Below are positions 1 through 64,000 of a DNA stretch of 64,000 nt, one piece after another. A program made the position numbers and the translations under genes. Position 1 is the first letter of the stretch; each line of letters begins with the position of its first letter. Where the stretch lies: NCBI GenBank assembly GCA_036172245.1, contig JAYWIR010000047.1:310001-374000 (forward strand), read 5' to 3'. A model generated the notes under the pieces. That model saw nothing but the letters and a program-made list of their open reading frames with translations, was not told the origin of the DNA and ran no database searches. This DNA is from Raillietiella orientalis (Eukaryota).

Positions 1-1300
1 CTCGGCGTCCCCCCAGAGGAATCCATGGCAACCGGCGAAGAGATAAGAAGTCGAAATGCGCTGGAGCGGACTTTGAGTGATTCCCCGACGCCTGGTCGCA
101 CGTGCCGAGTCCCTCAGACTGACTTTTATCTAACAGACCGCAGCACGCGAACCATGCAGCAAGCTCCTTTGTCCTCCTCCCTCAGCATCCACACGCGTTT
201 CGTCCTCATTGGTCTGTTGACGAAAGAGGTCGCTCTGGGAAAGCAGGGAGCGGAGGAGCGCTCCTGCAGGACCTCGAAGATCCTCCTCGGGTGTGTGGGG
301 TGTCCCTGAACCGCATCGCAACTTGAGAGTCAGGGAATTCGTTCCCTTCTCCTATCCCGAAATCTCTCATCCTCCACAATCCAAGAAACCGGGTTTGGAC
401 AGTTCGCTAGGTGGCGGCAGGGCGGTGGACTCGGCTTCCTTCGCCTCGACGACCTGAGTGCAAGGCCTTCAGGACACTCGTTCGGTCAGTGCGCGGCCCC
501 CGTGTGAGGGCCCTTCGGACGGCAGTCTGAACCTGGTAAAGCTCGGAAGAGAAGAGGAAGAAGTGATCGGCACCCGGGTACCGATCGGGGAACAGGGATG
601 TCGTTCTTAAGAGACGGACTGATCCCAACTCATCCTGGATTCACCCTGGAATCGCCACTTTCGCCCGAATAGACGGAGCACTCAACGCGTCCACGCGCAA
701 GGCGCCCTCGGTGGCTATGGTTTTCTGCAGTGACCTCGAGGGGCGGGAGGCTCTCGTTCCCCGGAGCGAGTCTTCCTCTCTCCGCAGGGCTCTAGTGAGG
801 CAGAAGCGCCGGGACTTCGGGGTCGCGCAGTTGAAGGAAGGGGGAGGGGGAGGTATGTCACGCCCTTGGAAGAGCGGAACCGAATTCCCCCCGTCCCGAA
901 GCGCCCTCCAAACGCGCTCCGTCTCTTCGGCTTCAAAGTCCAACCAGCCGAGGCGCAGTCCCCGGTTCCCGGAAGGCTTTTGAACGAAAAACCGCGTTTG
1001 ACGGGTGGCGCTGTCGACGAGGGCGGCTGAGACAAACCACGCGGGCTCTTCCCCGCGTCGGTCGCCATGGAGAGGGACCTCGGTGGTAGGAGGCGGAACT
1101 TCCGGGTCCCGACGCAGCAAGAGGCGACCGTTCCTCCCCAGCAGCTCGTCTGGGCTGCCGGCTCACTTCGCGGACGCCCTGCGACCTTAGCCGGAGTTTC
1201 GGTTCTTCCTCTCTGTCCGGCAGATCGCTGCCCCCCGGAGCCGCTCTCCTCCTCCCTCAGAGCATCCTCGCGCGGCTGCTCAAAGATGGATGGTCCCGCT
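1..1300 (-). mobile_element. Decayed L1/Tx1-like non-LTR retrotransposon, RT region
   Basis: Minus frame (ORF 641-1120) reads LGWLDFEAEETERVWRAL (cf. LDfeKAFD.V) and RFCLTRALRRE (cf. RGVRQG). The reverse complement of ~175-215 (TGAGGACGAAACGCG) matches the + strand LINE at ~39765. Confidence 0.5.
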
Positions 1301-1379
1301 CCTCGTCCATAAATCACGCCTCCTAGGATTCTCCTCGCTAGTCGGGGAGTTGACCTTTCCCTCCTGCAGTCATTGTTGA

Positions 1380-2040
1380 AAAAACCCGGGACCTCTGTTG
1401 TAATGTATTGTTTCTCTCAATTACAACTGACTACGGACTTGCTAATGGGATGAGTCCCGGCTTCCCGGAGAGATGATGGTAATGAGGAACTCGCAGCCTC
1501 GCGCCGAGGACGCAATAAAGCTGGGGCCTCCCGAGCCAGGGTTTTCATTTCCGCCTCGGATTCCGCGGCAGTTAATCACCGGGAGCCCATCGCCGAGACA
1601 GATCACCATCGTGGGGACCGCGCGATGCCGGATTCCTGCCGCATACCTCACGGCGAGAGGAAGAATTTCCAATAAAAGGCGGCGAGAGCCGCCTCCCCAT
1701 TCGTCAGCGGCGCTCCGGGAACGCGCTAACGAGGGATCGTCTCCCGTGCTGGGCCTCCGACGCGGTTAGGCAAGGGAGCGTTTCGGAGAGGCCCGCGACC
1801 CGGCGGGGAAGGGTGGTTTGTAATTCTTTGACATACATTGGTGATTAACCACCGTCGAGTGGCTCCCGAGCACTTTATCCTCACTGACGAGCCCCCGTAA
1901 TGTGTCAGGTGCATGCGATCCCGTGATAAAAGCTCCCGTCAAACGTGCAAATGACGGTGTTCTCCGCTTAATGCGCTCCTGGAGGAGAGTCTGCATGTCA
2001 GGCGGCGCTGCCGTTTGCAACATCAAAACACTTCCGTTTT
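1380..2040. promoter_or_regulatory. Non-repetitive TAAT/TGATT-dense block, candidate intronic enhancer
   Basis: Lower GC than flanks, with clustered TAAT/ATTA, TGATTAA, TTAATCAC and ATAAA motifs and no TE protein motifs. Lies within the inferred first intron of the 8.4-8.9 kb gene. Confidence 0.3.
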
Positions 2041-2499
2041 CCGCCGCCGTCGCCTTCGTCCGGGATTTCTTTTCCTTATTCTTTCGATGGCGCTCTCGTT
2101 CACAACCTTTCCCCCCTTCGATGAATTCCGGAAACCGAGTGCAGCCTGGGGGGGGGGGGGAGGACGTCTCTTTCGATCTTTGCGCACGTCAAGAAGGCCG
2201 TCTCCGTTCGGCTATTCGCAGCAACCCGCGTCCCCACCCTCTCCCTTCCTCGCAGATGACTCCAAATCACTACTATGCTCCCTCCCCATTTCAGTTTTTC
2301 CGGGCGGCTACGCAGCAGCACAATCCCGAAACTCCGGTTCCGGGCACCCGATCGGAACTTTCCCTCTGCGAAGGCGTGTGGGGTCCTGTCGCAGAAGAGA
2401 GCGTCCCGAGGTTCTGTGCCCGAGGCGCGCGGAACGAAGCCGGCGGCGCAAATGGGGGGTGCCGCCAGTCGACCGCTTCTCGCGCGGGGGGCGGCATGC

Positions 2500-3110
2500 C
2501 GAGAAACTTCGCTAGGGTTTCTCCGTCGTGGCGACGCGCCCGTGGTCTCCACGAGGGCGAAACCAGACTTGCCGCGTTGCTGCGGACTTGGTCATCGGTC
2601 CAACAGAGGAGCGAATGCCCTGACGAACGCGTCCCGACGAGTGACGATGGCCGGAATCCCGGTCCCGTTCCAGGACTACTTTCCACCTCGAGAGTTCCAC
2701 TCACAATCTCTCCGAGACCTCCCGACGGACGCAGGAGCCTCACGGAGTGCCGAGAAGGTGCGTGCGACTTCATTGCGCACGCGATGCTGCCTGGGATGCG
2801 GTCACTCGGTCCCGTTCTGCCGGGACCAGAAGCACAGCGAATGGTTCTTTTCTGAGTTTTCATCTCTGGGGATCAACGCAACGGAAAAAGACCTCTGGCT
2901 AATGCACCTGGAGAACACAGCGCGGGAGCCTCGGTACTGCGTGGTAGTCTTCACGTTGAAACGGAAACGCCAGCCCGAACCCTTCTTGAGTGCTCTGTGC
3001 AAAGAAGCAGAACTGGAAGACGCGGGAAGGTGCGCGGTGTTCCTCGCTCAGTGGTTTCACCAGCGGGCGCGCTGCGAGTACACCCGCGAGGCATTACCTC
3101 AGGGTGTACT
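2500..3110 (+). mobile_element. Decayed RTE-like LINE, APE endonuclease fragment
   Basis: GACDFIAHA at ~2757-2783 (cf. GDFNAHV), followed by degenerate RN.NG..L..F and IDY.L...W motifs. Confidence 0.45.
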
Positions 3111-3130
3111 CGTACCCTCTTAACCTTACG

Positions 3131-3430
3131 ACTCCATTTTCACAATCGGAAAGGAGACGACTCCTTGGTTCGTGGAAAGACCCCGGAGGTCTTGGGAGTC
3201 AACCAACTGGGAGTGGACCCGGAGGGTCAACATCCAATCCCAACGAAACTACGGAGACATCCGGTTTTCGGCTTGCACCAATGCTGCAGCACGCGAACCA
3301 ACCAGCGTCATCTTGTGGGGGGAGGAACGCCTGGTACCACGCGCCAAGATTGCAGCCTCACTACCGCCAACGCTGGAAAACCGATGGGACACCAGGATTG
3401 CCGTCGGTGCCAGAGATGGAAAGGGATTTT
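3131..3430 (-). mobile_element. tRNA-headed SINE family copy (head and body)
   Basis: Reverse complement contains TGGCACCGAC, CCCCACAAGATGACGCTGGTTGG, GCAAGCCGAAAACC and CCTCCGGGGTCTTTCCACGAACCAAGGA, collinear with the copies at 18.3, 22.5, 27.2 and 50.2 kb. Confidence 0.7.
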
Positions 3431-3779
3431 TCTCCAGGTTCCGAATCATCTCAGGAAGCGTTGCCGGCTCTGCATCGAGAGACATCCCGGAACCAAGGGA
3501 CACCTAGGGTGGAGTCACCGCTGCGGTTTGACCTCTTCCTAGGTCACTCGACTCTCGCTGCCCACCCGCAAGCCGCGCCGACAGCGTTTCAGAAGGCACG
3601 CGAGCGAAAGGGAGGAACGCGTATCAGGAACGTGCCCTTTCTCTTTCGCTCCCGGGAGGAATCCGAGCGTCGACTCGCGCGATCGGCGTTGGCCCGTCGG
3701 GGTGCTGAGGCTCCTGGAACGGACGCGTTCTGCAAGAGATGCTGGAAAATGCAGAGATACACGCCAGTTAGCTCTGTTT

Positions 3780-5640
3780 AGCCGACTGGATGGAGCTAGC
3801 AGTCGGTGCCTCTGCGTTCCTCACCATCTTGCGATCTTCAAGTGCTGCCCACCTCCTTGTTCCGTTTCCTACGAGACTTCGGAGTCCCTTCCGAAAATTT
3901 TCTGTTCGCACCCTCCGCATCGGCTGATACGGGTTCTTCTCAGACGTCACTGTCAGGAGTGCAAGAAGTGCGTGCGTTGCATACTCGCGGCACCATCACC
4001 TTCCCAAAGATGATGGTGCCGTCCAGTATCCAACACACGGCCGCAGAATCTGACAAGCACACCCTTCGGACAAACGAGGGCGACCTCCTACGTACCCGAG
4101 ACCACCATCTGCCTAAAGGTAGGTGGTGGTAGACCCGCGCGCAACGACGAAGCCCAAGCAAGCGGGCATGGCTTTCAGCGGGAACCTCCCGTTCCCGAGC
4201 CGCAGGGGTGCGAATACGAGTCTCAGAGTGAGACCGCCGGACATAGCCCCAACTTGGCGCCGGACGGCCCTCGTCCCCAGTTGAAATAGGGCTTTCGTTC
4301 AGAGCTCTGATCGTCCGCATTTCTTAGAGCTGCACGATCCATTGGATCGCCCATTTGGAAGAGGAAATTAAAGGCAAAAGTCCAGTCTGACCGCCCCCTC
4401 GCACTCCCCTTACTTGAAATACTTCCTAGGGACAGAAATCGCTTCCTCCATCCTGCAAGCATGAATCAGCTATCAAACGGTCACACGACCTTGCAGACAT
4501 GGTGGCCTTCTGTTCTCTTCCCGCCACAGCCGTTCCCCTGACGAAACTTCTGTGGGACTCCCGCATTCTCTCGTGGTTACTGGAGGGGAAAAGCAGTCCT
4601 TCCTCCTCGGTGTTTTGACTCTGCTGCTGGAAACTGGCGTTCCGAACGATCCCAGAAAATCCTTTGGACCACGGCTTCTTCCTCTTCGGCTGCTGCTGCT
4701 ACTTTTGCTTCTGTTTATGCTTCCTCTACTGTTGCTACTGCTATCTTCGCTGCTGTTTCTTTTGCTGCTTCTGCTGCCCTGTTCACCGAGCACTCATTCC
4801 CATGCTCCAAAAAGTCCCTTGGACCACGGCACTGATCTCGCGTTTGCTCGAATTGCGGAATCCCTGGAGAGAAATCATCGCACTATCGAACGGAGCACCC
4901 AGAAGCGATCAGGGGACGATGTACGCCTCGGCCCGGGGTGTCCTGCTCCCGACTGCCATCTCCGACCAGGCATGCCTGAACCAGTCTTTGTTCGCTTTGG
5001 CCGAAAGGTGGGCAGGCGGACACCACTACGATCCCTGTCTCCCCTGTCAACGAGAAGACAGGGATCGTGAGCACGTCGTAGAAACGCTGAAAACTCGGGC
5101 GTCACTGTTTCCTTCGCTTCATGGAAACAGGAGCTCCTTCAAGGATAACGGAAGGGAAGCAGCAGCTCACCAGGCTACGGAGCTGAGCGACTGGTCCCGC
5201 GCTTTGCTTCGCTCAGCAGCGTGCTGCACTCTTCTCATCTCTCGCAGATGGCGCATTTTGCTCCTGGCATCTCTCGAGGGGGGACGAGAAGGTTCCATGC
5301 ACGATCCGGGATCCTAGATGTGCGGAACCGGGAGAGGGAGACAACCGCTCTTGTGGGGCGCCAGTTAGGAAGCTGTTCAAGAGAGCCACTGGCAACCATT
5401 TGGCTCCTCTTCCTTCTCTGCAAGTCTTCCCGCATAAGGGTGCGCGTCCGAGGAGACCCTTCGAGATGGAGGGACGTCTCGGGTTCCAGCCGGGTGAGGA
5501 CCACAAATTTCCGATCCGGCAGGCGCGAGGAGACACCTCTCTCTCTTCTGCAGCTGTCTGCAGCTCGGCCGGAAAATCCGACAGGATTTTCTTTCCTACT
5601 CCTGTTCGCGTGAAATCATTCTGAGGAAACGGGACGCGGC
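3780..5640 (-). mobile_element. Decayed RTE-clade LINE (EN, RT and C-terminal fragments, internally deleted)
   Basis: Minus strand: IVVVSACPP (cf. IVSAYAPT) at ~5020, a GVR.G...L.FNFLF-like stretch at ~4350-4420, and KVMVPRVC / GLRSLVG at ~3870-4000 (cf. TK..VYRA.V..LLYG.E.W and CLR.IL). Confidence 0.6.
4681..4778. repeat. Degenerate (CTG/CTA/CTT)n trinucleotide microsatellite
   Basis: ctgctgctgctacttttgcttctg...ctactgttgctactgcta...ctgctg; produces the poly-Leu and poly-Ser ORFs in the track. Confidence 0.85.
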
Positions 5641-6249
5641 ATCCAGGAAGCCCTTTCGCCTGCGTCGAGGGCTTTCAGCGAGCTCTGTGCCAGGACGGCA
5701 ACCGTGGCAGAGGAGCATGGAAAAAGCGAACGGTCCAATGATGTTCTGGCGCTCTCGGATGCAAATGAGTCCACAAGGAGGGCGCAAGGGAGAGCAAACT
5801 GTCGAGAAGAAAGCGACCGGGAGGAGAAAGAGAGGGGAAAGTGGACAGGAAGGGGAGAGCCATCAGACCTCTCCGAGGCTGACGTGGGAACCTGTCGCTC
5901 CGGGACGGCTGTTGTCGATGCCGGAGTCCCCGCAAAGTTCTCTCCTTCCCGTGGCTCCTGGCTCGGCCTGTGGATGTGTCGGTAAAAACGAAACCGAAAG
6001 CGACCCACGTGGTAGGATGGGAAGCGTCGGAGGGAGAGGGAGCTGGCTTTTTTTTTCTCCTCTCCCCCTCCCCCTAGGGACTGCGGTCTCCGCGCCGCAA
6101 GTGAGCTCGGGAGAACGCGATCCCGGGACACACCTGGAGGAAGCTTCGGGGAATTTCTCCCGAGACGAAAAAGGAGGAGGCTCTCGAGGTAGCGCGAAAA
6201 GTCTGGAAGTCTCATCATCGCCGCTGCATCTTCCAAAGTTCCGGGGACA

Positions 6250-7800
6250 AGAGCTGGGGGGCATTACGTGGACACCGACCCCTTACCGGAAGACTGAGAA
6301 TCTTCAGCGGCAGGGGATTGAGCATCGACCCATCCCAGACCGGACAGCCGGTGGGCCGCGTGGGAGCCCTTGCCACGCTGGGGTAGGGAGGAAGGACCTC
6401 CTTGGCTCTCTCAGCGAAAGACCAGGAGCCAAGCCCGAAGCGCGAGGAAGAAATGCAGGCGCGCATTGGCGGATCAGCGCTCGCCAGCGCCCGATGCCTT
6501 GCGCGCTCTCAACGGGGCCACGCGACGCGGTATCCACATGGGCGCGTTGAGTGGCCCTCTAAGGAATGCCCTGGAGAGAAAGGGGGTGACCTGAATTTTC
6601 CGGGGCACTGCGCAGGTGCTCTGCTCCTCGAAAGGCTGAGTTGGACACGGCTGTTCCCGGAGGCGCATCCGGAAGGTGTGCAGGTCTCCCGTCCATCCCC
6701 CGACAGCAAGCGCCCTGGCCGGATCCCCGGAAGCCGCTGGCCCTTTCGTTCCCCCTTTCCGGCTCCAGATTCTGTTGTCCACCATCCTATCTTTCCCTGA
6801 CCATTTGCCCCGGGCCACGGCGAGGCGGTGGACGCCCGTCTTTGGCGCGCCGACTCGGTTGCCTTTGGCGCCGGAAGTAAAGCGTCCCACCGCGCGCGAG
6901 AAGGTCCCGGCTCCTCGACCTCGCGCCGATTTGCCCTCAGTGTCTGCTCTTCGGGTGGAGGACCTGACCTGAAGGCCGTCTTCCTTGAAGCCCGGGGTAT
7001 CGGAGAGGCCTCACGGCAGGAGACCGCGCTCGAGGGGTAGCGCGGAGGCCAACTCCAACGCGACCTCCACCCGCGACCCGACACGACCTGTTTCCCAGGA
7101 TCCATTGGATTCGTAATCGGCGCTATGAGGAGGCTCTCCAGGACGCGCACCGAGCAGAAAGGACGGGCGGCGGCGAGCCAAGAGGCGGGAGCGGAACTCC
7201 TTCACATCGTCCCCCGGTAGACCAGATGATCGCCCACAGCGATCTTCCAGGAAGCGGTCCTTTCTGGCACTGGACGGCGTCACAGCGATGGGATCCGGGG
7301 GAATTCCCCCTTGCCGCCGGAGGACCGGGGCTACTGCGCGTGTGCTCTCCCTTCTCCCCTGCCAGCCGGAAGAGACGGCGCCGTCTGGAACCTTCGGCCG
7401 GCCGTTTGGAGGAAAAGGTCCCCGGGCGCATCCGCCGGAAGAGCTGGAAGATCCATTTGACCTCCCCCCTGACCCTCTGATCAAAGGAGCTCCGGACAGG
7501 AAGATCTCGGAATTCCCCGCCGCTCCAGCGGTGGTTCAGACGGACGCGCGGGGCATTGAAGGAAGGGGGAGGAGGGAAAGAGCAAGAAATGCGTTCGTCA
7601 GGGGGGTGCGAGTGGGGAAGGAGGCGTTTGGACCGATCTCCCGCCACCTCGAGCGCGCTGCTCTCTTCGAGGAAGGAAAGAAGGGGTGGGGAGTGGTCGA
7701 GGAGGGAGAGGATCGCCTTGGCCTTTGCCCATCGAGGGCGTTTCGCCAACTCTCCGAGCGGCATCGCCTAGCAACAGAGGCTCCCTGTCCTTCGGGAGGG
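6250..7800 (+). mobile_element. Decayed L1/Tx1-like ORF2 (APE endonuclease to N-terminal RT)
   Basis: GGDLNF at ~6582 (cf. GGDFN), FPEAHPE, FPDHL at ~6795 (cf. SDH), LIKGAPDRK..., NAFVRGVR (cf. Q.AFVPGR) and LGLCPSRAFRQL (cf. LD..KAFDRV), all in the expected order. Confidence 0.6.
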
Positions 7801-8428
7801 CCTTCCTTCCATTAGCGGGACGGGAAAAGAGGAGGCGATGAGGCTCGCCGAAGGAAAGGAGAGGGAGGATGCCGAAAACGCGCGTGCAGACGTCAGCAGG
7901 GGAGACCGAGGTTCAAGGAGGGCCAAGAGCTACTTGGCTGACGCTTTCGAAAGCCGAGGTCGAGACGCTAGGGCTCCGAGGCGCCGCCCCCGTCCACAGT
8001 CGGCTCCGGCGTGAGGCCCGCGGGAGGGCACGAGGGCGTCAGGGACGGGAATCTTCCGCGTTCTCGAGGGGGCGACGCTTTGGTCGCGCGTGTGCCCCTT
8101 CCCCCCCCCCCCTTTCCCCACGCGGGACTCGGGCGACGGCAAGGGGGTCTATCACCGGGAGAGTGCAAGGCGGAGCAAGCGAGGAGCTCGCGAGATGCTC
8201 CCCCGCCCCGGAAAGCCGCAGGAGAGGAAGAGACCGCCACCGCGCGCGCCATCCCCGCTCTCCGAGCGGTACTTCCGGTTAACTTCCGCGCGCGCACGCC
8301 TCCTGGAAGTGCGCACCCAGGAGAAGGAGGGAGAAGAGGGTGCGTCGGCGGCCCCCTCCCGGGAGACGGAGGGAGAGGCGTCGAGCCGCGGGGCTGAGCC
8401 GGTCGCGCCAAAGAAGCAAAGGGCTTAC

Positions 8429-8885
8429 CTCTTGGAGCGGCCCTTTCTGGCTTCTGGAACGGGAAGCAGCTGGGATCCGGGAGTAGGGAGCCCGGGCCTC
8501 CCTGCTTCAGGAAGTGGACCATGCTGGGCAGCACCGGAGCCACGCCGAGGCACGACTGGTTGTACCAGAACCGGGGATACTGCAGCAAGGAGAACCAGAG
8601 CTGCTCCTGTCCCCCCGCGGCGGGGTAGGGGGGGTAAAGAGGGCCTGGAGGGAACGCTTCCACGTCGGCCGCTTTCGGAAGGTCCACGGCCGGCGGCGCC
8701 TGGGGGTCTAGGAAGAGCGGGCAGGGGTGGGGGAGGAAGGCACCCCGCCCCGGGGGTGAGGCCCGGGAGGCCACCGGCGCGCCCGGGTTACCTGCGGCGG
8801 CGAGGCGAGGCGTGCCCTTGGGGTTGACCAGCCTAAAGGCGCTCGTGGTCTCCTCGAAGTTTATGGACGCGCCCTCCTTCAGCAT
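8429..8885 (-). CDS. Probable first coding exon (152 codons + 1 nt, phase-1 intron) of a host gene. Pro-rich N-terminus compatible with a transcription factor, tentatively Gfi-1/senseless-like.
   Basis: ATG at 8885 (context GGAAC-ATG). Open frame MLKEGASINFEETTSAFRLVNPKG...EQLWFSLLQYPRFWYNQSCLGVAPVLPSMVHFLKQ...PERAAPR with strong GC3 codon usage and non-TE composition. It ends at a canonical donor AG|GTAAGC (8428-8423). The family guess rests only on my recollection of an SAFR.V.PK N-terminal motif; no zinc fingers are present in the window. Confidence 0.6.
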
Positions 8886-9420
8886 GTTCCGTGGCGGCGA
8901 GAAGGGGAAGGGGGGCGCGGACGCGGCCCCTTCTTGGCCCCTGCGGCCTACCACCGGGTCGCACCGGTGGCGCGCTCGCACTAGCGCTGCTGCTGCTTCT
9001 GGCGGCGACTGCCGGGGTCACGCATGCCCACTTCCTCGCTCCCGCTTGGTCGTCCCAGTGCCTCCTCCTGAAGGATCCGGGAGCGCGCGGCGTGCTCGTC
9101 CCGGCGGGTCGGGAGAGCGAGTGTGGCGGGAGCGGCTCCCGCCGGCCGGCCGCGATCCCGCGACCGCCGGGACGGGCGTGCCGCCCTCGACGCGCCTCCC
9201 ATTGGCGCGCCGGGAGGCGGCGGCCCGCCCCCCGCTAGCGCCTCTTCCCGATCGCCGCCGAGATTTCGATCCCGCGTCCTCCGGCGCTCGCAGCCGGGGC
9301 GCCCGCGCGGCTGCGAGGAACGCCGGGATTCGCGGTTTCCCGTTCGCTCCCCCTCCCCCTCCGGCGGCCGCCTCGAAGCGGACGACGGCGAAAGGATGTT
9401 CGGCTCGCGAGACAGGGAGA
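8886..9420 (-). promoter_or_regulatory. CpG-dense 5' UTR/promoter-like region of the 8.4-8.9 kb gene
   Basis: Extremely GC/CpG-rich and TE-free, directly upstream of the ATG. Minus-strand CCAAT (+ ATTGG at ~9201) and GC-box-like CCCGCCCC at ~9225. Confidence 0.4.
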
Positions 9421-9689
9421 GAGCGGACCGGTGCCCCCCCTCCTCCCCTACTCTAACCACTGGCTTCCGGAGCTTCTCCCCCTTTTGGCGGTCTGGAAGC
9501 CCCGGGAGGGAAGGAGAGGAGGAGAAGGGAAAGCGGGGTGAGCGCAAGGCCACCGCTCCGTAGCGCGCGCGCGTCCTCGGCTGCCGCGTCACCGAGGACG
9601 GGTGCGAGAGGGGGGGGGGGGGAGGGGGAAGATGGCAGAGGTTTACCCAATCGATCCTCGGGATGTTGCTGTACCGCCTGGCTCGTCCG

Positions 9690-11160
9690 AAGACGAGCTC
9701 GCCATCCCAGCTCTGCAGGAGGGCGGGTTGCCAGGCGCTCAGCGTTCGCGCCAACGTGAGAGCGATCGATGGACTCCGTGGGCACACGGTGAGCAGCCAG
9801 ACGAACCCTGCGTGGCCCTGAGGGATAAGGAAGAAGTCCTCCTCCTCCTCTGGAATCATCTCCACCCCTCGTCTCCTGTCCCACAAAGCGGATGGCGCGC
9901 GGAGTCGCCGTTAAGGTCGCCGCCTCCGCGTGGTGCCTTTGCATGGCACAAGCGAGGGAGGGGAGAGCAAAAGGGGAAGGGGTGCCCGCTCCTTCGGTCG
10001 GCACACCTCGGTCTGCGCACCATGACTGCGGTGGAATCCGGGAGCGCCGATGGGAGACCTCGGACTCCCAGGAGTGAGGTCTTCAGGCCGGACTCCCCGC
10101 CTCCACTTCCGCGAAGGTCCGCCGTCAGCTCCCGAAAGCTCGAAGCCATGGGTGAATTGCCGGCTGCTGCATCCCGACCATCTCTCTTTTTACCCACCAA
10201 TCCTCCTCCTTCTCTCTCTCCTACTGCTTCTGTTGCTTTCAGTTCTTCTTCGTGTTCTCCTTCTTCTCCTGCCGCTGCTGTTCCTTCTTCTGCTGCTGCC
10301 AGCTGCTGCTCTGCAGCTGACGAGGGGTGGGTGCTCTGGTCGCGGAGCATCCACCCCCATGCTCCGGATGGAGCTCAGGGGAAATCCATGAATTCCGGGA
10401 GACGCTGCAGGGAACCCGGCGCGCTTACGAGAGCGCCCGCCGACGTGGGGCTTGGAGCAGCTGACGAGAAGGCCGAAGGAGAAAGGGGGTGGATAGGTAA
10501 AGGAAGCACCAGCCGACTCCTCTCCCCCCCTGACACGGTGGGGAGGGCAGACTGGGCGGATGTCGGATGGACGACGACCTCGCTCTGGGAGCCTGGTCGC
10601 GCCATGCCTAACTGCGTGCTGCAGAGGGCACGCGCGCGTGTGGACTTCAAGAAAGCGCGCTTCGCCGCCACTCGTAGGGCCCTCGCAGAAGATGGGCTGT
10701 GGCCATCCCCGGAGGCTTAGAATCGACTCTGGTCGTCATGGATTCCTTTACGCTAGGATCTCACTGGAGCACTTGCTGCTACCAGCAGGATCTGCGCTGA
10801 TGGCGGCTCTGGGCTAGTCAACGCCGTGACCTTTTCGCGCGCACCGTGGCTCCTCTCCCACTGCCCGGGGGACTGCTGCTCTCAAGAGCCACCTATCTTC
10901 CGGGCAGGTCGCCATGGCAGGCCGATCGCTTTCCGAGCGGATCCCCGCTTTCACAGTTGCCATCGTCCAGCTGCCCACGGCAACCAGCGCCTTTTCCCGG
11001 AATTCGCCGAGTGCGCCGCATCCCAGCGGCGTGCGTTTCGTCTCGCGCATCGCCAGGCCGGATCCAACATGGAGGCCGCAATTGGCTCCGGCCCACTTCG
11101 GCATTCCCTCAAAACTGGACGTCCTACCCATTTGACGCCGGAGCACGGATTGGGGTCATT
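9690..11160 (+). mobile_element. Decayed RTE-clade LINE (EN start and RT), internally deleted
   Basis: DELAIPALQEGGL at ~9692 (cf. DIAALQETRL), PGDCCSQEP at ~10865 (cf. KGD..C.NYR), ASQRRAFR (cf. ESQCGFR) and FGIPSKL at ~11097. Confidence 0.6.
10200..10320. repeat. Degenerate (CTT/CTC/CTG)n microsatellite
   Basis: tcctcctccttctctctctcctactgcttctgttgct...cttcttctgctgctgccagctgctgc. Confidence 0.8.
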
Positions 11161-13329
11161 TCGGCCCCGAGGATTTCCGGTCACCTGCTCAACTAGATGC
11201 GGCTTTTTTTTCCCTCTTCGATGATCGGTATCGACCCCGGAAAGGGATGAGGGTGGGGGGAAGAGGACTTCGGGGGGATCCAGAAGGGCCGGATCCACAC
11301 GCGCGCCGGGTCGCTATGCGTCTTGATCCTCGCCCCGGTCGGGAGGACGACGACTTTTTGCTCCGGTCCGTCTGACCGGCGACTCCCTCCGGAAGACCGC
11401 GCAAACGAAGGCAGAGCTCTCCCTGGAGCCAGCCTCCTGGGAGATCACGCCACAGCTGCCGCCGCCGTCCGCAACGCTCTTCGTGACGTCTGATCGTCCC
11501 GCAGCGACCGCAAGTCTCCCCAGTCGTCGCGGCGGTCCATCGCGAAGCACGCAGACCCCGATCTTCCGTCCACGCACCTCCTCCTGCAGGAGAGAGCCAA
11601 AAAAAGGAGAAAGGGAAGGAGCTGATGAAGACCGATAGGAAACGAGTGCGCCGGGGGTTCGCGACGAAAGCTGCAGACCCCTCCCCTCCCACCCTCCCCG
11701 TGAGCGGAAGAGCCCTCTCGAACCCTTCCTTGCGGTGTCCCGAGACGTTTCCGATGCGAACACGAGCTGCGAACGGCCCGTGCCGAGGAGTCTGAGGGAG
11801 AGAAGCCGAGTCGCTAAGGCGGGTGCGCCCCCCCCTGATCCGGATGGATCCCTCCTCTCCGGGCCGGCGTCGGCGGACGGACGGTCGTGCGCGGAAACCG
11901 GCGCACGAGGGCCCGGGATTCGTCCTGTCCTCTGCCGGACTCCTAGGGAGAAATTCGCGCGCGCCGCGGGCGGAGGTCAGGAGTGGACATTCCGCAGACG
12001 CCCGGTGGCATGCAGCAGAGAGGGACTTCCAGAGGGAGGATACGTCGGAGGTGAACGCAGGAGACGGGAGGATCCCCCACCCACCCATCCTCTTTCTCTT
12101 TGGAAGAGAGAGGGGCCCTGGAAACACTTGGGTGCTCGGCTACGTAAGCAGAAAAAAAGAAAAAAAATCTCGTCCTTTAGGACGCTAGTAGCACATGTGA
12201 GATTACATAAACACTTGCTTCGGTTCCACTGGAAACAGTTACAAATACATATTATGTAACATATGGCATTCAGGCAGTCCGCCATCAGCATACAACGGGG
12301 GATACGCCTCCGAGCCCTATGGCAGACGATATCCATGGATAAGAAACGCCACATGGATGGTGTTTACAGGATGCATCCACAAAGTTTCCGCAGCAGAATA
12401 TTTACTGGTTCAGTTTGGAGCAAGGAAAACCGAAAGCGATGAATTTATTTATTCAAATACCTGAAGCGTAAAGGTTCAAACGCTCGCGGAATCATCGCTG
12501 CCCTTCGACCAATCGGAACGGCTCGCGCGGGTCCGTCTCGCTCGCCGCCGAAAAGCGTACCTTATTGCGTCTGGTCGCCCACGAAAATTTGAATAAAAAA
12601 CGGGATCCGACCTACTTAAATCCCGTGTTCGCGTGCCTTTCGGAGGTAGCTGAGCAGGCTCCGCACTGCAAGCTGAAAATTCCACCCACGGCGTCGTACG
12701 AGGCTGATTTATCGCGTGGCACGAAGGCTGTCACCATCTCCCCGTCGCGTTGCAAGGCGGGACCCGAGCTGAAGCGGGGGGCTCCCCCGTGTTTGCATTG
12801 CATCTGGCATGAGATGTAGCCTGAGCGATGGCGCCATCCTTGGGCTGTTAAAAAGGCACGCTCTCGCCCACGAGAGCGCAGGAGTACCGACTGGGGCCTT
12901 CCTCAGCAGAGCCGTGCGGTAGTGAAAAAGGCTAAGGTAGAATCGGGGTATAAAATGAAAAAAAAATGAAAAGATGTAGCCTGCTAGAATTATTTGAAAT
13001 TGAGCGGAGAGGTTGGAATGATTTGGAGTTTCCCTTCTGACGTCACCACGGCTGCGCCATTCTCCTTTACCGGGAGCATTCCTTCGCTTGGTGTGCGGAA
13101 AAAAACGATCCCCCAACGAAATTCCCGTGCACTTCTATGCAAACGCGCTCTCGCAGTTTCCGTCAAACCATCCTGGGTACCACCCATTTTCACCCAAGCT
13201 CCCCACCTCCACCCCCAATTCCACCTTCCCCCCCTTCCCCAGTATTTCATGAAGAGGGTCCCCTCCTTACAACAAACCTGGGAATCTTTTTTTTTTTTTG
13301 ATTCCCTTCCGAGCGTCCCGAAACACCGT

Positions 13330-14000
13330 CGAGGAGGGAATGCTGCCCGGACCAATGGCGCATCCCATCATCCCGATCTTCCCACGCGCGCCGTCCCTGA
13401 GGGTCGGCAACGAGAGATACCCTCCTCGACCTCTCCCACCCGCCGTCTGCCACGAGTAAGGTGTCCACCGCTCCCTACCAACGAGGGAGTTCTTTCCACG
13501 TCCTCTCGAGGACGCTCCCGGGAGCGAGGGACGCGCAGTGAAGACTCCTCCGTGTCCACCGCGCGGGACGATCAGGAAGGAACCGGGTCCTAACACGTCA
13601 GGCGCGCCAGAACCCTCAGCTCTCGTTGATACCCCCACCTCTCTCGAGGTCCTTGAGTCGAGAACGGGAGTCTGTGATGGAGCAGGGCGCGCGAAATCCC
13701 CAGGTGCCCCGGAAAAGAGAGGCGCCGCCAGGGATGAAAGCCCTGCCTGGAGCACGCCCTTCACTCGCCCCTCAATCAGCTTATCGAGGCCGCAGGCGAT
13801 TGCCACTTCTTGAGAGTGTTGCGCGCCCTGCTCTCCAGCCCCACTTCTTCGAAGAGGGGACCCCAGTTTTGGCGCAGTCCTCCTCTACTCCGCGCGCTCT
13901 CCAGGAGCTTCCCCACCGGCGCTCGCGACGACGCGAGCGCGGCCCTCCCGGCGCCGGGACTCGAGGGGAAACAGCGCCCCGAACATCCCTGACGCCGAGC
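13330..14000 (-). mobile_element. Decayed non-LTR RT fragment (Jockey/CR1/R1-like)
   Basis: Minus strand order: SPGAG (cf. SPGPDG) at ~13955, a VPL.KK.G-like stretch at ~13850, IACGLDKLIE (cf. I.LL..LGK..E), then a degenerate GVPQG..LGP region at ~13350. Confidence 0.4.
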
Positions 14001-16744
14001 CAGGAGACCCGCTGACCGGACGGGGCAGGTCAGCGAGGGCTGTCTCAGCACGCGAAGGAGTGGGCAGGCCACGAGGTCAGGCAGCCCGCTTCCTTTGCCT
14101 TTCCTTCCGACCCGCAGGGTCAGGAAAGGCGACCGACGGGCAGGAGATCTCCGTGCGCCCTCGGCGGACGGTCCAGACGTCCACGCGGTCTCTTGCGTCA
14201 ACGGGCAGCCCCCGCCAAAGGAAGGGACCTAGGACTCGGGAGGAAGGAGGGATCATCGCGTCGTGGGATCCCAAGATGAGGCGCCTGCTGGAGGATGCAG
14301 CTCCGCGGGTTGGCAGGGAACTCGGCGAAGGCGGACGCGCTACCTGCGGCGTTGCGGATGGCGCGCCGGCGCTTGTGGGCTCAGAGGGTGGAGGCGCTCT
14401 TGTTGATTCCTTCGCTGCCCTTCGGCTTCCCTCAGGTCGGTGCCGCTGCGGCTCTCTTGGGACGGGAATCTCCAGCCCAAAGAGACCCAAAGAGCTGACC
14501 CGCCTTCCCCCAATTCCGTGGCCGAGCGAGCCCGCAGCGATTCCTGCCACCCCAGGCAAGATGCCCTGGCACGTGCTCAGGATGAAACTGACAGCGAAGG
14601 GGGGGGATGAAATAGGTTCCGCTGAATCCCTTTGCCTTCCCTCCTCCCTTCCATTGACTCTTCAGAATATTCGGATGATCCCCCCGGTGAAAATGGGTTT
14701 GGTTCCTCCATGGTCGCTCGCCCCGTGCCCTCCAGTAACGTGCAGGAGCACGCAGGAGGCGAGCGGGACCTCTGCCTTCTGGCGGCGAGGGATGAAGGAC
14801 TTAAAAGAACCACCCGGCATACTGGGATGGCGAATTGGTGGCGCGTGCCGCGCGCAGGGCAGAATGCTGGAGCGGGCAGCTGCAACGGTGTGGTGGATAA
14901 CACATCTCACGCGCGCCGCGGCCATGATCCGGGGAGAGTCTTCCGTGATTTGTTCCTCCGCACTTCGAGCGCCCTCGCGGCTCCCGTCGTGCTTCCCCGC
15001 AGGGGGCGTCACGTCCGGATGCAGCTCAAGGGACGAATTCCTTTTCCTTCTACCTTCTTCCTCTTCCACCCTTCCTCCTCTCACCACTGCCTGTAGGGGA
15101 TCACTCTCTCAGACCCTATTCTCGTGAAGCTCATCTCCAGAACGACAACGACGACAACAACAAAGAGGAGACGGTCCGCGAAAGAATGGACGGTCAGCAA
15201 CGGGAAAAAGCAAACCAGCTCGCCTCCTCCTGCTGAGTCCTCGATAGCCAGTGCGCCATCCTCAACTTCGCAGATGGTGCGGTTCACCCTCGCCGAGCTG
15301 CCCTAGCCAACCCGTAGGGCAGCTAAGGAGGAAGAAAGGCGGAAGCGCTCTTATTCGCAGTGGTTTCCGGCCCCGGGGATAAATTAAGCTGAGGACGCGG
15401 AATAGGAGGGACAGAGCGGCGCGCCTGAGGGAGCGCTCCCTCTTTGCCATTCGGGCGCTCGGAGGAGGATTAAACCCACCCGATGAAGCACCGGGAAGCC
15501 GCCATCCTGGACGCGGAGTGCCGCCCCTCCGAGCGCACTCACCGGAAGCGTTGGGGCCACCCCGGGAGCACAGGAGGGAGGAGTGTCGAGAGATTTTTCT
15601 TCCTCCGGTGTGCGGTTCCCAAAGGCCCCGTGCTGGGTCGGCCCCAGCGCAGCACTTCCAGAGACCTCAGCAGCCTCCTCCCGCAAACCTGAGCGAGCAG
15701 AAGAGCGCATGGATGCCGGCTAGATCGACGGTGACGGATGCAGCATGCCAAGGGTCATGGGAGAGCAATGGTGGAGGGAGGGGGCGGAGAGGGTGCAGGC
15801 GCGCAGCGCGTGGGTTCGCCTTCAGCACCATCGATAGATGTTTCCCGGAGAGTTTCGTAGGTCCCTGGGAGCAGCTCGGCCCCTCCAAGAGGGCAACCGT
15901 CTCGCCCCGATTCTGGCGGCCTTCCTCGCAGAGAGGTTCCACCTAGCCTCTGCCCTCGGGCAGGGGCGCTCGGACAGCTGACCTCGGTTCGAACCAGCGG
16001 GGAGGAAAAATCCAGATGAAATTCGGCCTTGGATGAGCTGGGGGCACCCCGAAGTCGGCTTTCGGCAACCCCTTCGCATCCCTCGGGTTAGATTTCGGGA
16101 AGCTAGGATCAGGTGGTCCCGGACCGTCCGCGTCCTCAGTCCTGTGGGCAGATCCCAAGCTGTAGAATCGTGAGAATTTATCACGTGCGTGGGTGGACTT
16201 CCTTGCCGTTTCATTCTATCCGAACTCAAAAGACAGCCATTGGCTCTTCCCGGTTACCCAGGATGTGTCCCCAAGCACGCGTTCCCCGGCCGTGCTGGGT
16301 CTTGGAGCACGCTGCCCTCCTCTCCTCTGCTCCCCGTCTTTGCGCTGGGCGCCCGCGATGCTCCACTCCTGTTGAGGTCCTGGAGCTCCGAGGCGCCACT
16401 GCCGGTGTCCACGCTTGTACCTCTCTGCCTGCGGATGGGAGAAGCGAAGTGCCTCGCCTGTTTCCTCCCGTCAAGCTCGCCCCCGGTATCCCAGGCTAAT
16501 GCCATCCATCATCATATCTTCTCAAACAAGCAGGCCGAGACACACGCAAAGATGCAGCCGTCCCCTCCGATCATTGCAGATGAGACAGATCCTCTTGAAG
16601 CAGCTCCGGTTCCTCCCACCCCTCCAGGGATTTCGAATCGCCGGACCTGTTGACCCGTCGGGAACGTCTCCGTAGCGAGCCGACGGCTATCGCAAGAGAA
16701 GCAGCGAGGCTCTGAGTCATGACCTACCCGCGGGGCAAACTACC

Positions 16745-16950
16745 GCCTTTCCCGGTTCAGGACCTTCTCCAGCTCTCTCACACCCTGGTTGTCTCCGAAG
16801 GGGACCCCGGAGGGAACCACCCCTTCCCCATTCTCTCTGGAGGGTAGGACCGCTCTTCACTTCTTCACCGGAGAGATCTCCCGGAAGGGATTCGCTCTCT
16901 GTTTCTTCCTCTCAAGAGAACCCCGAAGGGACGCTTCTTGTTTTCCCTAA
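16745..16950 (-). repeat. UNCG-hairpin array module of the SINE family (partial copy)
   Basis: + strand ACCCTGGTTGTCTCCGAAGGGGACCCCGGAGGGAA and ACCCCGAAGGGACG are the reverse complement of GGAGACAACCAGGG and CCC-TTCG-GGG units seen at 27.5-27.8 and 62.7-63.0 kb. Confidence 0.7.
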
Positions 16951-18319
16951 AGGGAGCAGCGCGCTTCGTATACTCTGGAGAGGCAAAGCCTCCAGGGTGT
17001 GTTGACCATGGAGGACTGCACCTTGGAAGGCTATCAGAAGGAGAGGAGTGAAGGAGGCATTTCGCTTCGTGGTTTCTGTGGTGCTGCATTTTTCAGCTCC
17101 TGGCGAGATGCCCCGAGACGTTGGCTTCCATTCGTCGGCGGAATCCTCGCGCGTGCGACCTCCGAGCGCTCCAGCTCACCATCCCGCAAGCGCCGGCCGT
17201 CAGATGCAGGCAGGTCGCAGCGGGCTCTTCAAACTTGAGGGGGGTGGGGTGGCCGTGCACACGGAGAAAATGGCGAGCTGCGCTTCCCTGGAGCGCCTGC
17301 TTCCGTTCGCATGGCAACCCAAGCGGCGCGCGCTCGTTCGTCTGCCTCGCCTTGCAGAAATCTCCGAGGCTTCCGCGCGCTCCCCGCGCGGGGGCGGAGC
17401 TGCGGTCCTCTCCATCCTCTCCCCCTTCCTACCGTCAGAGTTCCACCCTTCCACCAACTGCCCCCCCATCCGTCCTCAAGAGAAGGAGAGGGCACCTCTC
17501 TCCGCGGACGGGAAACTCTCTCCTCGAGTGGCCCTTCCCCGTGGGGACGTTGGGGGAAGAGGTCTCCATGGCCCAGCTGCCAGCGGATCGATTTGGCGCT
17601 TTTGCTTCTTGGAGAGCTCGAGAGCTGCGCAGAGAAGACCCCCGAAGCGGAGCCTAGAGGTTCCAGACGGCCTGTGGAATTCGCCGCACGCGGCGGCGGA
17701 TCGCAAAATGGAGTCTTGCCCCCCCTTCTTCCCCTTCCGATTCCGGCGCTTCCCTGTACCGCAGAGCGGAAGCTGCGCACGCGTCGCTCTTCCCTCGGTC
17801 GCCCTTCCCACGCTCACCGTCGACGCTGCGCGTCGGGAACCGGGCGCCGTCGGAACCTTTCGAGCGCCGCCGTCCCCCGGTGTGCCCAGTCTCCGTCCCC
17901 GAAGCAGAGGCCTGGAATTTTCCAAGAGCACGTGATCTCCCGGACGGAATAAGTTTTTTTTTTTCTTTTCTTTTTTCTCCTCGTAGGGAACGAAATTACT
18001 TAGCCAGTCGGGACGAGGCATGGAAACTCTTGATCTGGATCCATCCCCCCGTGCTGCATCTGTCGAGGAAAATCACCCTCGCAACGGACGCCCCCGTCAT
18101 GGACTCCGCAGCATCGCGTCGCCGCGAGTAGGGACGGATCGAAACTCGGAGCGGGACACGCCGCTAGGGGGCGAAGGCCGACCGACCGCTCATCTGCGGT
18201 GGGAACCCACGCTGCGCCGCGAGGGGTGCGTCACGTTGGGAGGATCCATTTGAGACCCCCCTTGCTTGGCGGACCCGGGAACGCCGGGTCCTGAAGATCT
18301 GCCGGAAAGCCGAAGCGCA

Positions 18320-18605
18320 AGCATTAGCGGCGGCTGCGCGGTCCTGAGCATAGGCACCGACCGTTGAGGATTCGAATCCCTCCCGGTGCGAAAGATCAAC
18401 TCCGAGGAATGGGAGGGAGAGGGGGATGCGTCGTGTGGGTTTCAAGTCACCCCCGCAAGGTGGCGCTGAGTGATTTTGGGACCCCGGGATTATCTCGCTG
18501 CTTCTCGGCTGGTTCCGGATGCGGCACTGGTGGAAGGAGGATGCTCCCGCTGACTGGCCGGTAAAGGTGGCCCTCCTGAGTCCTTCCAGGACATCAAGGA
18601 GAAAC
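18320..18605 (+). mobile_element. tRNA-headed SINE family copy (head and body)
   Basis: GGCACCGACCGTTGAGGATTCGAATCCC (B-box), GCGTCGTGTGGGTT, CCGCAAGGTGGCGCTG and GTCCTTCCAGGACATCAAGGA, shared with the other copies. Confidence 0.75.
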
Positions 18606-18699
18606 AGGAGAACCCAAAGTGCTCCATGGGCTTCACGAACCCCCGCTTCCTCCCATCCCAAAAGGGAACCGCTTCGTCGTAGGTGCAGCCCATGGAATC

Positions 18700-19700
18700 C
18701 GGGCGACTCTGCACCTTCTGCCAGGCGCCGAAGGCGAAGACCGGAGGGGGTTCTCCAGTCAGGACACAGTTCCTCCGGAAAAGGGCACCAGCCAGAACTC
18801 TCGGGGTGACGCCCCGATGGGGCGGAGGAGACTCAGCGCCCGTGCCTGAAACGGAGCTCCCGTGCCGATCGCAACCGGGCGTCCCTCTTGCCACGCCCTT
18901 GGTAGTAGCTCCCGGGGTTGACCAGGGGCCTCTTCCGAGAGGACCGCACGGTGGGCACCTCCTGCGGAGAGACCTCCTCGGGGTCGGCCAAGCGTGCCTT
19001 GCGACTGACTTTCCCGCAGGCCTCCACCCTCTTCCCTCGGCGTCCGTTGACCGGCGCAAGACGCCTGACGGGCATCGTCAGCAGGCATCCGGCTCAGCAG
19101 CATCCTGCATGCTAGAGGGCCTCCTCCATTTCTCCTCCTCCTCCTCCTCCTCCTCCCGGCTTGCCAAGGAGGAAGGAACGAGGAAGGAGTCGTCCGGAGG
19201 CTGCAAATCCCCTTGGCGAAAAGGACGCGTTCCGAGTTCGGGACTCCGATTAATCACCGCAGCCGCCTCCTCGCCTCTCGAGGAACTGCCCGACGAGTCG
19301 GCGGGAGCCAAAGGGATTTTCGAAGCACCTGGACTTCTAGGAGCAGAGGGATTTGTTTGCAGGGACGCGGTCCTTGCGAGCGAAGCTCGCGGATAGGTGA
19401 AGCCGCGGCGCGAGTTGACCGGGAGATGGGAGTGATAGGGCCCAGCATGTGGGAGGCTGCGGTGCCGGATGTCTGCCTGTCAAAGATGCCCGTTGGACAT
19501 CTTGCGCCGGTTAGCGAACAACAGGAAGGGGGAGGGAGGATAGCGAGGCATCCAGGCATGGAGTTCGCCATGTGGTCCTCTCGGCGGCGACCCCTGGTCA
19601 ACCCGGGACCACCGAGAGGATAACGAGGTGCGGCACGGCAAGGGGGAGACGGCGTGCTCGAGCATCCGACGCTCCTGCGGCACGCGACAGTGGCACCAGC
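18700..19700 (-). mobile_element. Very decayed L1/Tx1-like RT fragment
   Basis: Minus strand GLTRGRRREDH (cf. GF..GR...D), IFDRQTSGTAASH (cf. LD..KAFD.V.H) and a degenerate YADD region at ~19190. Confidence 0.3.
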
Positions 19701-22464
19701 CGGGTCACCGGTTACTCGGAAAGGGGAGGATTGGGAGGGGGAGGGGAGCGACGTTTTCCGAGGGCCGTGGAGCAGATGTAGTCTACAACAGCCGATCCGC
19801 GAGAGTGGTAGAGACCACCTCCTCCCCTCCTCGTGCACTCGGAAGGGAGCGCGGAAGAGGTGGATCCGTCCACAGCCCGCGGTGCAGGAAGGTGCGAAAG
19901 CGCCTCGCCGTAGGGTGAGAGGGGCTCTTCCAGCGTCTCCGAAGATGCCGCGTGGCGCGCGCGCGTCCAACATCCCTCCCTCCCTCTGAAGGTGGGGAAT
20001 CCTCGCCTGCCTCTTCGGAAGACGCCAGCTCGAAGCATCGCTTGCAACGCTGCTTGCGCGGAGGCGGTGGCCGCCGGCGAGGTGACCCGTGGAGTTCCCG
20101 TGATGCGGTGGGGAGGAAAAGTATCTCTCCCGCTTCCCGTTCCCTTCCCGGATACGCGGCCGCCGCCGCTTCGCTCCGAAGGCGCGCGCGCCCAGGGGGC
20201 TGCTCCCGGGACCCGATGAACCGGAACGTCAGAGGGGGGAGGAGGCTTTGAGGCCGCGCCGTCGCCGGGGCGACCGGCGATCGCGAGGGGCGCAGCTCTC
20301 CCCGCGTCCTGTAATTATCTCGGTCGCCGGTCGCAAACGAGGGCGTTCCGGTGGCGTTCAGAACGCGACCGGAGGAGATTCGAATTCCGCGCGCCATCCC
20401 GGGCCCTTGCTCCGGGAACGGCGGCGTTTGAGCTCCTGATTTGCCATCCGTCGGCGTCCCTCCAGCATTCATTAGCGAGCTCTCCGGAAGGACTCCCCCA
20501 TGCCGAACGCGTGTCAGCTCGGCTTCGTTGGCATGCAACGCGCGCTCCACCTTCGTCACCGAGCAACCTCCGGAGACGAGGCATTTGCATCTCCTTTTTC
20601 GCTCAAATAGAAAAGAGGAGAAAATCGCCTGCCGTGAGTAAATAACTTTTTCTAAAAGAGCTGCAAGCCTCTAATTTAGACTTAGTGGCAAAGCTGGAAA
20701 AGGCGACGAAACGCTTTCTATAAGAGTGGAAGGAGAGGGAAAAGCGATTTTTTCCCCATCCCGCCGCGCCAAACCCGACGCGCCCTGTGTTTTCAGATCG
20801 CATTGTTGGCCGCCATGCTGATCGAGAACGCTGACGTCATCGCTGCGAGTCGGACTCGAGAGGCGTGCCCGTTCTGAGCACTTCGCGGCGAGTGCGTCCC
20901 GTGCGCGTGCCACCTCGCGTTCCCTCCAGCGCGCCTGCGGAGGAGGCCGCGGACCCGCTGCCCGGCAGAAGAGGGGCAGCAGCAGCGTGCCTTGCACCCG
21001 ACCCCCGGGCCTTCGAAGGAAGAGAGCGGATTCTCCCCCACCCCCACCCCCCATCCTGCTGCCAGATTCGGGAATTCCTCCGGAAATCCGAACGTGTGCT
21101 CTCCCCGTGATTCGATTTGCGATGAGATTTCCGGTACGGTGGAGGCTGCAGGAAGGCCAGCAAAAATATTTACCGCCGCGAAATGTGCAGAATTAACGAA
21201 ATAAGAAGTTTCCCGAGCTGGACTCAGATCGGATTATCAGGGATGCGATTCGATTTCGCGAACGGCGTGAATCGGTTATTGGATTTTCGGGAATCCAGAC
21301 CTCCGAAAGTCCGGCTTCCCCGAGCGGGAAAGCGGATCCGACGCTCTAAGGAGCAGGGAAGCAGGAAGGACCTCCACCCGCTTCCCTGGATGCCGATGAA
21401 GACGGCCCCGGGTCGCGAACCGCCGCGCAGAGCGCAATCCGTCGTCGGGAAGCGAAGGCAACGAGACGGCCTCTGTCCTCCAGGTAGGAGGGTCGCGCGA
21501 CTTCCCGGAACTGGAGAAACCGTAAGGGAGAAGAGGAAGGAGAAGGCGCGGCGTCGAGAGGGAGAGGGGAGGGGGGAGGGTCATCGACTGCTGAGGTTGC
21601 TCTTCGCAAAAGACAATCAGACCGGCACCAACGTGGGACGGCGAAGTGGTCCGAAGGAGCCCGTTGGCATGCGGAAGGTCGAGTTTGCTCCAGGATCGTC
21701 CAGGCGGAGGGACGGTCCTCGTGGGTGTGGTTTTTGTTTTTTTTCCCTTCGAAATAGGTTCGCTTTCTTGGCGCTGCTGGCAGCAGCGTTGCCGCCTGCC
21801 GGTGCCGGGAGCTGCGCGCGACCGCGGCACCATCGCCAATGAAGTCGCCGTCAGTGCCGATTTGCCGCACGGCGGCCGGTGTGCCCGGCTCCCCCCGGAA
21901 GTGAACCTCTCCGCCTCCCTGGCAACGGGTCCGTTTCCGCCAGTTCGTCCTCCGGCGAGCGATCGGTCCCACGCAACCTTGAGGGGCTCCGAACCACGGA
22001 GGGCCGGCGTGGCCCGAACCTGGAACCAGGCTTTCCTCCCTCGCGATAGGACAGACTACATCGCCACTCGCGCCTCCCCGCGATCCTCTTCCGAGAAGAA
22101 AAACACACGGTCCATCATCCTGCTGCCAAAGATCCGGAAGGAAAGGATCGATCTTCAGCCAGGGTAGCAAAACACTCATGCCCTCCTATGCAGGCCAATC
22201 TCATCGGCACACACTCCGCATCCATCGAAGATACGCTTCATCATCATCGCACGCTCTTGTCGAGTCAGATGGGGACCTGCGAAGGGATCGATCGGGAGCC
22301 GCCTTGGCGCTTCCCCGACGATCCATTCTGGACGCGCGTCGAGCCAAAGACGAGGTCTGCTCGGTGGCGGCGGCTCGCTGACAGAGCGTGGTGGCTCGCT
22401 CGAAGGGTCGCCGCTCCAGCGAGGAGCATCTTCTCGCCTTCGCGGTCCACGTCTGCGCCGCATC

Positions 22465-23045
22465 AAAGCTCCTTGTTGGCACCGTCCGTCGCCGGTTCGA
22501 ATACCTCCCGGAGCGAAGCATCTACGCCGAGAAATGGGGGGCACGTCGTGTGGGTTCCGAGTTCCTCCCCCGCAAGGTGGCGCTGGTTGGTCCCTCGGTT
22601 GGCTTTGGGTGCGGCACCGTGGAACGTGGGTGCCCTCGTTGACTGGCCGGAATTGGAAGTCGATCCCCCGGGGTCCTTCCAGGACATCAAGGAACCTTTC
22701 GGTGTTCCCCCCTCCGGTTGTGCAAACGAACCCGTCCCTACCCCCTACCCCACTCGGATCGATACCACTCCAGAGTGTGAAGAAGCGCGCTGCTCCCTCC
22801 GGGAGTGACCCTCCAGAGGAAATGGGAAGCGTCCTTTCGTGGTTCTCTTCAGAGGAGGAGGAAGCGAGAAGCGGATCCTTCCGGGAGGTCCCTCCGGAGA
22901 AGAAGCAAGGCGTGATCCTACATTTAAAGTCTTCCAGGAGGCAACCAGGGCGGGGGTTCCCTTCGGGGTTATCCCTCCCAAGCGTGAGAAGAATGGACGC
23001 CTTCCTCCGGAGCCTTCCTGGACTCACAGGGTAGTCCCTCTGGAT
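22465..23045 (+). mobile_element. Near-complete composite SINE copy (tRNA head, CTCF-like body, hairpin array)
   Basis: TGGCACCGTCCGTCGCCGGTTCGAATACC, CCGCAAGGTGGCGCTGGTTGG and GGTCCTTCCAGGACATCAAGGA, then the linker TTCCCCCTCCGGTTG and the array with GGATCCTTCCGGGAGGTCC, CCCTTCGGGG and CCTTCCTGGAC. Confidence 0.75.
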
Positions 23046-23859
23046 AGAAGAAGGAAGGGGTTCTCCTCGCGGTTCTCTCCCGTACGTAGCGTTGTCCCGC
23101 CAAGCGCCCACTCGGCACGGATCCCGAAATTCCTGAACCCCGGATGTCGCAACACGCGTTCGAACTGCACGCCGAAATGGCAGCGGCAGATCCGCACCCG
23201 GGGCCTCCCACCGTTCTCCCCTCACGGGATGCCTGCGTCCTGAGTTTCGCTGCCGTTCCACTGGGGGGAGGGTCAAGGGAGGGAGGAGCGATCGCCGCGA
23301 TGCCTGGACGCTTTCCAGACGGCAGAGCGCGCGTGGGGACGGGGAGCAAGGGCAGGGCCGTCCAGAGGGATGCGCGAGGAGTTTCCGGAGGCTTTCGTCG
23401 CGGATTCTCAAGGAGGAGGCCGCGCCTAACCTCAGGAAGAGGAGGTCGTCCCGGGGCGCGACTCGGGAGCGCGTCCAGCCCAACCCCCCTCCGCCGCGAA
23501 GACCGCGGAAGCGGCGGGCAAAGAGCAAGGCAGAGCACCGACTGGGGGGAGAGGATCTCCCCCCAAGCATCTCTGCTTCCGCCCAGACAGTGCGGCCTCG
23601 AACTGCTTCGGGCGGAAGCCGAAGGGCGAAGGAGTCCGCTGCTTCCGCCCGTGCATGACGCGAAGGAAGGGCGGCGGCGGCGGCGACCACGAGAAAGCCG
23701 CCCGCTTCACCTACGTGGGAGCGAGCGAGGAGGCCCATCGAACCTTCCCGTAAATCCTTGCGCAGAGGACCCACGCGATGACGGAACGGTTCTTTTCCAT
23801 CCTGTCCCCTTGCTCAGTTGCCGAAAGTTCGTGGGGGAGGGGGGGGGGATCACACCGTG

Positions 23860-24480
23860 AAGAAACTTATAAAATCGCAGTGGGAGGAGGAGATGAAAGG
23901 ATTTGCACTCTTTGTGGCCAAGGCACGTCTTCATGGACTCCCATATCCACGTCTCCGGGGATCACAGGGATGCGGAAATCTGACACATGAACTCTGTGTG
24001 ACTAAATTCATTTAGCTGCTGCTGGCTTGCCCTCTGGGATCGCTCCCCTGCGGTAATAAACTTACTGACGAATCGCCACTCATTATTAAAGGAAAAGTAC
24101 GATTGTTCCGTGTTGCGATGACAATCCACATTGATTAGGATCAATGTCGGGGCAGCACGAAGCTGCTACACTTGTGAAATGTTGATTTGGTCAGATGATC
24201 CCAGCAGCAGCAGGGCAAATAAGGAACGGGCAGCTCAGCAGCCGGCACCCTTCGCGGAACGTAGCTACAGGCTGCGCAAAGAAAGACCCGCACCCCAGGT
24301 CCGGCCAACCCCCTTCCTCGGGATTTAAAAAATGGCGGGTCAGATGACCAGCATTTTGTGCTTCAAATCTTTCCATCGGTAAGAACCGAAGTGGCTGAAG
24401 CCCAGGAAGGTTTCCCACACGATCGCGGTGCCCGCGTGGAGAAGTTTCAATAAAACGAGCGCAGTTTACTGGAAACTTCG
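23860..24480. promoter_or_regulatory. Non-repetitive AT-richer block, candidate enhancer/CNE
   Basis: Clustered TTATAAAA, TAAATTCATTTA, TAATAAA, CATTATTAAA, TGATTAG and TTGATTTG motifs, with no TE motifs. Confidence 0.35.
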
Positions 24481-25719
24481 TCTTCGGTGGAAACTTCGAA
24501 AGACTTTCCGCGAACACGAAAAAAGTGAACGTACACGCTTCGGCTGTACGTGTACGGAAAATGAATGGCTCGGCGAACGCACGCTTCAGCAACTCGTTTA
24601 GTTTCTTCGACGTGCAACAGATGGCACAGCCGACACCGGAATCGCGATCCCGCATGGTTGCCTTACGGATTTTTAAAGATTCGATTCGAGCACTTCGTCG
24701 TCGCAAAAGCTTTGTATCCTCACTTTTCCCTTCCCCGGCAAATGGATGAAAAAAAATTTGTAGGTGGAAAAAAAAAAGATGGGTTTCTTCTGCAAACAAA
24801 TGTTCGGATGAAACCGGGAACCACGCAATGATTTCCTTTCGTACGTGCATATCCAAGGAAACCTGAAAAAATGGATACCGAGATGCAAATCCCACAGCAT
24901 CTCGAAAATTTTGAGGCTGCCGTACCCAAAGTTTTGCATTTTTGCGCGCGCTTGGGCGCTGGAGTTCGAGCCAAACGAACTAACCACGCCTCCAACACAT
25001 CCTTTTGAGCATCTTTTTCCTTTTAGATGAGGTTCCGCTGGCAGCGTTTCGTTGGACAAACTGCAAGCATCGTAACTGCTTGCCCGAAGGGCATTTGGGA
25101 ACTCGATCGCGTGCTCACGGAAGCGCAGTGGTGGTAGTGGATCGGAAGCCTTTTTTTTTTTTTTTTTTTTGGTCACAACGCGCCGGGGCCCCAAACCTTC
25201 GACGGAAGCACGTCTTCCTATTCGAACTTTTGCATGCGAGCACGTGGGTCGCTGTGCCACATCGCAGTGGCAGCTGTGCCCGAAGTGTAGGAACACGGTG
25301 GGCGAGGCGGAGCGCACTCTGTGCATCCGAATATCTGGAAACTGTGACGGCGGCTCGAACGTGAAGAGCACCCGTCTTCTTCCACAATCCCGGGGACACG
25401 TGCCATCACACACGTAATCAGGAAGTCACTGCAATTACTGCTCTAAATAATCTTTGTCGGGAAGGAATAGTTGTCGCGGCAGAGCCCTTTTGAAAAGAAA
25501 CAAAAAAATTCTATATGCTACTCGTTTTATAAAAGTTCCTGCAGTTCGAAATTCAATGCTGGTGAATATAGGGATCAAAAAGAAAGGACATGAAGGATAC
25601 CGTTCAAACGTTTCGGGATAGCATATAAGCGGGAATTCTCCGCAATAACAGTCACCAGTGGGATTTCAGAGTTTGCATTTTGAGGGAGGGGGGTGGGGTG
25701 GCATTGGCTAAACACTCGA

Positions 25720-26850
25720 TGGCAGTAACTCTTGCGATGCCTTTGGAGCTAATGATAATTTTGCAGCCGAAGGGCTCTTTCGGGTCTCCGGAAAGAGGGA
25801 AAGAAAGACCGAATCCTGTTCCAAGATGCTTCCGACGTGCTACCGAAGGCTGCTTCACAAAGATCGGGATGTTGAGAAGAACAGACGACCGCGTCGTTTA
25901 CCGTTCGAAAGGCGGTCATCAAGTGGCCCTTGAAGCTTCCAGAGTGAAGCGAGCGGTCGCAGTCTGCTCGCTTGGTGAGTGCGGTGAAGTTTTCCGCCAA
26001 GGCGAGGTGAACCTGAACCAGGAGAGTGGAAGGGATGGGAGACCCCGGCGGAACAACCAGGAAGCCTCGAGCGAGGGTGCCGCATCTTCGCGTACAGATG
26101 CGGATGCGCGCCACGCAACGGCGACACGCGATTCGGAACGCGCCTCTTCCAAGAACTCGTCTGCAGCTCTCAGCACTCGCGGAGAGCGGATTTCGTTTTC
26201 TGCAAACGATCCCGAATTCTGTACCCTCTCCAGAAAAAAAAGGAAAAAAGGAAAAACCGAGGTCGCTACTATAGAATGAGTTATTCTTAAGCATCGGATC
26301 CTTTATTGGCATTATGATCCAGAAGGCACACCTTGGTGAAAAGAGCGTGGGAACAGAACGTCCGAATGAGTCCAAAGCATCTCTTCTCATGGTGGCCCAC
26401 TCGGCCGCCCCCAGCTAGCTACAAGCGCGTCGAGTTCGCCCACTTAGTGGGAAATGATCCCACCCTCGTGTGGGTTGCCAAGGTTACTTTCGGTTCATCC
26501 ATAGGAAAGGAAAACCATACGGTTGATAAACCAGCAGAGTGGAAGGTGCTCTGCTTCCAGGTCAGAGGCTTCCTGCGTGCGCAAATCCGTCACGGATGAG
26601 ATGACCTTCCGGATTGGGCAGCTTCCCATCTCTGAACGTTTCCTTGCTGCATCCGATGCCTGGCAGAAAAAAAAAAAAAAAGTCGCACGTAGGCAACACC
26701 AGAGCTGGCAAGCGAGCAGCGCGTGGCGTCAGGCGGGACACGCCAGCACGCTGCTGCTGGATACCGGGACAAGGGAACAAACTTGGGCCATCTGAGAAAT
26801 GCTCAGCTCCCGACGGGAGAAAGGGAATCCCGCTCGCCGCGAGGGAGAAG
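25720..26850 (-). mobile_element. hAT-like DNA transposase remnant
   Basis: Minus strand DLCEAAFGS...WNRI at ~25865-25810 (cf. hAT dimerisation TYLCE.AFS.....K...RNRL), with weaker upstream matches at ~26550-26610 and ~26720. Confidence 0.45.
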
Positions 26851-27149
26851 GGAACGGAACGGAAATCCGATTGAAGCCCCATCAAGTGGAGCGCCCTTTG
26901 AAGTTCGGCTTGCGGGCTGGAGGTCGTGGATTCCTCCATCCACAAATTAACCGTCGGTGGCCCCACCGGCGGGGAAGACTCGCATCTGCTTCCACGTATT
27001 TTTCGCGGGCAGGGAAGCAGGAAGCTGGAAATCGCAACCATCTCCTCCCGAATGAAACCAGGAGGACGTCCCGAATTTTTTTTATTCGCGCATTAGTCCG
27101 GAAGATCCCAGGAGCGACTTCCCAACCCTTTGGACATGACGTCTTACTC

Positions 27150-27810
27150 GGTCCGCGTTGGCGTCAGTCGTGTGGCTGAGGAGGGCCCCAGACGCTGCGG
27201 GTTCGAATCTCCACGTGGAGGTTCGGCTCCGAGAATGAGGGGTGCGTCCTCCCGCTCCGTCTCCCCCCTCCCATCCCCTCAGGACGACGCTAGCTGGCCT
27301 ACGGGCTTCGGGTGCGTTGCTCGTGCAAGCCGGAAACCCCCGGATGCCCCGCTGGCCAACAGGGGTCCTTTCAGGAATCAAGGAGCTGGTTTCCTTCGGC
27401 ATTTCCCTCCAGTTGCGATAATGGGGCCATCTCCTCTTCCGAGGGAAGGGGGACCTTTCATCATGGAGCCGGCTGATGACCCTCTCGAGGGGGATCGCTT
27501 CTCCAGAGGGTGAAAACAGTTTCTATGAGGGAGCACCCTTCGAGGTTCTCTTTAGAGGAGGAAAACAAGGAGCGGATCCTTTCCGGGGAGTCCCTCCGGA
27601 GAAGAAATGAGGAGCAACTCATTATCTCTGGAGGTTCTCCCTGGGAGGATAAGGAAGAGGGAATTCCCTCCGGGGTCTCCTTAGGAGACAACCAGGGCGA
27701 GTGTTCCCTACGGGGATCTTTCCCAAGCGCGCGAGAGGAACGGATTCCTTCCTCCGGAGTCCTTCCTGGATTCCACAGGGAGTTCCCCTCCGGGATCACC
27801 CCCCCATAAC
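27150..27810 (+). mobile_element. Near-complete composite SINE copy (tRNA head, body, hairpin array)
   Basis: A-box-like AGTCGTGTGG, B-box GGGTTCGAATCTC at ~27199 and body CCTCAGGACGACGCTAGCTGGCCTACGGGCTTCGGGTG...GGTCCTTTCAGGAATCAAGGA. Stem-loops follow with loops at 27539 (TTCG), 27582 (TCCG), 27669 (TCCG), 27709 (TACG), 27753 and 27789 (TCCG). Confidence 0.8.
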
Positions 27811-30800
27811 TTGGAGAGCTGACACTCACCCTCGGGTGGCGTGGACAGCGCTTGAGGGCTTCGCGAGTTCCCTTCCAAGTTTCCCCTCCATTTTTTGATT
27901 CCCGAGTACTCAGCGAATCAAAAAATCTCCTTCTAAGTGGGGGCCTTTCCGTTAACTCTGAAGGCACCTGAAGTGGACTGAACTGCCGAATGGAGGGGTT
28001 CTTCCCTCATTCTCGCTTACAGATGATACATTTGCATTGATCTCTTGTACAAGAAACTTGAACTCTTTTCCCCTCTCTTGTTTCTGCGCGGTCGTATCCT
28101 CCCCGGCATCCCGGGCTCGGAAATTCCTCCAGCTCCAGCATTGCCCGTTGCGACGTCGATCTGCGAGGGGTCCCCCCTTGCCGCCGCCTTTCCCTTCTTT
28201 CCCCCCTCTCTCCCGGAAGTCGCCAGGAAACGTTCCGAAAGCGCGCGCGCGCACGTCCTTCCCTGGGTCTCGTTCGCGGAGGTTCCTTCAACTCCTCGTC
28301 GGGAAGCCGCCAAGGTCCACGGGGCGAAGTTCCGCTGACGAGCAGCAGTGGAGGCTGCTACTGCTCGGACCGCGCGCATTGCGGCCAAACCAATGAAGAT
28401 TTGAACAGTTTTAAGGGGGAAAAAAATACCCTTATAATGGAATTCCCGAAGACCGCGGACCATTTTCCTGATCTTCGAAGTACCAGTCGGTGTTTTCATC
28501 GGGATCACTGCCATCGCTCTCACCACGGGAGGGTCTGGTCGCCTTTCACCTCTTGTCGGACTACGAGATGCTAGGCGTGCGTCAGATCGTGGCAACCGAA
28601 GATTAAATAAACACCTCGACGCCCCACTTCACGGTTTCTACGTCGCTCGAGATCATTCCGATGAGCGACGGGAGGGGTGTGAAACACGCGAGGTTCTGCA
28701 GTGTCGTCCCTCTGCAGAGATCGGTATGGATGAGATATGGAAACGTACGTTTGGAACAGAGCCAGGCAGACCCCCAATTCCGAAAAGGGATGGAGGAAGA
28801 GCGCTCCATTCTGGCTGTGCCTTTGGAGAGCAGGAAAACGTCGTCAACGGGATGCACGCACGCAGCGCAGCGCAGCAAGCGAATTTACTACCCCAGCCAT
28901 CGCACGTACTTCCCGTTCTGATTGAAAGAAGAAGTAAATAATTGAAGCAAACGGAGAGCGAAATTTGACGGGGGGAAGACGCGTTCCCCCCCTCCGCCCC
29001 CGTTATGCGACGGAGCGGCGGGCAATCAGTAACGTTCGTTTCCTGACATCTACAGGCCGGATCGAGATTTATGCCGTGACGCAACACGGCGCGCGCGCTC
29101 ACCGCGCCGCACGGCGCGCTCATCGCAAGTGCCGCTCCTCCTCCGTTTGGTCAACTTTTTTTTTTTTTTTTCCTCTCCTCCTCCTTCTTTTTTTCTTTCC
29201 CCCCCCCCGCCACCGTGCTGGATGCAACGAACATAATGGTGTGCATGCACACACACACCATCCCTCTCCGATAAAGCATCAAGTTTTACTTTCGGGAGCC
29301 GAGATGGAATGGTGGGAAACTGCAATAACCGCGACGAGAAGAGGGGGCGCTTCCTTGGAAACATCTGCACGCGTCGTTCGCAAAGAATTCCATGTATGCA
29401 TCTCTCGAGCTGCCAAAATCTCAAATATACAGAAATATGTATTGGCGAACGTCATGCAGTTTTTTTTTTTCTTCCATCGTCTTTCTCGAGAGAGACGAAT
29501 ATCTAACTTGATATTTTTTTTAAAAAAAAAAAAAACCGGGAGGCTTTCCGATTATCCACGTTCGCGCGCTCTCATTCCAAAAATTATTTATGCCATTTGC
29601 GTGCTCGTAGGCCCGCATGCACATTCTGACCCTTAGGGGCGCACATTTCACTTTGCATTCGATTCGGGAGAGGAGCCATTTCGAAACGCGCGCCTTTCCT
29701 CTTCTTCCTCCTCTTCTCCCCTTCGTGCAAGAAGAGGCTCCATGGAAAATCATCAGAGGTTCGGGAAAATTCTGCGGCCCTTCCTGTGCAGCACCATGGA
29801 GAGGCAGCAGCGGTGCTCGCAGTGATGGTCTCGGTTCGAGAAACATCCCGCAACCACCGGGGTGTTCTTGATCCAGGAGGCGTTCCCGAAGCGGAGGTCA
29901 GCACGGAGCCCGGCACACGCCGCCGGCGGCCTCGAACGTTCTAAAAGCTGCAAAGGAAAGAGAAACGCTGGTTCGAGGGAGCGCTTCCGCTTTCGGGAAG
30001 CAGGGAGCGTTCCAGCCAGGAGTGAAAGTTTTCCGGGATGAGGAAGGGTGCGCGGGTTTCGTGGGAATAAGGCTCACTGCTCGTCTCCCTATCTGGAGTG
30101 GTAGGGACGGGTGCGTGCGTGTTTCCCGAGTCCGGGACGGGAGCGGTTTCCCGGGAGCCCTTCGCACGAAGGATCTCCCGAAATATTCGACCGGCTTCTC
30201 CGGGGAAGCGCCAAACCCGCGGTTCCTTCCTCCCGAGCTCGGAATTCTTCTGCGCACGGGGAAAAAACCGAGCAAGCTCAAACGTAAGATGGAAACGGCG
30301 CGCTAGAGGGGGGAGAGAAAGAAAGAAAGAAGAAAAAATTAGATTCCTAAAATTATGAGGCAGAAAGATTTTTGCATGTAATAGACTTGTTATGACATTT
30401 CGAATATGATGTTTCAACCATTAAAATCATGATTTTCGTGTGTCCCCGGGTTGGATGCAACAGGTGTTATAATATTTAATGGGGAGAGACGTTCTGCGAA
30501 CAGCTGCAATTCATTGATATCAGGGAAGTGCATCTGCTTAGAAGTAAAGCGCAGCTAATGTTTGTGATTCTGCAGAGTACGCTTCGAGGATCCGAACGCC
30601 AGGACATCTGATCAGAGCTCGGAGCTTCGAAGATTAAATAAATATGAAATATTTATATTGTGGGCCTCGAGCCACGAACCGTCCCTTCTATAACAAATGG
30701 CTTTTCTCCCTGCACACCCTGGATCGCTTCTCTCAGAATCCAGGGTCCAGGATGCTGGCAAGCGCATGGGAAAGAGACGCTGCACACCAAAAGGGAATTG

Positions 30801-31229
30801 CTTCCTACGTAATTTTCTTGGTTGTGCGTTTTCCGGCGAGCAGCTGCAGCAGCGATTTTTCTTTCTTCCTTTTTCTTCCTCTGTTTTTCTTTTCCTTTTG
30901 GGAAAAGAAAAAAAGGAGCACAACGGCAAAACCGCCGCATTCACTTACGAACGGAGGCCTCGTAGTTATGCAACCGTTCCCCAGGCAGCGAAACGTTCAC
31001 TTTCGTGACGTGCAGGTGGGAAACGCGGGGACGTCGCGGACGGTAGGGATAGGAGCCCGCCCTTCAGTGGACGGGATTCTCCACGGATCCAGGAACCGAG
31101 ACCCCTTTGCCGGCATTTCGACAACGGCGGGATTAACACGAAGGAGGAACATGAGGATGAAATCCAGATTCCCACCTGGCCCGCCGACGGCGGAGCCACC
31201 TCACAACCAAGCGAACCCGTGGGATGGAA

Positions 31230-31480
31230 TAGGAGAAGGGAAGTTTCCGTGGGGGGCTTCCTTCTGTAGCACTTGCCATTCAAGAAACTCACGCAGCTCG
31301 GTTCCCAATTCATTATAACCTCTCAAAAACATAAACCACAACTGTTTGTGAATTTTGATGAGTAAGTGACTTGGCAGCCCTTCAAGTTTGATGGATGATG
31401 TAACAATTGCACGCAACAGTCGCGTGGGCAACGGTTCCGGCCAGCCCTACTACTAATCAAATGAGCTTCGCAACCGCTCC
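31230..31480 (-). mobile_element. Gypsy-like LTR retrotransposon integrase remnant
   Basis: Minus frame KLEGLPSHLLIKIHKQLWFMFLRGYNELGTEL resembles the integrase core RLHGLP..IVSD...QF.S.F...L...LGT.L. Confidence 0.45.
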
Positions 31481-32269
31481 GGATTTTGAGATTATTTTCC
31501 GTTGCTTGCAAACCTCAATAGAATGTCCACGTGCACCACCTTTTCTCTCTCGTTCTGGTTGCTTGTTTGTGTATGGGAGGGTGGGTGCGCATTTATACGC
31601 ACACGCTTGCCCCGCCGATGCATACTGTATGCTGCGGGAGCATCTGTGCGTAACAGTGTACACTGTGCGTGGAAATTCCCCAAGGTACCTACTGCCACGA
31701 TTCGCCCGAGCGGACGGGCGGGTCAGCCTTCGCCTCCTCGGATGTCACGTAAACGGCACGAAGGAGCAAAGTGAGCCACAAGGAGAGCACATCGGAAGAA
31801 GAACGGTCGCCAAGGAGCTTGTGAACAGCGACAGCACGTGGTCGCTGGGCACGATAGTATTGCATGGTTGGCGTGTGGTGAACGAACCGTGACTTTGGGG
31901 GTTTTTCGTGTGCATCGAGTCCACTCTCGAGCTCCTCACGGGTTGCCGTGAGAATTCCGTTCTCCAAGACGTCACCTGAAGCACCCCATGTCAAAAAAAC
32001 AACCCCAACGATGGATATCCCGAGCAACTTGGGCTTAGCAAGAAAAAGGCTCTTCCGCGGCACGAGGAGGTCGAATTCCGGACTCGGCTCCGCCGATAGG
32101 GGAGGGGGAGGAAGAGAAAGAGAGAGGGGAGGGGGGATGGAGAACCCGGTGGTTTCCACGCTCCGTTCCGTGGGTTTCTTTTTCACTCCCATGCTGTTTG
32201 TTCCTCTCCGGCATCTTCGGAAAGCTTTCGCTCTGTGGTCTTTGTCCACGTGACGGTACTTTGCACGTG

Positions 32270-34780
32270 GTCTGAACCTTTTCCCCTGTCTAGATTCCTT
32301 CGTTCAATGATCCAAATAGTCAGGGATCAGCACGAGCTTGCGGTCACGCTTAGCCGACCCTTAGTCTTCCCCGACCAGCAGGGCGAAGATCAGATGCCTC
32401 TGAGTTTTGCCCCCAAGGTGTTTCAAACGTCCTGCCCGTCGCCAACGGACATCCGCACGCTCGCGGGCTTCCCCGAGTAACGAACTCCATATTCTCAGCC
32501 GGCATGGACGGCCTAACGATCCAGGCGTTGCTCGGGCACACATTTCGGGAAAGCATCCATTCGTCTTCCCACCTGATGTCACCTGGGCGGTGTTCTTCGT
32601 GCAGGTGTCTCGGCCATTTGTTTTGTTTCGTTTCGTTTTCTCCTCATTCACGCATTTTCCGTGCGACCGCATATGCGGAGGCGCCAGTGAGTGCAGCGGC
32701 CACGGGTCGGCAGCTCCTCGGGTGTGTTGCTCCAGGAACCGACGTCGTCCGGTCTCCACAGGGTCTGCACGGGGGCTGCCCTCTGAAACCGAGGTCTGCT
32801 CCCGGGGAACAAAGAACTGCCGCGACGAGTTGCAAGCGTGGACCGGCTCTCACTCGTGGATAATGGTCCCGAGGCGAAGTCGCGCTGGCACGGAAGCTCC
32901 ATCGGATACTGCATTTTGCACAAAAGTGGATCCAGTGATCGGCCGAGTGCTTCCTGAAAAGGCAAAATTTAGCGACGCGGGGAATGTAAATGCACTTTGG
33001 TGATCCTCCCTCTCCTAACGCAATGAGAGACCGGTGGTCAACAGCAAGTGGAGGAGGGGAAAAGATACTCGTGGATCTCGGCGATGCAGAAGGAAGCGGC
33101 AGCGCTGTTGAAGCCTCGCGCCAAACACCTTCGTACTCTGGACAAACAGAAATGCGTTATGAGCAGCGATGTGTAGCAGCAATATGAAGAGAACTCTCGT
33201 AAGAAGACACTGAGGGAGCAGGAGGGGAGGTGGCTCTGGAAGCGTCCGCTGATCCGGAAAACTTGGTCAGGAGATGATAGCGATGGCGCTACCGAAGAAT
33301 GCCGACGGCGAGAGGAGCTCCCCCCTCGTTGCCGCTCGCTGGACGTCATCCAGCCAGCCAGGCAAATTCCTGGAACATCGTCGTGGACGTGTCTCGCCAA
33401 TCCGGACTTTTTTTCCGGTGTTGTTTCGGAAGGTCCGGATCCCGAGCCAGCCTCCTGCCGTTGGCAACCGCTGACCAGATAGCTGGGAAACCGATCTTCC
33501 CTTCTACCTGTCTTGGCTTGTCTCCCGGTCACGTGGTTTCGAGCAGACTCGCAGGAAGAGTCCGCCCTGCAGCATGCGCCTGCAGCCACCCTTCACGTTC
33601 GCTCCTGAGGACAGCTGGCCAAGCTTCTCTCGTTCGCCTCTTCCGGGATCCTTTGCTGATTTTGCTTTCGGATGTTTTCATAGCTCTGTTCCCACACGGA
33701 TCGGATCTTCTCTGCAGCGACCTCATGCCATCAACTCGTTCCTTTATCCTTCTAGAACCATCATCGAGCTTGTTTCTGCATCCCTCTTTCTTCTTGCAAC
33801 GAAGTCAGAGGATCCTCCTCCTGCTTGCTGTCCGGAAGAGCTTCGAAGCCGAGTTCTTGGACCTTCCGGTCGTTAGTCCTCAGTGTCCGCTTTCCGCATC
33901 TGCCTATGGTCGCGCATTTTATTTCCCACGGGAGGAAATTCTGGGGGAACCGCTGGCCGTCCCCTTCCCTGCAGAAGTAGGCTGCAGCGAGCTCCCACAA
34001 AGTCCTACTGAGACGCCCTTGAACCTGCGTGAGAGAGTTCTTGCTCTGGTTCGACCTCGGATGAAGAATGGCGAAGATGCCGCGGATGCGGAAAGATTCA
34101 TAATCTTAGCAGTGCCTCCTCGGGGCCGGCTTATAAGAGTGCTTACACAAAGGTACTGGTAACAACGAGCCATAAGTCAGAGGCTGTGGCCTGTGGAAGA
34201 AGAGGATTCTTTTTCCCTCAGGGACCACGGAGGAACGGCCCGATTTTCTTGGCATGGGGAACCGAATACTGGCTTGGTATGCGGCACGAAAGATCTTCCT
34301 GGAACTTGTAGGGACGATGAGGACGCGCGTCCCTAGAGAAACTCCGAGCAGGCTGAAGAAGGATCTCCTTCGAAAGCTGGATGCCGCTCCGTTGGTGGGC
34401 TGGAAGTTGGCCAAGAGTTCTTTCGGCAAGAGGATTTCCCTCCCTGAATCCGCAGCCTACCCGTCGCCTTCAGAGGACCCTCCGATGCGAAATTCAGAAA
34501 TCGGATCTTTTCGAGTCGACGAATGAGGCCAACGGAGCTCGAGCAAACGGACCACGTAGAGGCGATTCCACGGCTGGATGCTGCCCTACGCGTCTCGCAA
34601 ATCCACCCGAAGGATCCTTCTTGTCTGAGACGTCTGAGACGGACCCGCTCTCCCGAGCACTTCTAGAAACCCTCGAACCGTCCTGCAAGCGCCTCCTCCC
34701 GACGAAACCGACCTCACCGAGAATTCGGTTCCTTCCTTCGCGAGAGACGCGGAGCCGAGTCCAGAGCTCCCACTTCTGAC
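32270..34780 (-). mobile_element. Near full-length decayed RTE-clade LINE (EN-RT-C-terminus, internal deletion)
   Basis: Minus strand, in order: ALQ..R and GVGFA-like (~34700-34580), ANFQPT and GDF-like (~34400-34290), GKIGFPA (cf. PG.DG.PAE, ~33490), a VGILR/PTLFGIF-like stretch (~33300), and the RTE C-terminal G.R..GRP..RFKD-like motif (~32420-32480). Confidence 0.75.
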
Positions 34781-34829
34781 TTTGCCCAGCATTCCCCGTG
34801 GTCGCTTCGTTCCGGACAACCCCGTGTGC

Positions 34830-35030
34830 GGGTTGCGGTGTATTGGCAGTCCATTCGTTACGTGGCACGGTGTTCTGGTCGGCTTGCTGGAAGTCAACTG
34901 GATCTTCATCCCCATCTCCTTAATGGCAATGTTCGGATTTTCCATGACCTACTTTTTCCTGAAGCAAGATCGTCTTTTCAGAACTTTGAGCAAATGTTCA
35001 CTCGGGCATGGTCTTTAGCTGGGAGATTCG
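34830..35030 (+). mobile_element. RTE endonuclease fragment (opposite orientation)
   Basis: WHGVLVG...NGN...SMTYFFLKQDR (cf. W.GVLG..G....NG..L......ITNT.F..K). Confidence 0.4.
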
Positions 35031-35559
35031 GCTGCCCAGGTACCGACTGAAAGCGAAGCTTGCGCTCATCTTCAGTCAGCGAATGGTGCAAACCTTACCG
35101 ATCCGGTGGCATCATGAGGTGGCATCGAACGGCAGCTAGCCGTATCGACAGGACGGATCACGAGGGAGACGGTGGACCGATTCCTTGCGTCTCGACTTCG
35201 AAGAGACCACCTTTCGTGCACGGCTGGTCTGATGACGGCGACTGCGCGCGATCATCAATTTTTGTTTTCCCTCCGTGGTGTTGTGGGGACAGCGTGCTGG
35301 GTGAATCTGCTTCCGAGCACTACGACGATTCTCGGATTCATGGCGCGCCCCCCCCATCAAATCGGATCGCGGCGAAGAGCTTGCGTTGTTCGCCACCACC
35401 GTCCTTCAAGCAGATTGCGTCAGACGCTCAACGGGAAAGGGGACCGCTGTTCCTAATGCGCGTTTGAATCCTGAATTTAAGCTCGGAAACATACAAATAG
35501 GTACTTTCCACCCGCAATCGTGTCGGACAGAGTGTGCTGGACAAAGAAGAGCAACCGCC

Positions 35560-35930
35560 TTTTTTCGTTCCAGCCTAACCTTCCTCAGCCAGCCAGTAAC
35601 CTTTTCACTTCTCCTAGAGGACTTCCTACGAGTCCAAGTTGTATTCAACATTTGTCGTGAGGCTGCTCACGAAGAGCAGGAGAACCAGGAAACGATGCAA
35701 GCTCTTCTGTAAAACTTCGCTGCCTTGTTCAGGTAAGGAACTCTACGAGGAATGTTTGTCCAGTCCAAGAGTCTCCATAATTCACCTTTTTCCAAGACAT
35801 TGCGGAGGAGCAAACCATCTTTCCCTTCCATCCAGATTTTAGATGCTCCATAATCCAGGTTTAGAGCTACATTTGCATGTGAATCAGCCACTCGACTCTG
35901 TTGCAACAGCTTTACGTTTTTTCGTTCCCT
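35560..35930 (-). mobile_element. pogo/Tigger-like transposase N-terminal remnant
   Basis: Minus strand KKRKAV at ~35920 (HTH_psq start) and VTGWLRKVR at ~35590 (cf. CENP-B ASKGWL.RF), about 110 codons apart. AT-richer than flanks. Confidence 0.4.
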
Positions 35931-37299
35931 GCAACCCTTTTTTTAAGCGACGTCTCCTCCTGAGTACGCGTAAGGCTTGCTTGCGGTTTCGGAAGGAGTG
36001 AATGAGTGGAGTTTTCATGATTCTACGGAGTTCAGCATCTCCCGCAAGTTTGCACGCTGAAGGAGCAAATGAGAGATGCCAAAAAAAAAACTATTAAAGG
36101 AATTTTCCAATCAAGAAATGATTACCGATGTTGAGAAAGAAACTCATACAATACTTACAGATGCCCCAGCATTATGCAGAGACAATCGCACACAACAGAA
36201 TGTATTATTAATGCTCCAGGCATTAATCATCTTTTTTTTTTCCTACAGACTATGAGATGCTTCCTTATTTTGCATCAGTTCAGCTCAGTTCTCGTTAGCA
36301 AGCGCTCTTCCATAATTGGAAATTGAACTTCCCATGTACCACCGCTACCGCTGCGTTCATGTTGGCGCGCTGCGTCTTGCATTGGTGGTGGCAGGCGCAG
36401 TAATCGAAAGAACTGAGCCCCCCCCGTTGGGCTCTGGCACCGCAGCACGGAAAAACCGCTGCCGCACCAAAAAGAAAAACACCTCCAAGCTTTGTCGCAT
36501 TTCGACCGCTTCGATTTCGCGTCACCAATGTCTCAAGGGCGTGCGCAATCCTCTCCTTTGGATCCTCTCGTCCTGAGTAAGCTCTAGCAGCGCGACACTG
36601 GACACATTTCTCAAGGTCTTCCGTTTCAGGGAAATGCATTCCTCTGTAACCTACCCGTAGCCTTGTCAGTCCCTACGAAGAACATCGACAGTGCTCTGAG
36701 TTTTAAGGATCACTTTCGGGTCCCAAGCAGCAGCTAAAAAAAATTCAACGACCTGGACTGCGGAGGGCAGAAAGCTAGACAAGACAGACAGAAAAGACAA
36801 GACAAAGACAGACAGGCAAGAAAGACACAAGCGGACTTGAGGGAACTTGCTCCCGGATAAGTCGAAGAGCTTGTCAGGCGCGACGGCGAGCTGATGCATC
36901 TGGACATGCCGAGGAGATTACCCTGGAGCCTCTGGCGAAACGAAGTAGACCCGGATGTGCTCGAAGAGGAAGCTAAGAGGAACTTTCGATTGGGGCATGT
37001 GAAGTAGGAATAGCTCACTCGCAACCTGTGCACACCAAAGGAGCGAGGCGACAGCCATGACTTGACCCTAGCTACCTCATGACGACTCCCTCCTTAGCTG
37101 AGACTGCCTCGAAGACTCCCTGCTTTCGACCGCACAGCCAGCGCCTACAAGCTGAGGAATGGGTCATCAGCCCCGATGTCTCCTTCCCTTCAGATGTCTC
37201 TCCCCGACATCGTATTAGAAATCAGGGAGGCGAGAGGAAAGCGAATGCAGGGGGATCCACCTCCCGCCTGAAGGAGTCGCAGCATCCGTCCCAGGGCCG

Positions 37300-39950
37300 C
37301 CGAAAAACGCTCGGAATTCTAGGAACCAACGAAGGAAAAATGAAGCGTTGCTCAAACTAGGCGCTCCCCACGGCACCATGGAGGAAGATGGTGCGTTCGA
37401 AAATCCAACCTTCCCGCGACATCCACTAAAGCACCTGCTGGGTCCTCTTCGTCGCAGACCAGGGAGCTGCACGAATTCATCGCGGACAGATGCCCTCCGA
37501 CAGACTGATGAAGTAAAGAGGGTGCAGAAGCGATGGCGAGCTCCCTCGTCGCCCGCATTCCCCGCCCCCCCCCCTTCCCCCCTACGTGGCAGTGTGCGAA
37601 CGGGAAGGTCTGGCAGTCGAGGCAGACTGCTGCTACCCGGCACCGGATAGAGAAAGTCATCCTGCCTTTCCTTGGTCCACGCGAAGACAGAGAGAGAAAC
37701 GAGAAACGTGGAGCGCCGTGCCGCGACCACCATTCCGTGCTGGTTTTCGATCCATTTCTTTGCTCGCACGGTGAAAGTAGCGCACGTAGGTGTTCCTTTC
37801 TGTCGCAAGGGAGGGAAAGCGAGAGAAAGCGGAAAGTTAGAGCTCCGCACGAGAAAGTATGTCCGATTGTTCAAGCGTCAGGCACTGCAAGAGCACAGCT
37901 GTCTGTCTGTGACACGTGAACGCGCTGAAGAACGTCCGTTCAGCGGACATTTCTTGAACCTCGGATCATGGGATTCTATGCACGGATGTACCCTGGAGAA
38001 CTGTCCATCCGGAGAAGAAAGGGGAAATATCCCGAACCCGGGAATGTCTCGCTCCAGAGGAAAGACGGAACTTTGTCCTGCGGTTGCTATGGGTGTCGGA
38101 CCCTACGTCCCGAGAGACCATCCGCGTCTGGCTTCTCGAAATTCATCTGTGTGCGCGAGCAGGCGACGCCAAGAGAATGTCCGAGCTGTTAGCGTCCTGT
38201 CTGGAAGCGGGGAGAGAGAAGCGGATTGTCCCCGGAAGAAGATGCTGTCACATCTCCACTAATGTCTTCGAAAATATCTTCGAAACGGAGGAGGATGCCA
38301 CGTGTTCCTGAATTCTCAATTATGGCAGGCGAATTGTAATTCTCGCAGGGAAAGGACTCCTGTTTCAGGAGAACCACAAACGAAGTTCCCCTTGAACGAG
38401 TCTGCTCGGAATGCGCTCCCGTTGATTTCCTGCACGTCTTTTCACTTTACATCAGCCCCTTCGAGACAGATGTAAAAAATGCGTCATTTGCGGACTCTTC
38501 TTTTCCCTTCAGACTTCGGTGAGGATGCTGCAGGGTTGCCGTCTCCAGCCCAAAGCAAGAGGGAAGATCTCTCCCAGCTGCAAGCGCGTTGTCCCTGCAA
38601 GAGACATCGGGAACAGACAGATCACTTGGAGATTCCCGCATGGTATCTGATGGCACGAGAGGATGCACCACTGGACATTGGCTGTGACGAAATCAGCGTT
38701 GATTCTGAAGAGGTATGTGCTGAGAATGGCGAAGTGATGCTACTGAGAGGATTGTCGTGCTCCAAGATCGATGTTTTTTGTTGTTTTTTCCCCAGAGGAA
38801 GTCACTGAGCAGAGAAACATCTCGGATCTCAGCGTGCACGTTGACCTTCCACCGAAGGACTTGCACGGCATGCAGCACCATTCCTGCTCCAGAAGAGTTT
38901 CGTTTCCTCCCTCGGGAAACTTTTGGCCCACGAGACGTCAAGCCTAGTGGAAGGAATGATTTTTTCTCCTCCGGGTTTATCCCGCAAAAGTAGGACTTTG
39001 GGTCCCCTGGGAGAGAATTCACTATATGTCTCGTCCGCGAGGAAACAAGAGGATCCCGGTTGCTGAGGATAAAAAGTCAAGGGCAGTCAGTCCGCTCCCT
39101 CTCATTGTCTCAGCTCACCTCCACTCGGAGGAATCCAAGGTGCTCTTCGGCATCTTCGCGCCTTTCGCACGTTTGCCACACGATCGCAAGGCAGATGAGG
39201 AGAACGGGGACAGACGAACGCTGCCGTTCCCCGCCGCCGGCATCATCGTACGTGAGAATGAGAGGTTCCCTTGTGCGGACCGGGATATCTGGAAATCACT
39301 GGAGTCCTGCAACCTCGTAGGCAATGCACAGAACGTTCGCGTAGTCTTTTGATGCGCCGCCTTACCATGCTCTCCCTCCGTTGACCACCTTGGGATATTT
39401 CTAGCGTTCTTCAACTCTGCAGTAGACGAGGCACAACCTCACATCAGTGGCGACTCGGGATGGCAACCGGACCACGCTCCGATCCCCCTTCTCCATCAAC
39501 GTAAATAGGATCAGAGGGAGAAAGTGGCTGCAACGAAGGTTCGGGGAGAGATGTATTCCAGACCCGCGGGAAGGACACTTTGCTTCAGGAACGGCGCCGG
39601 AAGGCTTTCCCGTGCAAACCTCCAGCCTCTCGATCCGGACCTGCAGGAAAAACCCGTGGGTTCCCTCGATCCTCAACCCACGGCACTGACACGCCCGAAG
39701 AAACCGCGAGCTTGCGTTCGTAGCAATCTTCGCGAGCTTTGGAGACAAAATGCCTCAGGTGCTGAGGACGAAACGCGCTCTTGGTTGAGGAGGATGCCCA
39801 CTCTCTTCACAAACCCGTGCTCTGTTGAGGACTCCGGAACCTACTTATTTACACAAACAGAGAGTCATTCGCCCATGGGAACACTCGAAATCCCACCACA
39901 TTCACAACTGCTCAGGGGGCGAGCGTCCTGAGAATCCTGCTAACCAGCAG
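37300..39950 (+). mobile_element. Decayed L1/Tx1-like ORF2
   Basis: Degenerate SPG.DG (~38610), LD..KAFD.V.H.FL (~38840-38890), IP..RG..QG..LSPL (~39055-39105) and post-RT LW motif (~39740). Shares sequence with the element at 1-1300. Confidence 0.5.
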
Positions 39951-40460
39951 GATTCCAAGAGAGGTCCTCTCCGGGAACAATGCAGAAGGGTGGGAAAAAA
40001 TAAAAAATAAGTGCAGAAATGTATCTTTCTGTATGGAAGTGGCGGGAAGAAAAAAAGGCATTACAAGCTGCTGCGCCTGATCCCTTTTCCCTTGTCACCC
40101 TGACCTTTTCTGCGGCATGCTCCCTCCTCCGGCGTTGTCAAGTACCTCGTTGTCACACTCCAAAAGGAAGTAACGAGAAAGATGGAGTCCGTGTTTCAGT
40201 CTGCCCCTTTTTTGGGGGTGGGTGGGCATGGTTTCTTGCTGCTTCTACTCCAAGCAAGAGGCGGAGAGGTGCAGAGAGGTGCGAGAGGTGATCACAGCTC
40301 CATACTCTGAGGGATGGCATCGAAAACTCACCTCCAGTCGCGTCTGTGGATCTGTGAATCACGTCTGCTGAGCTGGAAAAGCTTCATCTTACCGATCAGT
40401 GTGCCGTCGTGTGGATGGCGCTTGTTTGACCGTGGCGGATCCAGCTTGGAAGTTAAGTGT

Positions 40461-40575
40461 GGTTAGGATAGGGTAGCTTAGATTAGGGTAGGGTAGGGCA
40501 GGTGAGGTTAGGTTAGAGTAGGGTAGGTTAATTTAAGGTGGAGTGGGATCGGTTAGGTTAGGATAGGGTAGGGTA
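40461..40575 (+). repeat. Degenerate (TTAGG/GTAGG/ATAGG)n interstitial telomere-like pentamer tract
   Basis: ggttaggatagggtagcttagattagggtagggtaggg...ggttaggttagagtagggtaggtt...ggttaggttaggatagggtagggta. Confidence 0.8.
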
Positions 40576-42149
40576 CGCCAGCCAAACGGACGCCTCCCCC
40601 GCCAGCGTCAGATGACAAACTGAACTTTGCAGAGCACGGCGAAAGACGAAGCACACGCTCGTTGGCAGCGCGCACCGGCCTTCCGGGCATTATTTTCAAG
40701 CAAGGAGTTTCCCCCGTTCCGAGCCGCCACCCTTGCTCGGATCTTCGGAAACGCGAGCTTGGGCTTTCTTTCCTGAATCCGTCTGACGCAGAGCCGGCGC
40801 GCTCATGATGAATCCCATGACCATCCAGACCGAGGTCCTCGCGAGCCGTCTGAGAGAGGCGAAAATGCAGCCTTTAGCTGCTTGTCCGCGTGGAGGCGTC
40901 TCTGTGGGCTCCCCTCCACGCAAGAGCTCCGGATCACCCCCAGCCGGCAGTCAGCTGTTTACCTCGCACCCTTAAAGAGGCGGCAACCACCTACGTCGCG
41001 CAAGGGGGGACACCCGCGAGGCAGGGACGGAGAGGCAAAGGAAACACAAACACCGCGTCTTTGTGGTCCTTTTCGGATCTTAAATCTCAAAACTGAGCGG
41101 GAGGCCCGGGAAGGCCTTCCAGGAAATGCCTCGAGGCAATTTTCGATTTATTTCACACAGAACTGATGTTCCTTGCAGACCGCGGAAGCTGAGGTGGCTT
41201 GGAGTGAAGCGAACAGCAAAGCGGACGGCGCCATGGTCATGCCATCTGCCTGGCAGACAGCAAGGTGGACGCTCAGTCAAGTGGGAGTTGAGAAAGATGG
41301 AATGGAGGAAGAGAGCAGGACGTGGGTGGAAGCGGCGAGCGGGTAGCCAGTCTTCTTCTGATGCGGATAGGTGCTGGAGAAGGCGAAGGAAGGATGAAGG
41401 GAAGGATTAGCACGGACAGCAGGAAGCTCGGCGACTCTTTGGCGACGGAAGTTGCCGTCGCAGCAGGAGCAACAGATGCAGTTCCCTTTGGAGCATGGAT
41501 AGGTTGGAGGGGAAGTGAGGGATGAGAAGCTGACGAAGGGAGCAGCGGGAAGTGGGTAGGTGGCGGCTGTGGTCGCTCAGAATGGCCATTCGACCTGAGC
41601 GCTGTTACGTTCGAAAGTCGTCCGGCCTGGCCCAGCCGGGTTCACCGGTTCGACGGCGCGAAGTAATTTTCACCAAACCCTCTACCAGAGGCACCCAAAG
41701 TTGCGAACCGGATGGCGGCTCAGGAGCTCCACAGAACGAACGTGAACCCTGCTGGGAGCCCTTTGCAATGATCTTCCTTGTGACCTGCTCGAAATTTACG
41801 CCCCGGGGTCCAGTCTCTGGTCGGGGGCCCTCCTGTGGCAGGGACAAATGACGCAGGAACGCAGCGCTCGGCCCGGCATCTTCCTGGTTCCTAAGGGGGA
41901 GTAAAAGCTGGCAGCTTTTACTTTACCCTGCTGAGATCTCTTCCGGCGGTGGCAACTCGCCGACCTTCTCCGTCCACGCAGCACCCCCCCCCTCCCCTCC
42001 CTCTACCTCCACGTGGCTGCTGGACCTCTGAACTCCCCTTTGGAACGCAACTCTCAGAAATGGCGGAAATCTCTCAACTGCCCCAAAGGTCCGTCCTCAC
42101 TGCGCGTAGGAAGCGAGAAACACTCGTTGCGAGTGCACGCGCACGCCGG

Positions 42150-42720
42150 CACTGCACGTACTGGTTCACCATCCTCGAGCAGCCATACTGCTCGAAGATG
42201 GAGGACTCGCAAACTGCAAGGGATCACGGAAGATCTCGAGACCGCTCGCCTTGGTTGGTTGAGTGACGTCACAAGGAGTGGTCCAAGGCAGCCCAAACGC
42301 TCAAACTTTGAAGCTGCAGCGCGCCTCAGCAATCTACCCTCCCGCGGTCCGCACGCGGCCCCTTTCGAATCACGAAGCATGACAACGCGTGCCTGCGTTC
42401 CATCGCCTCTTGCTGGAGCCGTGACCCCGAGCTCTGCTCTCGGTGGAGAGGACTCAAAGGAGACACCAAATTCATCTTGCGTTTCCTCCTTGCCTAGGCG
42501 TGGAGGAGCTCTTAAGCGTGAAGATCGCGTTGCAGGATGGCACGCCGCCCCCACCTCTGCTCGCGTTGTCGCTCGCGTCGCTGCTTGCAGGCGCGCCAAC
42601 TCCCTCTAGGCATGCAGGTGCTCCGACACACTTCCGTGTCCCCCGACGGCACTTCGAGACCCAGAAGGCCGATGATCTCACTCGACTACTGCGGATCAAA
42701 GGCGCTCCCATCTTGCTTCT
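42150..42720 (+). mobile_element. RTE C-terminal remnant
   Basis: EAAARLSNL...TTRACVPSPLAGAVT (cf. KAA.AF..L...VY.ACV.S.LL.G.E.W), then CLGVEELLSVKIALQDG (cf. CLR.IL.I.WQD). Confidence 0.5.
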
Positions 42721-43099
42721 GCCGCCAGATTTTTTCCCATTTTTGTTTTTTTCACGAACGTGAAATTTGGGTCGTTTTGCGAATGGCAACCCTGAATCCC
42801 CGTCCGTCGGCTGCATATCTTTTAGCCATAAACTGCCTTTAGGAAAACTCAACAGCGCGATGTCTGACGTCATCACACTCACTCAAAAGTGCTACATAAA
42901 TAAATAAATATATACATAAAAATAAATAAATGCGAAAAGATTTTCGCACGGTACATCCTATGCATATCGTACAGTATTTTTGTGCATTCAGCCCTTCCTG
43001 TGCACGTGCTGTTTCGAGATTCTCTTGCTGCTTTTTGTGCTCGTGTGTGCAAGAATCTCTCTCGTTCCAAGAGGATCCGTGATCAACGCTTTTCCTTTG

Positions 43100-45400
43100 A
43101 GAGAGACGGAGCTCTTGACTCCCGTAGAGCTGGTGGCCACAGGAGGGACCTGGCTCTCAGAGTAAACGTCATGCGCGTCACTCGCCCGTGAGCCTCGAGC
43201 GGCTGGAATCACCGCCCGTGCCGCGCTTTCATCTCGCCGCACCTCGGACGGGCTGCGGAAGCGCGTTGCCGACAACGCCCTGCCTTCATCCTTTGACTCC
43301 ATGAGCTCCCTGCAAGGGAAGCAAGCCTCGGCTACAAGGAAACGAGGTCAGGAAGAAAAGCACGCCCTCGAAGAGGGAATCCGGCGTTTCTGGAATGCTT
43401 GGATCCTAAAACACCGAATCTCGTCTTCCTTGGTCTTCGGGAGAAGTAGGGAGATTGATGTGGGAAGGAGATTCCGCCTTTCTGAGCTATGAAAGAACAA
43501 GTAGGCCATCGAGAAGGAACTCTAGCTCTGGTCTCCAGCGAGGCACTCCGGCCAAGGAGCCAGAGCATTTCAAAACAACGCAGAGATGTCAATGGACTCG
43601 GCAGGACTGGAGATCGGATGAATCGGCTCGGCGTGCCACAGCGCGGTGGTGGCTGTTCTAGTCAACGCGCGATTCGCTGGTCCACAGAAAGGAGAGCCTT
43701 CCTGAATGCCACTTTTCGTTGCCGCGGAGGATCAGAAAGGCGGAGCAGTGCCTTCGGAGCATTGGCAGGGTGAAGAGCTGCAAAAGTTTCCAGACTCGAA
43801 AGAAATCACCGGACGTCACTGCTCGAGGCGTGCTTCCACCTCTGGCGAAGTTAGATTCAGCGAATGGCGGAGAAAAAGTTTCTCTCTCTCCCATGAGGCA
43901 GCTTCCAAGGACGAAAGACATCGCCGTGATTGGAACCTTAACGGATGAGAACCTTCACCTTCATGGGTTCGCTCCACCCTTCGGAAGGTTGCGGCATCAC
44001 CCGAGGCATCGACTTGACCTCGCACGTGTACCCGAGAACAGGGCGCTTGGGGTCCTCCAGGGGCATCCAGGTGGAGCAATTCTCTGAATTCCCAAATGTC
44101 CTGAATCGCAAACGCCCTATGAAGTCGCCGTTCTTCAGGATAGCTTCTGGTCTTCGTGGAGAAAGGACACAGCAGCCTCGAGGTCTTCCCATCGTAGTCT
44201 TCCACTGGCCAGAGGCCCTGCCCCTCTCGCCTAGTACTCTCGTAGATGTGCTGGTCGGTGCTGCATTCCATTTTTCGGGCGTCGCTGGTGGAGCCACCGC
44301 CTGGTCCCACACGACACACATGCATGTCGCTAACTCCTCGCCCCCCGCGGAGATGTGCTCCTTGTCGAAGAAGATGCAGCGCAGGCAGCCATTATCGGGG
44401 ACGCGTTCCATGGACCGATCATCGTCGATGGTTGCGCAGAACAGCAGGAAGAGCTCTAGAAGGCTCCCTGGCATCTTCTCGGAGGTGCATGTCCTAGAGG
44501 TCTTCTCGCTCTGTTCTGACAACGCCGGGAGACCCACACGACCAGGTCTGTGGAAATCTCATCTACTTCCCGTGGGATGAGACTCTCTTGGTCAAATTCG
44601 GCCACTTTGACCGAGGAAAAGACTCGCAAAATCCGTGATTCGGGGCGAAGAGCGCGCCTTTATCCCGCCTGCGAACCTTCGTGAGCGAACATCCGGTGTC
44701 CCCGTCTTGGATGAAAAACTGGGAGGCCGCAAGGGAAGCAGTCTCCAGGGAACGAAACCGCCCGCATGCATGTCGCGGCGCGCCATCTGCGGGGAGGCGT
44801 TCGTCCCCAGCAGCTTCTGCGCGATGCTGCGGCGGCAAGCCGGCAGATCGGCTCCGACTTTCGGCCGAGTCTTTCCGGAGCTGTTCCGAAGGTCGGAGAC
44901 CAACAGAGGTGTCGGTCGGCTCGTTGGAACGGCGGACAGGAGCATGCTCGACTTCCGTCCTCGCCGGAGGAAAGAACCTCCGCAGCAAGATGAAGCCTCC
45001 GACTGGTGGCTCCCATATGAACGTCTGCCAGCCGCCCGTAGCTCGTGGCTGCCAGCGAGAAAGTAAACGCGAGGAAAGAAACGAACTCACGACTTTTGGT
45101 AGCCCTGGTAACGGTCCAGGGGCGGACTGCATCTCTCCGTCAGCCATCTCCCGATGAGAGCAACTCTCAGCATCCATCTATGCGATCCCATTCTGCAGTG
45201 TATCTCTGCGGAAGACCCGTCTCGATGAGCGCCGTCCGAGCTCCAAGGAGACACCCGAGAGCTTCGGCTGGGGAGTCGCCGGTCTCCAGGCCGACATCTG
45301 TTCGAGTGGAGCCCCCAAATACCTTCATCCTCGCCGATGCCGAAGGGTTGGAAGGTTTTCTGGTCAAGACTCACACGGATCCCGTGCATTCCTGAGCTCG
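43100..45400 (-). mobile_element. Decayed L1/Tx1-like element, 5' half (ORF1 region and APE endonuclease)
   Basis: Minus strand DQHIYES (cf. INIYAP), AILKNGDFIG at ~44125 (cf. ILGGDFN) and LGYTC at ~44030. Outer boundaries are uncertain. Confidence 0.4.
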
Positions 45401-45719
45401 GATGACTCCATAGTAGAAGTCACTCGACATTGGATGCGAATCCGGATGAGTGCCGGAGAGGAGGAGACGTGCTGAGCTCGTGTGACTGAATCTGAAGGTC
45501 GCGCGTGACCTCTGGAGCGGAAGCAGCTACGCGATTTGCGAGGATTCGGTCTGCGCTGCTGATCGGGAAGGGTTCTCGTGGCTTAGAGAGAGCGAAGGAT
45601 CATACAGGATCACAGGAGGATCGGTCTCAGCGCTCCCGATCGAGAACCGGGATCCTCGGAGGAAAATGCTCTGGGGAAACTCCCTAGGGAAGCTTCCCCC
45701 CGTGCCTGTCCCACACCCG

Positions 45720-45950
45720 GCAATAATTCGCAGCTATGCTGTCAGTCGCCGTTGTTTGCGCTTGCACAGTCCTCGACGTGGCTGCATCCCAGGCGGCGCG
45801 AGGCATGGGCCACTGGATGCCGATTCGATTGCGCATCGTGGCTGCATACAGCCACAACGTATGCTGCTTTCCGCTGGAGGGGAGATGGCGGTAGCCCCCG
45901 TGCGCAACATGAGTTCAAAAGCAGGTAGAGGGTCAACTTGTAACGCGTCA
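45720..45950 (+). mobile_element. RTE endonuclease C-terminal fragment
   Basis: TCGACGTGGCTGCATCCCAGG = STWLHPR (cf. TW.HPRSKHWH.LD), followed by PLDA. Confidence 0.55.
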
Positions 45951-46340
45951 CGTCACGCTGCGCGGAAGAGAGACGTGAAAAAACTCAGCATCTACCCAGT
46001 CCTGTTCAGGGTCCCTGAAGGGTAATCTGGAACTCGAGTCAGGGCATGAGCGACGCTTGGTCTGAGACTGTACAGCACCTGGGATGGTTACTACCTCAGA
46101 ACGACGATCCTTTACAGCTCCCAACGGTGACCTCGCAGTGGCCTGCGCTTCGCCGGTCAAATACGTTCGTCTTTTCAGGTCGCTGCACTTTTCAAGAGAA
46201 CGACGCCTTCAGAGGAAATCGCAAAAGCACGTCCGAGCCTGCGAGAGGAACTGCAGAAGCTACAGAAGCTGCAGAAAAGAGGTGCGCAGTCCTAGAGGTT
46301 TGTGGATGATTACCACCCGGTTATGTAAGCGATTATCCTG

Positions 46341-46475
46341 CACTCGAGGGAGTTGTGTGATCCCATCCTCGGGCCCCCATCCTTCCCTCACTCCCCAGTA
46401 AAACTTTTCCTCTTGTTTTTCTCTGTTTGCTTCTTTCTCGTTTTTTCCGGTTTTCCCTTTCCCTTCGCTGAGTGA
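46341..46475 (+). repeat. ~135-bp direct repeat, copy 1
   Basis: CACTCGAGGGAGTTGTGTGATCCCATCC...CCCTTCGCTGAGTGA, repeated at 47125-47258 with about ten differences. Confidence 0.95.
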
Positions 46476-47124
46476 TTCATCACATAAAGCAACAAGAATA
46501 CATTTTTGTGGTAGAAAACCGCTAATTCTACCACGCTCAATGAACCTGCTGAAGAGTGGTGCGCAGACCGGCGAGGTCCGCTTCTGCAGCGTGGGGGAAG
46601 GGAAAACAAAACACATAAACCAAATAAACAAACAAAACAGGGGAGGGGAATTTATACACGGAAAGGGGGTGAGGAAACCAGAAAGAGATCATTGTACGCT
46701 TCCATGAGTTCCCTGCATCCTTCACAGGATGCTGACAACTTGTGATCTGATGTTGCCAAGGCGGGGCCATTTCGTGGCGGTCTTCAGGAAGATGCGCATC
46801 CAGTGGATGGCATTCCTGGTATTTTGGCCTCTTCTTCTGGCGTTCCAGGCCTCCATGATCCCGCGAACACAGCAGAGGACTGCGAGGGACGCGGCTGGCG
46901 GCAGAGCGGCACCGCGCACGAGGAGGCGTCTGAATAGGTCCCTGGGGATCGTCGCGAGGCGATCCCAAGGGGTCGGAGGGCAGCACAGTCTAACAGCAGG
47001 TGCAGGAGGGTATCATTCTTCCCACACCTGTCGCACTCTGAGCGTCCACGCCTCCCCGTGTCCAGTAGTGTTGGTGCTCTTTGCACGGGATCCTCCCCTA
47101 GGTCACCAGCAGCGCCAACTCCCT
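46476..47124 (-). mobile_element. 5'-truncated L1/Tx1-like LINE 3' end (CCHC knuckle, ORF2 end, 3' UTR)
   Basis: Minus frame SECDRCGKNDTLLHLLLDCAALRPL (C-x2-C...H-x4-C), and LAVLCCVRGIMEAWNA, homologous to LAALCCLRGIVSAWSNA at ~51145. A T-rich 3' UTR with a terminal stem-loop follows. Confidence 0.85.
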
Positions 47125-47258
47125 CACTCGAGAGAGTTGTGTGATCCCATCCCCGATCCCCATCCCTTCCTCACTCCCCAGTAAAACTTTTCCTCTCGTT
47201 TTTCTCTGTTTGTTTCTTTTTCTTTTTTTCCGGTTTTCCCTTTCCCTTCGCTGAGTGA
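47125..47258 (+). repeat. ~135-bp direct repeat, copy 2
   Basis: Collinear match to 46341-46475. Confidence 0.95.
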
Positions 47259-47355
47259 ACGAACCCCGCTGGTCTACGTACCGGTCATGGCAAGTTCTGA
47301 ACATGTGGTGCAACCAGATGCTCCAGCACAACGGAAATTTTAGTGGACTTCTATT

Positions 47356-48350
47356 ATAACGAGGCGCATTTCAACACACAGTTCCCCACATCATTTTTCT
47401 GCATGATCACTATTGTTTTCCAAACACTTTTGACACCGTAAAAGGAACCCTTTGAGATACTCTGCATGAAATTCCGCCGCCTCGGAGTTCGGCCAGTTCA
47501 GCAGCAGTCCTGCAGTTTTCAACTCCTCACTTTCCCCCTCGAATCGTTGAGCCAACTCTGGAGGTGCAGGAAGACGTGGTAGTCACTGGGCAGAACTGTA
47601 AGGTGGGTCATCAAAAAGTTCCCATTTGAATTTCTGAATTGTCTGGAACGTGAAGACAGCATGTGTTGCCAAGGCGCATGTTGTCGTGAAGGAGATGAAC
47701 CATTCCTGATCTCAGCATTTTACGTCGTCCCGTTCTGAATGGCACGCCGCAGTTTTAAAAGTGTTTCACAGTGGACTTGCAAAGTGGTGGTTGTTCCAGG
47801 CTCCATAAAGTCCACCAAAAGCACACTCTTCTAGTCCCACATACTCCCATAATAAATGCCCCCGGCAGGACCGGGTGGAAAACTTCAGAATAATCCCTGT
47901 AGCGCTCCTGCAACGAATAAGCGGTTCGAGAGGTCATTCGAAGACGAGAGATTCGTCCCGGAATCCCGGATCTCGAGTGGCCACGAGACAGGAGACCCTT
48001 GTATACCTTAGGATCCGGGATGCCTTCACGCCGTTGCCATAGAAGTGCACTTGTTTGTGCGATGCCACGAAGAAGCACACGCAGCTTCCAACAGCAATCC
48101 GAGCAAATGAACCCGTCCGACGATGGACCTCACGGTCAGTCCGTCATTCGGTGAACGAGGGATGATGGACAGTGAGCTGCTTAACACTTGCAACATGCAG
48201 AGCAAGATGAAGGTAAACGAGATGAAGTTAAAGAAGAATAAGGACGCAGAGCACGATTCGAACCTTCCATTACTGGTGTTTAGAGTGCGTTTCCATGACA
48301 TACAACACAGGAAGTGCAGTGAAAACTGGCGGCTCTATAAGACATCGAGG
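47356..48350 (-). mobile_element. Mariner (Tc1/mariner) transposase pseudogene
   Basis: Minus strand DGLTVRSI (HTH), PGAFIMGVCG (cf. SAGK.M..VFWD), LLHDNMR at ~47680 (cf. LHDNARPH), PPYS..PSDY at ~47580-47607, C-terminal RCQKCLENNSDHAEK*, and a TIR-like end TAACGAGGCGCATT at ~47357. Frameshifted. Confidence 0.85.
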
Positions 48351-48569
48351 ATGCAGCCCACTCGAGGATAATTCTTTTATGATGCACCAATTTTGGAAGA
48401 AACTCATCCGCCGTTGCTGGGAATCGTACTTCCGTGGTAAGGAATATTAATGGAAGATTTGATCCCCTTTTGAAAAAATCCTTATTCCTGTGCACGAGAT
48501 GTTCCTTTCCCTCTTTCCCCGAGGCAGACCTCGCTGGCCAGTCCACAAACAGCTACCTTAGGAATCCTC

Positions 48570-48930
48570 AGATGCCATCTGGATCCACTGCTCAACTCTG
48601 CATCTTTTCGCGTCTTCTGTTTGCCTTTTGCTGGGGGACGCCTTTGCAGACGTGACCTCGGCAAGGCACGTGGCAAGAAGTTCCCGGTGCCTCACCTGTT
48701 TTCGGCCTCTTTGGAGGTTCCCCTGTGGAGCTCGTGGGGAAAAGCTGGCTCTGGATCGCCGCTCTTTGATTGCCCATTCCTCGAATGCACAGCTCGTCGG
48801 AAGGACTGTCGTTGGGCTGTGACGTCGGAAGCAGACGAAGAAGCGAAGAACTTCGTGGTACGTCGGTTGCCAATGGATGCGGAGAAGACGCGCAGTTCTT
48901 AATATCCCAAGAGCTGCTGCGCGCATGGGG
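48570..48930 (-). mobile_element. RTE C-terminal remnant
   Basis: LLRIHWQPTYHEVL and GNLQRGRKQVRHRELLATCL (cf. IL.I.WQD...N.EVL and GEL..G.R..G.Q.KRFKD.LK..L). Confidence 0.7.
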
Positions 48931-48994
48931 GCTCACCCAACTCTTTGACTACTGTTCTACGTCAACCGAAGGTACGTGTCACTCTTCAAGATAA

Positions 48995-49165
48995 GGGGCA
49001 CCCTGGGAAGGGACCACCCTATGAATCCAGGAATGGCTCCGCAGAAGGGAGTCTGGGGAGCGGTCTCCGAAGGAAACCTCCACCCTGGTTGTCTCCGAAG
49101 CGAACTTCGAAGAAATTCCTCTTCCCAATTTTCTCCTGAGGGACCCCCGGAGGGGTCCGCTCCAT
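48995..49165 (-). repeat. UNCG-hairpin array module of the SINE family (3' part)
   Basis: CCCTATGAATCCAGGAA, CACCCTGGTTGTCTCCGAAG and the perfect stem GGACCCC-CGGA-GGGGTCC (49141-49158; UCCG loop on the minus strand). Confidence 0.75.
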
Positions 49166-49199
49166 TTTTCCTGAAAGTTCTTAGTGTGCCTCTCAGCCA

Positions 49200-50185
49200 C
49201 TTGACCACGAACAGAACTGCCAAGCAGACGCGGAGTCCAGCAGGGCAGCACGATGTCTGCGAACGGTCGCAGCACCCCTAGAAAGCAGGGGACGCCTTCG
49301 GAACCATCCAGAGGAATCCTTGCCTTGGACTTACCCCAAGCAACGAGAAACTTCCGCGGATGGACATGATCTGATGCTCGTGGCGGCGTTTGTCTTGCGT
49401 CATCTCGTGCCGGACCCGCCCCAGTTCGATTCTGGCTTTTCCGAATGCACGAGCTCTTCAATGAGCTGCTGGAGGTTCCTGGAGCATCACCCGTGGTGCA
49501 GAAGCTCGCGTCGTGCGGTGCGTCCCGCAGCCGCGTCGCATCCTTGATTCGATCCCCAGAAACGGAGGATGGGATGTCGTGATCCTCTTTGGCGGCAAAC
49601 CACCAAGTTCCACGTCTTTAGAGGGCTCTTCGGGGCAACCGCCACAGGTTTGGACGCCGGGAGTGTAGCCACCCGGCCTCAGCTTGTGCGGCTGCGAAGA
49701 TTTCCGTGAGATCCAAATCCGCAGCAACCGCAGCATTCCCGGCTGAGAGGTACTGACTCCGATCGCCGTGGCCACCGAGCGAAGTTTGATAAGCCACCTT
49801 GGGTCTTAGCTTCGCCAAACAGTTGCCTTGGTTCAGAGGAATCCCTGGATCTCCGTCTTCCCCGCGAACTGGGCCACCTGGTTGCAAGAGTCAGTTCCCT
49901 CATGGGGAAAGATCTCGAGGCGGAACCACGCCTGCCTGCGGAACAGCAGGCACGCCCGTTAGTTGTCGAGGAAATCCTGGAGAACACCAGGAATCTGCTG
50001 TTGGCTTTGTCCACCCTCCTTGCTCCAGTGGCACCCATCCTGCTGGAAGCAAGGGGCAGCAATCTTCCAGCAAGGTGGGAGAAGTGACGTGCACAGGCTT
50101 GGACGCCGGGAATATGACCACCTGGCCGCAGCTCGTGCGGTCTCAAAGATTTCCGTGAGATCCAAACTCGCAGCAACCACAGAAT
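49200..50185 (-). mobile_element. L1/Tx1-like post-RT fragment with an internal 94-bp duplication
   Basis: Minus strand AKTQGGL (cf. PK..GGLG). 49643-49736 and 50092-50185 are diverged direct copies. Confidence 0.5.
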
Positions 50186-50495
50186 GGCCCACGATGGTGG
50201 TCGTGTGGCTGCGGGGTCTCCGCACATGGCACCGACCGTCGCGGGTTCGAATCCCGCCTGGGGAAGGGTCGATGCCGAGAAATGGAGGGTGCGTTGTGGG
50301 TTCCTGGTCACCCCATCGCCCCTCAGGATGACGTTGGTTGGCCTACGGGCTTCGGGTGAGGCACTGTTGAAAGCCGGAAACCCCTGGGCGTCCCCGTCGA
50401 CTGACCGGGACTGGAAGCTGGTCCTCCAGGGTCCTTCCAGGAACTAAGGAGCGCCAGTTTCTTCTCTGGTTTCCCCTCCGGTTGCGAAAAAGGAG
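50186..50495 (+). mobile_element. tRNA-headed SINE family copy (best-preserved head)
   Basis: A-box-like TGGTCGTGTGG, TGGCACCGACCGTCGC and B-box GGGTTCGAATCCC at ~50243. Body CCTCAGGATGACGTTGGTTGGCCTACGGGCTTCGGGTG...GGTCCTTCCAGGAACTAAGGA, then linker TTTCCCCTCCGGTTGCGA. Confidence 0.8.
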
Positions 50496-50639
50496 AAAGG
50501 GAGCCGCGTACTATGCAGCATGCCGACACCCCCGTAGGGGGCTGCTTCTCCAGAATGCAAGAAGCGCGCCGATCGCTCGGGGGAGCACCCTTCCGAATGG
50601 TTCCGCTGCATGTTCCTGACCGCTGACCATTCCGGATGC

Positions 50640-51537
50640 TGATGTACCGAGTGCACCGTCCGACCGCACACGCCCCAGCTTCAGGAGGTGAACGGAGCGC
50701 GTCCGCTGCTTAAGTGGGCGTTTGGTTCCCTCGCTGCGTGCCATCCCGCACGTCGCAGTCGGGAAAGGGAAACGGGATCCAGTATGCAGAGGATACGGAT
50801 CTCCATCTCGAAGTTCATCAAGTCTTTCCTGTCGCTGGTGTCTGCGGCCTCTCGCAGCCAGTCGTCGGCATTCCCGACTTTTTTCTCTCTTCTTTTTTTT
50901 TCTTTTTCATCCTTGCAGCAGCTGGTTCGAACCCCGCGAACAGCAGCCGAGGAGCCGGAAGAGACGCGAGGAAGGCTACTCGCTTCTTTCGCGATCGGAA
51001 GCTGCCGCCGTCGTCAAGGAAAGAAGGAAAGAAACGGACTGGAGGGAGGGTAGTTTCGCAGGTCTCTTCGGCGCGCATCGAACCTCCCTCGGTCCCCTCG
51101 GACCCCTCTTCGTTCGAGACGCTCTCCCACCCGCGGCCTCTCTAGCAGCCCTGTGCTGCCTACGCGGGATCGTCTCTGCATGGAGCAACGCGACGGGAGG
51201 ACCCAGCGCTAGGGATGCCAACCAATACGCCGTCCGCTTCTTGATGATGGCGACGCGATGGCCCCATCTGGAATCCAGTATACAGGAAAAGCTTGCCGGC
51301 ATCCTCCAGAGGATGTGACGGACCCTCCCAGCAGACTGTGATCCTTTCCCGCTCCCTCCCCAGTTTTTTTTATTTATTTTTCATTCTTGTTTTTCTTTTT
51401 GTTTATATCCCTCTTCTGCCGAGGTGGACCGCACCGGTCTGCGAACCAGTGACCCGGCAGGCTTGTATCATCTAGCGCGTGGCTGGACCACCGGCCAGCC
51501 AAAGATTCTGTAAAATGTTTTATTCGCGAGAATAAAC
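50640..51537 (+). mobile_element. L1/Tx1-like LINE 3' part (YADD region, ORF2 end, 3' UTR with AATAAA)
   Basis: IQYAEDTDLHL at ~50780 (cf. QYADDT.L.L). The ORF2 end is homologous to the 46.5-47.1 kb element, followed by a T-rich UTR, a stem-loop at 51480-51501 and AATAAA at 51531. Confidence 0.75.
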
Positions 51538-51599
51538 GCTCCGGCGCGCCGGGTGAGAATCTCGGCGGCCGCTGGGGACGCGCCCTCAGGTCGTCCAGC

Positions 51600-52150
51600 G
51601 CGAGCTCCCAGCCGCGGAAAGGTCTCTCGCAGCCCTCCTCGGGGGCGCCTCGGACGCGCGCGGAAGTCTGCCGGACTCTCTTCGGGTGGCTCTCCAGGAG
51701 AGGGGGCACCCTCGATTGCCGATGACCTTGGGCGGATGTATCGGACGATCGATAGCGAGGTCGCGCGCCTGGGGTTTCTCCTGGGCTGCGTGAAAAGCGT
51801 CCGAGGTGTCGACGCCATTTCCGCCCTTCAGCCACTCCGCTGCCGCCCGTCTGCGGTCCCAGTCTGAACGGAAGCCGAGTTTGCTCGCAACGCGAGAGCC
51901 AAGCTGGACCGGATGCTGCCCTGCAACGGTATCTGCGGCGACCGTTGCCCGGCGCAGAGGAAGGAGCGCGTCTCGAGATTCAGGAAGAGCACAGGAGTGG
52001 AGGTACGTCGCCGGGGACCCTTCGAGGCAGCGCCTTCGGAAGTCCCCCCCCCGCGGTACCCTGAGAACCGACCCGGATCTCCGTGTGCGCATGAGGAGCC
52101 TCGACGCGGGACGTGCGCGAACACCGATGCGTGGCCAAGCAGGAAGCTCG
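51600..52150 (-). mobile_element. RTE-like RT fragment
   Basis: Minus strand SKLGFRSDW (cf. Q.GFR..R) and GVDTSDAFHAA (cf. FVD..KAFD.V). Confidence 0.5.
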
Positions 52151-52479
52151 AAGAAAAGTTCTCTGCTCGTGGCGGCCACCCTGCCCATCCACTCTCGCCT
52201 TCTGAAAGAAAAAAAAAAAAAAGGGGGAAGCGAAACCGAGCTGCCCTGCCCCCCTCCCTCCCTCCCAAAAGGCAGATTCCTAAAGGGGGAAAGAAAATAG
52301 AAGGGTCAGGAAACCCTGCGGATGCTCTTTCCTCATCCGCGCTTCGCCTTTCGCCCACGCATCGAGGTGGACCCTCGGTCAGTCCTAAGCCCAACGACTC
52401 GGGTCGGATTCGTTCGGCTCCCTGCAAAACTCGCGGCTTTCTGATTTGCCAGCTTTCCCTTGCTGAATCTTTCATGCCA

Positions 52480-52960
52480 GACAATCAATAAACAATTGTT
52501 TTTGTGTCTATTCTTCTAAATGATTGCCAATAGTTTCTAATTAGAACCGGAAGCCCGTGGAACACGAACCCCCCCATATAAATCCAATTAATTGTTATTG
52601 AATTTCTATCCGGCTCCGCGCTCCGAATCATTGCCTACTATTTAATGCTCCGTCTGGATGATTAACTCGGCAAGCTCGGACACACCTCATGCATTATTGA
52701 CCCTCGCATGAATAGGTAATGGGGCTTCCAGGCTTTACTGCCATGTGGAGCACCAAACGCGCATCGCTTTCATTAGGAAGGAGTTGAGGACGCCGAGAAC
52801 TCTTCGGCCTTTTAACATAATATCACAGGCGGAAGTCACACGGTTGCATTATTTAGCGCGCGCCTGCCGGGCAATCCCAATCAATATCCGGCGAGATGAG
52901 CGCTGTGCACACACATAAACACGGAATCCTGCGGGAGAACATGGCCATAAATCCTGGCTC
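52480..52960. promoter_or_regulatory. AT-rich homeodomain-site-dense block, candidate enhancer/CNE
   Basis: ACAATCAATAAACAATTG, TAAATGATTG, CTAATTAG, CAATTAATTG, TTTAATG, TGATTAA, CATTATT, TTTCATTAG and GGCCATAAA within ~480 bp, with no TE motifs. Confidence 0.45.
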
Positions 52961-53619
52961 CCGCGAAACCGGAGCCCGGGAGGCCTGCCATGTCCGAACG
53001 CAATGAAGCCGGGCCGCAGGGGCGGGGGAGGAGGACGAAATGCGGAAGCGCCGCGTGGGGGTGGTGTAATCTGGACCGGCGTCGGGGAACCTGCCGTCCC
53101 GCGAGCCATCCGCGGCCCGCTGCCACGAAGAGGTCGCCACCTGCCGCGGTCAGGGGCGACCGGTATCGTAGGATGGGAGAGAAGCCTTCGCCACGGAAGA
53201 GAGCCTTATCTTGACACGTGGAGGAGAGGAGCCGAAGGGACAGCAGTGATTATCCTCGAGCGATCCCAAACTCCAGACACTCCCGCGCGCGCCAAAATGC
53301 CCTGATTTTTTTTTTTTTTTTTTTTTCGGAGGAGGGGGGGGGGGACTGTACAGTACAAATTTGTAATCGGCATTGGTGATTTTTTTTTTTTGGGGGGGGG
53401 GGGGAAGGGGCACGCGCATTAACCGTACTTTACTGGAAACGTCACGTAGCAACGAAAACGATTCCAATCAATAAAGTGTGCGTGCACGTGAACGTGTATG
53501 TATAGATACCTGCCGGCAAACAGTTGCAAATAAATAAATAGATGTACAGATGGTTGAATTTATGCTTGAGGCGGCTATTCGTTCTGTTTATTTCGGGTTT
53601 TCACAGATTTTATTTGGAT

Positions 53620-53800
53620 GATCCGTCCAGAAGATCATGATAGCAGATATCCTTGAAGTATCCGATTATTTATGGCCTGACAACAAGCGATGATCCTACG
53701 TGTTGGCGCATCAGCTCGGAAGGATTCACATGTGGCAGATGCTGGATACTGCGTACTTATGATGCGTTGCGACTCGGGACTTTCGCCGCGCAACAACCCT
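53620..53800 (-). mobile_element. Possible Crypton-like tyrosine-recombinase C-terminal remnant
   Basis: Minus strand THHKYAVSSICHM...LLSGHK (cf. TNHS.RKTSI..L......AQLSGHKN..SL..Y), with in-frame stops. Confidence 0.35.
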
Positions 53801-55544
53801 CAGGAATTTTCCTGCACACAGAATGCCCCCGCCAGGTGAGGGGCGTTTTTCTCGCCACCTCGGAGAATATTCTGGAAGAGGAGCCACAGAAAGAGCTGAG
53901 CTGCTTTTTGGCTGACGAGAGTGACGTAGGGGACGGAAGGTGGCATCCTGGCGCGCTGGCGCCGTTGATGCCCCACGGCGTGCGTTAACCGGCCACAAAG
54001 AAATTGCACCCACCTCCGACGCGGGCTACAGGCAGCCTCTCCCTTGTCCTAAACTCAGAGGGAAGCGCGAGCAAATCTTCTGCGACACTGCCATTTCGTA
54101 GGAAGAGATTCCTCCCGGCGAGAAGGCTACAGAGGAAGGCGAAACAGCTGCAGGCATGGAGCGTTCGTCTTGCTGCAGAGAAATCGCGAGCTTTCTCCCT
54201 CTCCTCCAATGCTGGAGTGCGAGCACGACACCCTCTCCCCCCAGCCCCCTCCCACCCACCCACCCACCCACACACACACACACACACACGGAGCCAGCGT
54301 GTTTCCAGCGACGCGTGAGTCGTTGCGTGGTGCGCAATCCGACGCGAAGTACGGCCCGGAGGACACCAATGGGACGCGGGCGCGCGATCTCCCGCGTCGG
54401 CGAAGCGCGCGTCGAGATGTGTCGCAAGTGCGCGCGCGAGGGGCCAGCTTGGGAATCCGCGGGATGAGCGGCTAGTAGGAAGTCAAACCGCTCTGCTGCA
54501 GCCTCCCCTCCCTCCCTCCCTTTCCCCGGGTTTCCTTGGCACCGGCGCGCCTCCGCCGGCGACTTGCCGTGGGGTTAGGGACCGCAGAAGAAACAGCCGG
54601 AGGAAACAAGAGACTGTGCCTTCCCGTCGGGGAACCAAGGGAACTGTACTGCGGGAAGAACGGAGTGCCTGCTCTCCACGCATGGGAAAGCGCGTTGCCA
54701 CGCAACGGAGCTCTCGTCCCACCTCCGAGTGCATTTTTTCCCCCCTACTGCAGATTCAATGCGTTCTCCTCCTCCTACCTTACCGCGATGGCGATTGAGC
54801 TCCTTCCCGCTGCGCCAGCGTCGTTAAAAGAGAGATCAAGCGAGCAGAAAGATTTTTACGAGCGCGGAGCGATTCCCTCCTACCTTCCGGGGCAGATGAG
54901 CCCCACGATGATGATTCAACGGCGCAGTTGGGCCGAAGGGCGCTCCCGAACTACCGGAGGGAGAGGCGTCCGTGGAAACGGAAGCCGCGTCTCGCCGAAA
55001 ACCATCCGCCGCTTGTCGCTTCCGCAGACCTGCAGGAGCAGGACCCGGTTTTCCCTAAAACTACCGCTTCTCTGAAGGATCCAGGAGAGGAAAGGCGCGC
55101 ACCTGAAGTACGCCACCCTAGCCCGCACGCACACACGCGCAGCAGTGGTTGGGCCTCTGGGTCCAGCCTCGCCGGCCCGGGCTGCGTCGATCTCGCCGCA
55201 GCAGCCGGGGCAGAGACCCTTCGGCGGCCCTCCAGAAAAGGGGCCTGTCTTCCCCCTGTGCTTCCGGACTCCTCGGCCCGCTACTCAGCTCAGGGTTCCA
55301 GGCGGGACCGTCTTCCTTCTCCTCCCCTCCTCCACCATCTCCCGGGGAGCGAGATGTGCTTCCCTACCACCGTCCTTCCTCATGTTGAAGGAGGCGCCGC
55401 CGCCGCCGGCCACCTCCCTCCCTCTCTGCCCGCCCGCCGCCGCCGCCGCTCCCGTGTGGGCTCCCGGCGCTTTCGTGCAGCATCCGCGGGCGGGCCGTGA
55501 CGAGACAGTTGCTGCTCCCGGCTTGTTTGTTCCCGGCGACTGTT

Positions 55545-55800
55545 TTCTTAATCAAAATCTTTGATTTGCGCCCACGCGCGCGCGGGTGCGTGTATGCGAT
55601 GCGTGCGTGTGTGCGCGCGCAAATTTGAATTATAAAGCGCCCAGCAAGCCATTAGGAAAGTTTCTCCCTTCGTGTTGATCATCAGGCGCGAGATGCTTGA
55701 GCGCGTTGCTAAGCACCCCCATCAATTTTCCCAACTGCACCCGCGAGGCGTATCTGTGCGAGAGCGAGCGTTCCGTGAGAGGCCGGCGAAATCCGCGGGA
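55545..55800. promoter_or_regulatory. Candidate regulatory island (alternating purine-pyrimidine tract plus TAAT-type sites)
   Basis: TTAATCAAAATCTTTGATT, then a (CG/TG)n tract at 55573-55620, then GAATTATAAA, CCATTAG and CATCAATT. A (CT)n tract lies at ~55970. Confidence 0.3.
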
Positions 55801-55963
55801 TTTTTTCCTTCGTCTCCTGCGATGATGCTGCCACCTGGTGCAGTCTCGAGGGCTCGGCGCGGACGGGGTGGCGGGAGGGGGCAGCAGCACCGCCGCCGCC
55901 GCGCTTCCTTTCCTCCCTCCCCCCTTCCCCTCCACACGCGCACGCGCAGGCACGCGCATCCCA

Positions 55964-55996
<33 letters not shown>

Positions 55997-57184
55997 CACT
56001 CCTGACCCCTTTCCCGCCTTCGCCCTCCGGAGGAGGATGGCGCAGGCGAGGGCGCGGTTTCTCCTCGGCGCTTGGGCGCAGGGACGACCCCCTTCCGAGC
56101 TCCGGAACGTCCCGCCCCGGGCGCCACTGTTGCCGGAGCGACGGGGCGGCGGCACGTCATCCGGTTGGATGGCATAGGATTCCCTCTTGGGAGCAGGGAG
56201 GTGCCATGGGACTCTCGGGAAGATCCAGCGTCCCGTCAGCAGGATCGCCATTAGAGGATACCCAAACTCTGATCCCTCCTGGAGGCCCCTGGGGTGGGGT
56301 GGGGGAGTCTTTGGACGGGCTGGCCCGCTCGCCCTCACCTGGATGCTCGCGACCCACGGCTTCCAGACCTCCAGCGGGGCCGGGAAGCGCATCGCCATAG
56401 CGTCAGCCGTCAACAGGTTGACCTTCTCCCTTCCCCGGACAAGCTCCCGCTCTCCAGGCCCACCCCAGCAAGTTCTCGTGTCCCGAGACCTCCCCACGTA
56501 CCTCTGCCCGCGTTTACCCCTTCCCTGAGCACTGCCCCGCTCTTCGCGCCTCAGACGCCGTGCGGCAAAGGTGATGCTGAGTTCTCACAGGAAACCATGC
56601 ATCCAGGTTGGTGGAGACATCCCCGGGTCCCGCTCTCCTCCGTCCGAATCCTCTGGGTGGAGTTGACGAAGGCGGGGCGGCGACGTGGCTGCCCCTGGTG
56701 CGTCCACGGGATTCCCGGACGCACCGAACGAGAGCGTTCCTCCCTTCGGGGCAGCAGAGGGCCTCGCGGGCCGACCGCCGGGAAGGGCAGGAGAGCGTGC
56801 AGGGGGGCATCCTCGTTCGACAGACCCGCAGGAGAGCTGTCCTGAGGGGTTCTGCAGGGTGCTGCTGCTGCGCGTGCCACCTCCGCCACCACCCGCGCGC
56901 GTGGAGCCTCTCGAGGGTCCAAGGGAGCGCCCTCGCATTCCCTTGGGCGGGCGCGTCCCCGGGAATTCTCTCCCGTCCGAGAGCGCGCACTCTTCCCTCC
57001 CTCTCCCTCCCTCCCCCTCCACGAATCCCTCCGGATGACGACGACGAGCGCGTTCGGGAGTCAGCTCAGAGGGCTCCGGTGCCACTCGAGAAAGCGGCAG
57101 GTGGTCCCCGGGCGCGCGTCACCGGTCGTTGTCAAGGAGACGACGGAAGCGGCGAACGGCGTCACCAGCGCAGAGCCCTCTTCT

Positions 57185-57600
57185 AAAAATAAACACAGTA
57201 AACACGAGGACGCGTGCGCACACACACGCGTGGTGCATAAATACATAAATAAATAAATAAATATACAAGCGAGTGAATGAGCAGGCAAGTGAGTGAGTAA
57301 ATAGAGAAATCTGCAAAAGAATGAATGAATGAACCAGTAAATAAGCGAGAGGCTAAATAAGAAGGCAAGTTAGTGAATTAGAAGGTGGTTCCACGATAAA
57401 ATACGTAAGGCCAATAAATAAGAAAATTAAATAGTACTGAGGCAAACTGGAAAGAAAAGAAAGCAAGTAGCAAAGCAAATAAATATGCAAGTAGGCGGCT
57501 GAACAGAATGGATGAGAAAATAAATCGCGTGGGTGGGGGGAGGAATAAATAAATAAAAATAAATAAACATAGGTCAGCAAGCAAACCGAGTTGATGGACG
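57185..57600. repeat. Degenerate (TAAA/TGAA)n tetranucleotide low-complexity tract
   Basis: ataaatacataaataaataaataaat...gaatgaatgaatgaa...aataaataaataaaaataaataaac. Confidence 0.85.
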
Positions 57601-57949
57601 AAGGAGCGAAACGATAGGCGAGGAAAAGAAATGGAGAGGGGGGGATCGGAAAGGAAGGCGACTGCCGCCTGGGAGGGCGACGTCAAGATGGCGCACCTCG
57701 GTCCTCGGCGAGGGCGGGGCGGAGGTTCCTTTTCCTCTCCAAGCGACGGAATCTCTTCCCTGCGTCCCGGTCAGAGCCCGACGTCATCCCCGAAAAGGGC
57801 GGGAACGTCTCCGCGCCCGCTCCGCCCGCACTCTCCCTCCGTCTCCGCAACTTCCCCGCCCCTCCGAGCCGAAAGAGTGCTATCGCCGCTGGGTCCTCGT
57901 CTTTCTGAGGGGAGGGGGAGAACCCCGAGAAGAAAAGGGGAGGGATGAG

Positions 57950-60900
57950 GGTGCTCTCGGGGTACGAGGAGGACTCCTGGGACCGCTTGCTGGGGAAGGA
58001 TCGAGAGGGGCGCCACCAGCCCGGCTCTTGCGGATTTTTCGGCAACTTCCGTGAAGGGGAGAGGGGGCGTGCTGCAAAGGGCGCGGAGGGATGGCGCTTA
58101 TAGCGTGAGGTGCTCCAGTGCAAAGACGGCACAAGGTTGGCGCAGGCGGTTCCCACGGGGAGGTTGTCGGGAGTCAGGATCGAGCAAAGCGGCTTAGGGG
58201 ACCGAAACGACGACGAACAGGTGAAGGGAAGGTGCCCCAGGAGACTGGGACCGGGATGCGAGGGACGAGCAGCTCCGCCGGGTGACAGTGCCTCTCCACC
58301 CGGTCTATCCGAGGAACGCCACTCCGCTTGGCGGACATCCCGCGGCGAGCAGCCTCCGCTCGAGGCGCATCATCCCGGATCGCGCTCTCCGTTTTCCTTC
58401 CTTCCCGTGACATCCGGAGAAGCAACAGCGCCTCTTAACCTTCCCCGCTTTCCCCGAGAGGGGAGACAGAAGGAGAGGGGAGGCTTCCCCTACCGCTCCA
58501 GGCACCCCTCCTTGGAAGCGCGCGGCCCTCCACGCCGCCGCTGCGTGTCGACTCGCCTCCGCACGGAGGGCGCGCTACGCCGCGATCGGCGGCGCGAAAT
58601 TCCGCGTTCCCCGTAAGGAAACGCTCGCGGAACTTTCTCCGGAGGACCGGGATGCTGCCGATGAGGAAGACTTTCTCTTCCTCCTCGTTTTCCCGGGAGA
58701 GGTCACCTCCGGGTGGAGCGCTGCTTGTCGCCTCGCTCCTTCCATCCCCCCATCCCCTTTTCCCCTTTCGGCGACGAGGGCCTCCGCGCTCGAGAGCGGT
58801 GGCTGCGGCGGCATTCCTGCTCTTTCATCCACTCCCCCGAAAGGGAAGGATCCTGAGCGCGTGCAAAGTCTGGACGTGTCCGCGGGAGCTTGCTGACTCC
58901 ATCCAGGGTCAGGAGAAGGTGCCTCCGGGCGGCGCGTCTGGTTCCCTGCCGCTCCGGGACGTCCCCCACGGTAGAGGAGGGTGCGCTTCCCCTGTTCCTT
59001 CCGAGCAGCGCTTCTGGCGAGCTTCCGGGACGCCGCTTCGCCCGTGGCGGTGCGAAGGGAGGAAGGTCGGTGGGATAAAGGGGGGAGGGGGGGAGGCGAA
59101 GAAGAAGAAGAAGAATGGAGGAATCTCGAAGGAAAGTCGCGTGCGTTTCTGGCATCGCAGGTTTCCTTTCCCAGCTCACCGCCGCGCTCGGGCGGATGCG
59201 CGCAACACCTGCGGGCGCGTCTGATGTGACCCGCGTCTGACGGGAGCGTTTCCCAGGCGGGCGCCCGCCGCCGCCGCCACCGCAGGAGCTGCGGTTGTTT
59301 TCCACCCTGCCGGCGGCACTTCCAGAGGAACGCCGGCGAAGCGTCGTCAGGTGTTCTCCGGCGGGGGAGGGAAGGGGGGGCGAGGGATGCAAATTTTGTA
59401 GACGCGGTTCACCCCACCCCCTCCTCTGGGAGCTACTCCGCCAGGTCGGCAGCAACGACGCGAGGACTGAGCAATCTAGAGCTCACCTCACGGACCGCAA
59501 GGGAGCTCACGCCGGACGCCCGGGAATCCCCCTCTCCTGTTCTGCGCGCTACCGACCTCATGGGAACACTCCCTTCACCCCTTTGCCATCGCCCGCCCAC
59601 CGCTTTCCCGCACCTCTTCTCCTCCCTCCCTGAAGGGGAGACCGGAGCCACCGAGTCCGTGAGAACACGCGCGGAAACTTTCCCGGAACTCCGAGAGGTG
59701 GCTGGGACGCCCGCGTCCCGGATGCAGTACAGCCGCCTACAGAGGAAATCCTTGAAGCGGTGGGCAGCCCCGCTAGGCAGCTATCTCGCGTGGCACTTCC
59801 GCCTGAGTCTCCTTGGGCCAGGCAGAGTTCGCGGCCTTGGAAGAGGTTGGCGCGCTCTCTTCGGAGGAGAACCCCGCAGCGTCCGAGGTCTTTCCCCCCA
59901 TCGTTGCTCCCCGAGGTCGTCGCGTCTCGGCGGTCCCGTGGGCTTAGTTGTCCGCCCACTCGTGGGCTTCCCCGTCCGCTGCCTCGTGCCTGCTCCCAGA
60001 CGTGGGCCGCGGGATCGCCGCGCGCATCCTCCCGAGTATCTTGGAAGGAACTCCCGCAGGCTCTGACCGAATTCTCGAGTGGCCGCCAGAGAATGGATGG
60101 CCCGGCACCCTTGAGAAGGAGACGCGGGACAGAAGTCGCCTTCGATGACCTCGCTTTTCCCCCCTCGAGCTCTTCCTCCCTGGTTGTGTGCTTCGGGGAT
60201 TGCACGGTTTCTGCGGCTCTGTACGGTACGGTACGGCACGGCGTTGCTTGAGCATCTCCGTCATCTCGACGCCCGCGTTGCTCTGGACGACGAGTCCGCT
60301 CAGGACTCTGCTGAGGGAAAAAAGGGTCCTGAAGGGTGGATACCCCGTATGCCGCAGAGAGTCTCTCCCGAAGAGAGCTCGCCGAACTCTTCCGGAGAGG
60401 GCGAACTCTGCCTGTCCCGAGGGGACTCAGACGGAGGCGCCACGCGCGAGAGGGTAGTGAGAGCCGTCTAGCGGGCTACCGGCTCTCTCGGGGAATCCCC
60501 CCAGAGATCGCCCCGAGGTCGCGTCAAGGAGACCTCATCGACCTCCCGTCCCGCGCATGGGGTCAGAAGAGGTCACTAGCAAAGGCGGCATGCAGACGTC
60601 CTCTTGCGCCCCCTTCCCGAAAACAAGAGGAGGATGCGACGTTATGCCTCCCTGGACGGCCGTCTCCCTCCAGTCGCCGGGGGACCACAGCCGCGCTAAG
60701 GGCAGGGAAGGCGCCGGATATGAAGCCACCTGCAGGAAGAGCACGTGAAGAGCGAGGGGCTCGCGCTTTCGACGGTTTCCATGCGAAGGGAGAGGGGCAC
60801 ACGGATGGGGCCTCCTCGGCCAAGAGGAGAAGGAAGATCGTTCCGTGACCTCTTCCGGGTGGGCAGGAGACCGACAGTGGCGCGGCCGCTCCGCCGTCCC

Positions 60901-62490
60901 TGTTCCCTTCGAGTCCTCACGGACCCCCGGAAAGGATTTTAAAAAAAAGGAAAAAAAAATCCTTGGACGCTATGTCAGAAGGAACAGGGACCCCGAGAGT
61001 GGGGGAGCGAGAAGATCCGCTCCCGGCCGCCCGTTCCCCTGCCGGGAGGGACGGAAAGGAAACGTTCCATGGTTCCCCCTGGATCCCTGTCCAGGGGAAG
61101 ACCGCGACCCTAGGAGAAGAGACGGATGGAGAGAGCTGGAGGCCTGGACGACCTCGGCGGCGGATGCTCGGCGCAACCTCCGACCTGCGTAGCAACGGAG
61201 CGGGGGACGATGCTTGACAGACTTCCTGTCCGTGCCTGGGTTTTCCGGGAACCCCGGGAACAGAAAGACCGCCCTGAGAGACGGAGGTCGCGTGAAGGGA
61301 GCAGCAGAACATTTCGGAAACTGCGCCCTCGAGGGGATCCTACGCAATGCTGGGGTTCTTGGGGTCCATCGGTCCTCCTCCCTTTTTGGCGGGAAAGGCA
61401 ATTCTGGAGGTTCGGCCTTCCTGCGTGCCTTTCGAGCTTCCCCTGCTCCTTCCTCCTCAGACCCCAGCGATATAGATTGCGCGCGCTCCTCCGCAGAGGG
61501 TTCCTTTGCGAGCGGCTCCGTCCCATGGCCTCAGGGAGGAGCCACTGCCGTCCTTTCTGGCGACCCCTCGGCAAGGAAGGGTGGGGGAGGAAGGCGGAGC
61601 ATCGGTTTCTCATGGATCTCCCTTAGGAGATCGCACCAGGCCGATAAAGCGGAGGGGATCTCCCAGTTCTCTCCCTGCAGAGCGCCTGCTGCTACCGACA
61701 CGGCTGTCGATTAGCGGAGCCTACGAGGAGTCGGGTGACCCTCCCCTTTGACCCCCAATACGGATGGATGCTGAATACGCTGCTATCGAGGTCGCTCTTT
61801 CGCCCTCACTCTGGGATCCAGGGACGTCTGAGTTCGTCTGAGTGACCTGCGCTTTCGGCGGCCCTTCTCTTCCACAGAGGCTGTTGGGCGATGCTCTCGG
61901 AAGGGATTCCCTCTCGCCGTCGTGCCGCCGGTGGGCGACGGCGACAGGTGACCAGCTAGGCTGCGACACCAATGGGTGCAGCATGCATTTTCGTGGGAAG
62001 GAAGGGGTCTGCCTTCCTGGTGTCTCTCTTGAAAGGCAAAGGGCGCGCATTCGAAGGAACGATAGAAACCCCGGAACATCCCTTCGTGGCCGGCTATCCA
62101 GACAAGAGGCATCCCGGTCCAGGGCAGAGCTTCCCTGTGTCCAGGGAAGCTCTGCCCTGGACCTGCAAAGGTTGCCCATCACAGGCAGCCTTTGCAGGTT
62201 TTCATAGGAATGGGAAGGACTCTCGTTGCTCCCGACTGCCTCCTTGTGCCCCTCTTCCGTGTATCTTGCAACGTCGGAGGGAAGACGGTCGTCGGAAGAG
62301 GCGAGGCACCCATGAGATGGCGCAGCCCTTCTTTCTCTTCTTTCACCTGTTCCCCCTCCACGAGGCTCTCCCATGAATCTCCGCCGCATCGTAAACTTGG
62401 ATGCTGGGAAAGGGGGATGAGCGAAGGCTGGGCGCGAGCCGAGGAGGCCGGTGCTCGGAGGCCGCTCCATCCCGCGCGCCATCTTGTTCC
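57950..62490 (-). mobile_element. Near full-length, very decayed L1/Tx1-like element
   Basis: Minus strand order: putative ORF1 (62.5-61.8 kb), EN-like NLY at ~61470, LLLKGAGPSILWRPLEN at ~60090 (cf. L.PK.G.....WRPI.L.N), post-RT region, and a degenerate C..C..LEHL knuckle at ~58110-58145. Confidence 0.5.
62116..62199. repeat. Two adjacent inverted repeats (22-bp perfect stem; 16-bp stem with one G-T pair)
   Basis: GGTCCAGGGCAGAGCTTCCCTG-TGTC-CAGGGAAGCTCTGCCCTGGACC (62116-62163) and ACCTGCAAAGGTTGCC-CATCACA-GGCAGCCTTTGCAGGT (62161-62199). Confidence 0.95.
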
Positions 62491-62559
62491 CCCTCCGGTC
62501 GTGCAACGGAGAGCGGACCCCCATCACCGGGGGACCACTTCCGCTTTCAAGATGGAGCA

Positions 62560-63030
62560 GGAGCCTTCACGGGCATCTCTCCAGTTGTTCAAAGGAGCGG
62601 ACCCTCCCCTTTGCGGGGGGGACCCTCTGAGTCGTCGCCTCTTCTCAGAGTGCAAGGAAGCAAGCGAGAGCGATTCCCTGCGGGAAGCTGCAGCGCCCCT
62701 TCTGAGTTTCGGAAACATCCCTTCGGGGTTTCCTTCAGAGGAGTGAACAGGAGCGGTTCTCTTGCGGCTTCCCTCCGGAGAAGAAATTCCTACAAGCGGA
62801 TCCTTTCCGGGTTCCCTTCGGAGAAGTTGAAACGGAGAGGATCACCCCCCTCCCAGGGAGTGTCCCTCCGGAGAGAATGAGGAAGGTTATTCCCTTCGGG
62901 GTTCCCCTTCGGAGACAACCAGGGTGGAAGGTGCGATCCCCCCGTCCGGGGGGAATCCCTCCCCAAGCATGAGAGGAACGGACTCCAAGCCCTTCCTGGA
63001 TTCATAGGTCGCACCTCCATCCCGGGGTGC
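62560..63030 (+). mobile_element. 5'-truncated composite SINE copy (linker and UNCG-hairpin array)
   Basis: Linker GGCATCTCTCCAGTTG. Loops TGCG (62679), TTCG (62722), TGCG (62763), TCCG (62806), TTCG (62895) and TCCG (62945). Landmarks GGAGACAACCAGGG and CCTTCCTGGATTC. Confidence 0.75.
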
Positions 63031-63239
63031 TTCCTATCCTGAAGAATTACACAGCCCCCTGCGGGTTGCCGTGGGCGAAGGGGCGTGGGAACAAAACAGT
63101 GTGTTTAATGTTTAAAAAGAGCCACGTGCGCCGCGAGGCACGCGACCGGCTCTGAGGTACTTAGCGAACCAAAAAAAAGAAAACTCTTGAAAAAAAAAAA
63201 GCTGGAGGGAAAACAGCAAAGACAGAAGAAAAAGAAGAA

Positions 63240-63700
63240 CCCAAGGATTTCCATCGTCGATGCCTACACAACCGAACCCAGGCGCCGCTGGTGCTGCAGC
63301 GCCGTCTCTCCCCCGGAAGAGAAGCGGCCGTCACTCACCGGCAGGAAGGAGATCCTTCCGCATCTTGGGGACGGCGAGACTCCCAGGGGATCCGGCGGAG
63401 CCACCACCGGCTTGTCCAGAGAGGCTGGCTGCATGCAATGGCGCAGCCCTCCACGGGCGCCAGCTGGCCGACGGCAGGCAGTAGAGTAAGAGGAATGCTA
63501 CCGTGGACCGGGAGCCTCCCTGGAAGAACCAGCGGTCTTGCTCCCCCCCCCCAATCGTGTGCTGCCAGCTCCTTTCTCTCCTTCAGCTGGCAGCACGCCC
63601 CCTCGCTCCGGGTCTCCCCGCCCACTCCGGGCGCGAGGGATGCGGAATCGATCCCTTGTCTGCTGCCGGAGGGGGGGGGGATTCGCGGCGCTCTTCGGTA
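63240..63700 (-). mobile_element. RTE-like RT fragment
   Basis: Minus strand PLTLLPAVGQLA (cf. RGI.LL...GK..A), PWESRR (cf. LPESQ) and CVGIDDGNP (cf. FID..KAFD). Confidence 0.45.
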
Positions 63701-64000
63701 AGGGCGAAAGCATCACCAGAAGCTCTCTCTTGGGCTCGCGGAAGAACTCCCCCCTTTCTCTTCCTTCCCCAGTCAACTGCGGAGGAGATAGCACTTCTTC
63801 GCGCGCGCGGAAGACGAACTGCCTCCTGCCTCGACAGCTGCATCGAAGAGTCCCGCAGCTGCTGCGGCGCTCTCGAAGCTGAGAATGCGAGGCGTACTGA
63901 GGAGGGCAGGGCGACGGTCCAGTTGAAAGGAGGAGCGTAGGAACGGTGTCCTTGTCGGGTCGAGGAAGACATGATGGATGATGGATGACCTCTGTCCTCC

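Follow-up and report, generated by a model that had tools for sequence, protein, structure and literature searches.

The 64-kb stretch of DNA analysed here (hereafter, the window) contains eight homologous, collinear pieces of a single dispersed element of about 0.8 kb, present on both strands, and we lean towards reading these pieces as eight old, decayed insertions of one non-autonomous SINE-type retroposon. The most likely layout of this candidate SINE is a Pol III-type head followed by a body that includes a domain of ~41-nt repeats, a unique 3' region and an A-rich end. The array of C-TNCG-G motifs, which the first-pass annotation had described as a terminal tail of UNCG-capped hairpins, is an internal domain, not a 3' tail.

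One dispersed element in eight copies

The window was searched with nhmmer, using the segment 27150-27830 as a single-sequence query and the segment 22450-23080 as the reciprocal query, and then in two profile iterations, in which both the coordinates and the profile ranges were stable. The first query retrieved 22479-23040 (E 8e-33), 50195-50594 (E 8e-29), 62794-63016 (E 1.5e-17) and 62545-62787 (E 2.5e-8) on the plus strand and 17050-16777 (E 6e-23), 49167-48974 (E 3e-15) and 3325-3106 (E 6e-5) on the minus strand; the reciprocal query added 18350-18660 on the plus strand (E 1e-27). In the profile iterations, the match of the second long copy to the family profile reached E 2e-119. All eight related segments noted previously on the two strands were recovered by these searches as pieces of one element, as listed below (column numbers are those of the family profile).

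27148-27937, plus strand: the most complete copy (c27), with a profile match at 27165-27826 (columns 2-654) and 5' and 3' extensions
~27148-27262, plus strand: head of c27, with an A-box-like motif, TGGCTGAGGAG, at 27173 and a B-box/T-loop motif, GGTTCGAATCT, at 27200
~27263-27465, plus strand: body of c27
~27466-27826, plus strand: periodic core domain of c27
27907-27925, plus strand: TACTCAGCGAATC and A6 in the unique 3' region of c27
22475-23040, plus strand: the second long copy (c22), columns 17-618, short of ~1.5 array units and missing the 3' terminal sequence
50180-50594, plus strand: head, body and first array unit (c50), with a profile match at 50199-50594 (columns 2-377)
18349-18602, plus strand: head and first part of the body (c18), columns 17-221
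16777-17078, minus strand: body-to-array fragment (c16), columns 207-536
62544-63250, plus strand: 5'-truncated copy (c62), with a profile match at 62544-63052 (columns 203-651); columns ~405-443 are present twice, giving extra array units
63158-63176, plus strand: TACTTAGCGAACC and A8 at the 3' end of c62, between the unique 3' region and a degenerate stretch rich in A
48904-49175, minus strand: 3' fragment (c49), with a profile match at 48976-49175 (columns 430-651) covering the last array units, and beyond the array ~70-110 nt of the unique 3' region, without an A run
3090-3328, minus strand: body fragment (c03), columns 103-305

The two long copies, c27 and c22, are collinear from the head through the array, and in the column alignment the module junctions are bridged by the fragments c50, c16, c62 and c03. 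Given that the profile ranges of the copies overlap, there is a single fixed order of modules, and the earlier description of a composite dispersed element with the same head-to-array order in its copies is borne out. Pairwise identity between the copies is 60-88%, which indicates that all of them are old. In the self-BLAST comparison of the whole window, 7 of the 10 pairs at E<=1e-8 belong to this SINE-like family. The number of units varies between the copies (c62 carries extra units, whereas c22 is short of ~1.5), as expected of a tandem-repeat module.

Four copies have a common 5' boundary, at profile columns 2, 2, 17 and 17 in c27, c50, c22 and c18, respectively. The alignment of c27 and c50 begins at ~27148 and ~50180, c22 and c18 join it ~20 nt later, and the flanks further upstream are unrelated. 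At the other end, c27, c62 and c49 remain homologous for another ~70-110 nt beyond the array (short pieces with nhmmer E values of 0.003-0.05); the alignment of the three copies in this post-array part reads ...GACAC, then ACCYTCGG..CGTGG. In two of the three copies that reach the 3' end, there follows TACTYAGCGAAYC and then a run of A, A6 in c27 (27907-27925) and A8 in c62 (63158-63176), at collinear offsets (BLAST E 0.003); in c62, the run extends as a degenerate A-rich stretch of ~80 nt, and c49 is without an A run. The first-pass annotation had the element ending in the array, at a length of ~650 nt and with a tail unlike the usual poly-A. These statements have to be revised: unique sequence continues past the array in three copies, an A-rich run terminates c27 and c62, and the fullest copy, at ~27148-27937, is about 770-790 nt long.

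The unique 3' region may mimic that of a partner LINE. Within the 64-kb window, a Pfam search of the stop-free ORFs found no partner LINE or reverse-transcriptase domain. The earlier call for target-site duplications was answered with little: none of at least 8 nt was found flanking c27 or c62, and the one candidate, at c49, matches at 10 of 11 positions, a level reached by 1.5% of shuffles, and is doubtful in position, its 5' copy lying ~50 nt outside the profile match. The sequence between that profile match and the candidate duplication contains no significant remnant of a head.

Pol III-like features of the head and the probable class of the element

The presence of a Pol III box in the head, proposed previously, is indicated by a B-box/T-arm motif: GGTTCGAAT and the flanking T-stem occupy the same alignment column in all four heads. 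The T-arm is best preserved in c50, where it is perfect (GCGGG-TTCGAAT-CCCGC), and the T-stem shows one double, compensatory change (GCGGG/CCCGC in c50 versus GAGGA/CCCTC in c18). An A-box-like TGGCTG(A/C)GG lies upstream of the B-box, at a spacing of ~39-45 nt in three of the four heads and of 27 nt in c27. We take these motifs to be A-box-like and B-box elements by their match to the general box consensus. The bare motif GGTTCGAATCC, with up to two mismatches, is not enriched in the window (28 occurrences versus 27.2 in shuffles).

The more specific description of the element as tRNA-headed found no counterpart in the searches. With default settings, ARAGORN predicted no tRNA genes either in the 64-kb window or in the head consensus (the matches obtained at lower thresholds, 24 at ps85 and 183 at ps75 for the window, are noise). 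Nothing in the window attained the Rfam gathering score; the Rfam tRNA model aligns only at positions 46-63, that is, over 18 nt of the T-arm, with 14.6 bits versus the gathering score of 29 and an E value of 4.2, and the Rfam search gave no 5S or 7SL match at E<=10.

Runs of four or more T are depleted on the sense strand of the element. In the 3,388 nt of the eight copies, there is 1 such run compared with 10 runs of four or more A, the background expectation from the rest of the window being 11.3 for each; first-order Markov simulations yield a mean of 10.0 T4+ runs, and none of 2,000 gave a count as low as 1, a statistic that overcounts because the copies are related to each other. Exact TTT triplets number 29 on the same strand. 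In c27 alone (27148-27880 scored, ~730 nt), there are 0 T4+ runs versus 2.25 expected, with a probability of 0.095 for zero. Avoidance of terminators on the sense strand only is what would be predicted for a Pol III-transcribed retroposon, and we suspect from this pattern that the element was transcribed in this manner. A Pol III transcript would run through the T4-free body, and the reverse transcriptase of a partner LINE would copy this transcript into new sites from the 3' region and the A-rich end. Some copies would thereby have been inserted at full length and others truncated at the 5' end, in either orientation, with erosion to follow.

The criteria given in the SINEBase article include a length below 1 kb and an interspersed arrangement, as well as a stretch of 60 nt or more with an identity of at least 60% to tRNA, 5S or 7SL RNA (PMC3531059), and internal A and B boxes are treated there as an indication, not proof, of a SINE (Vassetzky & Kramerov 2013, PMC3531059). 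The element described here is ~790 nt long in its fullest copy, interspersed and non-tandem, with eight dispersed copies and unrelated flanks; for the identity to a tRNA, ARAGORN and Rfam served as proxies and gave no more than the 18-nt match described above. We call it SINE-like and not a proven SINE. Like the tRNA-related SINEs described in the same source, it is shorter than 1 kb, non-coding and scattered over both strands; its 5' head carries the B-box/T-arm and an A-box-like motif and is joined to a body of no recognised origin, its 3' end is A-rich, its sense strand is almost free of T4 runs, and its copies differ by internal deletions and duplications (PMC3531059). It is longer, at ~770-790 nt, than the 175 families included in SINEBase in 2012, which range from 75 to 662 nt without the tail (PMC3531059). 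If the SINE reading is correct, a length of ~0.8 kb with a quasi-oligomeric body would place the element at the long end of the known SINEs.

Among SINEs with a repetitive body, CHRS is found in cetartiodactyls. CHRS/CHR-2 is described as a "quasioligomer", in which a degenerate motif of ~20 nt forms a tandem series of more than 10 repeats (PMC3531059). By this description, the two elements are alike in that short, degenerate tandem repeats build up the body and differ in number between variants, but in the element described here the unit is ~41 nt, with two CYTYCGGRG cores, and is repeated ~7-8 times. On the SINE reading, the ~300-nt middle domain of the element would be a quasi-oligomeric body, the ~41-nt unit of which, with its two CYTYCGGRG cores, would have been duplicated in tandem, partly in inverted order, in the master gene. 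In a literature search, no description was found of a tRNA-derived SINE with internal tandem repeats, and none of the matches listed describes, by title or by the beginning of its abstract, a SINE with a tetraloop array. The element is probably a new, or at least a so far unrecognised, member of the SINE class.

Another kind of non-autonomous element, namely a Pol II-transcribed composite retroposon with an internal VNTR, as in SVA, a short derivative of a LINE 3' end or a DNA-transposon relic, in which the B-box-like motif would be incidental, appears to us a rather unlikely explanation, if one with several observations in its favor. Neither ARAGORN nor Rfam demonstrates a tRNA origin of the head, the bare B-box motif occurs in the window at chance frequency, the length of ~790 nt is beyond the SINEBase 2012 range, and the internal GC-rich repeat domain with its variable number of units resembles a VNTR module. 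SVA, which is hominoid-specific, has an Alu-like 5' part, and we know of no Pol III-type avoidance of T4 runs in it. SVA, LAVA, PVA and FVA are hominoid VNTR composite retrotransposons, non-autonomous, mobilised in trans by a LINE and terminated by poly-A, and, like the element described here, they have a GC-rich central domain in which the number of tandem repeats varies, flanked by 5' and 3' modules that are unrelated to each other (PMC4432496, PMC3287187). We consider this likeness a functional analogy, not membership.

Sense-strand-only depletion of T4 runs argues against these alternatives, there being no reason for it in a Pol II or DNA element, as do the occurrence of the B-box/T-arm at one column in four of four heads and the 5' boundary common to four copies. 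Self-comparisons of the element revealed no terminal inverted repeats; this further counts against a DNA-transposon origin and eliminates a MITE or another TIR element. The nearly identical starting columns of c16 and c62 (207 and 203) could be taken as a sign of a common parent extending upstream, but the two copies have no sequence in common there, so that nothing suggests a longer parent. We also rejected a larger element that would account for the minus-strand tail located ~1 kb upstream of a plus-strand head at two loci (16.8/18.3 kb and 49.0/50.2 kb), because the sequences between tail and head are unrelated at these loci.

The copies might, alternatively, be pseudogenes or dispersed duplicates of a cellular lncRNA gene, or segmental debris, and not a transposable element at all. 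This we consider improbable: such an origin would be compatible with the lack of proven target-site duplications and with the age of all the copies (60-88% identity), but the presence of eight copies within 64 kb, in both orientations, with unrelated flanks, sharp common boundaries and, in two of them, A-rich 3' ends, is the pattern of an interspersed repeat.

The periodic middle domain and its putative hairpins

The motif C-TNCG-G occurs at 24 sites in the 1,452 nt of the arrays, that is, 16.5 per kb versus 1.9 per kb elsewhere, a ~9-fold enrichment; its reverse complement is found in the arrays at only 6 sites. The four loops reported by the first-pass annotation are all present among the 24 cores (TCCG in 12, TTCG in 9, TGCG in 2 and TACG in 1). 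In the consensus, the cores fall at columns 419/432, 464/476, 504/516, 544 and 586, or two cores per ~41-42 nt, and are of two types, YCCC-TYCG-GGG and YCC-TYCG-GAGA, the latter containing the palindrome CTCCGGAG. Thus, the suggested ~41-nt-periodic TNCG array stands with respect to the enrichment of the cores and their arrangement in the consensus, but the raw periodicity is weak: autocorrelation at lags 42, 84 and 126 is barely at the 95% level of shuffles in c27 and c22 and below it in c16, c62 and c49, and Tandem Repeats Finder reported no array. The spacing between cores is irregular, from 12 to 95 nt, and this, together with the absence of 3-periodicity over the copies and the arrays, rules out a coding repeat.

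The array is also recovered by its own profile when read from the opposite strand (E 1e-33 to 1e-37) and has a symmetry point near 27615; two neighbouring units form a long hairpin at 27576-27650. Rfam matches of the miRNA type over this segment (mir-3199, 29 bits versus a gathering score of 100) were dismissed as reflecting a generic hairpin made by two adjacent units.

The interpretation offered by the first-pass annotation, that the element is a long Pol III RNA with a scaffold of 6-8 UNCG hairpins in its 3' part, appears very improbable when this scaffold is taken as a selected one, serving, for example, RNA stability or multivalent protein binding. The cores do resemble the c(UNCG)g RNA tetraloops in that the sequence C-U-N-C-G-G is present at 24 sites, with UCCG and UUCG as the main loops, with the ~9-fold enrichment and the strand asymmetry (24 versus 6 sites) noted above; here, however, the helices are of 3 bp or absent, without covariation and without strand preference in folding. 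The full 7-bp hairpin, GGACCCC-TCCG-GGGGTCC, is perfect at a single site among the 24 array cores, in c49 (49151-49158), and this is essentially the only place where the proposed stem consensus GGAYCCC/GGGRTCC holds, the stems elsewhere being CCC/GGG only. In the c(UNCG)g register, only the three C-G positions pair in the 8 GGG-type cores, position 4 pairing in 2 of 8 and being mostly T.T, and position 2 is C.A in 10 of the 12 cores of the GA type. Of the 89 TNCG sites that the eight copies contain, 16 allow a contiguous stem of 3 pairs or more, 8 one of 4 or more and 3 one of 5 or more.

The same result was obtained when 7-bp stems were imposed on the alignment of five copies, which are decayed and give the stem and covariation tests low power: 56.5% of the cells pair, while shuffles average 56.3% and reach the observed value in 261 of 500 cases, and the covariation score is 0.105 versus 0.097 in shuffles (146 of 500). 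A shift of the 3' partner by -1 or -2 improves the pairing (64.0% and 59.5%, respectively, versus 56.5%). Nor does the other expectation of the tetraloop model hold, a loop more constrained than its surroundings. With gaps ignored, the N position differs from the consensus at a frequency of 0.28, the loop positions U, C and G at 0.09-0.16 and the two closing positions, C and G, at 0.06-0.07, so that N does vary more than its neighbours; several flank positions, however, vary as much as the loop N (0.23-0.35), and conservation in the core columns (C, T, C, G and G) does not exceed that in the rest of the array (identity to consensus 0.769 versus 0.751, P 0.42).

Folding of the arrays is similarly uneven. 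In a first computation, the array of c27 folds better than its shuffles, with a z-score of -3.45 for the sense and -1.49 for the antisense strand, and the arrays of c62 and c22 have z-scores of -2.33 and -0.35; in a second computation, the values are -3.27 for c27, +0.1 for c22, +1.7 for c16, -0.73 for c62 and -1.07 for c49. Four of the five arrays (c22, c16, c62 and c49) fold no better than shuffles; the z-scores of 30 background segments have a mean of -0.16, an sd of 1.29 and a minimum of -4.3. For the family consensus, neither strand folds better than the other (z-scores of -2.96 and -3.51), which points to palindromy at the level of DNA and not to a structure specific to the RNA strand. 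Taken with the internal position of the array, and for the five decayed copies at the low power that they afford, a scaffold of UNCG-capped stems is not supported beyond the motif, and the multi-hairpin array proposed as the tail, with stems that generally do not exceed 3 bp, no covariation and most copies lacking a folding excess, is not borne out. Under the SINE reading, the hairpin-like look would come from junctions of pyrimidine and purine runs and from short palindromes, not from selected UNCG-capped RNA stems. We find it similarly hard to credit that the ~41-nt-spaced C-UYCG-G cores of a ~0.8-kb Pol III retroposon RNA are a selected multivalent array of short capped hairpins or protein sites aiding RNA survival or recruitment of the LINE protein, and hence an undescribed type of SINE body, in which case the decay of the eight old copies would hide stems kept in young masters.

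Window context and wider searches

Searches beyond the window returned no relatives of the family. A 20-mer that is exact in three copies was found at 2 loci in metagenome contigs, neither of them homologous to the family profile, at 1 locus in prokaryote genome contigs (a betaproteobacterial MAG, again with no homology to the family) and at 0 loci in viral contigs. A protein search with the 288-aa ORF that spans c22 yielded 3,068 candidates, none at E<=0.001.

All 308 stop-free ORFs of the window with a length of 110 aa or more (95, 150 and 63 ORFs) were compared with Pfam, and none of them contains a Pfam family; codon-like 3-periodicity in the window is confined to 4441-5041 and 9961-10561, both of which translate to low-complexity sequence. 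The window is 59% G+C, with CpG at expectation (observed/expected 0.96) and TpA strongly depleted (0.43). With this composition, without tRNA, Rfam or Pfam matches and with 3-periodicity so scarce, the window reads as eukaryotic DNA that is rich in GC, poor in genes and free of CpG decay. As a SINE, the element would be of an ordinary kind and opens no new question, the unusual claim of a UNCG scaffold as its tail having failed to hold. As such, it would be the commonest recognisable repeat in the window, with eight copies that make up ~5% of the 64 kb, and would be useful as a marker family in the annotation of a GC-rich, gene-poor stretch that has few other features.

Possible additional copies of the SINE-like family

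Apart from the eight old, decayed copies of the SINE-like repeat, two A runs are bracketed by short inverted repeats, as is the A run at the 3' end of the fullest copy, c27 (27148-27937, plus strand).

A runs flanked by short inverted repeats
27890-27926, 3' end of c27: TTTTTTGATTC...GAATCAAAAAA
13281-13307 (near 13294), minus strand: GGGAATC-A13-GATTCCC
27071-27092 (near 27077), minus strand: CGAAT-A8-TTCG

With at most one mismatch allowed, GCGAAYMAAAAAA occurs five times, against 0.44 occurrences expected. These bracketed A runs may be the 3' ends of additional, heavily truncated copies of the family. A ninth, very decayed copy may lie at 62000-62209, where a search with the family profile yields a weak match (E 0.049) to columns 403-610, within the array, the internal domain with ~41-nt spacing; a two-copy tandem repeat of 22 nt (62117-62159) accompanies this match.

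Fragment layout and a hairpin in the array

Twice, at 16777-18602 and 48976-50594, an array fragment on the minus strand is located 1.0-1.3 kb upstream of a head fragment on the plus strand. We consider this recurrent layout a coincidence because the DNA between the two fragments is unrelated across the two loci.

Two neighboring array units of c27 together form a hairpin of ~75 nt (27576-27650). The miRNA-family matches over this hairpin are weak and sub-threshold (mir-3199 scores 29 bits, with the gathering score at 100), and we consider them spurious.

Composition and coding content

The window (1-64000) is eukaryote-like DNA, GC-rich (G+C range, 50-71%) and poor in genes, with a CpG observed/expected ratio of 0.96, a TpA ratio of 0.43, GA/TC of 1.27 and AC/GT of 0.75. 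A Pfam search of the window's 308 stop-free ORFs (minimum length, 110 aa) identified no family. Within the window, codon-type 3-periodicity is confined to 4441-5041, which encompasses a CTG-rich 42/15-nt tandem repeat (4678-4769), and 9961-10561; the translations of both stretches are low-complexity and match no Pfam family.

Other repeats

Self-comparison of the window revealed three further repeat pairs.

Repeat pairs
46341-46475 and 47125-47258: direct repeat, 135 nt, 92% identity
49643-49736 and 50092-50185: direct repeat, 94 nt, 83% identity
59781-59870 and 60362-60452: inverted repeat, ~90 nt, 80% identity

The 135-nt direct repeat, the youngest duplication of the window, is unrelated to the SINE-like family, and the 94-nt repeat ends directly upstream of the head of c50, the plus-strand copy at 50180-50594. 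Separately, a degenerate interstitial telomere-like array of ~110 nt, with the variants TTAGGG, TAGGG and TTAGG, is present at 40461-40575.
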